Assembly (NCBI GenBank): GCA_030611385.1
Contig: JAUWPV010000002.1
Location: 15,433-79,432 of the forward strand
DNA from: Bacillota bacterium
GTDB lineage: Bacteria > Bacillota > Dethiobacteria > DTU022
Reading direction: 5' to 3'
Length of the DNA stretch: 64,000 nt
Part shown: positions 1 through 64,000 of the stretch, piece after piece
Numbering within the stretch: position 1 is the stretch's first letter
Layout: each line of letters begins with the position of its first letter
Translations under genes and position numbers: made by a program
The notes under the pieces: generated by a model
The model's input: the letters and a program-made list of their open reading frames with translations, nothing else
What the model was told of the DNA's origin: nothing
Databases searched by the model: none

Positions 1-91
1 CCAGCTGGATATAGTTTTAAAAGATCGGGAAGGCAATCCGGTATCCGCGGATGAGCTGGATAAATTAATCGTCCGTGTCGATGGAGAAGAG

Positions 92-313
92 TTGAAAGTA
101 TGGGCTGCTGTTCTGGAATACGCGGCCAGTCAACCCACAGGCTCTTCCGGATTACCGGAAATCGATTCCTATTACGCCGCTACTGCCGGCAGGATTAATC
201 AGGTTTGGTCGATACCACTGGTGACCTGGCCTATTCTAGTTGTTCTGGCGCTGATTGCCGGGATTGTCTATCTTGTCAAGCGCAGAAAACGACGCAAAAA
301 ATTAACCAGATAA
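92..313 (+). CDS. Small C-terminal membrane-anchored protein (TM helix plus KRRKRRKK tail). The frame is open back to nt 2, so this may be the 3' end of a larger gene cut by the window edge.
   Basis: ORF track. GGAGAAGAG purine run 8-11 nt upstream of the ATG at 92. Hydrophobic segment PLVTWPILVVLALIAGIVYLV followed by a polybasic tail. Confidence 0.35.
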   Translation: MKVWAAVLEYAASQPTGSSGLPEIDSYYAATAGRINQVWSIPLVTWPILVVLALIAGIVYLVKRRKRRKKLTR

Positions 314-445
314 TCTTATAAAGGTACAGCGATGACGAAGGGTTGGGTCATTTATTGGCAGGATGAATCTTCCCTTGCCATAGACACACCCAGAGTTTTA
401 TGCTACCTTAGAGCATACAGAAACTAGAGATGGAGCTGATCGGTA

Positions 446-1300
446 TTGCGGAATCTGGCCTGGATAAACGGCACGGTAAGCGATATTAGCGAAGCAAAAG
501 TTTCCTTAGAAGACCGAGGACATCTCCTCGGCGATGGGGTATATGAGGTAACCAGGATTTACAACAGCAGGCCCTTCTATCTTTCCGCTCACCTCGAAAG
601 ATTGCATAAAAGTGCCGTAGCAATCAGGATTGACATTCCCGTTAGGATAGGCGAAATTGAAGAAATAGTGGCAGATCTGATCAAAAAAAGCGATTGCATT
701 GATGGTTATCTTTATATACAGCTGACCAGAGGCAGCGCGCAGCGTAATCACCTTTTTCCTGTCGGCGCCACACCGAACTTGACCTTGTATGTAAGAGGAT
801 TAGATCCTCTACCGGCATTGGAAGCGGTCAAACCAGCCGAATGTATCACTCTGCCAGATGAGCGGTGGCTGAACTGTCACATAAAAACAGTTAATTTGTT
901 GCCGAACCTTTTGGCGAGGCAAAAAGCCGCTGAAGCGGGAGCCCAGGAAGCGATTTTATACCGGTCCGGTGATGTTGTGACCGAAGGAACCCGCTCTAAT
1001 GTATTTATTTTGATCGACGGCAAGGTTCGAACCCATCCGGAATCGAACCTGATCTTATCCGGAATTACCAGGCGCATTGTTCTCGACATCCTGACCGAAT
1101 TAGCAATATCAAACAGTGAAGAGAATTTTACCCGACACGATCTGCAAAATGCTTCTGAAGTATGGATTACTTCTACAACTATGGAAGTCAACCCGGTTGC
1201 CAAAATCGATGGTAACCGGGTAAAAGGCACTGCACCTGGACCGATTTGCTATCGGCTAATGGAAGAATTGCGGAATAAAATAGCAGCGACCTGTTTTTAA
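446..1300 (+). CDS. dat: D-amino-acid (D-alanine) aminotransferase, fold-type IV PLP enzyme
   Basis: 284 aa. Motifs YIQLTRG, RNHLFP, RWLNCHIKTVNLL, ARQKAAEAGAQEAILYR align with the Bacillus Dat/BCAT class IV family. Confidence 0.75.
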   Translation: MRNLAWINGTVSDISEAKVSLEDRGHLLGDGVYEVTRIYNSRPFYLSAHLERLHKSAVAIRIDIPVRIGEIEEIVADLIKKSDCIDGYLYIQLTRGSAQRNHLFPVGATPNLTLYVRGLDPLPALEAVKPAECITLPDERWLNCHIKTVNLLPNLLARQKAAEAGAQEAILYRSGDVVTEGTRSNVFILIDGKVRTHPESNLILSGITRRIVLDILTELAISNSEENFTRHDLQNASEVWITSTTMEVNPVAKIDGNRVKGTAPGPICYRLMEELRNKIAATCF

Positions 1301-1328
1301 GGATGTGATCTAATTGCGAGCAAAGATT

Positions 1329-1481
1329 ATGAAGACCATTTCGTTAATTAATTTCGGACGACAAACTGCTAAATGGCCGGGTGTTGTTCGCTTAGAACAA
1401 TGGTTGGCGGAGTTATTGAAAACGGATGGTTGTAAAGCCGAGGTTTGTTTACAGATTTCGGTTCCATCCAGTTGTAGATAG
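1329..1481 (+). CDS. Hypothetical small protein (50 aa), missed by the 60-aa ORF cutoff
   Basis: ATG at 1329; translation MKTISLINFGRQTAKWPGVVRLEQWLAELLKTDGCKAEVCLQISVPSSCR; TAG stop lies 4 nt before a strong intrinsic terminator. Confidence 0.2.
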   Translation: MKTISLINFGRQTAKWPGVVRLEQWLAELLKTDGCKAEVCLQISVPSSCR

Positions 1482-1485
1482 CCGA

Positions 1486-1518
1486 AGAGAGTAGGTGAAA
1501 ACCTACTCTCTTTTTATT
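1486..1518 (+). terminator. Rho-independent terminator (AGAGAGTAGG-tgaaaa-CCTACTCTCT followed by TTTTATT)
   Basis: Perfect 10-bp stem, 6-nt loop and a T-run, read directly from the sequence. Confidence 0.7.
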
Positions 1519-1539
1519 GCATGAGAGGAGTGTTGGAGT

Positions 1540-2259
1540 GTGCAGTTGGTATTACTGTGGGACTTACAGGAGTTGGATCTCTCCATTAGCGAATTTAAGT
1601 TAAAAATAGAGGAAGCGCCTCACCTGAGCGGCGTAGAAGAAACAAATGAAAAGCTTGATGAGTTGAAAAATGAACTGTCCGAGCAGGAGCATCGGCTAGC
1701 AGAAGATCAAAAAACATTAAGACAGCTTGAAATGAAGGTGCAAAAAATTGTCGATGATTGGCAAGAACTAAGCGGCAGCCTCTATAGCGGCAAGATCACC
1801 AATGTGAAGGAATTAGAGCAGATGCAGCGCAAATTGGATCTACTTGCTGCCGAAAAGCAGAAACTGGAAGACAATATAATACTTCTGATGGAATCGGTTG
1901 AAGAACAGGAGATGGCACTGAAAGAGACTGAGACAGGGGTCAATAAAAGCGAGCAGGAATTCCAGAAAAAGGAAGGTCTGTTGGAAACAAATTTAAACCT
2001 ATTTAGAAAAGAGCTTTCCCGGCTGGAAATTGATCGAAACCGGCTCGCTGAAGATATTGAACAAAAATACTTAAAAAGATACGAGATATTGGCTCAAAAA
2101 CACCAGGGACGGGCTCTGGCAAAAGTGGACGATGACATCTGCAGCGGTTGCCGTGTTTTTGTCTCATCCGGGCTGCGCGGCCATCTTTACAATCCAGGGG
2201 CAATGGTGTATTGTGAAAACTGCGGTCGTCTGCTGGTCAAACTTGACAACCAGCAGTAA
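1540..2259 (+). CDS. Coiled-coil protein with a C-terminal C4 zinc ribbon (COG1579-like, putative nucleic-acid binding)
   Basis: GTG start 10 nt after GAGGAG. Long heptad-rich region, then CSGCRVFVSSG...YCENCGRLL zinc ribbon. Confidence 0.55.
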   Translation: MQLVLLWDLQELDLSISEFKLKIEEAPHLSGVEETNEKLDELKNELSEQEHRLAEDQKTLRQLEMKVQKIVDDWQELSGSLYSGKITNVKELEQMQRKLDLLAAEKQKLEDNIILLMESVEEQEMALKETETGVNKSEQEFQKKEGLLETNLNLFRKELSRLEIDRNRLAEDIEQKYLKRYEILAQKHQGRALAKVDDDICSGCRVFVSSGLRGHLYNPGAMVYCENCGRLLVKLDNQQ

Positions 2260-2349
2260 GGGAGCCGCTTTTTGCTGAAGATTTCATTAGTAATGTATAT
2301 TAGTGTGTACTAAAAATGTAAAGAAAAGACAAAACCGGAGGGACTACTT

Positions 2350-3156
2350 TTGGCACAAAGAAAAGTCAGAGCGAAAGATTTACGAAAACAGCGTTGGGCT
2401 GGGATAGTGGCTGCCGTGCTTGCCTTTGTTTTGATTATTTCGCTGGTTAGTGCATATATCAGTCAGGCAGTCAGAAACAGCGAAACTGCGGTGCCCGAGC
2501 AACAAACCGAACTACAGCCGGAAGATTACCTTACCTATTACCAGGGTGAGGTTGATCGCCTCGAGGAATACCTTCAGGATCACGAGGCCGACGCGGCAGC
2601 TCTTCTGGAACTGGTCGAGAATTATCGTTATTTATCATTTATTCAGCAGGCTTATTTTAATAATCAGGAAGCTTTCGAGGGCTACCAGGTAAGGTTAGTT
2701 TCTCTATACGATTCCCTGGTCAAACTGGAACCGTCGAATTTGCAGCATCGCCTGGAGCTTATTAAACTTTACGGAGAACAGAAAGTTGATCAACAGCTGA
2801 TTGATGAAGAGATTGCTGTTTTGCAGGAACAGTTACGGGAAACCCCCGATCCGTATATACACCTCTTACTGGTTGGACTGCTTTCTTCAACCGGTGAAGC
2901 CGAGCGGTTACAGGAAGAGAAAATGTGGTTATCTGCATACCTTGAAGAAAGATTAACAGCAGATCTGGCGGGCAATGAGGAGCGTTTTTATTACGCTGTT
3001 TTACTTGGGGAATACTTAGATGATCCGGATACAGCGGAAGAGATCCTTGTCGATATTCTGGAACAGGAAGATGAAGAGAGCAAGATTTACCAGGAATCGC
3101 TGAATTACCTGAACGATCTCCGGCCTGAAAACGATAATGAAGAATTAGCGCCTTAA
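2350..3156 (+). CDS. Hypothetical acidic protein with an N-terminal TM anchor
   Basis: TTG start after GGAGGG. N-terminal WAGIVAAVLAFVLIISLVSAYI helix; Glu/Asp/Leu-rich remainder. Confidence 0.45.
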   Translation: MAQRKVRAKDLRKQRWAGIVAAVLAFVLIISLVSAYISQAVRNSETAVPEQQTELQPEDYLTYYQGEVDRLEEYLQDHEADAAALLELVENYRYLSFIQQAYFNNQEAFEGYQVRLVSLYDSLVKLEPSNLQHRLELIKLYGEQKVDQQLIDEEIAVLQEQLRETPDPYIHLLLVGLLSSTGEAERLQEEKMWLSAYLEERLTADLAGNEERFYYAVLLGEYLDDPDTAEEILVDILEQEDEESKIYQESLNYLNDLRPENDNEELAP

Positions 3157-3186
3157 TTAAGGCTGGGAGGATACTGTAAAAGGCTA

Positions 3187-3948
3187 ATGGAAAAGAATAA
3201 ACTGATTAGCTTTACTGAAGATCTGCGGAAACGTTTAATTATTATTACGGCCACCGTTTTTATTTTCGCGATCGTAAGTTTTGCTTTCAGCGATCAAGTC
3301 AGGCATATCCTATTGCTGCCGGGCGAAATGGCTTATAGCATGTTGGAAACAGAAGGACTTGATTTGCAGTTAATATTTCTAACCCCTTCCGAAGCGCTTC
3401 TGGCCAATCTACGTCTTGCTTTTATCACCAGCGCTACTGTAACCCTGCCCATTATTCTCTACCAGTTGCTTGCCCTGGTCATGACTGCAGTTGGGAGGGC
3501 TAAAAAGACTGTTGTTATATTGACCATGGTTATGTACATTCTGTTTGCTTTGGGTTTATCCTTTGCATACTTTGTGGTACTGCCCTTTGCCCTGAATTTT
3601 TTTATCAGTTTTTCCGGTCCTGACCTTGTTCCGAATTTTAGTATTGCCCGCTACATTTCTTTTACCACCTCGTTTATTTTTTCATTCGGCCTTGTTTTTC
3701 AACTTCCGGTTGTCTTTTGGTTTTTGGGCAGTATAGGATTGGTAAATACGGCATTTTTACGCCGTAACCGTAAATATGCTCTCCTGATTATTGTTATTCT
3801 TGCAGCGATTCTGACTCCCCCTGATGTTTTTTCCCAGGTTTTAATGGTTATGCCACTACTACTTCTATATGAATTGGGTATTTTCATGGTCTACCTGGCT
3901 TCGCGCAAAAAGATCCATTCTGAAATAACTGATGTTTCAGCGGGTTAA
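3187..3948 (+). CDS. tatC: Sec-independent (twin-arginine) protein translocase subunit TatC
   Basis: 253 aa, six predicted TM segments. N-terminal LRKRLI motif and the TatC signature LTPPDVFSQ. Confidence 0.85.
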   Translation: MEKNKLISFTEDLRKRLIIITATVFIFAIVSFAFSDQVRHILLLPGEMAYSMLETEGLDLQLIFLTPSEALLANLRLAFITSATVTLPIILYQLLALVMTAVGRAKKTVVILTMVMYILFALGLSFAYFVVLPFALNFFISFSGPDLVPNFSIARYISFTTSFIFSFGLVFQLPVVFWFLGSIGLVNTAFLRRNRKYALLIIVILAAILTPPDVFSQVLMVMPLLLLYELGIFMVYLASRKKIHSEITDVSAG

Positions 3949-4085
3949 CCCTCTATAATTTTTATTCGACAGTGTAATCCAAAACGAGATGTTTCGGTTA
4001 ACTATATATTGGGTATGAGCAGGGAAAGTAAAATAATTTGTAGAAGTCAGATTACACATTATTTCGGGGAAGGTAGTCGATAGAG

Positions 4086-5612
4086 ATGAAAATAGCCGGT
4101 GACGGAGAATACCGGGGAGAACAAATAAACGACAAGCCGTATGGTAAGGGTACTGTAACCTGGCTGGACGGGAGTAGATATACCGGTGATTGGAAAGAAG
4201 GTCTCTTTCACGGCGAAGGTGTTTTTACCTGGTCTAACGGTGATAAATATGAGGGGCAATGGAAAGAAGATCGCATGGATGGCCATGGCACCTACCTGTT
4301 CGCTGACTGGCGCAGATATGTTGGAAAATGGCGTGAAGATCAGATCAGCGGATACGGTATTTACTATTGGCCAACTGGAGAAAAATACGAAGGCGAATTT
4401 TTAAACGGCCTCTATGAGGGTCGGGGCAGCTATTCCTGGCCGGACGGTAAATATTATAGCGGTGAGTGGAAGAAATCCTGTCGGTTTGGCCAGGGAGAAA
4501 TGACCTGGCCCGATGGAAGAAACTATACCGGCCAGTGGTATGGTGATCGCAAAGAGGGCCTCGGGACGCAGATCTGGCCGGATGGTAGGAAGTATTATGG
4601 TCAGTGGAAAGATAACCATATGCACGGCAGAGGCGTCTATACTTTTTCTGACGGCTCACGTTATGAAGGTTTCTTTATGAAAGGAAGTTTCAGTAATAGG
4701 GGAAAGTATTTCTTTTTTGATGGATCGATATATAAGGGGAATTTGCTCGAAGGATTGCCACATGGGAAAGGCAGTGTTCTGTTCCCGGATGGAAGAAAAT
4801 ACAGCGGCACATACGAGCATGGCCGCGATGTTGGTCAGGGTATATTTTTTCTCTCTGATGGTTCCAATTACAGCGGTGCGAGTAAGAATAGTTTGCCCCA
4901 CGGCAAGGGCACGCTCTTTTTCCCCGACGGATCGCGTTATTTCGGGACATTCAAAGATGGAGAACCGGCCGATAGTGGTTCTTATTATTTTGTTGATGGT
5001 TCGGTTTTCAGCGGAGACTTGAAGAAGAGTCGGCCTGATGGAAAAGGCAGGACAATCTATAGCAGTGGTATTGAGTATAATGGTGAATTCAAAGACGGAA
5101 AAAGGCACGGTCAGGGTAGCCAGCTCTTTCCTGACGGTGCTGAGTACAGCGGTGAATGGTTTGAAGATCAAATAAATGGCAGTGGTGTTTACCGTTCCTC
5201 TGGAGGAGATTGTTACACAGGAACATTTAAAAACGGTCTCTGGCACGGTGAGGGTTGTCTCGAACAAGCGGATGGTTCAATTTTCCGGGGTATCTGGGAA
5301 AGGGGACGGTTGCACGGGCGCGGCAGTTGTCTATATGTTAGAAGAGGGCAGTATGAAGGTGAGCTGAAAGAGGGTAAATTCCACGGTTGGGGAATTAGAA
5401 CCTGGGATGGTGGTAGCAGTTATTGCGGACGATGGTGGAAGGGTTTTCAGCACGGCTACGGTACTTATATTTCCGTAGTTGGAGATGAATATAAAGGAAA
5501 ATGGTTTTTAAATCGAAGGCATGGTAGCGGAATTCTTAAAAATATGGAAAAAGGAATCAGGAAAGGCATCTGGCTTTTCGGGCTTGGACCGTTCTGGACG
5601 AGAGAATTATAG
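4086..5612 (+). CDS. MORN-repeat protein with about 20 tandem repeats; no signal peptide visible
   Basis: 508 aa built almost entirely of repeating Y-x-G-x-W/F-K-x-G-x-x-H/E-G-x-G units typical of MORN. Confidence 0.7.
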   Translation: MKIAGDGEYRGEQINDKPYGKGTVTWLDGSRYTGDWKEGLFHGEGVFTWSNGDKYEGQWKEDRMDGHGTYLFADWRRYVGKWREDQISGYGIYYWPTGEKYEGEFLNGLYEGRGSYSWPDGKYYSGEWKKSCRFGQGEMTWPDGRNYTGQWYGDRKEGLGTQIWPDGRKYYGQWKDNHMHGRGVYTFSDGSRYEGFFMKGSFSNRGKYFFFDGSIYKGNLLEGLPHGKGSVLFPDGRKYSGTYEHGRDVGQGIFFLSDGSNYSGASKNSLPHGKGTLFFPDGSRYFGTFKDGEPADSGSYYFVDGSVFSGDLKKSRPDGKGRTIYSSGIEYNGEFKDGKRHGQGSQLFPDGAEYSGEWFEDQINGSGVYRSSGGDCYTGTFKNGLWHGEGCLEQADGSIFRGIWERGRLHGRGSCLYVRRGQYEGELKEGKFHGWGIRTWDGGSSYCGRWWKGFQHGYGTYISVVGDEYKGKWFLNRRHGSGILKNMEKGIRKGIWLFGLGPFWTREL

Positions 5613-5622
5613 GCGGAAAGGA

Positions 5623-6120
5623 ATGGTAACTTTGATTGCTGAATCGGAACAAAAGGTTTACAACACTCTGGATCAACTGGATATTTCATATGCCCGTTAC
5701 GAGCATCCGCCGGTTTATACCGTTGATGAAGCTAAACAATACTGGCAGGATATAAAAGGATCCCATGCAAAAAATTTGTTTTTACGCAACAATAAAGGCA
5801 GCCGTCATTACCTGGTTGTTCTGGAAGAAACAAAAACTGCTGACTTAAAGGGTCTTTCCACTCAACTTGATGCGGGTAAATTAAGCTTCGCCTCTGAGCG
5901 GAGATTAATGGAACATTTAGGGCTTGAAGCCGGCTCCGTTTCGCCATTTGGCCTGATCAATGACAGTCAAAAAGCAGTAACAGTGGTAATCGACCGTGAT
6001 CTCTCCAGGAACGGTCTGGTTAATTTCCATCCCAATGTCAACACGGCCACAATTACTGTAACTAATCAGGATTTCGAAAAATTTCTCAAACACTGTGGCA
6101 GCGAAATAATCTATATTTAG
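5623..6120 (+). CDS. proX: YbaK/ProX-type aminoacyl-tRNA trans-editing deacylase (prolyl-tRNA synthetase-associated domain)
   Basis: ATG at 5623 follows GGAAAGGA. The HAKNLFLRNNKG...YLVV motif is typical of the ProX/YbaK family. The ORF-track 5' extension overlaps the MORN gene and is probably not translated. Confidence 0.65.
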   Translation: MVTLIAESEQKVYNTLDQLDISYARYEHPPVYTVDEAKQYWQDIKGSHAKNLFLRNNKGSRHYLVVLEETKTADLKGLSTQLDAGKLSFASERRLMEHLGLEAGSVSPFGLINDSQKAVTVVIDRDLSRNGLVNFHPNVNTATITVTNQDFEKFLKHCGSEIIYI

Positions 6121-6270
6121 CTGCCAAGCAATAAGTTGATTCTGTATGCAATATATAAATAGTATAATATACCCAGCACTTTAAGAGTAGCAGAGCTAAT
6201 GGTTTTAATGAGGCAGGGGTAAATTGCTGCCTGAATATAAATAAGGGAAAAAAGGAAGGAGCATCTATTA

Positions 6271-6903
6271 ATGGCAGATTTTGAAGCTTTAGCAGGAGCA
6301 ATTATTGATTGTAATGCGGTGAGGGCCGGTGAGTTAACCCAAAAACTTGTTGACGAAGGGGTCAAACCTTTAGAGATTATCAGCAAGGGTTTAATTGGTG
6401 GTATGAACATAGTTGGTGATCGTTTCAAGAAAGGCGACATGTATGTGCCTGAGGTGATGATGGCGGCCAAGGCGATGCATGCCGGGATGAACATAGTCAA
6501 GCCTTTGTTATTGGAAGGCGAAACAGCATCGACCGGTAAGGTGATTGTTGGCACCGTTTCCGGGGACCTCCATGATATCGGTAAAAACCTGGTTGGCATG
6601 ATGATGGAAGCGAGCGGCATGGAAGTGGTTGACCTTGGAGTGGACGTAACTCCTGAGAAGTTTGCACAGGCTGTTCGTGAACACAAGCCGCAGGTAGTCG
6701 GTTTAAGCGCACTGCTGACGACCACGATGCTGTCGATGAAAGACACCATTGAGATATTGAAAGAAGAAGGTTTAAGAGATTCAGTCAAGGTGATTATCGG
6801 TGGTGCCCCGGTTACCCAGGATTTCGCTAATGAGATTGGCGCAGATGGATGGGCACCCGATGCAGCATCAGCCAAGGATCTGGCCCGTAAACTGGCCGGG
6901 TAA
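6271..6903 (+). CDS. Cobalamin-binding corrinoid protein of a methyltransferase system (MtbC/MttC/MtgC-like)
   Basis: 210 aa. B12-binding DxHxxG motif (GDLHDIGKN) and a Rossmann-like B12 domain. Size and architecture match methylotrophic corrinoid proteins. Confidence 0.8.
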   Translation: MADFEALAGAIIDCNAVRAGELTQKLVDEGVKPLEIISKGLIGGMNIVGDRFKKGDMYVPEVMMAAKAMHAGMNIVKPLLLEGETASTGKVIVGTVSGDLHDIGKNLVGMMMEASGMEVVDLGVDVTPEKFAQAVREHKPQVVGLSALLTTTMLSMKDTIEILKEEGLRDSVKVIIGGAPVTQDFANEIGADGWAPDAASAKDLARKLAG

Positions 6904-6985
6904 ACAGGGCCGCTAAGGATATCATTGCCAATACATAGTTGAAACTGAACGAGCAGCAAACCTTCTTCAATTGGTGGGATAGAAT

Positions 6986-9001
6986 ATGGCAAACTTGGCC
7001 TTGGGGATCGATACCGGTGGCACATTTACCGACGGAGTTATCTTCGATCTTGATCGAAAAACAGTTGAAGCTAAAACAAAAGTAGAAACTACCAGGCATG
7101 ATTTAACACTTGCCATAAACCGCTGCCTTGATAATCTGATTGTTGCGCTTAAAGAAAAGAAAGGCGATCAGATCGATATCAGACAACTCAAAATGGTTTC
7201 TTTATCGACAACGCTTGCCACCAATGCTATTGTCGAAGGTCAGGGAGCTGCGGTGGGCTTGATACAGATCGGGTTTGAACCCCGTCAGAGCCTGCCTACT
7301 CCTTACTACGCCGTTATTTCCGGCGGCTGTAACATTAAGGGCAGCATTACAGAAGAACTGGATTTATGCGCTGCTGAACAGGTAATTCTGAAAATGAAAG
7401 ATCATGTTGATACATTTGCTGTATCCGCGTACTTAAGTATCCGCAATCCGATCCAGGAAATTCAGATTTCCGAACTGATTCGCAGGCTGACCGGTTACCC
7501 GGTAGTGGCGGCGCATCAGCTCAGCACTGATTTGGGTATGCATGAACGGACAGTTACAGCCGTATTAAATGCCCGTTTGATGCCTTTGATTACTGATCTG
7601 ATAGATTCGGTTAAACAGGGTATGGAGCGCTTAAAAATTGAAGCACCCCTGATGGTAGTTCGTGGAGACGGTAGTTTGATCAGCGAAACGATGGCCCGCG
7701 AGAAGCCAATTGAAACAATATTGTCTGGTCCGGCAGCAAGTATCATCGGTGCCCTTACTTTAACTGGAGTTCAGGAAGGAATCGTTATCGACATGGGCGG
7801 TACTACCACTGATGTTGCCGTTCTTAATGATGGACGACCTTCTATAAGTAAAGAGGGGGCCCGGGTTGGCGGGTGGCTAACCAGGGTTAAAGCAGCCCGG
7901 ATAACCACAATTGGTTTGGGTGGCGATAGTTTAATCCATGTTTCAAAGGGTGCAGCGCTTTCAATCGGACCGCAGAGGGTATTTCCGCTTTCGTGGATTG
8001 TATCTCAATACCCTTATCTGGCCGATGAATTGGCCGCTATAGAGCCGAGTGATTATTCATCTATGGATACGCAGCCGACAATAATACTGACCTATATCAG
8101 AGATCCTCTCAATATCAAGATTACCGGGACAGAGCAGCAGATTATCGATCTGATAAAAGAGGGACCACATACGCTGCACTATATTGGTAATAAATTACAG
8201 AAAGAGATCGATCTTATATCGTGGCAACGATTGGTCAATGTTGCTTCTGTCCACCGTGCTTCACTGACACCGACTGATCTGCTGCATGTAAATGGCAAAT
8301 TAAACCTATGGGATTGTCGGGCGGCTGAATTGGGGACAGCTATGCTGGCCAGTCGCTATAAGGTATCCGTAATGGAGTTTGTGGATACCGTGATGGAAGA
8401 GATTCAGTTTAAACTGGCGGCGATTACTATTGACCGCCTGTTAGCTGAAGAAGGGGCTAAGTTTTCCCTGGTTGATGAAGAGGGCAGTTCCTACATCCTG
8501 AGAAAGATCTTGAACAAGCATAATGAAGGTAATACACAGCAGATTTCATTAATGGCAAGGTTAAAGCATCCAATAGTAGCTGTTGGCGCTCCGGTTGGAG
8601 CATATTTTCCTGATTTGGCTAAAAAGCTACAGGCAAAATTGTATCTTCCTCAAGATGCAGATGTCGCCAATGCGGTGGGTACAGTGAGCGGTAAAGCGGT
8701 TGAAAGAGTGACGATTCTTGTTAAACCGGGTGAAGGTGGTGGATTTCTGGTTCATACTCCGCGCCAGAGAGAATATTTTACGAATTTTGATGAAGCAATT
8801 GAATATGCCTGTAAGGAAGGCCAGCGATATGTTTACGAGCAGGCTGTTAATGCGGGTGCCTCAGACATAGAAACATTGGTCGAGCGGAAAGATCATTACA
8901 GCAAGCTCGCTTCCATGGTCGCTAGTGATCAATTTGAAAATAAACTATTTATTGAAAGCACAATCGAAGTATCTGCCGTAGGCAGGCCGTGGACTGATTG
9001 A
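6986..9001 (+). CDS. Hydantoinase A/oxoprolinase-like ASKHA-fold ATPase (HyuA-like, no HyuB partner)
   Basis: 671 aa. N-terminal GIDTGGTFTD motif of the Hydant_A_N family. Positioned between the corrinoid protein and the methyl-THF methyltransferase. Confidence 0.55.
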   Translation: MANLALGIDTGGTFTDGVIFDLDRKTVEAKTKVETTRHDLTLAINRCLDNLIVALKEKKGDQIDIRQLKMVSLSTTLATNAIVEGQGAAVGLIQIGFEPRQSLPTPYYAVISGGCNIKGSITEELDLCAAEQVILKMKDHVDTFAVSAYLSIRNPIQEIQISELIRRLTGYPVVAAHQLSTDLGMHERTVTAVLNARLMPLITDLIDSVKQGMERLKIEAPLMVVRGDGSLISETMAREKPIETILSGPAASIIGALTLTGVQEGIVIDMGGTTTDVAVLNDGRPSISKEGARVGGWLTRVKAARITTIGLGGDSLIHVSKGAALSIGPQRVFPLSWIVSQYPYLADELAAIEPSDYSSMDTQPTIILTYIRDPLNIKITGTEQQIIDLIKEGPHTLHYIGNKLQKEIDLISWQRLVNVASVHRASLTPTDLLHVNGKLNLWDCRAAELGTAMLASRYKVSVMEFVDTVMEEIQFKLAAITIDRLLAEEGAKFSLVDEEGSSYILRKILNKHNEGNTQQISLMARLKHPIVAVGAPVGAYFPDLAKKLQAKLYLPQDADVANAVGTVSGKAVERVTILVKPGEGGGFLVHTPRQREYFTNFDEAIEYACKEGQRYVYEQAVNAGASDIETLVERKDHYSKLASMVASDQFENKLFIESTIEVSAVGRPWTD

Positions 9002-9055
9002 TAATAAATTGAGGAGGTCTAGTTACCGGTTTGTTCAAATCCGGTAAGCATAATT

Positions 9056-9850
9056 ATGATTATCATTGGTGAATTGATTAACTCAACCCGTAAGGCGATT
9101 AAAAGGGCCATCGATGAACAGGATGTTGCATTTATTCAGGACTTGGCTGTTAAGCAGGAAGAAGCAGGCGCCGATTATATCGATGTTAATGCCGGGGCTT
9201 ATGTCCATGAAGAAGGGAAGCATTTAATTTGGCTGGTGGAAACCGTTCAGGCAGTGGTTAGCAAACCCCTGACGCTCGATAGTCCTGATCCTAAAGCTTT
9301 GGAAGCGGCGATGAAAGTGCATAAGGGAGTGCCGATGATCAATTCGATCAGCGCCGAGAAAGAACGCTATAATCAAGTTATGCCCCTGGTGAAAGAGTCA
9401 GGAGCCCAGGTTATTGCTCTTTGTATGAGCGATGATGGTATGCCCGAAACTGCCGATGAACGCCTGGAAGTAGCCAAGCGGCTGCTCAGCGATCTTGATA
9501 AAGATGGCATCGATCTGACCAATGTATTCCTTGACCCGCTGATTAAGCCGGTCAGCGTTAACGGAGAATACGGTCCGCAGGCGCTTGATGCTATTGAAAG
9601 AATTGCCGTTCTTGGCTCCGGGGCCCATATAACCAGCGGCTTGAGCAATATTTCCTTTGGATTACCGCATCGCGCCCTGTTGAACCAGGCTTTTATAGTT
9701 CTGGCGATGGGTCGGGGAATGGATTCAGCCATAGTTGACCCTCTTGATAAAAAGAAAATGAGTTTAGTCAAAGCCGTCGAGGTTATCTTAAATCTTGATC
9801 CTTATGCGATGAATTATCTAAAAGCCTCGCGGGCTGGCCGGTTAATTTAA
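9056..9850 (+). CDS. Methyltetrahydrofolate:corrinoid methyltransferase (pterin-binding, MtrH/AcsE/MtgA-like)
   Basis: 264 aa. TIM-barrel pterin-binding domain with DVNAG, VPMINSIS and GLSNISFG motifs shared with MtrH/AcsE/MetH pterin domains. Confidence 0.75.
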   Translation: MIIIGELINSTRKAIKRAIDEQDVAFIQDLAVKQEEAGADYIDVNAGAYVHEEGKHLIWLVETVQAVVSKPLTLDSPDPKALEAAMKVHKGVPMINSISAEKERYNQVMPLVKESGAQVIALCMSDDGMPETADERLEVAKRLLSDLDKDGIDLTNVFLDPLIKPVSVNGEYGPQALDAIERIAVLGSGAHITSGLSNISFGLPHRALLNQAFIVLAMGRGMDSAIVDPLDKKKMSLVKAVEVILNLDPYAMNYLKASRAGRLI

Positions 9851-10059
9851 TTAATCTGTAGTCCTAAACCAATAAAAATACTTTCCCTTTCTTGCATAGA
9901 TGGCGGTTGACTGATTTTTAAAACAGATGGCCGCTTTTTATAATAGTGAGGATTTCTCTAATTGTATAAATATACATTTATCGTACAGTTATAAAGATAA
10001 TGACGTAATTTGTGGCAATGCACTAAAGGATATCAGTGTCCTAAGTATAATACTATCTA

Positions 10060-10185
10060 TAATCGTTTATAGTCGTTGCTACTGTTTTAACGATCACTAA
10101 TAGCATCTATCTTGATGCTGTTTGACATTCATAGATTGCTATTGCTATAATTTTCTCAGGATAAAGTCGTTTAGAACTAACGATT
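10060..10185 (+). promoter_or_regulatory. Cluster of TCGTT/AACGA inverted-repeat half-sites flanking and following the promoter of the tandem-cyclase gene; candidate repressor operator
   Basis: TCGTT at 10063, 10073 and 10167; AACGA at 10089 and 10179. TCGTTTAGAACTAACGA forms a near-palindrome between the -10 element and the RBS. Confidence 0.3.
10122..10151 (+). promoter_or_regulatory. Sigma-70/SigA-type promoter (TTGACA, 18-nt spacer, TATAAT) for the tandem-cyclase gene
   Basis: Consensus hexamers read directly; 70 nt upstream of the ATG at 10222. Confidence 0.55.
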
Positions 10186-10221
10186 TTACAAGATTCAATA
10201 AACTATTAACTGGAGGTTGCC

Positions 10222-11886
10222 ATGAGTAAAAACATGATTGAGCTGCTCAGTAAGTCGAAGTGGTACGATCTGACCCAGCCTCTGAGCATCTTTACTCCAC
10301 CCGTGCCCGGTGAAATGCCGCTGCAGGTTCATTTTTTTAAGCGGGTTACCGGTTCATTTCACGGCGGGCAGGGTGCGAACGGTCAGCTGATTGAGTGGTC
10401 AAACAATACCGGCACCCACTTGGTCGGACCGACCGCTTTCCATTCCGGAATGCGTGCAATTGCCGACATCCCACTCGAAGATATTTGCGGCGAAGGTGTT
10501 ATTGTCGATATCTCCGACGAAGTTTCCGATTACAGCCTCTACACGCCCGAAATGATCGAAAAGCGAGTCAAAGTTAAAGAGGGAGATATCCTCATTATAA
10601 ATACCGGCTATCACCGCTTTGGTTACGATCAGCCGGATTCACCGAACCCACAAGCTCAGGGTGGTGTCGACAATAAAGAGTTTTCTTATATGGTCCGTCA
10701 TCCGGGTCCAGCGCCGGGATTCTTTGAATGGGCTCTGAAAAAGAAGTTGAAAGTAGTTAGTGTTGACTGCGGCTGCGCCGAGCACCCGATGAATACCAAT
10801 ATCCGCTACATGCACAGTCGTGATTTTCAGAAAGCGGAAGCGAAACTGAAAAAAACTCACGGCAAGACCTGGGATGAAATGTTTCCTCCCGATGAATATT
10901 ATAAACTGACCCACATCACCATACCGAAAGCTGGTCTGCTTCTGGCAGAATCGCTGGGCGGCCAAATCAAAGAACTGAATAATCAGCGTGCCTGGATCAT
11001 TATCGGGGCGATCCCCTTCTGCGAGGTCGAATCGGCCTGGTCGCGGGTTGCTGCCCTGCAGGCCCCTGACGGTATGAGCGAAGATGATTTTTTTGCAGCA
11101 ATGAATGGTAATAAAATGTATGACCTCTCAATTCCATTCAGTGTACAGACTCCACAGTGGGCCAACTATATACCGCTTATCCTGCAGTATACAAAACGGG
11201 TCGGTGGTCAGTATTTCGGTCTTGGACGTAATAACGCACATTGCAAAGCCAGCTTCCATCTGAGCACACACATGGACGGCGAAACACACTTCTACTCTTC
11301 CGGACGCACCATTGGACAAACCCCGCTTGATTTCTGGGTTGGCCCGGGGGCGATTGCCGATATTTCCGAATTAGTAAGTGATTCCAGTGTGTATAGCCCA
11401 GAAATGATCGAATCTGTTGTCGAGATAAAAGAGGGCGATATCCTGCTGATCAAGACCGGTTATTCCAGCTACGGTTGGTGCAGTCCTGATTCGGATGAAT
11501 TTAGATATATGATTAAGCATCCTGGTCCTTCACCGGACTTTGCAGAATGGTGCCTGAAGAAGAAAATTAAATGGATAGGTGTTGACTGTGTGGCGATGGA
11601 GCACCCGATGAATACAATTCAGCGCATCTTCCATCCGATGACTTTTGATGAGGCTAATCAGAAGCTGATCGAGAAATACGGTAAAGACTGGGATGAGATG
11701 TATCCACTGGACCAATACTATCAGGATATGCACCTCAATCTTTTCCCGCACGGCATAGTCCACGCTGAGAACCTCGGTAAAGACTTTGCTCAACTTGCCG
11801 CCGGACGCTATTACATCGGCTGTTTCCTCCAGAAAGGTATGGAGCTTGCTTCCTGCTGGGCCCGCTTTATTGCCTGGAAGGAGTAA
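10222..11886 (+). CDS. Tandem-duplicated 'putative cyclase' (kynurenine formamidase/isatin hydrolase-like) metallohydrolase-fold protein
   Basis: 554 aa with two homologous halves (YTPEMIEKRVKVKEGDILIINTGY and YSPEMIESVVEIKEGDILLIKTGY). The second half carries a HxSTHMDGETH metal motif; the first half reads NTGTHLVGPTAFH, with the Asp replaced. Confidence 0.6.
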   Translation: MSKNMIELLSKSKWYDLTQPLSIFTPPVPGEMPLQVHFFKRVTGSFHGGQGANGQLIEWSNNTGTHLVGPTAFHSGMRAIADIPLEDICGEGVIVDISDEVSDYSLYTPEMIEKRVKVKEGDILIINTGYHRFGYDQPDSPNPQAQGGVDNKEFSYMVRHPGPAPGFFEWALKKKLKVVSVDCGCAEHPMNTNIRYMHSRDFQKAEAKLKKTHGKTWDEMFPPDEYYKLTHITIPKAGLLLAESLGGQIKELNNQRAWIIIGAIPFCEVESAWSRVAALQAPDGMSEDDFFAAMNGNKMYDLSIPFSVQTPQWANYIPLILQYTKRVGGQYFGLGRNNAHCKASFHLSTHMDGETHFYSSGRTIGQTPLDFWVGPGAIADISELVSDSSVYSPEMIESVVEIKEGDILLIKTGYSSYGWCSPDSDEFRYMIKHPGPSPDFAEWCLKKKIKWIGVDCVAMEHPMNTIQRIFHPMTFDEANQKLIEKYGKDWDEMYPLDQYYQDMHLNLFPHGIVHAENLGKDFAQLAAGRYYIGCFLQKGMELASCWARFIAWKE

Positions 11887-11924
11887 GCTGTAAGCCTGGA
11901 AGCATCATTCCCGATAGCATTATG

Positions 11925-11961
11925 AGCGGCCTACCGGTTTTTCTTTTCACCGGTGGCCGCT
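11925..11961 (+). terminator. Nested hairpin: AGCGGCC...GGCCGCT enclosing ACCGGT-tttttctttc-ACCGGT; terminator-like structure after the cyclase gene
   Basis: Inverted repeats read directly. The downstream T-run is weak. Confidence 0.4.
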
Positions 11962-12053
11962 TCTCTATGATCCGGGTAAGCGGATTGGCTTGTTTTTGAA
12001 TTCAGATATTGATAAAATAGGTTTCGTAAAGTATTTTATATGTTTAGTTATAT

Positions 12054-12147
12054 GGGAGTAGTTAGCGGCCTGGTGGCGCTCCTGGACTTCAAATCCTGTG
12101 GCAGGGCATCCCCCTGCGGTGGGTTCGATTCCCATCTACTCCCGCCA
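12054..12147 (+). tRNA. selC: tRNA-Sec (selenocysteine tRNA, anticodon UCA)
   Basis: 94 nt. 8-bp acceptor stem GGGAGTAG/CTACTCCC, 5-bp T-stem with a TTCGATT loop, anticodon loop CU-UCA-AA, 6-bp long variable arm GCAGGG/CCCTGC, discriminator G and CCA end. Confidence 0.8.
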
Positions 12148-12161
12148 TCAGTCTTTAAAAG

Positions 12162-12196
12162 GGCGAGAAGGGAGATTTCCCCCTTCTCGCCTCATG
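12162..12196 (+). terminator. Hairpin GGCGAGAAGGG-agatttcc-CCCTTCTCGCC downstream of tRNA-Sec
   Basis: 11-bp perfect stem read directly. The trailing U-tract is weak (TCATGTTTG). Confidence 0.45.
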
Positions 12197-12245
12197 TTTG
12201 CTTAATCAGCGCCGATGCTTAATTCTACAACCGGACGTGACAAAA

Positions 12246-13661
12246 ATGTTCAAAATTAGAAAGAAAGATTTAGTGAATCCATTACTGGTCAGCGGTGAAA
12301 GCAATTTCAGGCCGGTGTTCAGCATACTCATTTTGGCCTGGCCGGTAGTGATCGAAATGGGGCTGCATACCTTTGTCTGGGTTTTTGACATGGCTATGGT
12401 CATGCGGCTTGGTGCACATGAGGCGACTGCAGTTGAATTCGGAGCTATATTACTCTTTAATTCGTTGATGATCCTCGGTGCGCTTGGCATCGGGGCGAAT
12501 GCCCTGGTTGCCCGCTACACCGGCGCAAAAGATATGAAAAGGGCTGCTTCAACCGGCGGACAGGCTTTGTCGATTAGCCTGGTTATTACTGCTGTTTTTA
12601 CTTTGATCAGTATCCTGCTTTACAGGCCATTTTTCAGCTGGGTTCTTAAGGATACTATTACAGTTGCTCTGACGGAAGACTATTTCTATTATGCACTGGT
12701 CAGCGGTGGTTTTGCTCTACTACCGCTGTTGGTGGCCAACGGGATTATCCGCGGTACCGGTAATACCCGTATGCCGATGGTTATCGCTTTAATCGCCAAC
12801 GCTTATAACGTTATTGGTGATTACCTGTTAATATTCGGTAATTATGGTTTCCCCGCCTTGGGGGTAAAAGGGGCAGCTTTGGCTACTGGTTCGGCTCAGT
12901 TGATTGCCTTGGTTCTTTCAGTCGGCTACCTTTTTTTGCATAAGGAGAATCTGCCGTTTTCTTTTAAATTGCTCTTTCCATTTCGTAAAGAGATAGTTAA
13001 GGAGGTTTTAAAACTCAGTGTTCCTGCCGGCGCTGAAGAACTGACCCACAATGGTAGCAGAATGTTATCAGCAAGCTGGATTACAGTTCTCGGGCCGGTT
13101 GCTTTTGCCGCTAATGGGGCAGCTATTGCCGCCGAAGCAATTTCATTTATGCCGGGACTTGCATTTGGTATTACCGCTACCACTCTGACCGGGCAATATC
13201 TGGGAGCCGGTTTTATCAGACAAGCCCGTGGTGCCGGTTATTGGGCAGTTGCCCTGGGTACAATTCTGATGAGTTCTATCGGCTTGCTGTTTTTCTTTTT
13301 CCCATATTTGATCATGAGCCTTTTTGATCCGCCGGATCCTGAAGTGCTGCACCTTGGCGTGATCTGTCTGCAAATAGCAGCTGTAGAGCAGCCTTTCATT
13401 GCGATAACAATGATTTTTTCGGGAGCGCTTAAAGGGCTGGGCGACACAAGAAGCCCCTTTAAAGTTGGCCTTTACAGCAACCTTTTTGTGCGGCTCCCTT
13501 TGATCTATGCCGTTGTTTTTGTTTTTAAGCTTGAAGTGTACTACATCTGGTGGGTGACGGCAATTCAATACGCTGTAAGCGCTCTGCTTTTATTCATCAT
13601 GTATAAGAAGAAAGACTGGGTCAGGCTGGAATCAATTTCAACGACTGGAAATCCGGATTAA
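12246..13661 (+). CDS. MATE-family multidrug/Na+ efflux transporter
   Basis: 12 predicted TM helices. NorM/MATE-like glycine-rich helices and overall length. I took the start as the ATG at 12246, internal to the ORF-track call. Confidence 0.7.
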   Translation: MFKIRKKDLVNPLLVSGESNFRPVFSILILAWPVVIEMGLHTFVWVFDMAMVMRLGAHEATAVEFGAILLFNSLMILGALGIGANALVARYTGAKDMKRAASTGGQALSISLVITAVFTLISILLYRPFFSWVLKDTITVALTEDYFYYALVSGGFALLPLLVANGIIRGTGNTRMPMVIALIANAYNVIGDYLLIFGNYGFPALGVKGAALATGSAQLIALVLSVGYLFLHKENLPFSFKLLFPFRKEIVKEVLKLSVPAGAEELTHNGSRMLSASWITVLGPVAFAANGAAIAAEAISFMPGLAFGITATTLTGQYLGAGFIRQARGAGYWAVALGTILMSSIGLLFFFFPYLIMSLFDPPDPEVLHLGVICLQIAAVEQPFIAITMIFSGALKGLGDTRSPFKVGLYSNLFVRLPLIYAVVFVFKLEVYYIWWVTAIQYAVSALLLFIMYKKKDWVRLESISTTGNPD

Positions 13662-13703
13662 CAGTCGGATTTGGTATATTATAGAATATAGGGGTGGCTA
13701 TAA

Positions 13704-15428
13704 ATGATCATGAACCGGAAAGAGCAATTGAATGAAGTAACTGACTGGTGGAAAACGGCGGTTTTTTATCAGATTTATCCACGCAGTTTTATGGACAGTA
13801 ATAATGACGGCATTGGTGATCTGGCGGGTATTATTTCACGCCTGGATTATTTGAATGATGGCACAGCCGGTTCTTTGGGTATAGACGCAATCTGGTTTAG
13901 TCCTTTTTTTACAAGTCCGGATTATGATTATGGTTACGATATTGCTGATTACTGTGCGATTGATCCCCGCTATGGTACGCTTGAAGACTTTGATAAACTT
14001 CTCGAGGCGGCCCATACGAGAAATATTAAGGTAATGCTGGATCTGGTGGTGAACCATACTTCCCACCTGCATTCCTGGTTTCAGGAATCACGTTCTTCCC
14101 GGGATAGCCAGAAACGTGATTGGTATATCTGGAGAGACGGTAGAGCTTTCGGGAAAAAACCTCCCAATAACTGGCGTAATAACTTTTTTGGGTCGGCTTG
14201 GTCCTGGGATAAAAAAACAGAGCAGTACTACCTGCACTCGTTTCTTAAGGAACAACCAGACCTCAACTGGTCCAACCCGGAGGTAAGAGAAGCAATTGCC
14301 GGAGTAATTCGCTTTTGGCTGGAACGGGGAGTGGATGGGTTTCGTCTAGACGTGGCGCACATTTACTGTAAAGACAAGAAATTTCGAAATAACCCGCCAT
14401 TTTTTGTCCGGGAAAAAATAAAAGACGGTCCCCGGTTTGGCGATCGCACCTTTATGGCCAATATTATGAAACTGCTGGCACTGCCTGAACTACAAATCAG
14501 AAAGTATAATCAGCACCAACCGGAAACTCATGAAGTATTAAGACAATTCCGTCTGGTCTTTGATGCTTACCCGGCCAGGACAAGTGTAGGGGAAATTATT
14601 GCTGAAGATCCTCAAACAATTGCTTCTTATTATGGGACCAATAATGATGAACTGCATATGAATTTTTATTTTGAGCTGCTCAACTGTCAGTGGAAGGCCG
14701 CTGCTTTTAAGCGCTGTCTGGAAAGATGGGAGCGTGCACTGCCCGCCGGTGCCTGGCCGGCTTACACTTTTAGCAATCACGATGTGGTCAGGGCGATCAG
14801 TCGATACACGAGCAGCGGAAACGAAGATAGCAGAGCCAAATTGTTAGCTCTGCTGCTTTTGACTTTAAAGGGGACTCCGTTTATTTACTACGGAGAGGAA
14901 ATTGCGATGAAGGAAGCAAAACTTCCGAAAGTTAGTTTAAAGGATCCGATTGGAGTTAAATGGTATCCACTGTACCGTGGTCGTGATGGCTGCCGTACTC
15001 CGATGCAGTGGGATAATAGTTTGCACGCCGGTTTTTCCGGTGCAGCGCCGTGGCTGCCGGTAAACCCTGATACTGAAAAATGTAATGCAGCCGCTCAGGA
15101 GAAAGATTCTCACTCTCAGCTGAATTTTTTTAAACGCTTGATCTGGCTGCGCAAAGATCTGCCTGCCCTGCTTGAGGGAAAATTCACCAGTATTAATGAA
15201 GGTGTGCCGGATAGCTGTTTTTGCTATCTCCGTGAAACCGATCAGCAAAAACTCATAATTTGTTTAAATTTCTCCTCTCACAGGCAGGAGATCAACTTAA
15301 CAAGGGCAAACGGTTATAGCGGTATGCTAATCTCAACAAACCCTGGACGTGAGTCGGGTAGTATAACCTTCCCGCTCACTCTGGAACCGGATGAAGGCTG
15401 CCTGGTCGAGTTTAGCTCAGTTAAGTGA
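13704..15428 (+). CDS. GH13 alpha-glucosidase / oligo-1,6-glucosidase-type glycoside hydrolase
   Basis: 574 aa. Conserved GH13 regions: DLVVNHTS, GFRLDVAH, EEIAM-type catalytic motifs, and N-terminal WWKTAVFYQIYPRSF. Confidence 0.8.
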   Translation: MIMNRKEQLNEVTDWWKTAVFYQIYPRSFMDSNNDGIGDLAGIISRLDYLNDGTAGSLGIDAIWFSPFFTSPDYDYGYDIADYCAIDPRYGTLEDFDKLLEAAHTRNIKVMLDLVVNHTSHLHSWFQESRSSRDSQKRDWYIWRDGRAFGKKPPNNWRNNFFGSAWSWDKKTEQYYLHSFLKEQPDLNWSNPEVREAIAGVIRFWLERGVDGFRLDVAHIYCKDKKFRNNPPFFVREKIKDGPRFGDRTFMANIMKLLALPELQIRKYNQHQPETHEVLRQFRLVFDAYPARTSVGEIIAEDPQTIASYYGTNNDELHMNFYFELLNCQWKAAAFKRCLERWERALPAGAWPAYTFSNHDVVRAISRYTSSGNEDSRAKLLALLLLTLKGTPFIYYGEEIAMKEAKLPKVSLKDPIGVKWYPLYRGRDGCRTPMQWDNSLHAGFSGAAPWLPVNPDTEKCNAAAQEKDSHSQLNFFKRLIWLRKDLPALLEGKFTSINEGVPDSCFCYLRETDQQKLIICLNFSSHRQEINLTRANGYSGMLISTNPGRESGSITFPLTLEPDEGCLVEFSSVK

Positions 15429-15436
15429 AGGGGTGA

Positions 15437-15958
15437 TTGACAGTGGATTTTGGAAAACTGAACAGAGCGCAGCTTGAGCAGTTGCTGACAGATTTCGCCA
15501 AACGCTGGCTGGCTCACGACGGCCTCTGGTTCCAACAGGTAGAACAGGCTTATGGTTTGGATGAAGCGATCAGACTCGACACAGCGGCCTGGGAACGTTT
15601 TACAGTTCTTGAAGCAGAGCGGATCATGTTATTCCTGGGCATTGAATCCGGGGGAGGCCTCAGCGCGCTCAAAGAGGCTTTACATTACAGGTTATATAAT
15701 CTGGTCAATAAGCAGGAGATTATTGAAAAAGATGAAAACAGGTTTATTTTCCGGATGAACGACTGCCGTGTTCAATCCGCTCGCCGCCGTAAACAGATGC
15801 CCGAATTTCCCTGCTGCCCGGTTGGAATCGTTGAATACAGTGGTTTTGCCCATGCCATCGATCCGCGTATTCAAACAAGGTGTCTCTATTGTCCTCCCGA
15901 TCAACACCCTGAAAACAGCTGCTGTGCCTGGGAGTTTACACTACCGAAAAATAAATAA
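15437..15958 (+). CDS. Hypothetical cysteine-rich protein (7 Cys in the C-terminal 50 residues; possible metal/FeS site)
   Basis: 173 aa, translationally coupled to the glucosidase (8-nt gap). C-terminal PCCPVG...CLYCPP...SCCAW. Confidence 0.4.
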   Translation: MTVDFGKLNRAQLEQLLTDFAKRWLAHDGLWFQQVEQAYGLDEAIRLDTAAWERFTVLEAERIMLFLGIESGGGLSALKEALHYRLYNLVNKQEIIEKDENRFIFRMNDCRVQSARRRKQMPEFPCCPVGIVEYSGFAHAIDPRIQTRCLYCPPDQHPENSCCAWEFTLPKNK

Positions 15959-16055
15959 GCTTTGATTGATCAGGTGAATTTTTAAAACATAGAGTGGTTA
16001 TACTGATACCAGAATTTTTACCGCCTGGTCAGTTTCAAAAAATATTAGAAGAGAG

Positions 16056-16083
16056 TTGCATAATTATAATATTATGATATAAT
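16056..16083 (+). promoter_or_regulatory. Promoter (TTGCAT, 16-nt spacer, TATAAT) overlapping an AT-rich palindrome ATTAT-gat-ATAAT; candidate ArsR operator
   Basis: Hexamers and inverted repeat read directly upstream of the ArsR gene. Confidence 0.45.
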
Positions 16084-16107
16084 AATATAACAGGAGGAGA
16101 ACCCGGT

Positions 16108-16389
16108 ATGGATATAGCAAGCGATATGTCATTAATCAGAGAAAAGGCGGTTCTGCTAAAAGCCCTGTCCAATCCAGTACGGCTCTGTATCGTCAGAGAA
16201 CTGATGCAACGAGAAGCATGTAACGTATCTTCTATGCAAAACTGTCTGCAACTTTCGCAGTCGACTGTTTCCCAACACCTGGGCCGTTTACGGGATATCA
16301 GAATAATTACCGGCGAACGCAAGGGAACCGAAGTTTATTACCATGTTTCCAGCGAAGAAGCAGCAAACATTATCAGGGTTCTTTTCTAA
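16108..16389 (+). CDS. ArsR/SmtB-family HTH transcriptional regulator
   Basis: 93 aa. Winged-HTH core LKALSNPVRLCIVRELM...VSSMQNCLQLSQSTVSQHL. Confidence 0.7.
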   Translation: MDIASDMSLIREKAVLLKALSNPVRLCIVRELMQREACNVSSMQNCLQLSQSTVSQHLGRLRDIRIITGERKGTEVYYHVSSEEAANIIRVLF

Positions 16390-16413
16390 ATTTCATTAAT
16401 GGGAGGTATTTTG

Positions 16414-16728
16414 ATGTTAAAAGTTACTGATGCAGCGAAAGAAAAATTTATTGAGTTTTTAGCGGAGGAGGGAAAAAAAGACGGCTATGTTCGCATATAT
16501 GTCAGTGGTGTTGGCTGAGGCGGACCTAAGTACGGCCTGACTCTGGATGAGTCGGTTCAAGAAGGTAAAGATGTTATTGAAGAATCAGGTGAGATAAAAA
16601 TTGTTTTTGATCGGGGCATCTCCGACTTTGTAGATGGTAAATCGATTGATTACCATGATGGTCCGCAGGGCGGTTTTTCAATAACGGACCCCGGGGCCAG
16701 CCAGCAGTGTGATGGCGGCTGCTGTTAA
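16414..16728 (+). CDS. HesB/IscA-like selenoprotein (in-frame TGA at 16516-16518 read as selenocysteine)
   Basis: ATG 7 nt after GGGAGG. The translation aligns with IscA across the UGA: SGVG-U-GGPKYGLTLDE against the IscA TSGCSGMAYVLEF motif, and ends in CDGGCC. The ORF track reports no ORF here because of the TGA. Confidence 0.65.
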
Positions 16729-16789
16729 GTATTTAATCAAAATAAACTTGGTTTTTAGAACTTGATTAAATCTATACAGGAGGTTAATA

Positions 16790-16912
16790 ATGGCAACACA
16801 AAAAGAACAGGTTTATAAGTGCCAGGTTTGCACTAATGTGGTTAAGGTTGTTGAAGAGGGCGTGGGAACGCTGGTCTGCTGCAACAAACCGATGGAGCTG
16901 CAGGAGAAGTAA
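16790..16912 (+). CDS. Desulforedoxin (Dx-type rubredoxin-like FeCys4 protein)
   Basis: 40 aa, MATQKEQVYKCQVCTNVVKVVEEGVGTLVCCNKPMELQEK. The C-x2-C...C-C pattern and length match desulforedoxin. RBS AGGAGG is 6 nt upstream. Confidence 0.65.
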   Translation: MATQKEQVYKCQVCTNVVKVVEEGVGTLVCCNKPMELQEK

Positions 16913-16963
16913 TAAGTAGTATTAGCATATAATTAAATATATTTATTTCAGTCGATTATGAAA

Positions 16964-17005
16964 AGCCAGGGCATTTATTGAGTAATACCCTGGCTTATAT
17001 CTTTT
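16964..17005. terminator. Bidirectional terminator hairpin AGCCAGGG-(16 nt)-CCCTGGCT followed by a T-run
   Basis: 8-bp perfect stem between the convergent desulforedoxin (+) and moaD-like (-) genes. Confidence 0.55.
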
Positions 17006-17078
17006 TCTGCTTATGTTTATCCTTTAAAAACTCCGTTGCCATTAATTTCTTTATGTATTATGATGTCCCGATCTAACT

Positions 17079-17321
17079 TTAACCTCCCGCGACACGGGGG
17101 TTAATCACGACCATTTCCCCTCCTCTGAGCGTTGCAGTCAGATCTGCTTTGTTGCCATCAATCAGAACGAAAGAAGTTGATGAGGTGGGAATGCTTAGTT
17201 TTTGCAATAGATCACGGACTGTGCATGGTTCTGCAGCAATCTCGCAATCAAACGGTTCAACTGATTGGCCGTACTTTTTCAATGGGCCTTTCAACTGCAG
17301 TTTAACAAACAATGTTCCCAC
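17079..17321 (-). CDS. MoaD/ThiS-family small sulfur-carrier-like protein (C-terminal GG)
   Basis: 80 aa ending ...RVAGG. Lies immediately downstream of the AOR gene, a common arrangement. Confidence 0.6.
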   Translation of the reverse strand: MGTLFVKLQLKGPLKKYGQSVEPFDCEIAAEPCTVRDLLQKLSIPTSSTSFVLIDGNKADLTATLRGGEMVVINPRVAGG

Positions 17322-17340
17322 CTCCCCGGGCTTTTAACCG

Positions 17341-19095
17341 TTATAGGTGCAGTTCCTTTTTCTTCGCTTCCGTTATTATACCGTTTTCATCCCAGCCACG
17401 CAGTTGATAGTAATCGGTAAGCATCTTCTCATATTCTTCACGCGGCAATAGCTTGCCTGCGGTGGTCCCAGTAGGGAGTTTCTCACTGAAGATCCGCTCA
17501 GGAAGATAGTCGTCTTTGCGGTTAAAACCTTCCCGCTCGTTGAAAAGCCGGGCCAGGTTGTAGGTACGTTCACCAATTGTGGTCAACTCTGTGGCGGTTA
17601 CTTCGCGCTCCAGGAGCAGGCTTAAGATCTCGGCCATACGCTCGGTACTCAGTGCCCAAAAATCGCAGAAGATAGCCGAAAATTTAACCGAATTATCATC
17701 CTGCATACCGATAACCAATTTGGCTTTGCCTTCACTGGTATAAGGGTCAATATCACCAAAAGCCTCGACAGCTGTTGGCCAGGCTCGCATATGGCAAGCG
17801 CCGCGGTCGGCAGTGCCGTAGGCCAGGCCCATCGCCCAGGAACCGCGCGGTTCATAACCGGGCATTTCCAACCCTTTAACCTGCATGGCAAAGTCCATGC
17901 CGCCATATTTTTCGGCCATAGCCCTGACTCCTGCTGCCAGCTCTGCTCCGACACCTTCTTTTCGGGCGATCAGCCCGGGCATTTCTAAATATTTATCTAC
18001 TTCGCCAAAATGAATTCCGAAGTCGTAAATTCCTTTTTCGGTTAGTTCCATAGCGAAGGCCACTGAGTTCCCTGCCGAGATAGTATCGAGGCAGTAATCA
18101 TCGCAGAGCCTGTTAAATTCAATAATTGCCTCGATATCGCCGATAGCACAATTGGATCCACACAGGGCCAGGGTTTCATATTCGGGGCCTTCTACCCGGG
18201 TGTCTCCTTTTTCAACATAGTTACTGCAGCCCAGTGGGCAGGCAAAGCAGGCTTTTTTCGCTTTCAGCACCCCTTTTACTGCATCAGAATTGATCTTTTT
18301 GTAGTCCTCGAATGTGCCTTCCTGAAAGTTACGGGTAGGCAGGATGCCGGAATCATGGCACAGGTCTACTAACATCGGGGTGCCGTCGCTGTAAGTCCAC
18401 ATGTTGTCATCAGTCATGGTGTCTTCGCGTTTGATTTTGTTCAAAGCTGCCGAAAATTTACGGATGTTCGGAATCTTGATTCCACCGGTTCCCCTGACTG
18501 CGATCGCTTTCAGATTTTTACTGCCCATAACAGCTCCGATACCACCCCGCCCGGCCTGGCGGTAAAGCTCTGAGCTGATGCAGGCCATCGGTAGCAGGTT
18601 TTCTCCGGCCTGGCCGATTACCATAGTGATAACATCCCCTAAGGTTTCAGCAATAATATGTTCGGTTTCATGAGCGCCTTTGCCCCAGAGGTCACCGGCG
18701 CTGCGCAATTCGACTTTCTCGTCCTCGATGTAAAGGTAAACCGGTGTTTTTGCTTTACCCTCAATGATTACGGCATCATAACCGGCGTATTTCAGCTCCG
18801 GGGCAAAGTACCCGCCAATGGAGCAATCGAGAATAGTACCGGTGGCCGGAGATTTGGCGGCGACTGCCAACTTACCGCTGTTCGGAACGATTGTACCGGT
18901 TGTCGGGCCGGTCATCAGGATCAGCTTGTTAGCCTCAGAGAGAGGATCTATCCCCGGTTCAAGTTCTTCATAGAGGTATTTAATGCTCAGACCCTTGCCC
19001 CCAAGGTAATCGCGAGCCCATTTCTCATTCAGCGGTTCTGGTTGTGCTTTTCCTGTAGAAAGATTCACTCTCAAAATCTTGCCTGTATAAGTCAT
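17341..19095 (-). CDS. aor: Aldehyde:ferredoxin oxidoreductase (tungsten-containing AOR family)
   Basis: About 585 aa. Start taken at MTYTGKILRVNLSTGK, preceded by GGAGGTGGAG. Family-typical motifs and Cys ligands (CDSG...C), the AOR N-domain and domains 2/3. Confidence 0.85.
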   Translation of the reverse strand: MTYTGKILRVNLSTGKAQPEPLNEKWARDYLGGKGLSIKYLYEELEPGIDPLSEANKLILMTGPTTGTIVPNSGKLAVAAKSPATGTILDCSIGGYFAPELKYAGYDAVIIEGKAKTPVYLYIEDEKVELRSAGDLWGKGAHETEHIIAETLGDVITMVIGQAGENLLPMACISSELYRQAGRGGIGAVMGSKNLKAIAVRGTGGIKIPNIRKFSAALNKIKREDTMTDDNMWTYSDGTPMLVDLCHDSGILPTRNFQEGTFEDYKKINSDAVKGVLKAKKACFACPLGCSNYVEKGDTRVEGPEYETLALCGSNCAIGDIEAIIEFNRLCDDYCLDTISAGNSVAFAMELTEKGIYDFGIHFGEVDKYLEMPGLIARKEGVGAELAAGVRAMAEKYGGMDFAMQVKGLEMPGYEPRGSWAMGLAYGTADRGACHMRAWPTAVEAFGDIDPYTSEGKAKLVIGMQDDNSVKFSAIFCDFWALSTERMAEILSLLLEREVTATELTTIGERTYNLARLFNEREGFNRKDDYLPERIFSEKLPTGTTAGKLLPREEYEKMLTDYYQLRGWDENGIITEAKKKELHL

Positions 19096-19487
19096 TATCG
19101 CTCCACCTCCGCAAAGATCAGTGCTTCTGTCGGGCACCAGTTAGCGCAACTGTGGCATTGGACACAAACACCAATACCCGTTTCTTTATTTACAATAACC
19201 TGGTTGGGGCAGATGTCAACGCAGATATCGCAATCAGTGCAGAGATCTTCTAAAAACGAAAGGCGCCCCTGCTTTTCTATGATCGCATCAACCGGGCATG
19301 CTTCGACGCATTTAAGGCAAAGATCGCAGGTTTGTCCTCCTACTACCAGCCCGTTGCGATCATAGCGCGAAGTTATTTTTAAACGGGCCAGGCGGGGGTT
19401 GAACTCTTCTTCATTCTGTGCGCTGCAGGCCAGGTGGCAGAGCTTGCAGCCTATGCATTTTTCAGCATGAAAAAACAATGCTTTCAA
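19095..19487 (-). CDS. Poly-[4Fe-4S] ferredoxin (four CxxCxxCxxxCP-type clusters)
   Basis: 130 aa with 16 Cys arranged in ferredoxin motifs. Its stop overlaps the AOR start (TAATG). Confidence 0.7.
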   Translation of the reverse strand: MKALFFHAEKCIGCKLCHLACSAQNEEEFNPRLARLKITSRYDRNGLVVGGQTCDLCLKCVEACPVDAIIEKQGRLSFLEDLCTDCDICVDICPNQVIVNKETGIGVCVQCHSCANWCPTEALIFAEVER

Positions 19488-19550
19488 AAAAATCCTCTCC
19501 TTTCTAATGATTATTTTTCTTCCACTTCATACTATATATTTTAACATAAA

Positions 19551-20897
19551 CTATCCCACCAGATTCTTGACGATCTCTCTGAAAACCTCCGTGTGACGAT
19601 TAATATCCTCAACCGTTGTCTGAGGCGAAATTAATGCCATGTTGTGAAATGGTGTCATCAGGATGCCTCGGTTTAAGGTCGCCAGGTGCATATAGCTATC
19701 CAGTTCCGGATCTACCGCTTCAGCTGCTTCGCTACCGTTGCGGGCAGGTTCAGGGCGAAACCAGTATTCGGCACGGCAGCCTAGCTGGGTAACATTCCAG
19801 GGTCGCCCAAACTCTTTAATTACCTCCTCAACACCGGCAACAAACCTCTCGGCCAGGGGAATGGTGATTTCGTAGGCCTCCGTGGTTAAAACATTTTCCA
19901 GGGTCGCCCGCATTGCCGCTATGGATAACGCATTTCCGGCCAGAGTTCCCCCGATACCACCCGTATCCGAATCTTCCACGGTGGTCAATTCCGTTATACG
20001 CCGGGCAATGTCTTCGGAACAACCATAAACGGCGGCAGGGATGCCGCTGGCGATCGGTTTGCCCAGGGTAAACATATCAGGTTCTAGCCCGTGCAGGGCA
20101 GTATAGCCACCCGGGCCTGCGCAGATGGTGTGGGTTTCATCGATGATCAGGATTGTTCCGGTTTTCCTGGTCAATTCGCGTAAGATCAGATGATAGCCCG
20201 GATCGGGATGGATAATTCCAATGTTGGTCATTACCGGCTCAGCCAGCACGCAGGCGACATCTTCATCCTGAAGAGCCTTTTCCAGCGCTTCTGTATCATT
20301 GAATTCGATAACTTTGGTCGTAACAGCAGGGTCGACCGGTGGCCCGAGATTGCCCTGCCTGGGAGTAACCCTACCGTCTTGGTGAAGTGTAATAAAAGAT
20401 TCGTCGACCGTACCGTGATAGCACCAGTTATAGACTAATATTTTGCTGCGGCCGGTAATGTGGCGGGCAAGGCGGATGGAGAAGCGATTAGCATCAGTTG
20501 CAGTAAGGGCAAATTGCCAGTAAGGAAGGCCAAAGCGCCTCTGCAGTTCAGTCCCGAGAAGAAGGACCTCTTCGGTAGGTAACATAAATGTGGTGCCCCT
20601 GCAAACCCGATCGACAATGGCGCCGATCGATTGATCGGGAGCATGACCGGTCATCGCCCCGGTATCTCCCAGGCACAAGTCCAGGTAGCGGTGGCCGTCG
20701 ACATCGGTGAAATATGATCTCTTGGCTGCCTCGACAAATACCGGAAAGCCACCAGCCCACTTAACCATCCAGTTCATCGGTACTCCACCGAGCAGGCTTT
20801 TCCCGGCCTTTTCGAATAAAGCCCGTGAGCGCGGATGCCGCTCGATGAAATTCCGGCGCTCACAGTCCAGGAGCTGTATTACTTTTTCTTTTTCCAA
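19551..20897 (-). CDS. Class-III (fold-type I) PLP aminotransferase, GSA-aminomutase/omega-transaminase-like
   Basis: 448 aa. AT-III family conservation across the length, including the conserved lysine-region motif. Confidence 0.65.
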   Translation of the reverse strand: MEKEKVIQLLDCERRNFIERHPRSRALFEKAGKSLLGGVPMNWMVKWAGGFPVFVEAAKRSYFTDVDGHRYLDLCLGDTGAMTGHAPDQSIGAIVDRVCRGTTFMLPTEEVLLLGTELQRRFGLPYWQFALTATDANRFSIRLARHITGRSKILVYNWCYHGTVDESFITLHQDGRVTPRQGNLGPPVDPAVTTKVIEFNDTEALEKALQDEDVACVLAEPVMTNIGIIHPDPGYHLILRELTRKTGTILIIDETHTICAGPGGYTALHGLEPDMFTLGKPIASGIPAAVYGCSEDIARRITELTTVEDSDTGGIGGTLAGNALSIAAMRATLENVLTTEAYEITIPLAERFVAGVEEVIKEFGRPWNVTQLGCRAEYWFRPEPARNGSEAAEAVDPELDSYMHLATLNRGILMTPFHNMALISPQTTVEDINRHTEVFREIVKNLVG

Positions 20898-20974
20898 GTA
20901 GGCCTGCCTCCTTTATTTATTCCCTGTCTGTAAAAGAACCATTAAAAGCCTTTAAACAGGTTTTTCGGCAATCT

Positions 20975-21017
20975 AAAAAACAAGGGTGGAGCGGTTAAAT
21001 CTCATTATCGCTCCACC
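20975..21017 (-). terminator. Rho-independent terminator of the symporter gene (GGGTGGAGCG-loop-CGCTCCACCC with a T-run on the minus strand)
   Basis: 10-bp perfect stem. On the plus strand it reads A6 followed by the hairpin. Confidence 0.65.
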
Positions 21018-21036
21018 CAATACTCAACTAATTAGT

Positions 21037-22641
21037 TTAAACATTGCTTTTCTTGTTAAAACCCCATCCGATCCAGTTTACCAACTTCATCGGTTTTCCA
21101 GCCATGTCAGCCAGAGGTTTAGCCGGGTCGCTCTTGCTGGTCAGATAGGAAGTTACTATCATCATGATAATCGAGATGAAGAAGGCTGGTACAGAGGCGA
21201 TATAGACGGCGTCCCATATGGCCCACTCGGTAAAGACCACCCCTTCTTCGATGATCCCGATATTAGCTGCTGCGGTTTCGGCAAAGTAATAGTAGTAGCT
21301 CAAAACTACCCATGAGGCAAAGCCGCTGATTAGAGCGACCAAAGCCCCGGTTTCATTACACTTTTTCCAAAAGTAGCCCGCAGCATAAGGGGCAAACACT
21401 CCCACCAGGATAATAGACCAGGCAATAACTACCAAGAAATAGATGGTTTCGGCATAAAGCGCCAGCAATAGGGAACTGATGGCTATAATCGGAACAAAGA
21501 GCCGGGTTGCTTTTAAAGTCTCCTTGGAAGTTGCCCCGGGCTTGATATATTTTAGTCCGTTGTAGCCGATGATCGAAGCAGCGGCCAGCAGGGCGCTATC
21601 CGAGCTGGACATAAGCGCTGCCACCAGAGCCGCTACAAAAACCACGGTCAGAACTGGAGGCAGAAAGTTGATTGCCAGCCAGGGCAAAATCATCTCGGTT
21701 TCAGGAATAGCCAGATCGGCACTAATTTGGAACATAACAATACCTAATATTACCGGAATCATCCCGATCACCAGGTAAAGGCCCCCGGCCACATAGGAAC
21801 TGATCACCGCTACCTTCTCATCCTTGGCTGAAAGCACTCTTTGCATCAGGTCCTGGGCTGGTATGCTTCCCAGGCCGATGGCAAACCATGCGCCGATGTA
21901 ATAGAACCAAGCGGGCACCCCGAAATACCAGAGATAACCCTCTTCTGCAGTCGGCAGCATGGCGAAGCTGGGTATTTCAGCCCAGTTGCCGGCGTTGGCA
22001 AAAAAGGCTTCCCACCCACCGATATGATTGATGGCATAGGGTAACATAACTACAACCCCCACAATCAGCACAACCATCTGGACCACGTCGGTAAGGGTTA
22101 CTGACCACATGCCGCCTAAATAAGTATAAAGAATTAAAACCGCACAGGAGATCAAAATGCCGTAAGCTAAGGGCAGGCCGGTGAAAATCTGCAAAATCAC
22201 CCCGAAAGCAACCAACTGGGCCCCCACCCAGCCGATCTCGGCGATCACCAGGACAACAGAAGCAGCGATACCCATTTTTTTGCCATAGCGAATATCGAAA
22301 AAATCAATCAGGGTAAGGTAGCCACCCCGCCGCATCAGGCGGGCAAATAAAAGGCCGGTCAATATCAGGCATAACGCTGCCCCCCAGGGATCGAAGATAA
22401 CTCCCTGGTTTCCAAAAAGATAGGCCTGGGCGGTCGCTCCCATGAGGGTGCCGGCACAAAACCAGGTGGCAAAAAGGGTGCCAATGGTGAAAAAAAGCGG
22501 CAGCTTTCTGCCAGCCACGATGTAGTCGGTACTGTTTTTTATTTTTTTTGAACTCCACCAACCGATACCTAACATTACCAGCATATAAATAATTATACCG
22601 ACTAAAACCATATTACCGTATTTGTAAATACCTATTTCCAT
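21037..22641 (-). CDS. Sodium:solute symporter family (SSF) transporter
   Basis: 534 aa, about 13 TM helices, with SSF-typical glycine-rich helices. Confidence 0.75.
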   Translation of the reverse strand: MEIGIYKYGNMVLVGIIIYMLVMLGIGWWSSKKIKNSTDYIVAGRKLPLFFTIGTLFATWFCAGTLMGATAQAYLFGNQGVIFDPWGAALCLILTGLLFARLMRRGGYLTLIDFFDIRYGKKMGIAASVVLVIAEIGWVGAQLVAFGVILQIFTGLPLAYGILISCAVLILYTYLGGMWSVTLTDVVQMVVLIVGVVVMLPYAINHIGGWEAFFANAGNWAEIPSFAMLPTAEEGYLWYFGVPAWFYYIGAWFAIGLGSIPAQDLMQRVLSAKDEKVAVISSYVAGGLYLVIGMIPVILGIVMFQISADLAIPETEMILPWLAINFLPPVLTVVFVAALVAALMSSSDSALLAAASIIGYNGLKYIKPGATSKETLKATRLFVPIIAISSLLLALYAETIYFLVVIAWSIILVGVFAPYAAGYFWKKCNETGALVALISGFASWVVLSYYYYFAETAAANIGIIEEGVVFTEWAIWDAVYIASVPAFFISIIMMIVTSYLTSKSDPAKPLADMAGKPMKLVNWIGWGFNKKSNV

Positions 22642-23050
22642 TACCTTTAAGCCTCCTTAGTTAATTAAGAATCAATACAGTAACGGGACCCGACAGCTCA
22701 CAGAGAATATAAACTCACCCCCACTCAATGATTTAGTGCACATCAATATTACAAATATTCAGTTTAATTCCGCATTCTCCTGCCTGGATAGGCCGGTTTT
22801 TTAAATAAATCTGTTTCCGGATCTATTGTACAGTTGAAATGAAAGCGTACATACCTTTGTCGGTGGGTATTCTTTGAAGGTTCTTAAGCATGTCTTTCTG
22901 AGGATTTTGTCCTTTTCCGGAGTTCTAAGGTTCATTGTGCCCGCGCACATTTTATTACGATGAAATATTCAAGATAGCACGCGGGAAAGCAGCGCAGCGG
23001 CAACCATGGTTAGCCCGGTAAACTGGTCATCTTTCGACAGAGGCTGTTCT
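22642..23050 (-). promoter_or_regulatory. Unusually long (409 nt) 5' leader/intergenic region upstream of the SSF symporter; possible cis-regulatory RNA of unidentified class
   Basis: No ORF. The symporter has its own terminator, and the leader contains several inverted repeats. It did not match the L-box, glycine or other riboswitch consensus I could recall. Confidence 0.25.
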
Positions 23051-24280
23051 TTACTTGGAATTGTCGAGATTAAAGGTTTTGTGGATTGCTCTGACCGCCA
23101 GCTCCCCATATTTTTCTTCGATTACACAGGATATACGGTATTCGGAAGTGCTGATCATCTCAATGTTAATATTTTCGGACGAGAGCGACTTAAACATGTG
23201 TGCGGCAATGCCCGGATTGGTTTTAATGCCAATACCCACCGCGGATACTTTGACAATGTTGTTATCGGCAAGCACTTCGAGAGCGCCAATTTCACTGGCC
23301 ACTTCATTAATAAGTTTGCTGGCCTTATCTAAATCAGTTGTTGGGATGGTAAAGGTAAAGTCGGCGAAGCCGTCAATACTGGCATTCTGGATAATCATAT
23401 CGACATTTATAGCTGCATCGGCGAGAGGGGACAAAATTTTATAAGCTATGCCCGGGCGGTCAAGGACGCGAATTAAAGATATTTTAGATACATTTTTTTC
23501 CAGGGTAACCCCTTTTATAATTGCGTTTTCCATAAGGTCCTCCTCGTTTACGATCCAGGTTTGTCTTTCGCTTCCGGTTGATGATCTAACTACTAACGGA
23601 ACCTGGTATTTTTGAGCAAGTTCAACCGCGCGCGCATGCAGCACTTTTGCCCCAAGCCCGGCCAGTTCGAGCATTTCAAGATAGGATATTATTTCCAGAT
23701 GGCGGGATCGGGGACAGATATTAGGGTCTGCCGTGTATACTCCATCGACGTCAGTGTAAATTTCACAGCGGTCTGCCTTCAGTGCTGCGGCGATGGAAAC
23801 TGCTGTTGTATCGGAGCCACCGCGCCCCAAGGTGGTAATACTGCCGTCTTCAGTTACTCCCTGGAAACCGGCCACGACCGGGATGATATCTTCATTGATC
23901 GTTTGCTGTAAAACAGCAGTCGGCAGATCGAGGATGCGCGCCCTGGTATGCACATTATCGGTCACCAGAGGAAGCTGGAGACCGATAAATGATTTTGCTT
24001 TATAACCAATGCTCTCAAGGGCAATAGCCAGTAAAGCTGCGCAGGCCTGTTCTCCTGTTGCTACCAGGGCATCCTGCTCCCGCTCCGAAGGATTTGCGGT
24101 AATCTCTGTTGCCATATTTAGTAGCTGATCGGTCTGGCCATTCATCGCTGAAACGACCACGACAACCTGGTTACCTTTATCCTTGGTTAAGGCCACTTTT
24201 ATCGCAACCCTCTGGATATGATCAACAGTAGCTACTGAAGTGCCACCGTATTTTTGAATGATCAAGGCCATCATCATCAC
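23051..24280 (-). CDS. lysC: Aspartate kinase (monofunctional, with C-terminal ACT domains)
   Basis: N-terminal KYGGTSV kinase motif and C-terminal tandem ACT domains. The start may lie at one of the first four in-frame GTG/ATG codons. Confidence 0.85.
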   Translation of the reverse strand: MMMMALIIQKYGGTSVATVDHIQRVAIKVALTKDKGNQVVVVVSAMNGQTDQLLNMATEITANPSEREQDALVATGEQACAALLAIALESIGYKAKSFIGLQLPLVTDNVHTRARILDLPTAVLQQTINEDIIPVVAGFQGVTEDGSITTLGRGGSDTTAVSIAAALKADRCEIYTDVDGVYTADPNICPRSRHLEIISYLEMLELAGLGAKVLHARAVELAQKYQVPLVVRSSTGSERQTWIVNEEDLMENAIIKGVTLEKNVSKISLIRVLDRPGIAYKILSPLADAAINVDMIIQNASIDGFADFTFTIPTTDLDKASKLINEVASEIGALEVLADNNIVKVSAVGIGIKTNPGIAAHMFKSLSSENINIEMISTSEYRISCVIEEKYGELAVRAIHKTFNLDNSK

Positions 24281-24368
24281 ATACCTTTACAATAAAAAAG
24301 CGCCTGTATAAAATAGATGTCCTTATTCTCTCATATTTAGAGCGGTGGCACAATAAATTAATTCCAGA

Positions 24369-25499
24369 TTACTTCAGCATCTCTATAAATGCCTGCAATC
24401 TGGTCTGAATTGCTCCGGCCGGTTCAAAGCTGTAATTATCGTCGATAAGCAGCATCGGAAAACCTTCTTTTTTCAGGTAATCCCGCAGGTCGGGATAATC
24501 AAACTTATGCGGGTCACAGAAAGAGATACTGTAACCGACTACACCATCGACCCTGTATTCACGGGCTCTCTGAAGCAGATAATCAAAGCGTTTTATGCCG
24601 GGCCCGCGGTCGGTACGGGGGCATTGAAAAGTGACAAAATAATGTTCAGTCAGTCCGTCGCGGGTGTCTTCAGTTAGCGGCACATCTTTTTCCCAAACCC
24701 GAAAACCGATGCATGTATCGTCGGCAACGACTTTACCACCCGCTTCCTCAATCATCCGATAGAGGGCCGGGTCGTCCATAATGCTGCCCCAGACCAATAT
24801 ACGGGGCGCCTTCGGCCCATCTGGTTTACGCTTTATTACGTCGTTAGTAGTTTTTTCGAGTAAAACTGTGAAATCTTCAGCAGGAAGAGTTCCTCCGGCA
24901 ATCAGCAGGTTTAGCATTTCACTGCCCTCAATAAGCGGCAGGGATTCTTTGCGTAGTTCGTATAGTTTGCGAACCAGAAAGCGGTTGTGGTTATATTTGA
25001 CAATTATATTTTTTAATTCCGGTATGGTTACTTGATGTCCGGTAAACTTTTCCAGGCTTTCCTGAAAAAAGCCCAATTCACGTTTGTAAAACCGCTGAGC
25101 CCATGGGCTGATCTGGTGTGGAACATTAAATAGATAGGAATAGGGAAGAGGGTGGCTGTAAGTCCAGATTCCGTAGAGACGCTGAACCATGTCGCAGCTG
25201 TGAGAGATGATCAAACCATCCAGAAAATCCAGCTTACCATCAACAGCGCGGGCGAGAATGTTGCGCACATATGTGCAACCGTACGGTTCAACATAGGCAT
25301 CTGCGGCCGATGTATCCATTCCGGGTTGTCCGGTGATCCTGTAGGGAATGGCGCCGGCGGCGCTGATTATCTCCGGCGGGGCAAAACAGCACAAATAGCC
25401 GATTACCGGTTTGCCGGTTTCTGCTTTAATCCGGCGGACATTTTGTTCATTTTCTTCTGCAGCCTTGTTCAACAAACCTGTATTATTTCTGACGGTCAT
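24369..25499 (-). CDS. 2-Hydroxyacyl-CoA dehydratase / benzoyl-CoA reductase BcrC/BadD/HgdB-family subunit
   Basis: Start at MTVRNNTGLL, overlapping the upstream partner by 17 nt. Conserved Cys residues and family-wide similarity. Confidence 0.6.
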   Translation of the reverse strand: MTVRNNTGLLNKAAEENEQNVRRIKAETGKPVIGYLCCFAPPEIISAAGAIPYRITGQPGMDTSAADAYVEPYGCTYVRNILARAVDGKLDFLDGLIISHSCDMVQRLYGIWTYSHPLPYSYLFNVPHQISPWAQRFYKRELGFFQESLEKFTGHQVTIPELKNIIVKYNHNRFLVRKLYELRKESLPLIEGSEMLNLLIAGGTLPAEDFTVLLEKTTNDVIKRKPDGPKAPRILVWGSIMDDPALYRMIEEAGGKVVADDTCIGFRVWEKDVPLTEDTRDGLTEHYFVTFQCPRTDRGPGIKRFDYLLQRAREYRVDGVVGYSISFCDPHKFDYPDLRDYLKKEGFPMLLIDDNYSFEPAGAIQTRLQAFIEMLK

Positions 25500-26838
25500 T
25501 GATATTTCCCCCTCTGCCCGTTTTGTCCATCGTTTCCAGAAATGCATGCAGTCTGGTCTTGATTTGGGCATCCGACCAGAGGCGGGGATCAGCCATATCA
25601 CTTTCGAAGATTAGAGAGGGCACGCCAATTTTTCCCAATCTGTTCTTGGTATGGACTTCGCCGAATGAAACAGCACGGCAGGAACGGGTCAGGTGCATTA
25701 CGGCGCCAGTCAGGCTATATTCTCCGACCAGTTCTTCAAGCAGGTTGCTGCCTGAAAAACCGCCAAACACGGCTGGATTGCAGAGTTCAGGCATTGTTTC
25801 GGCGCCGTATTCGTGCATTTTTACCGCTCTTTGCCAGGTGCGTCTGACGATTGCTTCCAGGGGATCGCTCAAATCAACCTCAAAGTAGTCACCGACATTA
25901 TATGTTGATTCATAGGCAAAGACAGCACCCAGGGATTCCAGGTAATTAAAGATACCCATGTTAAACCAGGGAGGCAGTCCGAACCAGATCAGGCGATATT
26001 TTTCCTCTTCGACGATACCAACCCCACGCTCAACCCGATCTTTAACTTCTTCGTAAATTTCCCGGTAAAAATCGACAGCTTCCTGGTCCCCGACCAGGTA
26101 CATCTGAGGGATAATGGCGTGGAAATAATCGGTTGAACCCATCGGTGTTGGCACTGCTTTACGTAAAGCCAGGGTATCCCGCCAGTAAGCCAGGGCTTCA
26201 TGAGAGAGGGCCATTATTTCCCGCAGCCGATTCAGGTCAAGTTTTTTGCCGGTATGCTTTTCAATAAAAGAGATCTGTCCGGCCAGGTCTTCACGCAGTA
26301 AAGTAAGGTAATGGTTTTCAATATGTGGATCATGCGGGTCAATATCCCATGGCGGAGCCAATGGATCGCTGCTATATACGGGTACGTCAAAGAAACGGGT
26401 AGCGATGGACTGAAACCATTTCCAACGCGGATCACAGATAAAACCTGAGCCGAGCAGCATTGCCGGTGTACCCATGCCGCCGGGCAGTGGCGATTCCGGC
26501 GGCGCCTCCCCGGTTTCTTTGAAAAGTTTACAGTAACCCATCGTATTGGTTACATACGAACAGAGTTCCGGCGAATAACCATCGCCTTCGGCAACCTCGA
26601 TAAAACGAGGGGCAACCAGTCGGCTGGCGCACATCGTACCGAAGTTTTCCGGCCATTCAAAAAGCAGATCAAAAGCTTTCAATAGTTCCGGTGGCACACC
26701 GACCATACACCAGGCCAGGGGCTCATTGCTGAATCTTCTTTCCATCATGCGCATAAAAAAGCGGGGCAGCATTTCTTTCATTCGGCTGGTTGTCTCCAGA
26801 TGACGTTTCGCCCGGCTCATTTCACTATGTGACATCAC
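25483..26838 (-). CDS. 2-Hydroxyacyl-CoA dehydratase HgdA/HadB-family subunit
   Basis: 451 aa. Dehydratase alpha-type motifs (CDPRWKWF, conserved Cys). Paired with the adjacent subunit; no activator ATPase gene nearby. Confidence 0.6.
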   Translation of the reverse strand: MMSHSEMSRAKRHLETTSRMKEMLPRFFMRMMERRFSNEPLAWCMVGVPPELLKAFDLLFEWPENFGTMCASRLVAPRFIEVAEGDGYSPELCSYVTNTMGYCKLFKETGEAPPESPLPGGMGTPAMLLGSGFICDPRWKWFQSIATRFFDVPVYSSDPLAPPWDIDPHDPHIENHYLTLLREDLAGQISFIEKHTGKKLDLNRLREIMALSHEALAYWRDTLALRKAVPTPMGSTDYFHAIIPQMYLVGDQEAVDFYREIYEEVKDRVERGVGIVEEEKYRLIWFGLPPWFNMGIFNYLESLGAVFAYESTYNVGDYFEVDLSDPLEAIVRRTWQRAVKMHEYGAETMPELCNPAVFGGFSGSNLLEELVGEYSLTGAVMHLTRSCRAVSFGEVHTKNRLGKIGVPSLIFESDMADPRLWSDAQIKTRLHAFLETMDKTGRGGNINDRQK

Positions 26839-27084
26839 TAAACCTCCTGTTATTTCACCAAATTAACATTTTAAAATGATATTTCTTGAAAACGTGTCCC
26901 TAATCCTGCTGTTCACCCAAAAAATACAGAAGTAGGTGATCAGCTGCGTTGACAGCCGAGAATCTACATGCTACTTTATTACTGCTTGCAGAAAAAGGAG
27001 TGAGAATAGGGAGAATAGTGAATTAGCTAAAGCTGAATAAATAAAAGTATTCCCTAAAATTTCAGAGAGATGAGGGTATTAACA

Positions 27085-28008
27085 ATGGAAAAAGAAACAA
27101 AAACTCCTGTTGAGCGCCTGAAAGCGCTGCTCAACCCGCAGCTGTTATTAGCGGTTATTGCCGTTCTGGTTGTTGCTGTAATCGTGCTGGGTACATTAAT
27201 GATGCAGCAGCAGCAGGATCAGGTAGCCGCCACTGTTAATGGTGAAGAGATTACAAAAGAAGAACTTTTTGAAGCAATGTATATCCAGGGTGGCAGTGGA
27301 GCTCTGGATCAGTTGATTTCCAGGCATCTGATTTTACAGGAAGGCGAGAAGTCCGGTATCATAATTAGTGAAGAAGAATTGGATGAAGAGATCAAAAGTA
27401 TTATCGATGAAAGTTTTCAGGGTTCAGAAGACGATTTCATAAGTGCACTTGAATTATATGGTATTAGCCTGGAAGCTTTTCGGAAAGATGCCATTTTAAA
27501 CCTGATGGTTCGTCAAATGGCATTAAATCGGATTGAACCTTCCGAAGAAGAGGCGCAGCAGTTTTTCGAGGAGAACCGACATCTTTTTGATCAACCGGAA
27601 AAGACAGAAGCAAAACATATCCTGGTTGAAACCGAAGAGACAGCGAATGAGGTTGTTGCCCTGCTCAGGGAGGGCGGAGATTTCGCTCAACTGGCAGCGG
27701 AATATTCGATTGACTCATCCAATAAAGATGCTGGAGGGTACCTAGGCTTTTTCAGCCGGGGTATGATGGTTGCAGAATTCGAAACAGCGGCATTTACTCT
27801 TGAGATTGGTGTGTTCAGCGATCCAATTCAGACCGATTTCGGTTTTCACATCATCGAAGTTCTTGACCGCTCAGAAGAAGTAGTAGTGATTTATGAAGAG
27901 ATCAGTGTTCAGGTTATAGAAGCCCTGGTTGAGTCTAAAATCCCAACAGTGATCAATGAATTGGTCCAGTCTCTTTTCGAGCAGGCTGTAATTGACAATA
28001 AGCTTTAA
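27085..28008 (+). CDS. prsA: PpiC/parvulin-type peptidyl-prolyl isomerase (PrsA/SurA-like foldase) with an N-terminal membrane anchor
   Basis: ATG at 27085 follows GAGGG. N-terminal TM segment, SurA-N-like domain and PpiC domain ([17 protein letters not shown]). Confidence 0.65.
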
Positions 28009-28029
28009 TCTTAAGCGGCTGTAAAAAAC

Positions 28030-28791
28030 TCAGGCCCGTGTTGACTGCAGTTTGTGCCGGCGTGAGCTGGCCAGCCTGATGGTGGCACGATGGGCTTGCT
28101 TCTCCAGGGTATCATCCAGCGATAGAAGCTGGTATTTCTGGTTGCGGTAAGACAGGGCTTTTTGTAACAGGTAGTCCGTTAACCAGGGGTTTTTCGGTAA
28201 TAGCGAACCGTGTAGATAGGTGCCGATTACATTTTTGTAAACGGCACCTTCAGTTTTATCAGTGCCATTATTGCCGTAACCGGTTATTACCTCTCCCAGC
28301 GGTTTAAGGGAAGAACCGAGATAAGTTTTACCGGCATGATTTTCAAAGCCGACCAGTGTCCGGGGCGGTTTCCACAAAGAGCAGTTGACAACAGCATTGC
28401 CAATCAGCCGTTTCTGACCCGTTTCAGTATAAAGATCGACTATTCCCAAACCGTCGATCTGCTTACCCTGACTGGTGACATAGTAATGGCCGAGCAGCTG
28501 GTAAGAACCGCAAACAGCAAAAATAGTCATCCCTGCGTCAATTGCTTTACGCATTTCATCACGGCGGCTTTTTAAATCTTCTGCTACCAACTGCTGATCA
28601 CTGTCTTGCCCACCGCCCATAAACAGCAGATCACAGCTGGAAAAGCATATTTTGTCACCTGGTTCAACAGGGATCACCGCGATATCAATGCCGTGCCAGC
28701 CGGCCCGGCGGCAGAGAGCGAGCATATTGCCACGGTCGCCGTAAAGATTTAAATGCCCGGGATAAAGATGATAAATATTGATCAGAGCCAT
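28030..28791 (-). CDS. gatD: Lipid II isoglutaminyl synthase glutaminase subunit GatD (CobQ/CobB-type GATase)
   Basis: Start at MALINIYHLYPGHLNLYGD. Catalytic Cys in AVCGSYQLLG. Sits immediately downstream of murT. Confidence 0.75.
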   Translation of the reverse strand: MALINIYHLYPGHLNLYGDRGNMLALCRRAGWHGIDIAVIPVEPGDKICFSSCDLLFMGGGQDSDQQLVAEDLKSRRDEMRKAIDAGMTIFAVCGSYQLLGHYYVTSQGKQIDGLGIVDLYTETGQKRLIGNAVVNCSLWKPPRTLVGFENHAGKTYLGSSLKPLGEVITGYGNNGTDKTEGAVYKNVIGTYLHGSLLPKNPWLTDYLLQKALSYRNQKYQLLSLDDTLEKQAHRATIRLASSRRHKLQSTRA

Positions 28792-28793
28792 CT

Positions 28794-30242
28794 TTAATCC
28801 TCCCAATAGGGTTTGCCCAGACCCATTTTATTTAAAGTACGGTGTATTTCAAGCATTGCTGTATAGGTCGGCAGAATAAAGAGCAGACCACCAGGCGGGG
28901 TTTTTTCGATGGCTTTATTGATCGCCAGGTTTGTCTCTTCCTCTATCTGGATTTGGTCGGGATTGAAGCCGGCATATTTAAAACGAACCGCCATATCCCA
29001 GGCCCGCAGCCCGGATACCAGCACTGCTGAAAGTTTATCTTTTACTGCTGAAAGCTGTTCAAAATCGACATCCCACAACCAGGAAACATCGGTACCGTCA
29101 GCGATCTTATCGTTTATAGCCATCAGTATCGCAATATTATCTTTTTGGGTAAGGATAGTTCTTAAAACTTCATTGGCTCCGACCGGGTTTTTAATCAGGG
29201 CCATAATTATTGTTTTATTGTTCAATTTAAATGTTTCCATCCTGCCGAATGAGGGGACGGCCTTCTCCAGGGCTTGCGAAATTACTCTCACAGGAATTGA
29301 AAGTGCCTGGGCACAGGTTACGGCAGCCAAAAGATTGTAAAGGTTATAGGTTCCCAGCAGAGGAAAGGCCAGTTCAATCTTTTCGTTGGGTAGGCTGATC
29401 TGCAGCACGGCAGTACCAGCGGAGTTAATCCTTCGTCCGGTCAGTTTAATGTCGGGTTCAGGCCGCCTGTAATTGCAGGAGGGGCAGTGATAATGTCCCA
29501 GATGGGCAAAGTAGATCTTGTCATAATTGAGTTTTTTTTGGCAGCGGGGGCAGGTTTTGATATCCCGGCCGGTATTCTGAAAGGTATCGGTGGGTAGATC
29601 CAGATCAAGGCCGTAAGTCCACCTTGTTGTGCAGCTGTTATTTTCAATACTGACCAGGGATGGATCATCGGCATTGATTACCTGAAAACCGCTCGTAGGC
29701 TGTGCTTCCAGGCCGCGTTTGAGCGAGTTTCGAATATTGTCGATTTCGCCGTAACGGTCCAGTTGATCTCTGAATACGTTGGTCAATACTATTCCACGAG
29801 GTTGGATGCTTTGGGTCACCCCCGGGAAAGCGCCCTCATCAACTTCCATAACAGCATAGTTTCCGGGCAGTTTTGCCGTCCAGGATGAAGCTTCAATTAA
29901 AGCCGATGCCACACCCCATGCCATGTTGGAGCCGGATTGATTATGAACGCACCTGAAGCCGGCTTCCTTGAGGATACCGGTGATCAGTGCGGTAGTGGTT
30001 GTTTTACCATTGGTGCCAGTGACGATTAGGCTGCCTTCAGCCAGTTGACCAATCAGGGATGATGAAAGACGCGGCGCAATCGTTAACGCAATTCTGCCGG
30101 GCAGGGTTGTTCCACCGCGTCCAAGAATCCTGGTTAGGATCATTAGTGTTTTACCAGCCCAAACCGCACCTAGCAGTTTTGTTACAAAAAGGCGGTCATT
30201 GAAACCGCCCGTGTGGAACTTCTGTAACTGCTCTTTCCTCAC
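28794..30242 (-). CDS. murT: Lipid II isoglutaminyl synthase MurT (Mur-ligase domain plus C-terminal DUF1727 and Cys4 zinc ribbon)
   Basis: 482 aa. GTNGKTTT P-loop, CPRC...CPSC ribbon, and murT-gatD operon arrangement. Confidence 0.8.
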   Translation of the reverse strand: MRKEQLQKFHTGGFNDRLFVTKLLGAVWAGKTLMILTRILGRGGTTLPGRIALTIAPRLSSSLIGQLAEGSLIVTGTNGKTTTTALITGILKEAGFRCVHNQSGSNMAWGVASALIEASSWTAKLPGNYAVMEVDEGAFPGVTQSIQPRGIVLTNVFRDQLDRYGEIDNIRNSLKRGLEAQPTSGFQVINADDPSLVSIENNSCTTRWTYGLDLDLPTDTFQNTGRDIKTCPRCQKKLNYDKIYFAHLGHYHCPSCNYRRPEPDIKLTGRRINSAGTAVLQISLPNEKIELAFPLLGTYNLYNLLAAVTCAQALSIPVRVISQALEKAVPSFGRMETFKLNNKTIIMALIKNPVGANEVLRTILTQKDNIAILMAINDKIADGTDVSWLWDVDFEQLSAVKDKLSAVLVSGLRAWDMAVRFKYAGFNPDQIQIEEETNLAINKAIEKTPPGGLLFILPTYTAMLEIHRTLNKMGLGKPYWED

Positions 30243-30266
30243 CTCTGACTACTCACATCCTACTTC

Positions 30267-30731
30267 TTATAGTTTTACCATGCACTGGACCATATCTGAC
30301 CTGGTCACGATCCCCACCAGCTTTTCGTTGTTGTCAACCACAGGGACACGGTTAATCTTGCGGCGGTTCATAATTTGAGCGACATCGCTACCCGTGGCAT
30401 CTTCGCCGATAGTATAGACCTTTTTAGTCATTACCTGCCCTATTTTCGTTTTATGCAGTAGTTCCAAGCCTTTGCGTACACTGGCCAGATCTGAAATGTC
30501 GGCATAAGGAGAAATCCAGCCGGAAAGGTTGGAGAGTGGAATTATATTGATCGTTTGAGAATAACGAATAATATCAGTATCAGAAATAACACCGATTACT
30601 TTATTATCTGCATCGACTACGGGAACACCACTGAAACGATGCTTGGCCAGCAGTTCAAGCACATCCTGCAGAGGCTGTTCCTCGTTAACACTGATAGCAG
30701 GTGAACTCATAATGTCTTTTACTGTATGCAT
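30267..30731 (-). CDS. CBS-domain pair protein
   Basis: Two CBS motifs. Start taken at MHTVKDIMSSP, preceded by GGGAGG. Confidence 0.6.
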   Translation of the reverse strand: MHTVKDIMSSPAISVNEEQPLQDVLELLAKHRFSGVPVVDADNKVIGVISDTDIIRYSQTINIIPLSNLSGWISPYADISDLASVRKGLELLHKTKIGQVMTKKVYTIGEDATGSDVAQIMNRRKINRVPVVDNNEKLVGIVTRSDMVQCMVKL

Positions 30732-30915
30732 TTTAAACCTCCCGATAAAATTATGATAACGATTAATGTATCCAAGATTCAACAGTCATTATTCTTGATA
30801 GACCTGGTTTTATGGGGGCAAAATTTGTTATGCCGCCTGTTCAGATTTAAATAGTTCTACAAGACATTGATCATTCCTGCTTCCGTTGACTGAAATCGTT
30901 GAAGAAATAGATCAG

Positions 30916-32754
30916 TTAATTGTTCCGGAAGGGCAGGGCATTAACAAAAATATCCTGAAAATCCGGGCGGGTGGAAAGTTCCAGATGTTCAACTTTTTCT
31001 GGGGTAGTCAGCGCCCTGGCCCGCACCGCTTTTGAAGCAAGGGCCATTTTCGATCCGTCACCGGCTGCGTTACCAACGGCAATAATTTTTTCCGGCGGTA
31101 GTTGGGGCAGTAGTCCAATAGTTAGAGCGCTTTCTTTACGCACATAGTTGCCGAAGGCGCCGGCTAACAGGACCTGATCAAGATCGTTTTCACTGATGCC
31201 GGCCTCCTTTAGCAGAATCATCAGGCCGGCGTAGATTGCCCCCTTAGCCAGCTGTAGTTCGCGTAGATCGCCCTGGGTTAGCACCAGATCATCACCGGTT
31301 TCAGATTTAGCACCGGGAACGAGAACAAATTCAAAGCCGCCCGGGCCGCGCCGCAGCCGATCCTTAAAGCAGGCGGGAACCTCATCCGGGTTTTCCTCCG
31401 GGTTGATAAAACGGCCGCTTGGCTCGATTAAGCCGGCATCGAGCAGCGCGGCGGCAGCGTCGATCAATCCCGAACCGCAGATGCCGCAGGCCGGAGTATT
31501 GCCAATAATACTCAGCTCGATATCACCATTAACGTAGCTGACCGCCTCGATCGCTCCAGCTGCGGCTCGCATACCCTGTTTGATCTGCGCTCCCTCAAAA
31601 GCAGGGCCGGCTGCGGTTGAACAGGCCGTTAGTTTGCCGTTTGCAACCAGCACCAGCTCGCCGTTGGTACCAATGTCGATTGCCGCGCAGATGTCCCTGC
31701 GCCGGTCCATATTCGTGGCCAGAATCACTCCGACGGTATCAGAACCGATATAACCGGCTATATTTGGTAGAAAAACTACTCTTCCCGCAGGGTTTATCTT
31801 TAACCCAAGTTCGGAGGCCTCCACATCCAGAGCCCGGCTGTAAGCAGGAATAAAAGGCGCGGGAGCCAGGTAGGCTGGGTCTACGCCCATAAAAAAATGA
31901 CTCATCGTTGTATTGCCGACGATGACTATTTCATAAACATGATCACGCGCAATTTTAGTTTGTCTGAGTAGATCCCTGATAATCTCGTTTGCGGACCCGA
32001 TCACTTTATCCTGCAGCTGTTTTAAGCCGCCTTTAACCTGGGAGGCGTGAGTGATCCGCGAGATCACATCGGCGCCGTAAATGTTTTGAGGGTTGGTAGC
32101 CGCTGCTACCGCCAGAACCGCAGCCGTTTTTAAATCGAGCAACGAACCGACGATCGTGGTTGTTCCGATATCGAAAGCGATTCCGTATAGCTGGTCAGTA
32201 GTATCGCCTGGTTCGATCGAGATAAGTCGGCTTCCACTGATGACCACAGTTACTGAAAAGCCGTTATTTCTCAGCAGGGCGGGTAAACCCGCAAGTTCGC
32301 GCAGGTTAACTGTAAGGTTCGGGCGATCCAACTTTATGAGCAGCCTTTCTAAGTCGGCCACCTGGTCTTTAAGCGCCGGTAGGTCCAGTTTGACTGCTAT
32401 TTTTTCCACGAACGGTTCTGCCTCAAGGTTTTCCACTCCACCGGGCATAGTTGTTTTTCGGGTGTAGGCGTCTCTTTGCAGAGGCACTTCAACAACACAA
32501 TTCTGTTCAACTTTCCTCGTGCAGGCCAGCACCCAGCCGGCTTTCAGTTCACTGTCTGATAGCTGTTCTTTTTCGGCGTCCGTGGGGTCGCCGCGGTTTC
32601 CTTCGATAACCTTTACCCGACACTTGCCACAGGTGCCCTTGCCGGCGCAATCTCCTTCAACATATAGGCCAGCCTGGTCAGCTGCTTTAAGTAAATTTGT
32701 TCCGCTTTCAACTTCGATTAATTTGTTTTGGGGGATAAATTTAACTTTAAGCAT
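30916..32754 (-). CDS. RACo/AcsV-like reductive activator of corrinoid enzymes (N-terminal plant-type [2Fe-2S] ferredoxin domain plus ASKHA ATPase/DUF4445)
   Basis: 612 aa. N-terminal CAGKGTCGKCRV...C ferredoxin motif followed by an ASKHA-fold domain typical of RACE proteins. Confidence 0.7.
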   Translation of the reverse strand: MLKVKFIPQNKLIEVESGTNLLKAADQAGLYVEGDCAGKGTCGKCRVKVIEGNRGDPTDAEKEQLSDSELKAGWVLACTRKVEQNCVVEVPLQRDAYTRKTTMPGGVENLEAEPFVEKIAVKLDLPALKDQVADLERLLIKLDRPNLTVNLRELAGLPALLRNNGFSVTVVISGSRLISIEPGDTTDQLYGIAFDIGTTTIVGSLLDLKTAAVLAVAAATNPQNIYGADVISRITHASQVKGGLKQLQDKVIGSANEIIRDLLRQTKIARDHVYEIVIVGNTTMSHFFMGVDPAYLAPAPFIPAYSRALDVEASELGLKINPAGRVVFLPNIAGYIGSDTVGVILATNMDRRRDICAAIDIGTNGELVLVANGKLTACSTAAGPAFEGAQIKQGMRAAAGAIEAVSYVNGDIELSIIGNTPACGICGSGLIDAAAALLDAGLIEPSGRFINPEENPDEVPACFKDRLRRGPGGFEFVLVPGAKSETGDDLVLTQGDLRELQLAKGAIYAGLMILLKEAGISENDLDQVLLAGAFGNYVRKESALTIGLLPQLPPEKIIAVGNAAGDGSKMALASKAVRARALTTPEKVEHLELSTRPDFQDIFVNALPFRNN

Positions 32755-32816
32755 AGCTTCAGAACTCCTTTACAAGTACAAATAAAAGCAACCTTAAGCC
32801 GGTTGCTCCTGAAAGA

Positions 32817-32891
32817 TGGTGCGCCCGCAGGGATTCGAACCCTGACTTCAGGCTCCGGAGGCCTGCGTGATATCCCTTTCACCACGGGCGC
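32817..32891 (-). tRNA. tRNA-Arg (anticodon CCG)
   Basis: 75 nt on the minus strand. Acceptor GCGCCCG/CGGGCGC, anticodon arm CAGGC-CUCCGGA-GCCUG, T-loop TTCGAAT, discriminator A plus CCA. Confidence 0.8.
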
Positions 32892-33094
32892 CTGGCACTT
32901 TTGAACAATGCCATAATAACATCAAGCCCCGGTCAAGTCAAACCGGAAAAGCGCCAGAAGTGATTCTCTTTCCCATCTCACAATCAGCAGAAGCAATTAA
33001 AGGCGCCTGTCCCCCGATCGATTTTGATTTGAACGAGGGGCATAAACTGATTTCCCGGGCAGGAAAAGACAGGATCAGTATGGAATTAAATTTA

Positions 33095-33133
33095 AATGCG
33101 CCGTAGGAAGGGCTTTTCGTGGCGCATTTTATT
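33095..33133 (+). promoter_or_regulatory. Terminator-like hairpin AATGCGCC-(18 nt)-GGCGCATT plus T-run immediately 5' of the RBS of the M16 peptidase operon; possible attenuator
   Basis: 8-bp stem plus TTTTATT, ending 6 nt before GAGGAGG. Follows a roughly 200-nt ORF-free leader. Confidence 0.35.
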
Positions 33134-33151
33134 AAGTGAGGAGGTTTGGTT

Positions 33152-34459
33152 TTGCCGGAAGAATATTTGTACCACTATTTACCTAATGGAATCAGGTTAA
33201 TCTTTATGCCGATCAAGAAGTTTAAAACAATTTCGATGGGATTATTCTTGCATCAGGAGCTGACCCCGGAAGTTGCTGCTGCAAATGCTCTCCTGCCGGC
33301 AGTACTCGAACAGGGCAGTCGGCTCTACCCCGATTATCTGACCCTGCAGCGGGAACTTGAAAACCTCTACGGTGCCGAATTGGACACAGATATCATTAAA
33401 AGCGGTGAACGACATATTCTTGCCTTTACTCTGGAAATGGCCCATAACCGTTATTTAGGAGAAAATGACAGACTGTTGCGTAAAGGAATGTCCGTTCTCG
33501 GTTCGGTGGTTAGTGATCCGCTCGTCATCGATGGTTCTTTCAGGGAAGATTATGTGGCCCAGGAGAAGACCCAGTTGATTAAAGATATCAAAGCGCTGCT
33601 TAACGATAAAGCAGCTTATGCCCTTGAACGCTGTCTGGCTTTGATGTGTGCGGAAGAGAGATTTGGCATCAACAAACTTGGCCGGGTCGAAGATTACAGG
33701 TCGATTGGTGCGGACAGGTTATACAGCTATTATCAAGATCTCTTCTTGCACAACCCCATTGATTTATATGTCATTGGTGACCTGGAAGAAGAAGAGGTAG
33801 TCAGTGCAGCCGGTGATCTGTTTAACTTTACCCACAACGTAGAGGGGAAAGCACTTCCTGAAACTGAGATTATGCAACAGGTTTCGGAAGTAAAATTAAG
33901 TGAAGAAGCGATGACTGTCAATCAGGGCAAACTGGTCCTTGGTTTTCGCACCTATACTGGTTACCAGGACGAGCTGTACTGTTCACTGCTCGTATACAAC
34001 GGTGTATTAGGTGGGTTTCCGCATTCCAAGCTCTTCATGAAGGTACGGGAAGAAGCGGGTCTGGCCTACTATATTAATACCCGTCTGGAAAGGCACAAGG
34101 GGCTTATGGTTATGACGGCCGGAATCAATTATGCAGATTACCAAAAGGTGCGGAAAATCATCGATCGTCAGCTTGAGGATATGGCCTCGGGGAAAATCAG
34201 TGATGTCGAACTCGACAATACCAGGCGAGGCCTGATCAACCAGCTGCGTTCTCAACAGGACAGCCCTAACCAGCTGATCGCTGTTCACCTTGACGGTTCT
34301 GTCGGAGGTAAAACGTATACCATTGAAGAACTCAGCGCCGGTATTGACGCGGTTGGGCGGGAAGAGGTTATGGCTGCAGCCGAACGGGTTAAACTGGATA
34401 CGGTTTACCTGCTGCGGCCCCGGGAAGGAGAAATGGAAAACAATGGCTGTTCACTGTAA
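33152..34459 (+). CDS. M16-family (pitrilysin/insulinase-like) peptidase subunit lacking the HxxEH zinc motif (non-catalytic partner type)
   Basis: Start taken at the in-frame TTG 7 nt after GGAGG. Peptidase_M16 N and C domains; no HxxEH. Confidence 0.6.
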   Translation: MPEEYLYHYLPNGIRLIFMPIKKFKTISMGLFLHQELTPEVAAANALLPAVLEQGSRLYPDYLTLQRELENLYGAELDTDIIKSGERHILAFTLEMAHNRYLGENDRLLRKGMSVLGSVVSDPLVIDGSFREDYVAQEKTQLIKDIKALLNDKAAYALERCLALMCAEERFGINKLGRVEDYRSIGADRLYSYYQDLFLHNPIDLYVIGDLEEEEVVSAAGDLFNFTHNVEGKALPETEIMQQVSEVKLSEEAMTVNQGKLVLGFRTYTGYQDELYCSLLVYNGVLGGFPHSKLFMKVREEAGLAYYINTRLERHKGLMVMTAGINYADYQKVRKIIDRQLEDMASGKISDVELDNTRRGLINQLRSQQDSPNQLIAVHLDGSVGGKTYTIEELSAGIDAVGREEVMAAAERVKLDTVYLLRPREGEMENNGCSL

Positions 34460-35750
34460 TTTGATTGAGAATGGTGCTCTGCAGGAAACTCTTTATTACT
34501 ACCGGCTTTACCCGGGTTTGGATCTCTATGTTTTGCCTAAGCCGGGTTACTATAAAAAATACGCCATTTTTTCGACCCGCTTCGGATCAATCGATAACCG
34601 CTTCCGGGTGGAAACGGGAGGGGAGATTAGCATAGTGCCGGATGGGGTGGCTCATTTCCTCGAGCATAAACTTTTTGAAGACGACCGGGGTAATGTCTTT
34701 GACCGTTTCGCCGCACTTGGGGGTTCGGCCAATGCCTTTACCTCTTTTACACAGACTGCTTACCTCTTTTCCTGTACTGCTAATTTTGAGAAAAACTTTC
34801 AGCTGCTGCTCGATTTTGTACAGGAACCCTATTTTACGGAACAAACAGTACAGAAAGAGCAGGGGATTATCGGTCAGGAGATCAAGATGTACGAAGATCA
34901 CCCGCACTGGAGAGTCTTTTTTAACCTGCTGGAGGCGCTTTACCGTGAGCATCCGGTACGCAATGATATCGCCGGTACAGCGGAAAGCATCGCCATGATT
35001 ACCCCGGAACTTTTGTATCGCTGTTATAACACCTTCTATCATCCCAGCAATATGGCTCTCTTTGTAGTTGGGGATTTGACGCCGGACGATGTGAGCCGAC
35101 AGGTGGAAGCGAACCTGGCTGGACGCGATTACCAGCCGATGGGCTCGATCGTGCGCATCTATCCGCAGGAACCGGCAGAGATAACCAGAGATCGCACGGT
35201 CCAGGAACTGGTAGTTTCCGAGCCGATTTTTTTCCTTGGGTTTAAAGATATGGTTGTGGAGAAATTGGCTGGGCGGGATCTGATGCGCCGGGAAATCCTG
35301 ATGGAACTGGTTCTTGATATCATGTTTGGAACCAGCGAAGCGCTCTACAATGATCTCTATCGCGACGATCTGATTGACATAAACTTTGGAGCGGAATATA
35401 CTGCCGAAAACAACTATGCCTATACCATGATCGGTGGCGAAACGAAGGAACCCGAGCAGCTATATCAAAGGATTATGGAGACGGTGCTTAAAGCTAAAAA
35501 GGAAGGGATCACGTCAGAGCAGTTTGAGCGCCACCGCCGTAAAATTTTGGGAGGTTATATCAGACGATTCAACTCGCTTGAAGTTATTGCCAATAATTTC
35601 CTGGCATACCGTTTTAGGGACACGGATCTTTTCGAACTGCCGTCAATCCTACATGAAATCAGACGTGAAGAGGCCATCGCTTTGATTGAGGAAAACTTCG
35701 AACCGGCCCGTCATGCCGTTTCCCTGATTCTGCCTCAGGCGGACGGGTAG
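34443..35750 (+). CDS. M16-family zinc peptidase (HFLEH zinc-binding motif present)
   Basis: Start at MAVHCNLIENG, overlapping the upstream stop. HxxEH motif at VAHFLEHKLFE. Confidence 0.7.
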   Translation: MAVHCNLIENGALQETLYYYRLYPGLDLYVLPKPGYYKKYAIFSTRFGSIDNRFRVETGGEISIVPDGVAHFLEHKLFEDDRGNVFDRFAALGGSANAFTSFTQTAYLFSCTANFEKNFQLLLDFVQEPYFTEQTVQKEQGIIGQEIKMYEDHPHWRVFFNLLEALYREHPVRNDIAGTAESIAMITPELLYRCYNTFYHPSNMALFVVGDLTPDDVSRQVEANLAGRDYQPMGSIVRIYPQEPAEITRDRTVQELVVSEPIFFLGFKDMVVEKLAGRDLMRREILMELVLDIMFGTSEALYNDLYRDDLIDINFGAEYTAENNYAYTMIGGETKEPEQLYQRIMETVLKAKKEGITSEQFERHRRKILGGYIRRFNSLEVIANNFLAYRFRDTDLFELPSILHEIRREEAIALIEENFEPARHAVSLILPQADG

Positions 35751-35861
35751 CTTACAGTAAAATTCAGTAAAACCCCGAAGGTTGATTTTTATTTTAGGTC
35801 AGGTTAAAATAGGACCATTGAGGTGCACATAACTGTGCACAGGGCAACAGGAGGCCTGACC

Positions 35862-38483
35862 ATGAGCAACAACTACAGTATGTATGTAAACCCGCATTTA
35901 GGCGAGATGCTCGAAAGCATCAAACTCGATCAAAAATATGTGCGTGGCGAAGGTTGTCACCTTTATGATGTTCAGGGTAACCGCTACCTTGACTGTATCG
36001 CTGCTTACGGCGCACTGCCCTTCGGGCATAACCCCGAACTGATCTGGGAAGCGATTAATGATTTTCGTAATTCCGGTGAACCCAGCTTTATCCAGCCGTC
36101 TGCATTGGAAGCCGCGGGTGAATTGGCTCGCCGCCTGATCGAGGTTGCGCCGGAAGGTCTCGAATATGTTACTTTCGCTAACAGCGGCGCCGAAGCAGTT
36201 GAAGCGGCGATCAAACTCTGCCGATCCGCTTCGGGCCGTCCCGGTATCCTCGCCACCGAAAACAGCTTTCACGGAAAAACTTTCGGTGCCCTTTCCGCTA
36301 CGGGTAATCCCGCCTACCAGTCGGTTTTTAATGCACCAGCTGAGCATTTTAACCATATTCCGTTCGGTGATGCTGCTGCTCTGGAAGAAGAACTCAAGGC
36401 CCGGTCCGATTATTATGCCGCGTTTATCATCGAACCGATCCAGGGTGAGGGCGGAATCGTCGAACCGCCTGTCGGCTACCTGCCCCGGGTAAAAGATATC
36501 TGTAAAGAGAACAGTGTACTTCTTATATTTGATGAAGTTCAAACCGGCCTGGGTCGCACCGGAAGCTTGTTTGCCTGCGAGCAGGAACAAGTTTCGCCTG
36601 ATGTTATGGTTCTGGCCAAGGCGTTAGGCGGCGGAATTATGCCTATTGGAGCCTGCCTCTGTTCGGCGGAAGCCTACAGCGAAGATTTCGGATTGAAACA
36701 TTCTTCAACCTTTGCCGGCAACTCTCTGGCCTGCCGGGTTGGCCTGAAAGTGTTGGATCTGCTTACCAACGACCACAGCGCCCTGCTGAAGAAAGTGCGG
36801 ATCAGGGGAGAACTGCTTAAAGCAGGTCTTATTGAACTGCAAAAAAAATATCCCTACCAGATCAAAACAGTTCGCGGACGCGGCCTGCTGCTTGGTCTGG
36901 AATTCAATATGGATCGCGATCATTTCCCGGGCAGCCTTCTGGGAGTTATGGCCGAACAGGAACTGCTTACTCCGGCCATTTCATCTTACCTGCTTAATGT
37001 GAAAAAAATCAGAGTTGCCCCCACCCTTAACGGCAATGCGATCATCCGCATCGAACCGCCCCTGATAATCAGTGAGGCGCAGTGCCGGGAAGCTCTCCAG
37101 GGGATAGATTCAATGCTGGAAGTTCTCGGTCAGGGCAGCACGGCGCGCTTTCTCTCTTACCTGGTTAGACCGCAAAACGAAGAAAATTATCCACCTTATA
37201 CTCCCTACCATGCTAAAAAAGTTGTACCCAGCGGAAAGCCGGAAGAGGGGCGTTTTGCCTTTCTGGTCCATGCTCTCGATTTGAAAAGTTACCACCAGTT
37301 TGACAACAGCCTGCTTGCTTTCAGCGACGACGAACTGGCCGAACTGACCGGCAAGTTTAATGGCCTGATTGAACCTTTTGTTGCCGGGAAAACAGTGATC
37401 AATTCGACTGCCGGCCGAAGCGCCTACGGTGAATTTATTGCTTTGTCCCGAACGACCGATGAATTTATTCAAATGCCGCGCAGCCAGGCTCTTGCTGAAC
37501 TGAAAGCAGCTGTTGCCCTGGCCCGTGAAAGAGGCGCTCGCATCGTTGGCCTGGGCGCTTTTACAGCTGTTGCCTCGATGGGCGGTCTTTACTTGAAGAA
37601 CGAGAAAATCCCCATTACCACCGGTAACAGCTATACTGTGGTTTCTGCAGTCGATGCCGTCACCACGGCTACTGATAAACTGCAGATCGATCGCTCGCAG
37701 ACAACTGCTGCCATTGTTGGGGCAGCCGGCTCAATCGGCCGGGGCATATCGCTGCTGTTATCGGAAACTGTGCCTCGCCTGATCCTGATCGGCAATCCAA
37801 ATAATCAAACTTCCAGTGACAGGTTACATTTGGTTGCCGCTGAAATTTACCGCTACCAGTCAGCACTTCTGAAACAGGGTCGAACCTTGAAGCCGGGCAG
37901 TATGGGTCACCTGCTTGCCGATTGCTCTGAGCTGCCTGCCCCTGATGCTACGATGGATGATTTTGAAGCATTTGTCGGCGGTGAAGGTAGTCGCAGAGGA
38001 CTGATCGGGTTTTCTACCGATATCAATGCTGTCCTGGCCAGGGCAGACATTGTGATCAGCGCCACCAGCGCAACCGAAAAAGTAATCCATGCCGGTAACC
38101 TGAAAACCGGGGCGATCGTCTGTGACATTTCCCGCCCGGCTAATGTCAGCGAAGAGGTCGACCGAGCCCGGCCAGACGTTTTGGTAATCGATGGCGGGGT
38201 GATCGAAGTGCCCGGCCTGCCCTCTCTCGGTTGGGATTTTGGTTTTGAAGAAGGCCTTGCCTATGCCTGCATGGCTGAGACAATGATGCTTGCTCTTGAG
38301 CAGCGTTACAAGCACCACAGTCTCGGGTCATCCGGAGTTAATCTTGAAACAATTCTCCAGACCAGGTATTGGGCAGCCGAGCATGGTTTTAAATTGGCAA
38401 ATTTCCGTAGTTTTAACCGTCCACTAAGCGAAGAAAGCTGGCAGAAACTGCTGCAAACCCGCCAGAAATTGGTTGTTCGCTAA
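35862..38483 (+). CDS. Two-domain fusion: N-terminal class-III aminotransferase (ornithine/acetylornithine/GABA-AT-like) plus C-terminal acyl-ACP reductase (AAR)-like NAD(P)H thioester reductase domain
   Basis: ATG at 35862 follows CAGGAGG. The N-terminal roughly 440 aa are AT-III. The C-terminal roughly 420 aa align with cyanobacterial AAR (FTTGNxxT, GAAGSIGRG Rossmann motif, catalytic-Cys region LAYACMAETMMLALE against AAR MFACFAEAMLLEFE). Confidence 0.6.
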   Translation: MSNNYSMYVNPHLGEMLESIKLDQKYVRGEGCHLYDVQGNRYLDCIAAYGALPFGHNPELIWEAINDFRNSGEPSFIQPSALEAAGELARRLIEVAPEGLEYVTFANSGAEAVEAAIKLCRSASGRPGILATENSFHGKTFGALSATGNPAYQSVFNAPAEHFNHIPFGDAAALEEELKARSDYYAAFIIEPIQGEGGIVEPPVGYLPRVKDICKENSVLLIFDEVQTGLGRTGSLFACEQEQVSPDVMVLAKALGGGIMPIGACLCSAEAYSEDFGLKHSSTFAGNSLACRVGLKVLDLLTNDHSALLKKVRIRGELLKAGLIELQKKYPYQIKTVRGRGLLLGLEFNMDRDHFPGSLLGVMAEQELLTPAISSYLLNVKKIRVAPTLNGNAIIRIEPPLIISEAQCREALQGIDSMLEVLGQGSTARFLSYLVRPQNEENYPPYTPYHAKKVVPSGKPEEGRFAFLVHALDLKSYHQFDNSLLAFSDDELAELTGKFNGLIEPFVAGKTVINSTAGRSAYGEFIALSRTTDEFIQMPRSQALAELKAAVALARERGARIVGLGAFTAVASMGGLYLKNEKIPITTGNSYTVVSAVDAVTTATDKLQIDRSQTTAAIVGAAGSIGRGISLLLSETVPRLILIGNPNNQTSSDRLHLVAAEIYRYQSALLKQGRTLKPGSMGHLLADCSELPAPDATMDDFEAFVGGEGSRRGLIGFSTDINAVLARADIVISATSATEKVIHAGNLKTGAIVCDISRPANVSEEVDRARPDVLVIDGGVIEVPGLPSLGWDFGFEEGLAYACMAETMMLALEQRYKHHSLGSSGVNLETILQTRYWAAEHGFKLANFRSFNRPLSEESWQKLLQTRQKLVVR

Positions 38484-38544
38484 AATCTATGTTAGAATGA
38501 GCAAGTGTTAATTAAGGGATTGATAAGTGGAAAGGATGTTTTAA

Positions 38545-40017
38545 GTGGAGCAAAAAGCCGGGCATGAGAAAACAGCACAGGACAAAGATTTCGTTAAAGA
38601 AATAACCCCGAAAGCAGTTGACTATTCGCAGTGGTACATCGACGTAATTTTAAAAACAAAAATGATGGATTACTCCCCGGTGAAGGGCTTTATGGCTATC
38701 CGTCCCGCTGGTTTTGCCATATGGGAAAAAATACAGGAGTTAATGGACAGGCGGTTTAAGGAAACCGGGCATCAGAACGCTTACTTTCCGCTTTTAATTC
38801 CACAAAGCCTGCTGCAGAAAGAAGCTGAGCATGTTGAGGGGTTTGCTCCAGAATTAGCTTGGGTGACTAAGGGAGGTAGCGAAATTTTAGCCGAGCCGTT
38901 GCTGATCCGCCCGACTTCGGAAGCAATTATTTGCGACTTTTATTCGCGCTGGGTTCAATCTTGGCGCGATTTGCCGATTTTGATTAACCAGTGGTGCAAT
39001 GTTGTGCGGTGGGAGAAATCGACCAAGCCATTCCTGCGCACTTCTGAGTTTTTATGGCAGGAAGGTCATACCTGTCACCGTACCGAGGAGGAAGCGGAGG
39101 CAGAAACCCTTCAAATACTCGAGATCTACCGGGAGTTTTTAGAAACAGAAATGGCCATACCGGCGATTGCCGGACGTAAATCTGAACGTGAGAAATTCGC
39201 CGGTGCGCTGCGCACCTATTCTGTAGAGGCCCTGATGAGCGATGGTAAGGCTCTACAGGCAGGAACCTCCCACAACCTGGGTCAGCATTTTGCCAAAGTA
39301 TTTGATATTACTTTCCTCGATCAGGACGATCAGCTAAAACATGTCTGGCAGACCTCCTGGGGTGTTTCGACCAGACTGATCGGCGCTCTGATCATGGTTC
39401 ACGGCGATGACCGCGGTTTAGTGCTCCCGCCGCGCATGGCTCCAATCCAGGTAGTGATCGTTCCAATCTTGACTAAAAAGGACCGGGATCGTGTTTTAGA
39501 AGCGGTCAGTGAACTGTCCGCTAAGCTGAAAGAAGATCTCCGGATCAAGCTGGATGACCGTGAGGAATACTCGCCGGGGTGGAAATTTAACGAATGGGAA
39601 ATGCGGGGCATTCCGGTCCGTATAGAAGTGGGCCCCCGTGATCTTGATAAAAATCAGGTTATTCTTGTCCGCCGGGATACCGGTGAAAAAGAGGTCATCC
39701 TGCGTGGCGAACTGTCTGCACGCCTGCCACAGCTGCTCGAACAAATTCAGAGCGATATGCTGAAGCGGGCTCTTGAATTCCGCGAAGCAAATACCCGCTG
39801 CTGTTCCGATTATGAAGAGTTCAAGAAGATAGTAGAGGAAGAACGCGGTTTCGTTATAGTGTCCTGGTGTGGTGATGCTGCCTGTGAAGAAAAGGTGAAA
39901 AACGACACAAAGGCGACTATCCGCTGCATCCCCTTCGATAAAAAGCCTGAAAGCGATCAGTGTATCGTCTGCGGCCAAAAGGCTGTTGCAACCGCTTATT
40001 TCGCCCGGGCTTACTAA
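38545..40017 (+). CDS. proS: Proline--tRNA ligase, archaeal/eukaryote-like type without a cis editing domain and with a C-terminal Zn-binding domain
   Basis: 490 aa. Class II motifs and C-terminal CxxC...CxxC; no INS editing insertion. Confidence 0.85.
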   Translation: MEQKAGHEKTAQDKDFVKEITPKAVDYSQWYIDVILKTKMMDYSPVKGFMAIRPAGFAIWEKIQELMDRRFKETGHQNAYFPLLIPQSLLQKEAEHVEGFAPELAWVTKGGSEILAEPLLIRPTSEAIICDFYSRWVQSWRDLPILINQWCNVVRWEKSTKPFLRTSEFLWQEGHTCHRTEEEAEAETLQILEIYREFLETEMAIPAIAGRKSEREKFAGALRTYSVEALMSDGKALQAGTSHNLGQHFAKVFDITFLDQDDQLKHVWQTSWGVSTRLIGALIMVHGDDRGLVLPPRMAPIQVVIVPILTKKDRDRVLEAVSELSAKLKEDLRIKLDDREEYSPGWKFNEWEMRGIPVRIEVGPRDLDKNQVILVRRDTGEKEVILRGELSARLPQLLEQIQSDMLKRALEFREANTRCCSDYEEFKKIVEEERGFVIVSWCGDAACEEKVKNDTKATIRCIPFDKKPESDQCIVCGQKAVATAYFARAY

Positions 40018-40133
40018 CGGGCTACGGTGAGCCACAGCAATTCTGCGCGAGCGATCATGAGCGAAGTTCTCAGTAACATTTACAAATGACACGGAGGTCT
40101 ACTTTTTCAACAGGGCACTAGAGAGGATTGTAA

Positions 40134-40712
40134 ATGACCAAAAGGGAGCTTCGCAGGAAGATCATTGAGCTGCGCGATCAGCTGTCTCCTGAAGAAATAA
40201 AGGGGAAAAGCCGCCGTCTAGCCGAGAACCTCTACAGCTTATCCGCCTACCGGGAAGCCAAGGTGGTTATGTTTTTTATCTCTTTCGGTAGTGAAGTTGA
40301 TACCAGGGTGATGCTCGAAGAAACAATCCGCCGAGGCAAGCTGGCGCTTGCCCCGAAAGCTTTGCCGAAAACCCGCGAACTGCTTCCCTCACAAATTCTC
40401 GACTGGGATCAGGATTTAGCTCCGGGTGCCTATAACATACCGGAACCACGGGAAGATAAGGTCCGTCCTTATACTCCCGAAGCGATCGACCTGCTGCTCG
40501 TCCCCGGTGTTGCTTTTGACCAAAAAGGAAACCGCCTTGGTTACGGAGGCGGTTATTATGATCGTTTTTTTCCCCTGCTAAAACCGACAACCCCGCTGGT
40601 TGCCCTGGTTTTTGATTTGCAGATTCAACACAGGGTTCCGGTTGACGAATGGGATCGCCGGGTTGACTTTATTATCACCGAGGAACGAATTATCAAAAGC
40701 AAGCAGGGTTAA
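40134..40712 (+). CDS. 5-Formyltetrahydrofolate cyclo-ligase
   Basis: 192 aa. The GYGGGYYDRF motif is characteristic of 5-FCL. Confidence 0.8.
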   Translation: MTKRELRRKIIELRDQLSPEEIKGKSRRLAENLYSLSAYREAKVVMFFISFGSEVDTRVMLEETIRRGKLALAPKALPKTRELLPSQILDWDQDLAPGAYNIPEPREDKVRPYTPEAIDLLLVPGVAFDQKGNRLGYGGGYYDRFFPLLKPTTPLVALVFDLQIQHRVPVDEWDRRVDFIITEERIIKSKQG

Positions 40713-40779
40713 TAACAGAAGATTGTTCAACATCAAATTATTTTGTCCAACTCAGGGGCCGTTAAAGACGATTCTTTTA

Positions 40780-41409
40780 CTATTTTGCTTTTTCTCCGGG
40801 AATAAAAAGGCCATAAAAAAACATATCGATGATTGTTTTAGCGATAAGCTCCAGATTGTCTTCCTTTTCATCAACCACTTCCCAGATAAAACGATCCACT
40901 AGAAGTATATAGGCTTTAGCCCCGAGCTGGATATCAAACTTTTTGGCCAGACCCTTATTCTGAGAGTAAGCAAATGAAAGAGCAGAGCTCTTAATAAACT
41001 GTTCCTTAACACCGTGCCAGTGAGCGGCGACTGATGGCGATTGGCCAAACGCTTCCTGAAATACTTTCATTATCGGGCGGTGCTGTTCGGAAAGGCGGAA
41101 AGAGGTTAAAACTAACTCATAATAGGTACCGTGTGCTTCTTCGAGTGTTTCCGGGGTAAAAGGAATTTCCAGAAGATTGTAGAATTCATCCAAAACATTG
41201 TCGACAACTTTATTCAGAATGTCGTCCTTGCCTTTAAAATGGCTGTAGACTGTACCATAACCAACTTTTGCCCGTTGGCTGATCTTGGCGATAGTAGTTT
41301 TGGCGTATCCTTCACTGAGAAAAACATCCAGGGCAGTATCCAGAATTAATTTACGGGTAATCCGGCTGCGCAGGTAGCGGCGTGGTCTTCTGAGGGTATT
41401 GTTTTCCAC
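40780..41409 (-). CDS. TetR/AcrR-family transcriptional regulator
   Basis: N-terminal HTH (ITRKLILDTALDVFLSEGYAKTTIAKISQRAKVGYGTVYSHF). Confidence 0.7.
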   Translation of the reverse strand: MENNTLRRPRRYLRSRITRKLILDTALDVFLSEGYAKTTIAKISQRAKVGYGTVYSHFKGKDDILNKVVDNVLDEFYNLLEIPFTPETLEEAHGTYYELVLTSFRLSEQHRPIMKVFQEAFGQSPSVAAHWHGVKEQFIKSSALSFAYSQNKGLAKKFDIQLGAKAYILLVDRFIWEVVDEKEDNLELIAKTIIDMFFYGLFIPGEKAK

Positions 41410-41624
41410 GGAGTGGTTGCCTCCTTAATTGTATATTAAAAATAATTGAGTCGTAGTGACATTATATCATTTTATAAAAATATTTGCAAAGCTTAGTTTT
41501 AGCCATAGAATGTTTCAATGGGCAGAAAAAAGGACCTTTTGCATTTCAGCCATCACTTTAGTAATATAAAATAGCGGACGCCGGAAATATATTTTTAAAC
41601 TTGAATTATTGCGGGGTTTAAACC

Positions 41625-42317
41625 TTGGCCATTTATGCAATTGGAGATTTGCATCTCTCTCATTATCAGAGCAAGCCCATGGATATTTTCGGACCTGAAT
41701 GGGCAAATCATCCGGAGAAGATTAAAGCAAACTGGGATCGTATCGTTAGTGAAGACGATTTGATTATTATTCCCGGTGATATTTCCTGGGCAATGCATCT
41801 TGCCGAAGCAGAACCTGATTTACATTGGATAGCGGAACTGAAAGGAACCAAACTGCTGATTAGGGGTAATCACGATTACTGGTGGGCTTCAATCGGCAAG
41901 GTTCGTACGCAGCTGCCAATATCTCTTTTTGCCCTGCAGAATGACCATTTTGCCTGGGAGAACCGGGCTGTGTGCGGCACCAGGGGCTGGCTCTGCCCGG
42001 GGGAAGAAGGCTTTGACAATGATCAGGATCAAAAAATCTATATACGGGAAGTCCGGCGACTGCAGTTCTCCCTGGAGAGCGTCGGTCGGAAATCATATTC
42101 CGATATAATCGCCGCTCTTCACTTTCCACCATTTAACCGGATCGGTCAGTCGAGTGCTTTTACCGATCTTCTGGAACAGTATAATGTTAAAATATGTGTA
42201 TTTGGCCATATCCATGACAGCAGTAGCAATAATATTTTCCAAGGCGTAAGAAACGGCATTGATTACCGTTTTGTTGCTGCCGACGGGATCAATTTTACCC
42301 CGTTGAAACTAGTTTAA
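41625..42317 (+). CDS. Calcineurin-like metallophosphoesterase (YfcE/MPP superfamily)
   Basis: GDLH, IIIPGD and GNHD motifs in order. Confidence 0.65.
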   Translation: MAIYAIGDLHLSHYQSKPMDIFGPEWANHPEKIKANWDRIVSEDDLIIIPGDISWAMHLAEAEPDLHWIAELKGTKLLIRGNHDYWWASIGKVRTQLPISLFALQNDHFAWENRAVCGTRGWLCPGEEGFDNDQDQKIYIREVRRLQFSLESVGRKSYSDIIAALHFPPFNRIGQSSAFTDLLEQYNVKICVFGHIHDSSSNNIFQGVRNGIDYRFVAADGINFTPLKLV

Positions 42318-42398
42318 TCTTTTTTGGGTCACGGCAGGATTGCCACTATAAATAGAGTAATAGTTAATGGGTCTATTTAGAAATGGGAGGTCGGCAAT

Positions 42399-42890
42399 TT
42401 GAACACAGACGCTGAAGCTACAGCAATCAATCAGGAAATTGATTTACACCAGGTCGATTCTATCATTGAGCCATATATCGGCAGGAAAGAAATGATTATA
42501 CCAGTTTTGCAAAAATTACAGGAACATTTCGGTTATCTGCCCCGACAGACCATGGAACAGGTATCCTACCGGATGCATATTCCCTTGAGCCGCATCTATG
42601 GCGTGGCTACTTTCTATGCCCAGTTTAAGATGAGACCGCGGGGTCGCAATATCATCAGGGTTTGTAAAGGTACCGCCTGTCATATTCAGGGCAGTCCGAA
42701 GATTGCCGAACGGATTGAAGAGAACCTCGCTATCCAAAATGGGGAGACCACAACCGACCTGCGGTTTACCCTTGAAGAGGTTGCCTGTATCGGGGCTTGT
42801 GCCTTAGCTCCGGTTATTATGATTAACGACAATCCGCATGGCCGGCTGACCGCAGACAAGATTAAAGATATCCTGGCGAGCTACAAATAA
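42399..42890 (+). CDS. NuoE/FdsG-like [2Fe-2S] thioredoxin-fold subunit of an NAD-linked dehydrogenase
   Basis: TTG start 8 nt after GGGAGG. Four Cys (CKGTAC...C...C) in the NuoE pattern. Confidence 0.75.
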   Translation: MNTDAEATAINQEIDLHQVDSIIEPYIGRKEMIIPVLQKLQEHFGYLPRQTMEQVSYRMHIPLSRIYGVATFYAQFKMRPRGRNIIRVCKGTACHIQGSPKIAERIEENLAIQNGETTTDLRFTLEEVACIGACALAPVIMINDNPHGRLTADKIKDILASYK

Positions 42891-42916
42891 AGAATAGAGC
42901 TGGAGGAGGTGGCCTT

Positions 42917-43096
42917 GTGAACAAGTTTATTGATCAATGCTGCGACAAATGCACCCACACCAGAAGCACACCCTGTAAAGACTTTATCAGATGCTGCGTG
43001 GAAGGACCTGTTTGCCATGAAGATCTGGTTTGTTCTGCCAAAAGAAAGGCGATTATTGAAAAGGTTGCCCTGAATGAAAATTTTGTGATCTGTTAA
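42917..43096 (+). CDS. Small cysteine-rich protein (59 aa, 10 Cys) between the NuoE-like and NuoF-like genes
   Basis: GTG start after GGAGGAGGTGG. Translation VNKFIDQCCDKCTHTRSTPCKDFIRCCVEGPVCHEDLVCSAKRKAIIEKVALNENFVIC. Below the ORF-track cutoff. Confidence 0.35.
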   Translation: MNKFIDQCCDKCTHTRSTPCKDFIRCCVEGPVCHEDLVCSAKRKAIIEKVALNENFVIC

Positions 43097-43129
43097 TAGC
43101 TATGTTCAGGCAAAGGGGGGTACCGGATT

Positions 43130-44947
43130 TTGTATGAAAAACATCTAATGATTTGTGGAGCCACGGGTTGTATTTCATCAGGTTCGCGCTCGGTTGAGCA
43201 GGCCCTGGTTAAAGAACTCGAAAATCATGGCATCAGAGATAGATACCGTCTGGTCATGGGTGGTTGCCCCGGATTTTGTGAGGTAGGGCCTATTCTGGTG
43301 ATCTACCCGGATGAAGTTTTCTACTGCCACCTGACACCGAAAGACATGGTCGAACTGGTTGAAAAGCACCTGGTCGGCGGTGAGATTGTTGAACGGCTGC
43401 TCTACAAGGGTCCGGATGTTGCTGTGCCGGTTCGCTTCTACGATTCAATTCCTTTCTATGCCAAGCAGAAATTCAATGTTCTGCACAACAGCGGCATCAT
43501 TGACCCGGAAAGCATCGATGAGTATATAATGCGCGGTGGTTACCGCGCTTTTACACGCGCCCTGACTATTGATTCGCTGACAATTTGTGAAGAAGTTAAA
43601 GAGTCTGGTCTGCGTGGTCGCGGAGGCGCTGGATTTTCGACCGGTCAGAAGTGGGAATTCACCAATAAGGCTCCCGGACCGAAAAAGTATGTTGTCTGTA
43701 ACGCTGATGAAGGCGACCCAGGGGCATTTATGGATCGCAGCATTCTCGAAGGCGATCCTCATGCTATACTCGAAGGGATGCTGATTTGCGGCCGGGCTAT
43801 TGGTTCCAACGAAGGCTATATCTACTGCCGGGCTGAATACCCTCTGGCCATAAAAAGACTGAAAATCGCCATTAGCCAGGCCTTAGAATACGGCCTGTTG
43901 GGAGAAAACATACTCGGTTATGGCTTCAACTTCAAGATCAATATCAAGGAAGGGGCCGGCGCTTTTGTTTGCGGTGAAGAAACCGCTTTGCTTGCTTCGA
44001 TTGAAGGCAAGAGGGGTATACCCCGCCCGCGTCCGCCATTTCCGGCTCAGTCCGGTCTTTTTGGTAAACCGACTACGATCAACAATGTCGAAACCCTGGC
44101 CAATATTCCCCTGATCGTCAGGGAGGGCGGTGCGGCCGAGTTCGCGCAGATTGGCACAGCGGGCAGTAAGGGCACGAAAGTGTTTGCCCTGGCTGGAAAG
44201 ATTCGCAATACCGGGCTCTGCGAGGTGCCGATGGGCATTACTTTCAGGGAGATTATCTATGATGTCGGTGGAGGAATTAAAGGCGGACGGGAATTCAAGG
44301 CAGTTCAGGCTGGGGGCCCGTCGGGTGGATGTATTCCGACAGAACTGCTTGATTTGCCGATTGATTACGACTCACTGAATAAAGCCGGAGCGATCATGGG
44401 TTCAGGCGGCTTGGTGGTTATGGATGAAAGTACCTGCATGGTTGATCTGGCCCGTTACTTTTTAAGCTTCACACAAAAAGAATCATGCGGCAAGTGCACA
44501 CCCTGTCGTGAAGGAACCATGCGCATGCTCGAGATTCTGAACCGTATCACCGGGGGTTTTGGTAATCCGGAAGATCTTGATACTCTCGACAGTCTGGCGC
44601 ACAGTATCAAAGACAGTTCTTTGTGCGGTCTCGGACAGACCTGTCCAAACCCGGTCTTGAGCACGATCCGTTATTTCAGGCACGAATACGAAGAACATAT
44701 TGAAGAAAAGTACTGCCGTGCCGGTGTCTGTAAGGCGCTTTTCAGCTATAAAATTGATCAGGAGCGATGTACCGGCTGCAGGGCTTGTGTGAAAGCCTGT
44801 CCTGTTGATGCAATCACGGGCGAGAAAAAGGAACCTCATGAAATTGATCAGGGGCGCTGCACCCACTGTGGCAGCTGTATTGAAAAATGCCGACAGGATT
44901 GCATTCTGATCACTCGCGTAGGGAGGGAAGCCGATGTCAGCAATTAA
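43130..44947 (+). CDS. NuoF/FdsB/HndC-like NAD(H)-binding flavoprotein subunit (N-terminal Trx-like [2Fe-2S] domain plus FMN/NADH domain plus C-terminal 2x[4Fe-4S])
   Basis: 605 aa. GxGxxG FMN/NADH motifs, SLBB domain, C-terminal CxxCxxCxxxCP pair. Confidence 0.8.
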   Translation: MYEKHLMICGATGCISSGSRSVEQALVKELENHGIRDRYRLVMGGCPGFCEVGPILVIYPDEVFYCHLTPKDMVELVEKHLVGGEIVERLLYKGPDVAVPVRFYDSIPFYAKQKFNVLHNSGIIDPESIDEYIMRGGYRAFTRALTIDSLTICEEVKESGLRGRGGAGFSTGQKWEFTNKAPGPKKYVVCNADEGDPGAFMDRSILEGDPHAILEGMLICGRAIGSNEGYIYCRAEYPLAIKRLKIAISQALEYGLLGENILGYGFNFKINIKEGAGAFVCGEETALLASIEGKRGIPRPRPPFPAQSGLFGKPTTINNVETLANIPLIVREGGAAEFAQIGTAGSKGTKVFALAGKIRNTGLCEVPMGITFREIIYDVGGGIKGGREFKAVQAGGPSGGCIPTELLDLPIDYDSLNKAGAIMGSGGLVVMDESTCMVDLARYFLSFTQKESCGKCTPCREGTMRMLEILNRITGGFGNPEDLDTLDSLAHSIKDSSLCGLGQTCPNPVLSTIRYFRHEYEEHIEEKYCRAGVCKALFSYKIDQERCTGCRACVKACPVDAITGEKKEPHEIDQGRCTHCGSCIEKCRQDCILITRVGREADVSN

Positions 44948-47363
44948 TCTGACTATTAATGAACTTGCGGTTGAAGTAACTCCGGGAACGACGATTTTGC
45001 AGGCGGCCAGGCAGCTGGACATCGATATCCCAACCTTTTGTTACGATCCGGAGTTGGCTCCGAATGGCGCCTGCCGGATCTGTGTGGTTGAAGTTGAGAA
45101 TGCACGGACGCTGATTGCTTCGTGTGTTACCCCGGTCGCGCCGGGAATGGTTATACATACTGAGTCCGAGCGGGTCATAAATGCCCGGAAAGTGATATTA
45201 AGCCTGATGGTGGCAAACCATCCCCTGGTCTGTATCACTTGTGAAAAAACCGGGGAATGCAGGCTGCAGGACTACTGCTACCGTTATGGTGTGACTGACA
45301 GCAAATATTCAGGTGAAGTCAAGGAACTGTCTCTTGATGATACAAATACATTTTTTGTTCGTGATATGAATAAATGCATCCTTTGCGGTATTTGTGTCGG
45401 CAAATGCCAGGAAGTTGTCGGAGCCGGCGCTATAGACTTTACCAGGCGCGGTTTCATATCAAATGTCGGTCCTGCTTTCGAAGATTCTATTGAAGATTCG
45501 ACTTGCGTTTTCTGCGGGCTCTGTATCGACAACTGCCCGGTAGGAGCATTAACCCCAAAATACAGCCTTGGGCAGGGTCGCCCCTGGCAGGTGAAACAGG
45601 TCAGGGCTATCTGTCCGTACTGCGGTATTGGCTGTAATATAAACCTGCAGGTCAAAGATGATCAGGTGATCGGCGTCAAACCAGTCAAAGAGAGTCCGGT
45701 TAACCGGGGGCACCTTTGTGTAAGGGGTAAGTTCGGCTGGGATTATTTAAAAAGTAGTGATCGTCTTACGGCGCCACTTGTCAAATCGGATGGTGTATTT
45801 GTCGAGGTCAGCTGGGAAGAGGCCTTTGGTTTAATCGTTGATCAAATTGAAGAAGTCAAGCTTCGCTGCGGGGATGATGCCCTGTTCGGCCTTTGTTCGC
45901 CGAAGGCCAGCAACGAAGAGGCCTATCTTTTCCAGAAGTTGATCCGTTCACTTGGCTCAAATAATGTCGACAGTTTTACCCGGCACTGCCATGCTCCGGC
46001 GGTTAATGCCCTGATGGAAGCATTCGGCAGTGCGTCAATGACCAACAGCATTGAAGAACTGGCCGAAACCGGGGCTATCCTCGTTGTCGGAGCAAATCTG
46101 GCGGAGAGTCATCCGGTTTTAAACTACCGTGTGCGTGAAGCAGTCCGCCGCAGCGGGGCCAGGCTGATTGTTGCCCATTCTGAAACTATTGATCTGGTGG
46201 ATATAGCGCACCACTACCTGCCGCTCCGGATGGGCAGTGCTGTAGCCCTGGTTAATTCCCTGGCTAATTTCATTATCGAAGAAGGGCTGCATGATCGAGC
46301 CTTTATTGATAAGCGTACCGAAGGTTTTGAGATATTCAGGAAAGAGGTGTCTGGTTATACTATAAAGTATGCAGCAGAAGTAACCGGTCTGGCGGAAGAT
46401 GAACTGCGCGCTGCAGCCCGGGCTTATGCTGTTGCAGAAAGAGCTGCCATCGTCTCGGCAGTTGATACAGATAGGCACGCTGACAGCGCTAACCTGGTTT
46501 TGGCTCTGGCCAACCTGGCTCTGCTTACCGGCAATCTGGGTAGAGAGGCGGCCGGTCTTTACCTGCCTTACGGTGAAAATAACCTGCAGGGTATCGCCGA
46601 TATGGGTGCCCTGCCTGGTGTCCTGACCGGTTATCAATCGATCAAAGAAAAAAATGTTCGCGAAAAATTTGCCCGGGCCTGGGGCGTTAGCATAAACGTA
46701 AAGCCCGGCTTTACTGTGACAGATATATTTAAGCACGGTAAAAAGTCTGGTATTAAGGCGATGTACATTCTCGGCGAAAACCCGGTTACCTGTTCCGGAG
46801 AGCACCTGGAGACCGCAGCTTTCCTTACTGATCTCGATTTACTGGTTGTTCAGGATATCTATATGACCGAGACAGCTTCTCTTGCTGACATTGTTTTACC
46901 TGCAGCCGCCTTTGCTGAACAGGAGGGCACCTACACTAATACTGAACGGCGGGTACAGCTCAGCCGGAAGGCGGTCGAACCTCCCGGGGAAGCATTTCCC
47001 GGCTGGGCGATCCTTGCTGAACTGGCCGGGTGGTTGGGATTTGACTGGAATTATGACGGCCCGCAGGATATCTTTGCAGAGATCGCTTCACTGACCCATC
47101 AATATGCCGGTATTGATTATGAGCGTCTTAACGAACAGGGTCTGCAGTGGCCCTGCCCCAAAGGAGATCATCCGGGGACCAAATTTCTTCACAACGGCCG
47201 CTTCAGCCGCGGCCTCGGCCGCTTTTCTGTCGTCGATTATGAACCACAGGCTGCCGATAATCTGTCGATCTGTTGTTCCAAGGGACACTTTAACTGTCAG
47301 TGCCTGAGCGAAAACTTGAGCAGGCATTCGGTAATTAACACGCTCAGAAATAACAATGTTTAA
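44934..47363 (+). CDS. Formate dehydrogenase alpha subunit fused to a NuoG-like N-terminus (Cys-type, not selenocysteine); reading frame ends about 100 residues before the expected C-terminus
   Basis: 809 aa. N-terminal 2Fe-2S plus 4Fe-4S ferredoxin domains; MopB FDH domain with TRHCHAPAV aligning to E. coli FdhF ARVUHGPSV (Cys at the Sec position). The alignment runs to ...KGHFNCQC (FdhF VGHYSCRS) and then stops; the final Molydop_binding barrel is absent. Confidence 0.75.
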   Translation: MSAINLTINELAVEVTPGTTILQAARQLDIDIPTFCYDPELAPNGACRICVVEVENARTLIASCVTPVAPGMVIHTESERVINARKVILSLMVANHPLVCITCEKTGECRLQDYCYRYGVTDSKYSGEVKELSLDDTNTFFVRDMNKCILCGICVGKCQEVVGAGAIDFTRRGFISNVGPAFEDSIEDSTCVFCGLCIDNCPVGALTPKYSLGQGRPWQVKQVRAICPYCGIGCNINLQVKDDQVIGVKPVKESPVNRGHLCVRGKFGWDYLKSSDRLTAPLVKSDGVFVEVSWEEAFGLIVDQIEEVKLRCGDDALFGLCSPKASNEEAYLFQKLIRSLGSNNVDSFTRHCHAPAVNALMEAFGSASMTNSIEELAETGAILVVGANLAESHPVLNYRVREAVRRSGARLIVAHSETIDLVDIAHHYLPLRMGSAVALVNSLANFIIEEGLHDRAFIDKRTEGFEIFRKEVSGYTIKYAAEVTGLAEDELRAAARAYAVAERAAIVSAVDTDRHADSANLVLALANLALLTGNLGREAAGLYLPYGENNLQGIADMGALPGVLTGYQSIKEKNVREKFARAWGVSINVKPGFTVTDIFKHGKKSGIKAMYILGENPVTCSGEHLETAAFLTDLDLLVVQDIYMTETASLADIVLPAAAFAEQEGTYTNTERRVQLSRKAVEPPGEAFPGWAILAELAGWLGFDWNYDGPQDIFAEIASLTHQYAGIDYERLNEQGLQWPCPKGDHPGTKFLHNGRFSRGLGRFSVVDYEPQAADNLSICCSKGHFNCQCLSENLSRHSVINTLRNNNV

Positions 47364-47399
47364 GAAGTGAGAACTGAATATAACCGGAGGTGACCGGTA

Positions 47400-48752
47400 A
47401 TGGCAAAGTTTTTATTTCCCGAAGGCTTCCTCTGGGGAGCGGCCACCGCTTCCTACCAGATCGAAGGTTCACTGGATGCCGACAGCAAGGGAGAATCGAT
47501 TTGGGACCGGTTTTCACATACAAAAGGTAATATCTGGAATGAAGAAACCGGTGATATTGCCTGTGATCACTACCGCCGCTGTGCAGAAGATGTCAGGCTG
47601 ATGGCAGATATTGGCCTGAACGCTTATCGGTTTTCAATCTCCTGGTCGCGTATTTTCCCCCAGGGCAGTGGAAAGGCAAATAAAAAAGGCCTCGACTTTT
47701 ACCGCCGCCTGGTTGAACAGCTGAACAGTAATAAAATAAAATCGTCTGTAACCCTATACCACTGGGATCTTCCTCAGACACTGCAGGATAAAGGCGGCTG
47801 GAACAACCGCGACACAGCAAAATATTTCGCTGAGTATGCCGCCTACGTCTACGCCAATCTTGATTTGCCTGTCGATATGTGGATTACGCTTAACGAGCCC
47901 TGGGTTATTGCTATTTTGGGGCATGCATTTGGTATACATGCTCCCGGATTAAATGATTTCAATATTGCCCTGCAGGTATCCCACAACCTCCTGCTCGGGC
48001 ATGGACTGGCGGTCAAAGCATTTCGGGAAGCGGGTCGTAAAGATGAACCAATCGGTATAACCCTGAATCTCGCTCCGATCCAATCTTTAACCGAAAAACC
48101 GGCCGATCTTGAAGCTGCCCGTCGTTCAGACGGCTTTATGAACCGCTGGTTTTTAGATCCGATCTTTAAAGGCAGTTACCCGCAGGATATGGTTGAAATC
48201 TTTTCCCGTACCTTTAGCCTTCCTGCTACTGAAGAAGGCGATGCTGCCATTATCGCTGAGCCGATTGATTTTCTGGGCATCAATAACTATACAAGAATTC
48301 TCGTCGAAGCAAGCGGTTCGGAAGATGCTTTCATGGGCAACCCGATCAATCCGCCCGATGCCGAATATACCGAGATGGGTTGGGAAGTCTACCCGCAGGG
48401 TCTTTATGAATTACTGATCCGCGTACACCGCGACTATGGCCCCCTGCCGCTCTATATTACCGAAAACGGGGCCGCTTTTCCTGACGAATTAAAGAAAGAC
48501 GGAACCATTGATGATCCACGCAGGATTAACTACCTGCAGACTTACCTGCTGGAAACCTGGAAAGCCGTCGAAGATGGGGTGCCCCTGAAAGGATACTTCG
48601 TCTGGACCCTGATGGACAACTTTGAATGGGCTTTCGGTTTCAGCAAACGATTTGGCCTGATCTATGTCGACCACCCGACCCAGAAGCGTTACCTGAAAAA
48701 CAGTGCGCATTGGTACAAAAAAATGATCAGCAGAAACGGGCTGGAGGCTTAA
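47400..48752 (+). CDS. bglA: GH1 beta-glucosidase / 6-phospho-beta-glucosidase
   Basis: 450 aa. N-terminal FLWGAATASYQIEG, acid/base TLNEP and nucleophile ITENG motifs. RBS GGAGGTG 7 nt upstream. Confidence 0.85.
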   Translation: MAKFLFPEGFLWGAATASYQIEGSLDADSKGESIWDRFSHTKGNIWNEETGDIACDHYRRCAEDVRLMADIGLNAYRFSISWSRIFPQGSGKANKKGLDFYRRLVEQLNSNKIKSSVTLYHWDLPQTLQDKGGWNNRDTAKYFAEYAAYVYANLDLPVDMWITLNEPWVIAILGHAFGIHAPGLNDFNIALQVSHNLLLGHGLAVKAFREAGRKDEPIGITLNLAPIQSLTEKPADLEAARRSDGFMNRWFLDPIFKGSYPQDMVEIFSRTFSLPATEEGDAAIIAEPIDFLGINNYTRILVEASGSEDAFMGNPINPPDAEYTEMGWEVYPQGLYELLIRVHRDYGPLPLYITENGAAFPDELKKDGTIDDPRRINYLQTYLLETWKAVEDGVPLKGYFVWTLMDNFEWAFGFSKRFGLIYVDHPTQKRYLKNSAHWYKKMISRNGLEA

Positions 48753-48763
48753 AGAGTATTTCA

Positions 48764-49555
48764 ATGGAACAGAAAAGAGCGGTGCACAAAACGATCATCA
48801 GGATTCGACAGGGCGAGCGGGAAGAGAAGCAGGATCTGATCACAGTCGAAGCCCCCGTGACCATCTATCTTAACGGTAGAGAACTGGTCACTTTGCTCTG
48901 TACTCCGGAAAAGATCGATCGCCTTGCTTTAGGGTTTTTACGCTCTGAAGGTATAATTACTGCGATTGACGATGTGGCTTCCATTCGCGTTAGGGATGAA
49001 GAAGGATTAGTCGAGATCGACCTGAAATGCGAAACAGACTTGATCGAGAAACTCTATGGTAAACGGACGATAACTTCGGGTTGCGGTAAAGGAACCGTTT
49101 TTTTTAATGTGCTCGATTCACTACGCAGCAGCCCACTTGAAGGCGACCTGAAGATCAGCGCTGGCAAAATCTGGTTTCTGATGGAGTCGCTGGAGGAAAG
49201 AGCGGAGCTGTTCAAATCAACCGGTTGTGTACATAGTGCTGCCCTGGCCGATCAAGAACAGATTCTCTGTTTTTTTGAAGACATCGGTCGTCACAACGCT
49301 ATTGATAAAATTATCGGCGAGTGCCTGCTGGCCGGAATCCCAACTGATGATAAGATTATTGTGTCGAGTGGCCGTTTAAGTTCGGAGATTTTGCTGAAAG
49401 CTGCCAAGTTGAAAATACAGCTGCTCGTTTCCCGGGCTGCTCCGACCTCTCTTTGCATCGAACTGGCCGAGAGTTTAAATGTCACCCTGGCCGGTTTTGT
49501 CAGGGGAAAACGAACAAATATATACACTCATGGATGGAGGATTACAGCAGACTGA
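48764..49555 (+). CDS. fdhD: Formate dehydrogenase accessory sulfurtransferase FdhD
   Basis: Start at MEQKRAVHK, 12 nt after the bglA stop. Catalytic-Cys loop TSGCGKG and GRHNAIDK motif. Confidence 0.75.
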   Translation: MEQKRAVHKTIIRIRQGEREEKQDLITVEAPVTIYLNGRELVTLLCTPEKIDRLALGFLRSEGIITAIDDVASIRVRDEEGLVEIDLKCETDLIEKLYGKRTITSGCGKGTVFFNVLDSLRSSPLEGDLKISAGKIWFLMESLEERAELFKSTGCVHSAALADQEQILCFFEDIGRHNAIDKIIGECLLAGIPTDDKIIVSSGRLSSEILLKAAKLKIQLLVSRAAPTSLCIELAESLNVTLAGFVRGKRTNIYTHGWRITAD

Positions 49556-49589
49556 GAACAAGATCTGAGAAACTGTGTTTCCGGCTGGA

Positions 49590-50468
49590 TCAGGGTTTAA
49601 TGAATTTACGTAAGGTTTCCTTATCTTTAACCAGTTTTTCGTCCAAGTGGATCTTTTTGGCGTAGACATTGACCTCGTCCAGATAGAAACCGGTTTGGTA
49701 TTCAACCTCTTCTTTAACTGATTGTTGAACCTCGCGCAGGAGAAGATCTATTCTCATATTCGGTATCCGTACCAGATCAACAGCTATGTCAATATTTATA
49801 AGAACCCTGCTTTTACCGTTCTGTAGTTCAACATCAACAGTCTTGTAAACGCCGGGAATATTGGAAATAATGAACTCTACCAGGTTGGTAATAACATGCT
49901 CGGCAATATAGAAAGAACCTAGTGTACTGAAGATAGGTCGGATAACTGAACGTTCAACAGGGGAACCGGCAGTCTGATAAGTTGGAAAGCTGAAAAAAGT
50001 ACGAAGTGGATCGATAATGTAGCCGGGAAATTCTTTTTTTATGGCGAAAGTGGGCAGCGGTATGACATGGCGGTTTTCTTTAGCCCTTAAAGTCAGGGCG
50101 GTTTTAATTGACTCGGGATCAGATACTTCTTCGATAGTGTAATAATAAGCAGGAAGATCAAGCCCAAGATTCTCGGCGATCATATCGGCCATGCGTCTGG
50201 ATGTGCTCAAAATCAAGAGGCGTCCCGGCATGATTTCAGTCAGCTTGGTCTTAACCCGTCCGGCATGTTCGGGATCCTTAAAAAGGGCTCTTTTTATTGC
50301 TCCAAAGCGGGTATTTTCCCTTTTTGCCGAACGCCCGGCCAGGATCATGGCACCTTTAATAAGGAGGCCATCATCGATCATATATTCAATATTATATTGC
50401 CTGGCTAATACCGGGGCCTGGTGGCTCTTACCTGTGCCGCTGTGGCCAATTAATGCATATACTTCCAT
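49590..50468 (-). CDS. Two-domain protein: N-terminal P-loop NTPase/kinase-like domain plus C-terminal Asp23/Gls24-family domain
   Basis: Walker A GHSGTGKS. The C-terminal roughly 110 aa resemble Asp23 (alkaline shock protein) family. Start taken at MEVYALIGH after GGAAG. Confidence 0.5.
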   Translation of the reverse strand: MEVYALIGHSGTGKSHQAPVLARQYNIEYMIDDGLLIKGAMILAGRSAKRENTRFGAIKRALFKDPEHAGRVKTKLTEIMPGRLLILSTSRRMADMIAENLGLDLPAYYYTIEEVSDPESIKTALTLRAKENRHVIPLPTFAIKKEFPGYIIDPLRTFFSFPTYQTAGSPVERSVIRPIFSTLGSFYIAEHVITNLVEFIISNIPGVYKTVDVELQNGKSRVLINIDIAVDLVRIPNMRIDLLLREVQQSVKEEVEYQTGFYLDEVNVYAKKIHLDEKLVKDKETLRKFIKP

Positions 50469-50634
50469 AGGTCTACTTCCGCGCTTCATTTATTCCGGTA
50501 TTTGCGTCCGGTAGTAAAACTGCTCTATTATTATAGCATACAGAAGAAGCTTATATGGAGAAACGCTCATTGATCATCTGATTGTCCGCGACAGAGCTTT
50601 TACCGGCCGATCACACTGTTAAGGAGGGTTTGTT

Positions 50635-51123
50635 TTGTCAGAGTTCTATCATGATCTGATCGATACGTCAAAAGGTGTTTTTACGATTCTTTTCAGCCGT
50701 GCAGGGATCTACGAAATTTTTTTCCCCGGTTCCGATCCGGATCCGCAATATACGCGCCGCCACTTGCCATGGCCGCAATTGACTGACGATCTGAACCGCT
50801 ATCTTCAGGGTGAAAATGTCGACTGGGACCAATATCCTCTTGATTGCAGCGGTTATCGGCCCTTTACGGCAGCTTTGCTCGGTATAGTGCGCCGCATACC
50901 TCATGGGCAGGTCTATACCTATCGACAAGCAGCTGAGCTCGCCGGTTCTCCGCTGGCCTGGCGGGCAGCAGGACAGGCTCTTAGTGCGAACCGACACCCG
51001 ATTATCGTTCCCTGCCACCGTATCGTTGGCAGTAATGGTAAACTGGGTGGGTTCAGCGGTTCCCCCGGATGGAAGAAGATGCTCCTCGAGACTGAGAAGT
51101 GTGCAGTAAGGAGTTGGCAGTAA
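50635..51123 (+). CDS. ogt: Methylated-DNA--protein-cysteine methyltransferase (Ogt/MGMT)
   Basis: IVPCHRIVG active-site motif and DNA-binding HTH region. Confidence 0.75.
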   Translation: MSEFYHDLIDTSKGVFTILFSRAGIYEIFFPGSDPDPQYTRRHLPWPQLTDDLNRYLQGENVDWDQYPLDCSGYRPFTAALLGIVRRIPHGQVYTYRQAAELAGSPLAWRAAGQALSANRHPIIVPCHRIVGSNGKLGGFSGSPGWKKMLLETEKCAVRSWQ

Positions 51124-51303
51124 AATAATTAAGCGGGTGAGACAGCTTAAAAATCCTCAGGTGGGCTTGACCGCAGAGGAAGTAATCGATAAACTAAGGC
51201 AGGATAAAAAGAGCCGGGAAAGCGAGATTTATTTGTTTGGTCTCGATTTATTGTAAGTAGTTGAATTAGATGATATTATTGCAGTCGTTGTAGAGAATGG
51301 AGA

Positions 51304-52551
51304 GTGGTAGAGATGAAGCCAACTGTAAAACCGGGCCGCCTTTTAATTCTGATCGCCCTGTGCCTGTTTATAATTGTTTCAGGTTATTGGGCTTTTCTAA
51401 ATGCGGCCGATCAGGAAACGGGGATTAAGCGGGGTTTGGATATTGCCGGGGGACTTTATGTGCTCCTCGAAACGGTTGAAACAGGAGATCAGGAACTGGA
51501 CGAAGATGCGATCGAACGGGCGATTACTGTTATTCGCATGCGTGTTGACGAACTTGGTGTTGCCGAACCGATTATAGCAGCTCAGGGTGATAACCGGATT
51601 CGCATTGAACTGCCGGATATTGATGATGTTGAGCAGGCCCGTACGATTATTGGGCGGACTGCCCTGCTTCAATTTGTTGGACCTGATGGTGTTGAAATTG
51701 TTACCGGTGCTCATCTGATTCGGGCCATAGCTGAAAGAAATCCGGAAGCCACTCCGTACCCTTATATCAGCCTTGAATTTGATCAGGAAGGAGCCCGTCT
51801 TTTTGCCGAAGCAACCGGTAAGTTTTTAAACCAGCCTATTGTTATTGTCCTTGACGATGAAGTGATTTCTTCGCCCGTTGTCAGGGCAGTTATTACCGAC
51901 GGAAAGGCAACAATCGAAGGAAATTTTGAATTCGAAGAGGCTGCCAATCTGGCGCTGCTACTGCGTAGTGGTTCTCTACCTGTTGAACTGCGTGAACTTG
52001 AGTCCCGTTTAATCGGGCCAACCCTTGGTCAGCGAACAGAAGAGATTGCTGTTTATGCTGCCGCTGTAGGTCTGTCCCTGGTTTTACTGTTTATGATTAT
52101 CTATTATCGGATTGCCGGAATAATTGCCGGAATAGCCCTGATATTCTACATGTCCTTAGTTCTGTGGGCTCTGGCCTATTTACCGGTAACCCTGACTTTA
52201 CCGGGCATGGGCGGCCTTATCTTATCCATTGGTATGGCCGTAGATGCCAATGTGATTATATTTGAAAGAATCAAAGATGAACTGCGCTCTGGCCGGACAC
52301 CGCGCAGCGCCATGGAAGACGGTTTTCGGCGTGCTTTCCGGGCGATTCTTGATGCCAACGTGACTACACTGATTGTGACTGTTGTACTATTCAGCCTGGC
52401 CAGTGGGCCAGTCAGAGGTTTTGCAGTAACCCTCTTTATCGGGATTACCTGCAGTATGTTTACGGCCATAGCTTTAACCCGCTTGCTGCTGCGTATGGCT
52501 TTTAAAGCCGGCATTATCAGAAGCGGGGCTTATGTGGGGGTGAAAGTATAA
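51304..52551 (+). CDS. secD: Protein translocase subunit SecD
   Basis: 415 aa; periplasmic domain plus 6 TM helices; adjacent secF. Confidence 0.85.
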   Translation: MVEMKPTVKPGRLLILIALCLFIIVSGYWAFLNAADQETGIKRGLDIAGGLYVLLETVETGDQELDEDAIERAITVIRMRVDELGVAEPIIAAQGDNRIRIELPDIDDVEQARTIIGRTALLQFVGPDGVEIVTGAHLIRAIAERNPEATPYPYISLEFDQEGARLFAEATGKFLNQPIVIVLDDEVISSPVVRAVITDGKATIEGNFEFEEAANLALLLRSGSLPVELRELESRLIGPTLGQRTEEIAVYAAAVGLSLVLLFMIIYYRIAGIIAGIALIFYMSLVLWALAYLPVTLTLPGMGGLILSIGMAVDANVIIFERIKDELRSGRTPRSAMEDGFRRAFRAILDANVTTLIVTVVLFSLASGPVRGFAVTLFIGITCSMFTAIALTRLLLRMAFKAGIIRSGAYVGVKV

Positions 52552-53474
52552 TGATAAATTTTATCGGTAACCGTCGAAAAGCCTACTTGCTGTCATTGAT
52601 TATGGTTGTCGCCAGCATTTTATCAATAGCCTTCATGGGATTAAACCTTGGGCTTGATTTTACCGGTGGCACAGTACTGAACCTGAACCTGGGGGAAGAT
52701 TTTTCTTTGGAAGAAATCGAAGAGGTGATTGCTCCTTTTGAGGAACTGAAGGGAGCGGTAGTACAGATAGTCCAGGGAAGAGATTTAACCGGAAAACTGA
52801 CTGAGGAAGGGTTGGTAATCAAAGCGCCTTATATTGAAGAAAGCCGGCGTAATGAGCTGATGGACGCCTTACGAACCCGGTGGCCGAATCTTGATTCTGC
52901 TGATTTAAGAATCGAAAGTGTTGGGGCTGTTGTCGGTGGTGAACTGACCCGCCAGGCTCTTATTTCGCTGGCCGTGGCGATAGTTTTAATGGTTGCCTAT
53001 ATTACCTTTCGATTTGAATTTAAATTTGCAGTGGCCACAATCGTTTCTCTGCTGCACAATATCATCATTGTGATCGGTATTTTTTCCATTCTTAGGATGG
53101 AAATAAATGTTCCTTTTGTAGCAGCGATCCTGACTGTTTTCGGTTACTCGGTCAATGACACGATCGTTATTTTCGATCGGATACGCGAAAATATTAGGCA
53201 CAAACGGAAGAGTGATTACGCTGAAGTGGTTAACCAGAGCATTAACCAGAATCTGGTGCGTTCAATCAACACTTCATTGACGACTCTTATTGTGTTGATC
53301 GCCCTGCTCGTTGGTTTTAACTATTTTATCGGCAGTATTGATCTGGTTGTCTTTGTGGTTGCCCTGATCCTGGGGGTTTTTATAGGCACCTACTCGTCAA
53401 TATTTGTTGCCAGTCCTGTATGGCTGAACTTACAAGAGCTGAAGTTTAGGCGAACCCGCCGTAAAGCGGCTTAA
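52551..53474 (+). CDS. secF: Protein translocase subunit SecF
   Basis: 307 aa; SecF TM core; start overlaps the secD stop. Confidence 0.85.
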   Translation: MINFIGNRRKAYLLSLIMVVASILSIAFMGLNLGLDFTGGTVLNLNLGEDFSLEEIEEVIAPFEELKGAVVQIVQGRDLTGKLTEEGLVIKAPYIEESRRNELMDALRTRWPNLDSADLRIESVGAVVGGELTRQALISLAVAIVLMVAYITFRFEFKFAVATIVSLLHNIIIVIGIFSILRMEINVPFVAAILTVFGYSVNDTIVIFDRIRENIRHKRKSDYAEVVNQSINQNLVRSINTSLTTLIVLIALLVGFNYFIGSIDLVVFVVALILGVFIGTYSSIFVASPVWLNLQELKFRRTRRKAA

Positions 53475-53498
53475 TATCATTATAGGGGAGGGATAAAA

Positions 53499-53888
53499 AT
53501 GGGCTCGTTTTACCTGATTTTAGGTCTGATTTTCAGCCTGGTCATCGCTATTATCGCCCTGGTCAACAATGAAACTGTAACCGTCAATTATGTTTTTGGC
53601 CGCACTGAGATATCACTGATTCTATTGATCCTTGGCTCGGCAGTAACCGGAGCTCTGGCGATGGGTCTCTTCAGCCTTTTCCGCAGTATTCGCACCGCCT
53701 TTGTTTTTCGTAAACTGCGGCAGCAGCAGAAAGTCCTGCAGAAGCAGGTTAAAGTTCTGCAGGAAGAAAAAATATTCCTCGAAGCTGAACTGAGCAAGGC
53801 TGTATCTGTCGCTGAAGAGAAAGATATGTCTGAGGCTGAAGCAGAGATTACGCCTGCAGAAGTAGAGGTTGAAGAGGAACCTTTATGA
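53499..53888 (+). CDS. LapA/YrvD-like DUF1049 membrane protein
   Basis: Two N-terminal TM helices plus a coiled-coil tail. Same position as B. subtilis yrvD between secDF and recJ. Confidence 0.55.
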   Translation: MGSFYLILGLIFSLVIAIIALVNNETVTVNYVFGRTEISLILLILGSAVTGALAMGLFSLFRSIRTAFVFRKLRQQQKVLQKQVKVLQEEKIFLEAELSKAVSVAEEKDMSEAEAEITPAEVEVEEEPL

Positions 53889-56314
53889 GTCTTCGCGGTA
53901 AACAGTGGGTCTGGCCTGATCATAAGTATGATCAGGTGATTGAGCTTGCCCGAAACCTCAAACTTCCATCTGCCCTGGCCCGGTTGCTGATCAACCGCGG
54001 GATTGAAGATCCTGTGCAGGCCAGGGCGTTTTTATCCCCCTCGGCAGACCAATTTTATCCTCCATGGTTAATGCTGGGCATGGAACAGGCAGTCAGGAGA
54101 CTGCTTGAAGCCATCTCTAAAAATGAAAGAATTATGATCCATGGGGATTATGACGCTGACGGTATTGCTGCTTCAGTAATTATGGTTGAAACATTGCAGC
54201 AGCTCGGAGGTACCGTTGATTACTTTCTGCCCAGCCGTTTCGACGAGGGTTATGGTTTGCATATTGATCCCTTGAATCAGTTCAGGGAAACCGGAGTTAC
54301 GCTGGTGGTAACTGTCGATTGCGGTATCAATGCTGCTGAAGAAGTCTCCCATGCCGCTAAAATCGGGCTTGACCTGATTGTTACCGATCACCATCAACCG
54401 CTTGGTCAGCTCCAGGGGGCAGTTTCAGTTATTAACCCTCTGCAAAAAAATTGTTTATACCCCTTTAAAGAGCTTTCTGGAGCGGGGGTTGCTTTTAAAC
54501 TTGCTACAGCCCTGATGGAAAAGTCCGGCTGTTCCTTTCCGACTCATTTGCTGGATCTGGCTGCCCTGGGTACAGCCGCTGATGTGGTTCCCTTGCTTGC
54601 CGAAAACCGGGTTATTGTTTCTGCCGGCCTCGCTGTCTTGCGTGATCTGCAGCGGGTTGGTTTTAAAGCACTGGCTGAAGCAGTCAACCTTGATCAAGAT
54701 CGTATCAACAGCACTGCTCTTTCTTATATTCTGGCCCCGGCAGTCAATGCCGCCGGGCGGATGGGTGAAGCTCTGCCGGCAGCAAAGCTGCTGCTGGAAA
54801 AAGATGCGGCAAAAGCAGCGGATTTGGCCGCATATCTGCACAGGACAAATCAATTACGCCGGGCCACAGAACTTAAGATCCTTAAGGAGGCTGAAGAGGC
54901 CGCCCTCGATTTGCTGGCGACAGATAACCAGGGCATTATCACTCTGGCCGGTACGAACTGGCATCATGGTGTGATCGGCATTGTCGCCTCTCGTCTGGTA
55001 GAGAAATTTAACCGACCAGTTGCCATGATTGCCATTGAAGGCGAAGAAGGGCGCGGATCGGCACGCAGCATTCCCGGTTTCGATATAACTGCCGCCCTGG
55101 CTGAAAATGCTTCTCTCCTGGATCGTTTTGGTGGTCATGAGCAGGCGGCGGGATTTACCATTAAGGGTGACAACATTGGCAATCTGCGCGCTAGTTTGAA
55201 TCAATACGCCCATCTTAACTTGAAAGACAAACAATTTAATGCCAGGTTATATATTGAAGCGGAACTGGATGAAGCAGAAATTGATTTTGACCTGACTGCC
55301 AATCTCGAACAGCTGCAGCCTTTCGGCACGGCTAACCCCGTTCCGCTTTTTGGAAGCCGGGACTGGGAGGTAAAATCCTGGCGCCTGGTTGGTGCAGATC
55401 AGCGGCACCTGAAACTTAAGGTTCTAAAGGGTAAGCGGATCTTAACACCAATATTTTTTTCCGGATCAGACCTTGTACCGTATTTAGAAGAAGGTCGCCA
55501 TGTCGATCTTGCCTTCAAGTTGAAAAACGGATTCTTCAGGAATGAGAAGACCCTTGAAGTTGAAATTAAAGATTTAAGCTACAGTGATTGCTTTTCAAAC
55601 AGCATAATGGAACTGATTGACCGGCGAGGCTGTCAGGATCGCTCCAGCTGTTTAGAGGGCGGAATTCTTAAGCAAAAAGAGGCACAGATGGCAGTTTTTG
55701 TTTCGACCCTTTCCCGGCTGAAAAAAATCGAGAAGAGCGGCTTAAACGGAATGCATCCCTGTTTTATCACCAGCGGGTCATTTAATAACTCCCCTGAACT
55801 GCCGCCCGAATTAGATACAATTGTCATTTACGATTTGCCTCTCCATGAGGGTATCCTGCAGCCTGTTTTTGAAAAGTGTTTCTCAAATGGCTCTGTGACC
55901 GTTTATTTGCTTTATAGTGATGATGATCTCGAACGAAACTGCCTGCTCCTGGATCACTCCCTGCCGACGGAGCAGCAGCTCATGGAAATATTAACCGCCC
56001 TGGTCGGGGTAGCAACAGAAAATAACGACTTAAGCTTACCCGGGCCGGTTGCCGGAATCCTTGGATTCACGCCTGTCCCCAATTTTTGGGAGCGTGTAAC
56101 AAAAATATTTACCGAAATTGGTTTGCTCGAGAATAACCAACTCTCCCCGGATTGGAAAAGGATCGAAGAATCATGGCTCAAATGTTTAGATTTATCTCCC
56201 ACCCATCTTGCCACCAGGGAATTGCGTAATAACTGCGAACAATTTCAAAAGCTGCTTCTGGAAGGTAGCCTTGAAGAAATCGCTGCCCGTTTGAACAATT
56301 TATCAGGCTGCTGA
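53885..56314 (+). CDS. recJ: Single-stranded-DNA-specific exonuclease RecJ (DHH/DHHA1)
   Basis: DHH motifs (HGDYDADG, DHH) and C-terminal OB-fold region. Confidence 0.85.
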   Translation: MSLRGKQWVWPDHKYDQVIELARNLKLPSALARLLINRGIEDPVQARAFLSPSADQFYPPWLMLGMEQAVRRLLEAISKNERIMIHGDYDADGIAASVIMVETLQQLGGTVDYFLPSRFDEGYGLHIDPLNQFRETGVTLVVTVDCGINAAEEVSHAAKIGLDLIVTDHHQPLGQLQGAVSVINPLQKNCLYPFKELSGAGVAFKLATALMEKSGCSFPTHLLDLAALGTAADVVPLLAENRVIVSAGLAVLRDLQRVGFKALAEAVNLDQDRINSTALSYILAPAVNAAGRMGEALPAAKLLLEKDAAKAADLAAYLHRTNQLRRATELKILKEAEEAALDLLATDNQGIITLAGTNWHHGVIGIVASRLVEKFNRPVAMIAIEGEEGRGSARSIPGFDITAALAENASLLDRFGGHEQAAGFTIKGDNIGNLRASLNQYAHLNLKDKQFNARLYIEAELDEAEIDFDLTANLEQLQPFGTANPVPLFGSRDWEVKSWRLVGADQRHLKLKVLKGKRILTPIFFSGSDLVPYLEEGRHVDLAFKLKNGFFRNEKTLEVEIKDLSYSDCFSNSIMELIDRRGCQDRSSCLEGGILKQKEAQMAVFVSTLSRLKKIEKSGLNGMHPCFITSGSFNNSPELPPELDTIVIYDLPLHEGILQPVFEKCFSNGSVTVYLLYSDDDLERNCLLLDHSLPTEQQLMEILTALVGVATENNDLSLPGPVAGILGFTPVPNFWERVTKIFTEIGLLENNQLSPDWKRIEESWLKCLDLSPTHLATRELRNNCEQFQKLLLEGSLEEIAARLNNLSGC

Positions 56315-56427
56315 CAGTTAGTGTAAAGCTACTGTAGGGGCACCCTATAGAATTTAGAACCTTATTTTGGTATTATAGATTATAAGTTTTCTGACTCCTG
56401 AATTCTATTCTTCCGAGGGAAAAAGCT

Positions 56428-58617
56428 ATGGTTGTAAAAGAAACAAAACTCAGCGATCTGAAAAAAAGAATCCAGCGCTACTATCCCGATCTGGAAGATT
56501 GGGACATGGTCGAAAAAGCTTATAATTATTCAATGAAAGCCCATTCCGGACAGATGCGTGAATCCGGTGAAACCTTTATTAGCCATCCTCTCGGCGTCGT
56601 GATGATCCTCGCTGAGCTCGAGATTGACCTGATTACCATTATTGCCGGACTGCTGCATGATGTGGTTGAAGATACCGACATTACCCTGGAAGAAATCAGA
56701 CAGGAATTTGGCGATGATGTGGCTGCTTTGGTTGATGGTGTAACCAAGCTGAGCCGGCTAGACTTTACCTCCAGGGAAGAGCAACAGGCGGAAACACTGC
56801 GTAAAATGTTTATAGCCATGGCTCAGGATATTCGGGTAGTTTTGATCAAGCTGGCCGACCGGACCCATAATCTGCGCACTCTTCGTTATCTCAATACTTT
56901 CAAACAAAAAGAGATTGCCCGGGAAACTCTGGAAATATATGCTCCGTTGGCTCACCGCCTCGGCATCTATATGATCAAATGGGAGCTTGAAGATCTTGCT
57001 TTTCGCTATATGCAACCTACAGAGTATTTTCAACTGGTTGAGAAATTGGATAAGAAAAGAAAAGAGCGTGAGCATTTTATCAACCAGATTATCCGGGTTT
57101 TACAGGATCAGCTTGCTGAAGCATCGATCGAAGCAGAAATTCAGGGCCGTCCCAAGCATCTTTTCAGTATTTATAATAAAATGAAAACTCAGGACAAAGA
57201 ATTAAGTGAGATCTATGACCTGACTGCGGTTCGGATTATTGTTAATTCGGTGAAAGACTGCTATCATACCCTCGGCATAGTCCATACAATCTGGAAACCG
57301 ATTCCCGGCCGTTTTAAAGATTTTATTGCCATGCCTAAACCTAACATGTACCAGTCTCTGCACACCACGGTTTTCGCCGCCGAGAACGAACTGGCTGAAA
57401 TTCAAATCAGAACATTGGAAATGCACCGCACTGCTGAGTATGGCATTGCTGCCCACTGGCGTTATAAAGAGAAGATCAAAAATTCCGGAGAGCTCGATGA
57501 TAAACTGACCTGGCTGCGCCAACTGCTCGAGTGGCAACATGATTACCGTGATGCCCGCGAGTTTATCCGGGAAATCAAAGGAGATCTCTTTACCGACGAA
57601 GTTTTTGTTTTCACGCCGAAGGGTGATGTCATCGATCTGCCTGCTGGCTCAGTTACACTTGATTTTGCTTACCGGATTCATACCGATATTGGCAACCGCT
57701 GTACCGGAGCCCGGATCAATGGGCGTCTTGTTCAGCTCAGTTATCAATTAAAGACCGGTGATATGGTCGAGGTAGTCACTTCCAAGCAGGGCTCGCCGAG
57801 TCGTGACTGGCTTAACTATGTTAAAACCTCCCATGCCAAGAATAAAATCCGCACCTGGTTTAAAAAAGAACGCCGTGATGAGAATATTGAAAAAGGTCGT
57901 GAAATGATTGAGAGAGAGATCAGGCGGATCAATGTCGAACAGCGTATTTTACTGAAAAGCGATCTGTTTGAAGATGTCGGGATTACCTTTAACCTGATGT
58001 CAGTTGAAGACCTCTATGCTGCTGTCGGCTATGGTGGAATTTCGGTTCATCAGGTAATCAGCCGCCTGCGGGAGGAGTATAATCGCAAACGTACCGATAA
58101 AGAACAGGGAGAGGATGATTTACCGGAACTTAAACTGGTTAAGCATTTCAAGCAGGCTACTCAGGGTGTTTCCGTTCAGGGTATGGACAACCTGCTGATG
58201 AGGGTTGCCCGCTGTTGCAACCCTGTTCCAGGCGACGAGATAGTTGGCTTGATTACCCGCGGGAGGGGTGTTTCTATTCACCGCCGCGATTGTCCCAACA
58301 TTCTCCAATACCAGGGAGAAAGCGGACGTTTATTGGAAGCATCCTGGGATGTAGAAGCTGGTATTTCGTATCCGGTTGGGATTGAGGTTGATGCCAATGA
58401 TCGTAAGAATCTGCTGGCCGATGTTATGATAACGGTAAACGAAAGCAAGGTCGAAATAACTGCTGTCTCAGCCCGGATCGATAAAAATAGAAACGCCACT
58501 ATCCATATGACCTTGATTGTGCGCGATCAGGTTCATCTCGATCAGATTATGAGCAAGATTAAAAAGGTCAACGAAGTTTACTCCGTTCGCCGTTATGTTT
58601 ACGGTTCGAATAACTAA
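56428..58617 (+). CDS. relA: Bifunctional (p)ppGpp synthetase/hydrolase RelA/SpoT
   Basis: 729 aa; HD hydrolase, synthetase, TGS and ACT domains in order. Confidence 0.9.
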   Translation: MVVKETKLSDLKKRIQRYYPDLEDWDMVEKAYNYSMKAHSGQMRESGETFISHPLGVVMILAELEIDLITIIAGLLHDVVEDTDITLEEIRQEFGDDVAALVDGVTKLSRLDFTSREEQQAETLRKMFIAMAQDIRVVLIKLADRTHNLRTLRYLNTFKQKEIARETLEIYAPLAHRLGIYMIKWELEDLAFRYMQPTEYFQLVEKLDKKRKEREHFINQIIRVLQDQLAEASIEAEIQGRPKHLFSIYNKMKTQDKELSEIYDLTAVRIIVNSVKDCYHTLGIVHTIWKPIPGRFKDFIAMPKPNMYQSLHTTVFAAENELAEIQIRTLEMHRTAEYGIAAHWRYKEKIKNSGELDDKLTWLRQLLEWQHDYRDAREFIREIKGDLFTDEVFVFTPKGDVIDLPAGSVTLDFAYRIHTDIGNRCTGARINGRLVQLSYQLKTGDMVEVVTSKQGSPSRDWLNYVKTSHAKNKIRTWFKKERRDENIEKGREMIEREIRRINVEQRILLKSDLFEDVGITFNLMSVEDLYAAVGYGGISVHQVISRLREEYNRKRTDKEQGEDDLPELKLVKHFKQATQGVSVQGMDNLLMRVARCCNPVPGDEIVGLITRGRGVSIHRRDCPNILQYQGESGRLLEASWDVEAGISYPVGIEVDANDRKNLLADVMITVNESKVEITAVSARIDKNRNATIHMTLIVRDQVHLDQIMSKIKKVNEVYSVRRYVYGSNN

Positions 58618-58855
58618 TGTTGTGTACATGCCTGCTACCGTAGGGTACAATAAGGTGGAATATTATAACTGCTCAGACTGAGCAGGCGGAAGGGCTCTAC
58701 GATCATTTTTGCCAAAGCCAGCACAGCTGCGGTATACTATTGGCTACAGGCCGCTTCCAGGTAAATATGCGCATTATTGTCGACAATGATGGCCCGGTTA
58801 CAATGATACTCGACAGCAAAAAGCAATTTTAAGAGAATTGGAGAGGAAAACGAAG

Positions 58856-61800
58856 ATGAACTACAAGGCACCCCGCGGAACACGCGACATATTACCGGAT
58901 GAATCAATGAAATGGCAACACCTTGAAGAGAGATTCAGGGATTTCTGCAATCTCTATGGTTTTGGGGAAATCAGAACCCCTATTTTTGAACAAACTGATC
59001 TTTTTATTCGCAGTGTCGGTGAAGAGAGCGACATTGTTTCGAAAGAGATGTATTCTTTCAAGGACCGCAGTGGCCGCGAACTAACATTACGCCCCGAGCT
59101 GACCGCCGCCGTAGCGCGGGCCTATCTTGAACATAACCTTAACGAGCAGCCGCAGCCGATCAAACTATATTACAGTGGACCGATGTTTCGTTATGACCGA
59201 CCCCAGGCCGGCCGTTACCGCCAGTTCCATCAATTTGGACTGGAGATCTTCGGGGCAGCCAATGCCGTTGCCGATGCTGAAATAATTGCTTTCTGCTATC
59301 ATTTCTTTAAATCATTGCAGATTGAAAATCTATCAATCGAACTGAACAGTGTCGGCTGCCCGGCCTGCCGCCCCCAATTTCGAGATATTCTGGTACCTTA
59401 CCTTGAAAACATTGAAAAGGGTCTCTGTTCCGACTGTATCAAACGCTATAAGCATAACCCGATGCGTGTTCTTGATTGCAAACAGGAAAGCTGCCAGATC
59501 CAGGTAGAAACAGCACCAAGAATGTCCGATCATCTGTGTCCCGACTGTGACCGTCATTTTATAGCTCTCAAAGAGCTGTTGACCAGACTACAGATTCCTT
59601 ATAATCTGAGCAGCCGGCTTGTACGCGGCCTCGATTACTATACCAGGACCGCTTTTGAAGTTGTTGCCGGTGATTTGGGCGCCCAGGCTTCATTATGCGG
59701 CGGCGGGCGCTACGATCACCTGGTAGAGCATTGCGGCGGGCCGCATACGCCTGGAGTGGGAGTTGCTTTTGGCGTTGAGAGAATCATACTGAGTATGGAC
59801 TGGAGCAAGCAGATGCCTGAGCCCCGGTCGTCGGTCTATCTAGCCACTGCCGGTGAGAATTTGGAAGGGGAATCTTTACTCCTGGCTTCCGAACTGCGGC
59901 AGCGTAATATCGCAGTCGATACCGAATTGATGGAACGCAGTCTCAAAGCGCAGATGAAGTATGCCGGAAAGCATAACTGCAAATATGTTGTGATCATCGG
60001 TGAAGATGAAATTGCCAGCGGCCGGGTAACCCTGCGTGATATGGAAAGCGGAGACCAACAGGAACTGACCCGTGAAGCTGTTTTCGAGCTGCTGATCAAA
60101 GACGAACCTGTATCAAAAGAAGAGCCTGCTTCGCCCACCGGGGCAGAAGTCATACTGCCTTCAAAGGGTAAACCGACGCAGAAAAGCCACTACTGTGGAT
60201 TGCTGAATTTGAGTGATGTTAACAATACTGTTAAGCTGGCCGGTTGGGTCGGCAGGCGCCGCGACCACGGCGGGTTGATCTTTATTGATTTAAGAGATCG
60301 CAGTGGTATGATGCAGCTGGTATTCGATCAGAAACTGGGTGTTGAACTTTTCAATCAGAGTGAGAGCCTGCGTAATGAATATGTAGTCGCTGTCGAGGGG
60401 AAGGTTGTCAAAAGATCCGCGGATAATATTAATCCATCTCTGCCAACTGGTGAAATCGAAGTGCGGGTTGCTAATATGGAAATATTAAACAGCTCGAAAA
60501 CACCGCCTTTCTATATCGAAGATAATCTTAATGTTGATGAAAACCTGCGCCTGCGTTACCGCTATCTTGATTTGAGGCGCCCGGAAATGTTAAATCGTCT
60601 TATGCTGCGTCACCGTGCGGTCAAGCTTGTTCGCGACTACATGGATCGCTTCGACTTTTTAGAAGTGGAGACGCCAATGCTGACCCGCAGCACACCGGAA
60701 GGCGCACGGGACTTCCTTGTGCCCAGTCGCCCTCATCCGGGCTTTTTTTACGCTCTGCCTCAATCACCGCAGCTGTTCAAGCAGCTGCTGATGGTCAGTG
60801 GCCTGGAGCGCTATTTTCAAATTGTCCGTTGTTTTCGGGATGAAGATTTACGGGCAGACCGACAGCCGGAATTTACCCAGGTTGATATCGAAACTTCCTT
60901 TTTCGGCAGCGAGAACCTTTTTGCCCTGATCGAAGGGTTGATGGAGCTGTTGTGGAAAGAGATTCATGGTGTTGAGCTTGAACTGCCTTTCCTGCGCATG
61001 CCTTATAAGGAAGCGATGGAACGGTTTGGCTCTGACAAGCCTGACCTGCGCTTTGCCATGGAACTGGTTGATATCGGTGAGCTGGCCGCAAAAAGCGCTT
61101 TCAGGGTTTTTACTACTGCCCTCGAAAACGGCGGAGTGGTCAAAGGTCTGCGTATACCCGGTGGTAGCCGCTTTAGCCGCAAGGAATTGGATGACCTGAC
61201 TTTGCTGGCCCGACAGCTCGGTGCCAAAGGACTGGCCTGGACTTATATTGAAGATAGCGGTTGGCGTTCGCCGATCGTTAAGTACTTCGATCCGGTTTTA
61301 CTTGATCAAATCAGTGCAAAAATGCAGGCTGAACCGGGTGATGTTCTGCTCTTTGTTGCCGACCGCCGGGAAACCACCTGCCAGGTGTTGGGTAGCCTGC
61401 GCCGCCATCTGGCCCCGGAAAATATTTCTGATGAACCAAATTTCCTCTGGGTGGTCGACTTCCCACTTTTTCACTTTAATGAAGCGGAACAGCGCTGTGA
61501 TTCAGATCACCACCCCTTTACTGCGCCCCGGGTTGAGGATATGCCTCTGCTGGAAAGCGATCCCCTTGCTGTACGTGCTCAGGCTTACGATCTGGTGCTG
61601 AACGGAGTGGAACTTGGCGGAGGCAGCACCAGAATTCACGACAGCGAAACTCAGGCCAAAATCTTTAAACTACTCGGGCTGTCGGAAGAAGAGAGTCGGG
61701 AAAAATTCGGTTTTCTGCTGGAAGCTCTTTCATTTGGAGCACCGCCGCATGGTGGAATTGCTCTTGGTCTCGACAGACTGGTCGCTCTATTAACCGGTGA

Positions 61801-61945
61801 TGAATCGATCCGACAGGTCATTCCCTTTCCCAAAACGGCTGCGGCCAACTGCCTGATGACCGGCGCCCCGGCTTTTGTAGAGACCAGCCAACTGGATGAA
61901 CTAAAAATTCAACTGCAACCGCAGGAAGAGGAAGAAGTAAAGTAA
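58856..61945 (+). CDS. hisS-aspS: Single in-frame ORF encoding histidyl-tRNA synthetase (residues ~1-415) joined by a ~28-aa Pro/Glu/Lys/Ser linker to aspartyl-tRNA synthetase (~586 aa): an apparent HisRS-AspRS fusion
   Basis: ATG at 58856, 9 nt after GGAGAGG. HisRS motifs up to ...RVTLRDMESGDQQELTREAVFELLIKD. There is no stop codon and no ATG/GTG/TTG start before the AspRS N-terminus (SHYCGLLNLSDV..., GWVGRRRDHGGLIFIDLRDRSG). Confidence 0.7.
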   Translation: MNYKAPRGTRDILPDESMKWQHLEERFRDFCNLYGFGEIRTPIFEQTDLFIRSVGEESDIVSKEMYSFKDRSGRELTLRPELTAAVARAYLEHNLNEQPQPIKLYYSGPMFRYDRPQAGRYRQFHQFGLEIFGAANAVADAEIIAFCYHFFKSLQIENLSIELNSVGCPACRPQFRDILVPYLENIEKGLCSDCIKRYKHNPMRVLDCKQESCQIQVETAPRMSDHLCPDCDRHFIALKELLTRLQIPYNLSSRLVRGLDYYTRTAFEVVAGDLGAQASLCGGGRYDHLVEHCGGPHTPGVGVAFGVERIILSMDWSKQMPEPRSSVYLATAGENLEGESLLLASELRQRNIAVDTELMERSLKAQMKYAGKHNCKYVVIIGEDEIASGRVTLRDMESGDQQELTREAVFELLIKDEPVSKEEPASPTGAEVILPSKGKPTQKSHYCGLLNLSDVNNTVKLAGWVGRRRDHGGLIFIDLRDRSGMMQLVFDQKLGVELFNQSESLRNEYVVAVEGKVVKRSADNINPSLPTGEIEVRVANMEILNSSKTPPFYIEDNLNVDENLRLRYRYLDLRRPEMLNRLMLRHRAVKLVRDYMDRFDFLEVETPMLTRSTPEGARDFLVPSRPHPGFFYALPQSPQLFKQLLMVSGLERYFQIVRCFRDEDLRADRQPEFTQVDIETSFFGSENLFALIEGLMELLWKEIHGVELELPFLRMPYKEAMERFGSDKPDLRFAMELVDIGELAAKSAFRVFTTALENGGVVKGLRIPGGSRFSRKELDDLTLLARQLGAKGLAWTYIEDSGWRSPIVKYFDPVLLDQISAKMQAEPGDVLLFVADRRETTCQVLGSLRRHLAPENISDEPNFLWVVDFPLFHFNEAEQRCDSDHHPFTAPRVEDMPLLESDPLAVRAQAYDLVLNGVELGGGSTRIHDSETQAKIFKLLGLSEEESREKFGFLLEALSFGAPPHGGIALGLDRLVALLTGDESIRQVIPFPKTAAANCLMTGAPAFVETSQLDELKIQLQPQEEEEVK

Positions 61946-62261
61946 TTCTTGCGCCAGAATCGGTTTTATGCTATCATTTTTATAGAGGCAGCTTGATAAT
62001 TACGAGCTTAGCCCTGCTGTGTTCGTGACAACCGATTAAGTTTTGAGCTAACACTTTTTATATGGGAACCCGTACTTCAGCTGCAGCGTAGCAGCCTTTG
62101 TAAAGAGGACCTATAAACCAGTTGAGAAGGTACCCACCTTTCGGGGGAACAGTTCAAAACAACGGCCCACGGCACGGCGGGGTTTTTTAATGCCTTTCAG
62201 CGTGTTATAAACTGAGTTGTTTAACCGTGATTGTCTTGTTTTATGCAGGGAGGTGAGAGCA
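61946..62261 (+). promoter_or_regulatory. 316-nt ORF-free structured leader upstream of mgtE ending in a GC-rich hairpin plus GGGGTTTTTT; possible Mg2+-responsive attenuator (M-box not confirmed)
   Basis: Position upstream of mgtE, GC-rich inverted repeats, and a terminal T-run (about 62170-62190). Confidence 0.3.
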
Positions 62262-63587
62262 TTGTCTGTTGAAAATATTTATCTGCAAATTAACAGGGAA
62301 TTGAAGGAAGGCGCTCATCCGAGTGATCTTCACGACCTGATTGAAGAGCTGGATATCGGGCAAAAAGTGGAGCTGATGCAGCGGTTGGCTGATACCGATG
62401 CGGCTCTCATCTTGCAGGAAATGGAGGATTATGAGCAGGCCGATATTCTCCGGCTCTTGAGCAAAGAGCGAGCCAAGGAAATTCTGAAAAACCTGGCTTC
62501 TGACGATGCTGCTGACCTGATCGGCGAATTGTCTGTAGAAGAAGCCCAGGAAATGCTGCAGTTGATCGAGGAAGAAGAGGAGTCGCTGGATTTAGGCGAA
62601 CTCTTGAAATACCCGGAAGATAGTGCCGGGGGGATTATGACAACCGAGTACATCTCACTTCCCGCCGATATTCCGGTGGAAGATGCCATTGCCCGGTTAA
62701 GAGAAGTTGCTCCCAAAGCAGAAACCATTTATTACGTCTACGTTGTTGACGAAGAAGGACTCCTGATCGGGGTGCTTTCCCTCCGCGACCTGATTGCTTC
62801 TTCTGACGGCACCCTGCTGAAAAACATCATGCGCCATAATGTGATCAGTGTTAATGCCGGGCTTGACCAGGAGGAAGTAGCGCGGATCGTTTCTAAGTAC
62901 GATCTGCTGGCTGTGCCGGTTGTTGATGATCAGGAGAGAATGCTCGGTATCGTTACCGTTGACGACGTCATTGATGTCTTGGAGCAGGAAGCGACTGAAG
63001 ATATTTACCACCTGGCCGGAGCCAGTGAAATTGAAGGGATGGAACTAACCGAGGCTCCGGTGAACAAAGTTGTCCGCCTTCGACTACCCTGGCTGTTGAT
63101 CACCATGATTGGCGGTGTCATCTCCGGAAGCGTTATCGGGGTCTACAAAGACACTCTGGAAGCGATCGTCATGCTGGCTATTTTTATTCCTGTGGTTATG
63201 GGCATGGGCGGCAATGTTGGCACCCAATCATCGACAATATTTATACGCGGACTAGCGACCGGTGAAATCGATCGTTCAGAAGTCTGGCCATATTTTTTCC
63301 GGGAAATCAAGATTGGCGTGGTTATGGGCGTTATTTGCGGGATATTGATTTCGATTACTGCATTTATCTGGCAGGGCAATCCTTATCTCGGTTTAGTTGT
63401 TGGCTTATCAATGCTGATTACAATCAGTGTGGCTACCATGATCGGTACACTCGTTCCCCTTTTGCTAAATAAAGTCAATATAGATCCGGCGATTACCGCC
63501 GGTCCGTTTGTGACTATGATCAAAGATTTCACTGGTCTTGTGATCTACTTCGGTATCGCCTCTATCTTCCTCAAACACCTGCGCTAA
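62262..63587 (+). CDS. mgtE: Magnesium transporter MgtE (MgtE-N, CBS pair, 5-TM pore domain)
   Basis: TTG start 6 nt after GGAGGTG. Domain order typical of MgtE. Confidence 0.8.
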   Translation: MSVENIYLQINRELKEGAHPSDLHDLIEELDIGQKVELMQRLADTDAALILQEMEDYEQADILRLLSKERAKEILKNLASDDAADLIGELSVEEAQEMLQLIEEEEESLDLGELLKYPEDSAGGIMTTEYISLPADIPVEDAIARLREVAPKAETIYYVYVVDEEGLLIGVLSLRDLIASSDGTLLKNIMRHNVISVNAGLDQEEVARIVSKYDLLAVPVVDDQERMLGIVTVDDVIDVLEQEATEDIYHLAGASEIEGMELTEAPVNKVVRLRLPWLLITMIGGVISGSVIGVYKDTLEAIVMLAIFIPVVMGMGGNVGTQSSTIFIRGLATGEIDRSEVWPYFFREIKIGVVMGVICGILISITAFIWQGNPYLGLVVGLSMLITISVATMIGTLVPLLLNKVNIDPAITAGPFVTMIKDFTGLVIYFGIASIFLKHLR

Positions 63588-63593
63588 GTAAAT

Positions 63594-63635
63594 CAGGAGT
63601 CAGGAGTCAGGATTCAGGATTCAGGGGTCAGAATT
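63594..63635 (+). repeat. Six tandem 7-bp units (CAGGAGT x2, CAGGATT x2, CAGGGGT, CAGAATT) immediately after the mgtE stop
   Basis: Read directly. A complementary CTGACTCCTG lies about 110 nt downstream (63713-63722). Confidence 0.6.
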
Positions 63636-63877
63636 AAAACTAAATATTTAAAGCTAAACAGATCAAAGCAGGCCAAAATCAACACCCTGTTTTTTTTGTG
63701 TTTTGTTTTATACTGACTCCTGCCTCTTCCACACAGCCGATCTTCCAAACAAATCATCAAGAGTATTATGGAAATATATGTCTAAATTGCATGTATTTTA
63801 TGGTTAATCTTCTCATTTTTATAATTATTTTTTATATTTTAGCAGGAATATGTAAATAAAGGTTGAAAAATAAAGGA

Positions 63878-63915
63878 AAGTGGTGTAAAGTGGTGAAAAG
63901 TGGTTGTAAGTGTCT
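63878..63915 (+). promoter_or_regulatory. MraZ-box-like direct repeats (GTGGTG / GTGGTG / GTGGTT / GTG at 10-bp period) in the mraZ promoter region
   Basis: aaGTGGTGtaaaGTGGTGaaaaGTGGTTgtaaGTG read directly; 20 nt upstream of the mraZ ATG. Confidence 0.55.
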
Positions 63916-63932
63916 CAAACGGAGGCGAACAG

Positions 63933-64000
63933 ATGTTTACAGGTGAATATCAGCATTCTCTGGATGGAAAGGGAAGGGTCATCATTCCTTCGCGCCTGCG
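63933..64000 (+). CDS. mraZ: Transcriptional regulator MraZ (5' fragment; continues past the window)
   Basis: MFTGEYQHSLDGKGRVIIPSRL matches the MraZ N-terminus. RBS GGAGG 7 nt upstream. Confidence 0.6.
   Translation, partial: MFTGEYQHSLDGKGRVIIPSRL

Follow-up and report, generated by a model that had tools for sequence, protein, structure and literature searches.

The window, that is, the whole 64-kb stretch of DNA analyzed, carries on its plus strand ORFs encoding, in this order, a NuoE-like subunit, a CCxxC peptide, a NuoF-like subunit, a shortened FdhA, a GH1 beta-glucosidase, and FdhD. Both the ORF positions and the operon order proposed in the first-pass annotation were recovered. The first gene (42399..42890) encodes a NuoE/HydC-like [2Fe-2S] subunit of the BfuC type (Pfam 2Fe-2S_thioredx, E 4e-53; NCBIfam NuoE NF005722, 162 bits for a cut-off of 141), and its position is unchanged across all relatives. 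The small Cys protein encoded next (42917..43096, 59 aa) belongs to a named family, the "CCxxC motif-containing NuoF prefix domain" NF040902 (69.6 bits, cut-off 45), and is 59–98% identical to its counterparts in relatives. The third gene (43130..44947) encodes a NuoF/HydB-like FMN subunit of the BfuB type with the Pfam domains Complex1_51K, NADH_4Fe-4S, and two Fer4; its dN/dS is 0.03–0.05. It overlaps by 14 nt the gene of an 809-aa NuoG/FdhA-like fusion (44934..47363) that we named FdhA-short. An intact GH1 beta-glucosidase gene follows (47400..48752, 450 aa; Pfam Glyco_hydro_1, E 4e-171), and then the gene of FdhD, a sulfurtransferase and cofactor chaperone of 263 aa (48764..49555; Pfam FdhD-NarQ, E 2e-84; TIGR00129, 218.6 bits for a cut-off of 140.9). 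The fdhD ORF as listed begins at 48626 and overlaps GH1; the start found in relatives corresponds to the ATG at 48764.

The NuoF-like subunit shows the features given for bifurcating BfuB (PMC9304861): an FMN/NADH domain, a C-terminal 2x[4Fe-4S] ferredoxin domain (the two Fer4, residues 540–592), and an N-terminal [2Fe-2S] domain (2Fe-2S_thioredx, residues 4–79), the last at 24.1 bits, just below the Pfam cut-off of 24.8. The NuoE/BfuC and NuoG-like BfuA subunits of such a module are encoded together with it, the gene order is kept in relatives, and it corresponds to that of "Type 1 Fdh-Bfu" (PMC9304861). Gene contexts were read from homologues of the window protein.

Downstream, a convergent gene (49590..50489, minus strand) encodes a protein with a P-loop N-terminus and a weak Asp23-like C-terminus, a sub-threshold Asp23 hit being its sole Pfam match. 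It is 70–82% identical and unchanged in position in relatives, and is probably a marker of the operon end and not an operon member. An Rfam scan near the operon revealed no riboswitch (e.g., Moco) and no other RNA element. Promoter and terminator scans gave background level only and did not delimit the transcript.

Domains, Active Site, and Tail of FdhA-short

FdhA-short contains the Pfam domains Fer2_4, NADH-G_4Fe-4S_3, Fer4, Molybdop_Fe4S4 (PF04879, residues 221–273, E 3e-18), and Molybdopterin, which represents the pterin domains II–III (PF00384, residues 277–698, E 1e-70). The [4Fe-4S] cysteines C227, C230, C234, and C262 are invariant in short and canonical sequences alike. As first noted from the sequence, the domain IV cap is missing: a search for Molydop_binding (PF01568) in frame gave no Pfam match in the 809 residues, and the match to TIGR01591 covers profile positions 2–551 of 672, with 624.3 bits for a cut-off of 666.25 (P0072, a canonical relative, reaches 912.6 bits). 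The NuoG model TIGR01973 is also matched below its cut-off (417 bits vs. 470). The early stop is likewise real, as canonical relatives are 880–910 aa long and run about 120 residues beyond it, and homology to them does not extend beyond roughly the first 12 residues of domain IV. Among solved structures, the nearest are alpha subunits of NAD-dependent FDHs (9wxb and 6tg9), aligned only to residue 771. An AlphaFold2 model built from a 34-sequence alignment was mediocre (mean pLDDT 69, pTM 0.59), and Foldseek recovered with it the general FDH-alpha fold only. We found no description in the literature of a natural FdhA without domain IV.

A check of other frames for remnants of the C-terminal domain had been suggested. 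With this domain of 52 canonical relatives as query, tblastn detected none in the six frames of the 64-kb window, and no domain-IV-like sequence was found within 8–10 kb of the locus of any short-clade relative. For the stretches searched, it is thus very improbable that a separate small protein provides domain IV in trans to form a normal two-chain FDH. The tail of FdhA-short does retain the first domain IV strand, a possible docking element, but nothing direct points to such a partner, and the catalytic Arg would be absent regardless. The gene ends with TAA followed by an in-frame TGA, which excludes read-through and fusion. Selenocysteine read-through is ruled out, as the stop is not TGA and nothing domain-IV-like lies 3' of it. 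A frameshift or assembly error is similarly ruled out by the agreement of more than 60 independent assemblies and by the TAA with its in-frame TGA.

The active site is altered. Cys352-His353 of FdhA-short (45987..45992) coincides with the Mo/W-liganding Cys/Sec and the His beside it: the "TRHCHAP" stretch aligns with "ARVCHSP" of Rhodobacter capsulatus FdsA, the Cys-His pair of which we take to be Cys386-His387. The pair is retained in about 90% of the short-clade clusters and replaced in about six, namely P0014 (Y), P0056 and P0058 (FY), P0059 (SH), P0060 (AY), and P0062 (GL). Both Cys-His-less members examined, P0014 and P0059, have kept the operon. Tyr546 (46569..46571) occupies the position of what is presumably the catalytic Arg (FdhH R333, RcFdsA R587), "LPYGENNLQG" aligning with "PLRGQNNVQG". 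Among 64 short-clade sequences this residue is Tyr in 55, Phe in six, and Pro in three, whereas at least 95% of 48 canonical sequences have Arg. Conversely, Cys620 (46791..46793) is shared by 95% of short-clade sequences and by 0% of the canonical ones, which have Ser there.

The C-terminal tail (residues 771–809, 47244..47363 with the TAA stop) aligns with the first domain IV strand, "YHYHTGTMTRRS", and carries a CxC (C788, C790) and an S-x2-M-x2-RSVI motif. Within the clade, C788 is conserved in 94% of members, C790 in 97%, S799 in 100%, and I801 in 92%. The pLDDT of the tail is below 50, and the model is uninformative on where the CxC is placed.

Of the columns that are invariant in canonical sequences, 43 of 45 in the Fe-S part but only 88 of 139 in domains II–III are retained by 90% or more of the clade; in domains II–III, 37% are thus no longer conserved. 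The canonical "TQH" stretch (residues 513–515) is variable. Former catalytic positions nevertheless carry fixed replacements (Tyr546, Glu548, Cys620, C788, and C790) and not variable ones, a pattern that resembles a new constraint and not decay. The stretches GSAxMTNS, ESHPV, GENP, VVQD..TETA, and GTYTNTERRVQ, which we take to be pterin-binding motifs, are retained.

The Short Clade and Its GH1 Gene

The short form with its conserved tail is common to about 64 protein clusters, 56–97% identical and 776–817 aa long, with a query coverage of 95–100%; all 64 lack PF01568. They form one monophyletic clade in a neighbor-joining tree, a simple tree without support values. A GTDB scan revealed at least four short-clade loci among the matches listed. 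Public members of the clade are labeled Bacillota or Syntrophomonadaceae MAGs, and the operon is best explained as vertically inherited in an uncultured Bacillota lineage. In all short-clade loci reaching past fdhA-short, fdhD lies 3' of it, either straight after it, past a spacer with GH1 remnants, or past GH1 itself.

FdhA-short is under purifying selection. Its dN/dS is 0.08–0.13 in comparisons with distant relatives, dS being saturated for most pairs, and 0.18 in comparison with a 97%-identical GH1-bearing contig (21 nonsynonymous and 34 synonymous changes). The Mo module taken separately gives 0.09–0.17, and fdhD 0.08–0.10.

The full-length sisters at the orthologous locus, which has no GH1, are informative on the order of events. 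In P0065, P0070, and P0071, the catalytic Arg is already absent, and in P0066 and P0068, the active-site Cys is deleted and no fdhD adjoins. Taken together, these comparisons show that the catalytic Arg was lost before the cap, that the clade has fixed Cys620 and a new tail with cysteines, and that FdhA-short represents an ancient capless form under selection and not a fresh truncation.

The GH1 enzyme scores 611.6 bits with TIGR03356 (cut-off 478.5), the catalytic Glu motifs NEP and TENG are present here and in six orthologues, and its dN/dS is 0.08. As claimed at the outset, it is intact, unrelated to its neighbors, and wedged before fdhD; the spacer separating it from fdhA-short measures 36 nt and contains a GGAGG ribosome-binding site. 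A GH1 gene lies between fdhA-short and fdhD in L003, L086–L092, and L094, and this order is present down to 61% identity of the FdhA-like protein; for 13 further GH1/FdhA-short pairs, the longest contig is of equal size. The operon GH1s are 68–84% identical among themselves and at most 62% identical to those outside the group. From the fdhA-short stop to the GH1 start there are 20–24 nt in L086, L088, and L092, and the two genes overlap in L090 (by 8 nt) and L094.

Three GH1-less relatives (L004, L007, and L008) harbor GH1 remnants in the spacer between fdhA-short and fdhD, and GH1-less relatives keep the same short fdhA, intact. GH1 is therefore ancestral and repeatedly lost: this distribution shows that it already stood between fdhA-short and fdhD in the clade ancestor and that it was deleted several times, at least three, without effect on fdhA-short. 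In the basal member P0063, we detected neither a GH1 gene nor a remnant in the spacer. Among the relatives compared, none has bglA beside a full-length fdhA. On either side of GH1, we found no insertion scar, no repeat, and no mobile-element gene. The GC difference between bglA and its neighbors, a comparison proposed in the first-pass annotation, is not meaningful (0.47–0.50 vs. 0.49–0.54), and there is thus no compositional sign of a foreign origin. A role of GH1 as a structural stand-in for the cap is unlikely, as lineages that deleted it keep fdhA-short. Most likely, GH1 is co-transcribed as a passenger and has a sugar-hydrolase role of its own.

The locus had been read as a recent GH1 insertion or replacement in this genome that truncated fdhA and left a pseudogene. 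Its local appearance invites this reading, with the cap absent and an unrelated gene 36 nt further on, but the comparative data refute it, and the probability we leave to it is negligible. The same length and tail recur in the roughly 64 clusters down to 56% identity, with dN/dS values of 0.08–0.18 that reflect purifying selection. GH1 is ancestral and not a newcomer, and the window holds no domain IV remnant.

A single event at the origin of the clade, in which GH1 was inserted while the fdhA 3' end encoding domain IV was replaced, is a different matter. It bears on origin only, is compatible with the interpretation preferred below, and is possible, although we would stop short of calling it probable. 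Domain IV disappears and GH1 appears on one and the same stem branch, sister loci having a full-length gene and no GH1. In the clade, GH1 begins close to the end of fdhA-short or overlaps it, and canonical homology breaks off just inside domain IV. The shortened FdhA would have been tolerated because FDH chemistry was already gone, and then maintained. However, such an event is indistinguishable from two independent events on one branch, GH1 bears no trace of insertion at its borders, and the GH1-less basal P0063 has no detected remnant.

Possible Roles of FdhA-short and Comparison with Known Systems

The interpretation that we favor, with some reserve, is that FdhA-short derives from FdhA, is kept by selection without its cap as a subunit of a NuoE/NuoF (Bfu-type) module, and has ceased to be a canonical FDH, with GH1 as a passenger. 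The operon would then be an intact five-cistron unit to which GH1 has been added. FdhA-short would act as a NuoG-like (BfuA) subunit whose Fe-S clusters are wired to the flavin module of NuoE and NuoF, and this module is predicted to handle NADH and probably ferredoxin. Judging from its residues and its family score, FdhA-short has probably ceased to be an ordinary formate dehydrogenase. The first-pass annotation had offered, besides a pseudogene, an unprecedented truncated catalytic subunit. The truncated subunit is real; with the catalytic Arg lost, its designation as the catalytic subunit of an FDH is doubtful, and since other capless families of about 770 aa exist in databases, the form is not unprecedented.

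For the former pterin module, two fates come into question. By analogy with NuoG of complex I and with StnC, it may well be vestigial or structural, a view that for us hangs about in the balance. It might instead have been repurposed as an active Mo/W site with FdhD at its service, a fate that we consider possible but rather less so; of the two, we think the vestigial or structural module the more likely. A dead pterin site is countered by the constant 3' position of fdhD and the purifying selection on it, by the Cys352-His353 pair in about 90% of clusters, by the retained stretches that presumably bind the pterin, and by the fixed replacements. If the third site of a BfuABC complex were dead, there would also be no obvious third substrate.

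In its strongest form, the alternative makes FdhA-short an active neofunctionalized Mo/W-bisPGD enzyme, matured by FdhD, whose uncapped and more open site would, via NuoEF, couple NADH and ferredoxin to a substrate that is not formate/CO2. Tyr546 and Glu548 would replace Arg and Gln, a cap over the site or its ligands would be provided by the CxC tail and Cys620, and GH1 might even supply an aglycone substrate. We regard this as somewhat unlikely. The fixed replacements, the three conserved clade-specific cysteines, and the selection on the Mo module and on the ever-present fdhD are in its favor, as is the co-inheritance of GH1 with starts overlapping the fdhA-short stop in two loci. Nevertheless, we know of no characterized Mo/W-bisPGD enzyme without domain IV. 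Several clusters have Tyr, Phe, Ala, or Gly instead of the Cys ligand, P0014 (Tyr) and P0059 (Ser) keep the operon despite its replacement, the TQH stretch has become variable, and fdhA-short survived the GH1 deletions. Moreover, the window contains a tRNA-Sec gene, and FdhD could serve another FDH, if the genome encodes one. Unlikelier still is the specific scheme in which FdhA-short works capless as a Mo/W-pterin enzyme, the CxC tail and Cys620 closing or ligating a site to which FdhD delivers the sulfurated cofactor, with NuoEF coupling NADH and ferredoxin to a non-formate reaction whose substrate may be bulkier. If the site were still active, it would imply that domain IV is dispensable for the function of a bisPGD enzyme, the first such case known.

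Under the favored interpretation, a NuoG-like subunit derived from FdhA, the annotation of these genes has to be reconsidered. Some short-clade proteins bear the JGI label "formate dehydrogenase (NADP+) alpha subunit", which is probably wrong given the absence of the catalytic Arg and of the cap. The locus should not count as an FDH in reconstructions from Syntrophomonadaceae-like MAGs, for instance of formate-based interspecies electron transfer. At one orthologous position, canonical enzymes, full-length sisters, and the short locus represent successive grades: the Arg is lost, and then either the Cys is deleted or the cap is lost. FdhA-short may thus be an intermediate between a catalytic FDH and a NuoG-like electron-transfer subunit. 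To our knowledge, such a transition, assumed for complex I, has rarely been caught part-way. GH1, for its part, illustrates an unrelated gene long resident in a redox operon and lost repeatedly, so that conserved adjacency is no evidence here for a shared function.

Compared with known GH1 beta-glucosidases (TIGR03356, BGL), the enzyme of the window is full length and typical, and differs only by its co-inherited location in a redox operon. The closest relatives of FdhA-short in sequence and fold are the alpha subunits of NAD-dependent Mo/W FDHs. Like FdsA of R. capsulatus (6TG9/6TGA), MeFDH1 (7VW6), and "Type 1 Fdh-Bfu" (PMC9304861), it has a NuoG-like N-terminus (2Fe-2S and 4Fe-4S) fused to Molybdop_Fe4S4 and Molybdopterin. 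The window operon shares with the NAD-dependent FDHs and Type 1 Fdh-Bfu the NuoE- and NuoF-like partners, fdhD, and Cys-His at the ligand position. Unlike these alpha subunits, FdhA-short has no domain IV, has Tyr in place of Arg, scores below the TIGR01591 cut-off, and possesses a new CxC tail.

Five metagenomic NuoG/FdhA-like proteins of about 770 aa (P0246, P0249, P0257, P0270, and P0332) similarly end at the border of domains III and IV, although, read as protein sequences alone, they may be split genes or partial gene calls. They match TIGR01591 only to positions 537–549 of 672, below the cut-off, and have degenerate active sites. They are about 40% identical to FdhA-short, do not have its CxC...RSVI tail, and in most of them Cys-His is wholly lost.

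NuoG/Nqo3 of complex I and StnC of Sporomusa ovata StnABC (8OH5) are also detectable homologues. In StnC and NuoG, FDH-derived modules were kept in a NuoEF-associated Fe-S subunit after formate chemistry was lost, and in NsoC and NfnA, which are related to StnC, the C-terminal domains are only partially present (PMC10482914). StnC additionally contains a separate catalytic domain of the GltD type, and NuoG is docked to the remainder of complex I, whereas FdhA-short has no other catalytic domain. Unlike both, it has retained Cys-His, the stretches presumed to bind the pterin, and an adjoining fdhD.

Architecture of the operon and absence of domain IV

Six genes transcribed in the same direction (+) occupy positions 42399–49555 of the window. 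They encode a NuoE-like subunit (42399–42890, from the ORF call), a 59-aa Cys-rich protein of the "CCxxC NuoF prefix" family (42917–43096; NCBIfam NF040902), a NuoF-like subunit (43130–44947), an 809-aa NuoG/FdhA fusion that we named FdhA-short (44934–47363), a 450-aa GH1 protein (47400–48752), and FdhD (48764–49555), the last two passing the curated NCBIfam family cut-offs. As the successive intergenic distances are 26, 33, −14, 36, and 11 nt, this set looks like one transcription unit. The fdhD ORF as listed mechanically begins 138 nt earlier (48626–48763, +), inside the end of the GH1 gene, an overlap that is an artefact of ORF listing; homology places the start at the ATG at 48764, with a GGAGG 15 nt 5' of it.

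According to Pfam, all the expected FdhA domains are present in FdhA-short except the domain IV cap (Molydop_binding, PF01568). The protein aligns only with positions 2–551 of the 672 of the Fdh-alpha profile TIGR01591 (NCBIfam) and scores 624 bits, under the cut-off of 666; P0072, one of the canonical relatives, that is, full-length with PF01568, covers the entire profile with 913 bits. With C-terminal domains taken from 52 canonical relatives as queries, tblastn detected no domain IV remnant in any frame of the window, and the TAA stop codon of FdhA-short is followed by an in-frame TGA. Pfam, TIGR01591, tblastn, and the ORF positions thus agree with the first-pass annotation in describing a short FdhA with a GH1 gene wedged before fdhD.

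Downstream, the gene of a conserved 299-aa protein (P299; 49590–50489, −) is convergent to fdhD, as in all relatives. P299 has a P-loop (GHSGTGKS) in its N-terminal part, weakly resembles Asp23 at the C-terminus, and belongs to no curated family. In most relatives (window positions 50500–53474 compared with loci L001, L086, L088, L090, and L092), the genes after P299 are those of EPSP synthase, a histidine-biosynthesis block, and chorismate synthase. SecD/SecF (51304–53474) come directly after P299 in the window, and a block of about 10 kb is therefore absent or moved in this lineage; locus L093 shows an intermediate arrangement. Further along, a single 1035-aa ORF (58838–61945, +) contains a complete HisRS (residues 14–420) and a complete AspRS (465–1000) joined by a linker of about 40 residues with no intervening stop codon. 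This ORF represents either a hisS-aspS fusion or an unusual stop-less arrangement, and is directly followed by a 6S RNA gene (62008–62187, +; RF00013, 99.6 bits).

An old short form and its GH1 neighbour

By searching 5.8 billion proteins, we identified about 64 protein clusters resembling FdhA-short at 56–97% identity. All are 776–817 aa long with 95–100% query coverage and lack PF01568; the next-best matches, at ≤57% identity, are 878–910 aa long and carry it. The short proteins share the tail motif CxC-x-S-x2-M-x2-RSVI-x2-LK, which aligns to the first strand of canonical domain IV, YHYHTGTMTRRS, and then ends. They form one clade in a neighbour-joining tree built without support values. All members are known from metagenomes, and the databases label them "molybdopterin-dependent oxidoreductase" (NCBI) or "formate dehydrogenase (NADP+) alpha subunit" (JGI). 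Among the 80 GTDB loci listed, the FdhA genes outside the clade that are uncut by contig ends all run in frame into domain IV, and no domain-IV-like sequence was found within 8–10 kb of any short-clade locus.

Comparison of FdhA-short with five relatives (67–77% identity) gave dN/dS values of 0.08–0.13 with saturated dS, and comparison with the 97%-identical GH1-bearing contig L003 gave 0.18 (21 non-synonymous and 34 synonymous changes). The ratios were 0.09–0.17 for the Mo module alone, 0.04–0.07 for the N-terminal Fe-S part, 0.03–0.05 for NuoF, and 0.08–0.10 for FdhD, dS being saturated in most of the pairs compared. The truncated gene had been proposed to be a pseudogene; the numerous clusters of the same form, the conserved tail, and ratios of 0.08–0.18 contradict this proposal and indicate that it is an old form under selection.

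The gene order ProRS, 5-FTHF cyclo-ligase, TetR (−), Metallophos, NuoE, CCxxC, NuoF, FdhA-short, FdhD, P299 (−) is kept across the clade. GH1 separates fdhA-short from fdhD in the window and L003, in L090/L091 (P0003, 75% FdhA identity), L086/L087 (P0014, 70%), L088/L089 (P0047, 64%), L092 (P0059, 61%), and L094; in L090 and L094 its start overlaps the fdhA-short stop. For 13 further closest GH1 homologues, the longest contig has the same size as that of an FdhA-short cluster. The operon GH1s are 68–84% identical to that of the window and the following matches drop to ≤62%, as would be expected if GH1 had been acquired once and then inherited vertically. Where GH1 is kept, its dN/dS of 0.08 indicates purifying selection, and both catalytic Glu motifs are retained. 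A GH13 alpha-amylase family gene is also present in the window (13704–15428, +; Pfam E-value 6e-140); this gene and GH1 point to some carbohydrate metabolism in the organism.

Conversely, GH1 is absent from L001, L004, L006, L007, L008, and L093, and three of these loci contain GH1 debris in the fdhA-short/fdhD spacer: residues 14–36 at 65% identity in L004 (3212–3304; E-value 1e-6), residues 1–11 joined to 288–304, reading MSKHLFPEDFLGINNYTRYLVQAG, in L008 (4303–4625; E-value 1e-6), and a frameshifted N-terminus plus a C-terminal "ARNGLED*" in L007 (8440–8801). These remnants look like independent internal deletions. In the neighbour-joining tree, GH1-positive members are spread over most subclades with GH1-negative ones nested among them. 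This distribution and the spacer debris indicate that GH1 was present early in the clade and was deleted repeatedly, fdhA-short staying intact. The insertion suggested by the first-pass annotation, taken as a recent event, is not compatible with these data: GH1 occurs in relatives down to 61% FdhA identity and has left remnants in GH1-less spacers. Because GH1 was lost repeatedly, it is better viewed as a passenger than as a partner of FdhA-short. As domain IV loss and GH1 gain are both placed on the stem of the short clade and the GH1 start adjoins the new stop codon, one ancient insertion-with-replacement possibly brought GH1 and removed domain IV. However, two separate events would account equally well for the data, and no repeats or mobile-element genes were found flanking GH1.

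Active-site residues in the short clade and its full-length sisters

The short clade keeps 43 of the 45 canonical-invariant columns of the N-terminal Fe-S region. In domains II–III, 88 of the 139 such columns (≥95% in canonical enzymes) are conserved in 90% or more of the short sequences and 18 are fully replaced. The catalytic arginine of Mo/W formate dehydrogenases (R333 of FdhH, R587 of RcFdsA) corresponds to Tyr546 in FdhA-short; this position is Y in 55, F in six, and P in three of 64 short sequences, and among 48 canonical proteins at least 95% have Arg. Cys352-His353, at the metal-ligand position, is retained in about 90% of the short clusters; about six have Y, FY, SH, AY, or GL there instead. 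At least two of these, P0014 and P0059, retain the complete operon, fdhD included.

These residues can be read in two ways. That the pterin module has been repurposed and is active seems possible to us, although distinctly less probable than even. Prevalence of Cys-His, retention of stretches that are presumably pterin-binding motifs, substitutions that are fixed rather than random (Tyr546 and Glu548 among them), and three conserved clade-specific cysteines (C620, 95%; C788, 94%; C790, 97%) are in favor of this reading, as are the constant adjacency of fdhD, itself under selection, and a NuoEF complex otherwise lacking an obvious third substrate. The argument from fdhD is weakened by a tRNA-Sec gene (12054–12143, +; Rfam RF01852, 70 bits), located between a cyclase-family gene (10222–11886) and a MatE transporter gene (12198–13661). 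The organism therefore uses selenocysteine, and a Sec-containing formate dehydrogenase elsewhere in the genome may be a client of FdhD.

We rank higher, at about even probability, a vestigial or structural pterin module. Scattered losses of the Cys ligand and the now variable "TQH" stretch of canonical enzymes point in this direction, as does a stepwise series of decay through the full-length sisters. These nearest full-length relatives occupy the orthologous locus, upstream synteny being shared (as seen for P0068), and are already non-canonical. P0065, P0070, and P0071 lack the Arg; in P0066 and P0068, a four-residue deletion takes out the ligand Cys, a different path of active-site loss within the same gene family. 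The P0068 locus (L095, 8001–10637) keeps domain IV and has no adjacent fdhD. FDH chemistry was thus compromised before the loss of the cap. Similarly, P0246, P0249, P0257, P0270, and P0332, NuoG/FdhA-like proteins of about 770 aa from the representative library belonging to several unrelated families, about 40% identical to FdhA-short, end at the domain III/IV border with degenerate active sites, as read from protein sequences that may derive from split genes or partial gene calls. We know of no characterised bisPGD enzyme without domain IV, which also favors a vestigial module.

Relationship to known NuoG-like subunits

The AlphaFold2 model of FdhA-short was weak, and our literature search found no paper on a natural FdhA without domain IV. 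Judging from its sequence, FdhA-short would be an FDH-derived NuoG-like subunit. The NuoF-like subunit of the window has, according to Pfam, the additional Fe-S domains characteristic of BfuB in the HydABC-like bifurcating family (PMC9304861), and the gene order is that of the "Type 1 Fdh-Bfu" enzyme (PMC9304861). FdhA-short is therefore probably the BfuA (NuoG-like) subunit of the NuoEF module. For a vestigial or structural pterin module, the models would be NuoG of complex I and StnC, the subunit of the Sporomusa ovata StnABC transhydrogenase in which the FdhF-like domain has no catalytic activity (PMC10482914).

Follow-up and report, generated by a model that had tools for sequence, protein, structure and literature searches.

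The Fused Reading Frame and Its Start

In the analyzed window (64,000 nucleotides in total), the hisS and aspS genes occupy one reading frame, and the question raised by this locus is whether the frame encodes a single polypeptide with both histidyl- and aspartyl-tRNA synthetase activities (HisRS and AspRS), two separately released enzymes, one enzyme with an inactive partner, or an assembly error. According to the analysis presented below, the product is very probably one polypeptide of ~115 kDa, in which a complete, catalytically competent HisRS is connected by a flexible tether to a complete AspRS, i.e., a genuine fusion that has been retained.

The region 58856..61945 (+) is a single unbroken frame of 1029 codons plus stop, in which HisRS, a linker and a bacterial-type AspRS follow one another, both enzymes being complete. 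It was designated as the hisS::aspS fused CDS on the basis of full-length homologues and equivalog-level matches of both halves, and the 1029-aa frame joining hisS and aspS that had been proposed in the preliminary description was thereby borne out. The listed open reading frame spans 58838 (TTG)..61945, and the length of 1029 aa is counted from ATG 58856. This ATG is likely the start of the fused gene, since a Shine–Dalgarno (SD)-like GGAGAGG is located 9 nt upstream (58840..58846, +; read directly from the sequence) and the N-terminus MxYKAPRGTRD is common to all homologues. TTG 58838 overlaps GGAGAGG, and the N-termini of homologues give it no support as a start codon.

Linker and Junction Between the Two Enzymes

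The two enzymes are connected by a stop-free linker of ~28 aa rich in A, P, G, E and S (aa 415–443, 60098..60184, +), and the junction reads ...ELLIKD-EPVSKEEPASPTGAEVILPSKGKPTQKS-HYCGLL...; the 28-aa segment quoted in the preliminary description corresponds exactly to aa 417–444 (nt 60104–60187). The linker varied in sequence and was from 18 to 40 aa long in 45 members of the clade; its lengths differed by multiples of three, and in none of the homologues was a stop codon present or the frame lost. The dN/dS ratio was about 0.5–0.8 in the linker vs. ~0.06 in each enzyme half. A semi-conserved AEVxLP patch (aa 430–435, 60143..60160, +) was revealed by column counts in 45 sequences (A 23, E 21, V 26, L 27 and P 32), and it was also found in metagenome loci L092–L101. 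The AF2 pLDDT values were below 50 at aa 416–429 and 434–438; the model, built from a 45-sequence alignment, was poor (pLDDT 64, pTM 0.40) and was used for the low-confidence linker alone, and it is therefore silent on the packing of the modules and on the possibility of a closed dimer.

The scan of the junction agreed with the earlier claim that a separate aspS has neither an in-frame ATG, GTG or TTG nor a ribosome-binding site of its own: aa 405–448 contained no such codon, and 60090–60200 was free of SD-like motifs. The first in-frame TTG is codon 449 (60200), which lies past the conserved HYCG and has no SD, while the start candidates within the linker are rare codons only, namely, ATA 60152 and CTG 60155.

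These data bear on the possibility that two separate enzymes are obtained from the fused frame, either because translation also starts within the linker or close to it, or because the linker is cut by proteases. Low conservation and predicted disorder would make the linker accessible to proteases; processing could conceivably take place at the AEVxLP patch, and in locus L081 the NCBI pipeline placed the AspRS start at an ATT codon in the linker. However, the region without an SD-like motif corresponds to strong SDs in unfused relatives, the residue at the rare-start position in homologues is I, V, K, E, T or R, so that no start-capable codon is conserved, initiation at TTG 60200 would cut off the conserved N-terminus K(S/T)HYCG, and no known processing motif was identified. 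The release of two enzymes is thus considered unlikely.

Under the preferred reading, that of one fused polypeptide, both activities would reside on the intact chain, judging from its sequence. HisRS and AspRS are each homodimers in other organisms, and we infer the oligomeric state of the fused protein by analogy with them. No aminoacyl-tRNA synthetase entries were present in the supplements to the metaproteome of soda-lake syntrophic acetate oxidizers (PMC6295475).

The HisRS and AspRS Modules

The HisRS part consists of a class IIa catalytic domain (aa 8–310, 58877..59785, +; Pfam PF13393, 6.5e-47) and a C-terminal anticodon-binding domain, HGTP_anticodon (aa 327–414, 59834..60097, +; PF03129), which is complete (positions 2–92 of 94). 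The module aligned with residues 3–417 of 420 in the structure 1qe0. The histidine-binding signatures RGLDYY and GGRYD, together with the arginines of class II motifs 2 and 3, define HisRS; here, RGLDYY was found at aa 257–262 and GGGRYD at aa 282–287, and residues R112, R257–Y262, G282–R285 and E308–R309 were invariant or nearly so in sets of 56 and 45 sequences.

The AspRS homology begins at aa 442, which corresponds to residue 2–3 of the solved AspRS chains (6hhv and 1efw), and the module aligned to residues 2/3–577 of both. It includes the N-terminal OB-fold anticodon-binding domain (aa 459–544, 60230..60487, +; PF01336) and the class IIb catalytic core (aa 561–994, 60536..61837, +; PF00152, 8.8e-122), inside which lies the GAD insertion of bacterial enzymes (aa 752–845, 61109–61390, +; PF02938, 8.5e-23). 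The NCBIfam cut-offs for AspRS were passed with both NF001750 (832 bits vs. 443) and TIGR00459 (747 bits vs. 373.85), whereas that of the archaeal/ND-type TIGR00458 was not reached (199 vs. 368). The alignment of homologues revealed the invariant residues QSPQ 636–639, RDED 661–664, H885–H886 and D973–R974.

HisRS paralogues with non-catalytic roles, such as HisZ and the HisRS-like domain of GCN2, are well known, and by analogy only one half of the fused protein might be active, the other being a pseudo-enzyme that serves in regulation or tRNA sensing, and a stand-alone copy located elsewhere supplying the activity. This is very improbable: partial matches to HisZ were indeed obtained, but with 184 bits they fell below the cut-off of the NCBIfam family TIGR00443 (271.65), while the hisS equivalog TIGR00442 was passed by a wide margin (523 bits vs. 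286.75). Also inconsistent with a pseudo-enzyme are the complete HisRS anticodon-binding domain, the invariance of RGLDYY, of GGGRYD and of the arginines in motifs 2 and 3, the equality of dN/dS in the two halves, and the position of the locus, which is orthologous to relA-dtd-hisS-aspS.

Fusion in Related Genomes and Metagenomes

Full-length fused homologues formed about 95 clusters (at 90% identity) drawn from four sources, namely, NCBI, JGI, ENA and Logan assemblies; the proteins were 1022–1051 aa in size, and their identity ranged from 97% down to 61%. A protein identical to that of the window was recorded from both NCBI and Logan, copies with 97% identity were present in ENA assemblies, and the identical protein P0006 was found on four contigs, two JGI samples being among them. 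When the DNA of close relatives was analyzed regardless of gene calls, 15 of 15 were fused; the loci with a single frame at this level were L001–L004, L081 and L092–L102. A 596-aa AspRS with 78% identity (P0092), which seemed to be unfused, proved to be a gene-calling artefact on a fused ORF of 1032 aa. The relatives are bacterial metagenome-assembled genomes (MAGs), and the fusion was retained throughout a group of uncultured soda-lake Firmicutes.

Separate hisS and aspS genes were found in 124 more distant loci, 58 of which originated from genomes and 66 from metagenomes, in accordance with the earlier statement that these genes are normally adjacent yet separate in Firmicutes (58/58 of the distant genome loci). 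A stop codon combined with an SD and a start was seen only among these more distant relatives, for example in L083 and L084, where aspS has a GGAGG-type SD and a TTG start. In one lineage (L087/L088), hisS stands alone. Thus, orthologues with a stop and a start mutated in this assembly alone, which had been envisaged in the preliminary description, were not observed, and the opposite was found. Of the two alternatives offered there, a genuine HisRS–AspRS fusion is supported, every close orthologue being fused as well, and a lost stop or sequencing error is rejected.

Although the loss of a hisS/aspS stop codon or a frameshift in this assembly alone would require as little as one base change (17 of 58 unfused genome loci have one in-frame stop between the genes), and some other long database "fusions" resemble frame errors (P0098, P0101, P0103, P0104 and P0111, which have no anticodon-binding domain and have Arg/Ala-rich junctions), the probability of such an artefact is negligible given the same fusion in the clusters of unrelated projects and assemblers, in all close relatives at the DNA level and in the identical protein from NCBI and Logan, with stop-free linkers varying in length by multiples of three throughout. 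Judged by these comparisons, the fusion is genuine and evolutionarily retained, and assembly error is refuted for practical purposes.

Origin of the Fusion

In 29 of the 58 unfused genome loci hisS and aspS were in the same frame, and in 17 no more than one stop lay between them; the fusion therefore likely originated through loss of the hisS stop codon. In locus L084, the TAA stop of hisS abuts the aspS start, in frame. An ancestor with abutting same-frame genes, an arrangement persisting in L084, would have lost the hisS stop; the ribosome-binding site and start codon of aspS would then have decayed, locking the fusion in, and AspRS from this gene could now be produced solely inside the fused protein.

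One fusion event does not account for the whole history: the fused sequences were monophyletic in 0 of 100 neighbor-joining bootstraps of the HisRS tree and in 8 of 100 of the concatenated tree, these being simple distance trees only. Fused and unfused lineages were intermixed in the trees, which suggests more than one fusion, or a fusion followed by fission. Since the fused lineages are not monophyletic, a simple history with one stop loss is incomplete.

Comparison With Known Systems

To our knowledge, aminoacyl-tRNA synthetases of two specificities are very rarely found fused in nature. That such a fusion is unusual for bacteria, as had been proposed for this locus, is consistent with a scan covering all 1.84 billion representatives, in which one fused cluster was present among the best 150, and with the literature, since no report of a HisRS–AspRS fusion was found in the full texts searched, mostly outside subscription journals.

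EPRS and the double-length parasitic TyrRS are isoforms with two catalytic domains, EPRS supplying two different amino acids (PMC11580382). The fused protein resembles metazoan EPRS in that two complete synthetase modules of different specificity are joined by a non-catalytic linker in one polypeptide. However, EPRS combines a class I GluRS with a class II ProRS through structured WHEP repeats and is a eukaryotic protein of the multi-synthetase complex, whereas the HisRS–AspRS protein combines two class II homodimeric enzymes through a short, variable and probably disordered tether, is bacterial, and is encoded by genes that were already neighbors. No WHEP domain was found among the seven Pfam families matched by the fused protein. 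Because there is no WHEP domain, the modules are HisRS and AspRS, and the relatives are bacterial MAGs, the protein is, as far as its sequence indicates, EPRS-like in architecture and outside the EPRS family.

The separate hisS-aspS pair of Bacillota, taken as ancestral, has the same gene order, neighborhood and two enzymes, but in the 58 genome and 66 metagenome loci a stop and usually an SD and a start are present, all three of which are absent from the fused clade. The AspRS–GatC protein (NF009460), in which AspRS is fused to a pathway partner, LysX (MprF–LysRS, NF002821) and the fused (alpha-beta)2 GlyRS indicate that bacterial synthetases tolerate domains added at their termini; in these proteins, however, the partner is a non-synthetase or the enzyme's own second subunit, and never a synthetase of a second specificity. 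The window protein scored below the cut-offs of both families, with 624 bits vs. 1379 for NF009460, to which the AspRS part alone aligned (positions 23–615 of 723), and with 133 vs. 742 for NF002821.

It is possible, although rather doubtful, that the fusion is adaptive and not a neutral ratchet, a defined (HisRS–AspRS)2 particle held together by both homodimer interfaces, with AEVxLP docked on one module, being a minimal bacterial multi-synthetase complex selected repeatedly and independently in haloalkaliphilic anaerobic Bacillota. The benefit would then be, for example, that the two enzymes are always made in a 1:1 ratio, or that tRNA-His and tRNA-Asp, two of the four tRNAs with GUN anticodons (the queuosine family), are handled together. 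A conserved bacterial HisRS–AspRS fusion would represent a second, independent and much simpler two-synthetase case beside EPRS, in which the origin of a fusion (stop loss between in-frame neighbors), its lock-in (decay of the internal start) and the presence of two obligate homodimers per chain can be studied.

Locus Context and Annotation

The orthologous neighborhood in relatives is recJ-relA-dtd-hisS-aspS, with 6S RNA downstream. In the window, only a C-terminal remnant of dtd (D-aminoacyl-tRNA deacylase), comprising residues 101–149, was found at 58683..58829 (+) by tblastn and translation, and an intact 149-aa dtd occupies the matching position in L081 and L083–L086. The 6S RNA gene (62008..62187, +; Rfam RF00013, 99.6 bits vs. 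a gathering score of 46.4) begins 62 nt 3' of the stop codon of the fused gene. Neither a T-box nor another leader was detected upstream, the Rfam search of 55000–64000 at E ≤ 1 having returned the 6S RNA alone; in relatives, the distance from dtd to the start of the fused gene is 25 nt, which leaves no room for a T-box.

Since annotation pipelines mishandle the fused gene, completeness estimates and metabolic inferences for soda-lake MAGs could wrongly score hisS as missing. The fused proteins of 1027–1035 aa carry the plain NCBI label "aspartate--tRNA ligase". In the assembly GCA_051748445.1, only a 596-aa AspRS starting from an ATT codon in the linker was called, and the hisS part was left uncalled in that stretch.

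Reading Frame and Conservation of the hisS-aspS Fusion

At this locus, the ORF listing gave a single open frame, 58838..61945 (+ strand), from which 1029 aa were encoded when counted from the ATG at 58856, the length claimed in the preliminary description. This ATG is the likely start, because GGAGAGG was found 9 nt upstream of it and the N-terminus MxYKAPRGTRD was common to all homologues. The junction, ...ELLIKD EPVSKEEPASPTGAEVILPSKGKPTQKS HYCGLL..., was identical to the linker sequence quoted earlier, and the claimed lack of an aspS start and ribosome-binding site also held: in-frame ATG, GTG, and TTG codons were absent from aa 405–448 of the fused protein, and a Shine–Dalgarno (SD)-like motif was absent from 60090–60200. 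The earliest TTG (aa 449, nt 60200) was located past the conserved HYCG and had no SD. The preliminary observation was thereby confirmed on every point.

The fusion is real and conserved and is not an artefact. A homologue search covering 5.8 billion proteins, with clusters drawn at 90% identity, revealed approximately 95 clusters of 1022–1051-aa proteins in which all seven Pfam domains recurred (identity from 97% to 61%, 99–100% of the query covered). The occurrence of this architecture in four data sources (NCBI, JGI, ENA, and Logan assemblies) favoured a genuine fusion, one of the two alternatives initially proposed; the exact window protein was present in both NCBI and Logan records, and the exact fused protein of one relative was found on four contigs, with two JGI samples among them. 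The other alternative, a lost stop or sequencing error, was rejected, since all close relatives read at the DNA level were likewise fused. These included four of four close relatives in the species-representative genome scan (loci L001–L004, one frame each, checked without gene callers), which were MAGs labelled Syntrophomonadaceae or Bacillota bacterium, two of them from soda-lake sediment, as well as 11 of 11 in a gene-caller-independent scan of metagenomes queried with the junction (L092–L102). Most of the source contigs of the latter bear names (SL_5KL/SL_8KL_010_SED) that suggest soda-lake sediment metagenomes. The comparison of orthologous loci suggested in the preliminary description thus revealed one frame in all 15 of these, and a stop, SD, and start in the more distant L083 and L084.

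Completeness of Both Halves and Proposed Working of the Enzyme

Pfam assigned to the product (+ strand) a HisRS catalytic domain (aa 8–310), an HGTP anticodon-binding domain (aa 327–414), an AspRS OB fold (aa 459–544), and a class II D/K/N core (aa 561–994) with the bacterial GAD insertion (aa 752–845). The NCBIfam equivalog cut-offs were exceeded for both aspS (NF001750, 832 bits vs. 443; TIGR00459, 747 vs. 374) and hisS (TIGR00442, 523 vs. 287), and the HisZ, AspRS-GatC, and LysX models of NCBIfam scored under cut-off. In structure–sequence alignments, aa 4–412 corresponded to residues 3–417 of the 420-residue S. aureus HisRS (1qe0), and aa 442–1019 to residues 2/3–577 of Thermus-type AspRS (6hhv, 1efw). 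The signatures of HisRS (R112, RGLDYY 257–262, GGGRYD 282–287, E308-R309) and AspRS (QSPQ 636–639, RDED 661–664, HH 885–886, D973-R974) were invariant across the alignments. Judged by these alignments, the fused ends are intact: a complete HisRS, some 28 additional residues, and then an AspRS that is complete from residue 2 or 3.

Among 45 clade members, the mean majority-residue frequency was 0.69–0.84 in the enzyme domains versus 0.35 in the linker, which was 18 to 40 aa long and rich in A/P/G/E/S. According to the Nei–Gojobori evaluation of seven DNA sequences, dN/dS was ~0.06 in the HisRS half, ~0.06 in the AspRS half, and ~0.5–0.8 in the linker, these values being approximate because dS was largely saturated; the equal values for the two halves therefore indicate equally strong purifying selection on HisRS and AspRS. 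The main constraint on the linker is to stay open and in frame; an AEVxLP patch (aa 430–435) was retained by most main-clade members. Overall, the AF2 model was of low quality (pLDDT 64, pTM 0.40), and the linker pLDDT of <50 is at most consistent with a flexible tether.

One transcript with one initiation at 58856 would yield a 115-kDa chain with the flexible tether between its two enzymes, each having an anticodon-binding domain and an independent class II active site. Because an internal initiation signal is absent, this AspRS would be producible only within the fusion, and a fixed 1:1 stoichiometry of HisRS and AspRS would be the simplest functional consequence. In other organisms, HisRS and AspRS are homodimers; by analogy, the fused protein should therefore assemble as a closed dimer of dimers or as open chains.

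Origin and Distribution of the Fusion

The synteny was that usual in Bacillota, secDF-recJ-relA-dtd-hisS-aspS, followed by 6S RNA and mgtE. As the preliminary description had assumed for Firmicutes, hisS and aspS were adjacent but separate in all 58 more distant genome loci (within L005–L080). The two genes shared a frame in 29 of these 58, whereas chance alone would give roughly a third; in 17, the frames were divided by no more than one stop codon, so that many Clostridia need just one substitution to arrive at this fusion. Of the relatives that are truly unfused, the nearest, L083 and L084, had the same synteny as the fused loci. In L083, the TGA of hisS and a TAA further on both interrupted the frame, and the SD GGAGGGGG and a TTG start were present; in L084, the hisS stop TAA directly abutted the in-frame aspS TTG start, with the SD within the hisS 3' end. 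One substitution in an arrangement of the L084 type would produce the fused frame, and subsequent loss of the aspS SD and start, both missing in the window, would make reversal difficult. We infer such a history of stop loss plus ratchet from these sequences.

Neighbour-joining distance trees (100 bootstrap replicates) of HisRS and of the concatenated sequences revealed a well-supported main fused clade, with the window among its 39 sequences (bootstrap 94), and another one formed by P0071–P0087 (bootstrap 100). Between them were grouped the unfused L083, a stand-alone HisRS group (P0281–P0285, P0293), and the hisS-alone lineage L087/L088. Monophyly of all fused sequences was recovered in 0 of 100 replicates (HisRS) and 8 of 100 (concatenated); the larger group of fused and interleaved unfused sequences had a support of 81 in the HisRS tree, and fused sequences plus L083 a support of 100 in the concatenated tree. 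Since unfused lineages fall within a supported larger group, there was either more than one fusion, or a fusion followed by fission or loss, both being compatible with these distance trees. In the hisS-alone lineage, hisS (L087 4001..5269; L088/L089 4001..5257; 60–62% identical to the HisRS half of the window) was flanked by relA-dtd and mraZ in L087/L088, and a ParE/RHH toxin–antitoxin pair and an SH3-amidase gene separated dtd from hisS. No aspS or remnant of it preceded mraZ in the L087/L088/L089 loci; thus, this lineage has aspS elsewhere or of another type.

Four singleton fusions lay outside the group in unrelated gene neighbourhoods (P0093, P0094, P0095, and L119). Their loci (L082 5001..8093, L090 4001..7096, L091 4001..7150, and L119), with trehalose synthase, rpsF-rpsR-rplI, and amtB-glnB as neighbours, were 34–59% identical to the halves of the window protein and may represent independent events or assembly errors. 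Five further 900–1050-aa "HisRS+AspRS" database proteins (P0098, P0101, P0103, P0104, P0111), without the HGTP anticodon-binding domain and with Arg/Ala-rich junctions, look like products of out-of-frame read-through in high-GC genomes and not like true fusions.

The architecture is rare globally. When 1.84 billion representatives (50% identity) were scanned exhaustively with phmmer, the fused P0071 was the best match and the sole full-length one among the best 150, the other 149 being nearly all stand-alone AspRS of ~600 aa, in agreement with the earlier remark that such a protein is unusual for bacteria.

Comparison with Known Fusions and Annotation

In architecture, metazoan EPRS, which the AARS Online review (PMC11580382) names as the fusion supplying two amino acids, comes closest. 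It is not homologous: the enzymes and the domain of life are different, and no WHEP linker is present here. In the known bacterial fusions AspRS-GatC, LysX, and fused GlyRS, unlike in HisRS-AspRS, the synthetase is attached either to a protein that is not a synthetase or to a subunit of its own. The HisRS-AspRS fusion is not a new mechanism, although it is of clear interest to synthetase specialists. The fused protein matched no bifunctional HisRS/AspRS model in the NCBIfam release 20 scan, and no description of the fusion was found in the searched literature, including reviews; as this coverage was partial, "undescribed" is provisional.

The fusion is also relevant to annotation. At L081 4693..7791 (GCA_051748445.1, JBNJHL010000003.1), a 1032-aa fused ORF is publicly annotated as a 596-aa AspRS alone, called from an ATT within the linker, and the HisRS half has no gene call. 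Other records label the full 1027–1035-aa fused protein merely "aspartate--tRNA ligase". Such mis-annotation could make hisS score as missing in fused-gene MAGs. P0092 (596-aa "aspartate--tRNA ligase", identity = 78%) was rejected as an unfused relative: the gene call begins at an ATT in the linker of a fused 1032-aa ORF and omits its HisRS half.

Neighbouring Features

Between relA and the fused gene, 58683..58829 (+) encoded only the last 49 residues (101–149) of dtd (D-aminoacyl-tRNA deacylase), whereas relatives carried an intact 149-aa dtd at the same spot; no further dtd was found within the window. By comparison with these relatives, dtd appears to be truncated or pseudogenised in this genome. 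A 6S RNA gene (62008..62187, +; RF00013, 99.6 bits) was located 62 nt downstream of the stop of the fused gene, followed by mgtE (62217..63587). A tRNA-Sec gene with anticodon TCA was detected at 12054..12147 (+) by Rfam (70 bits) and ARAGORN, which implies selenocysteine use.
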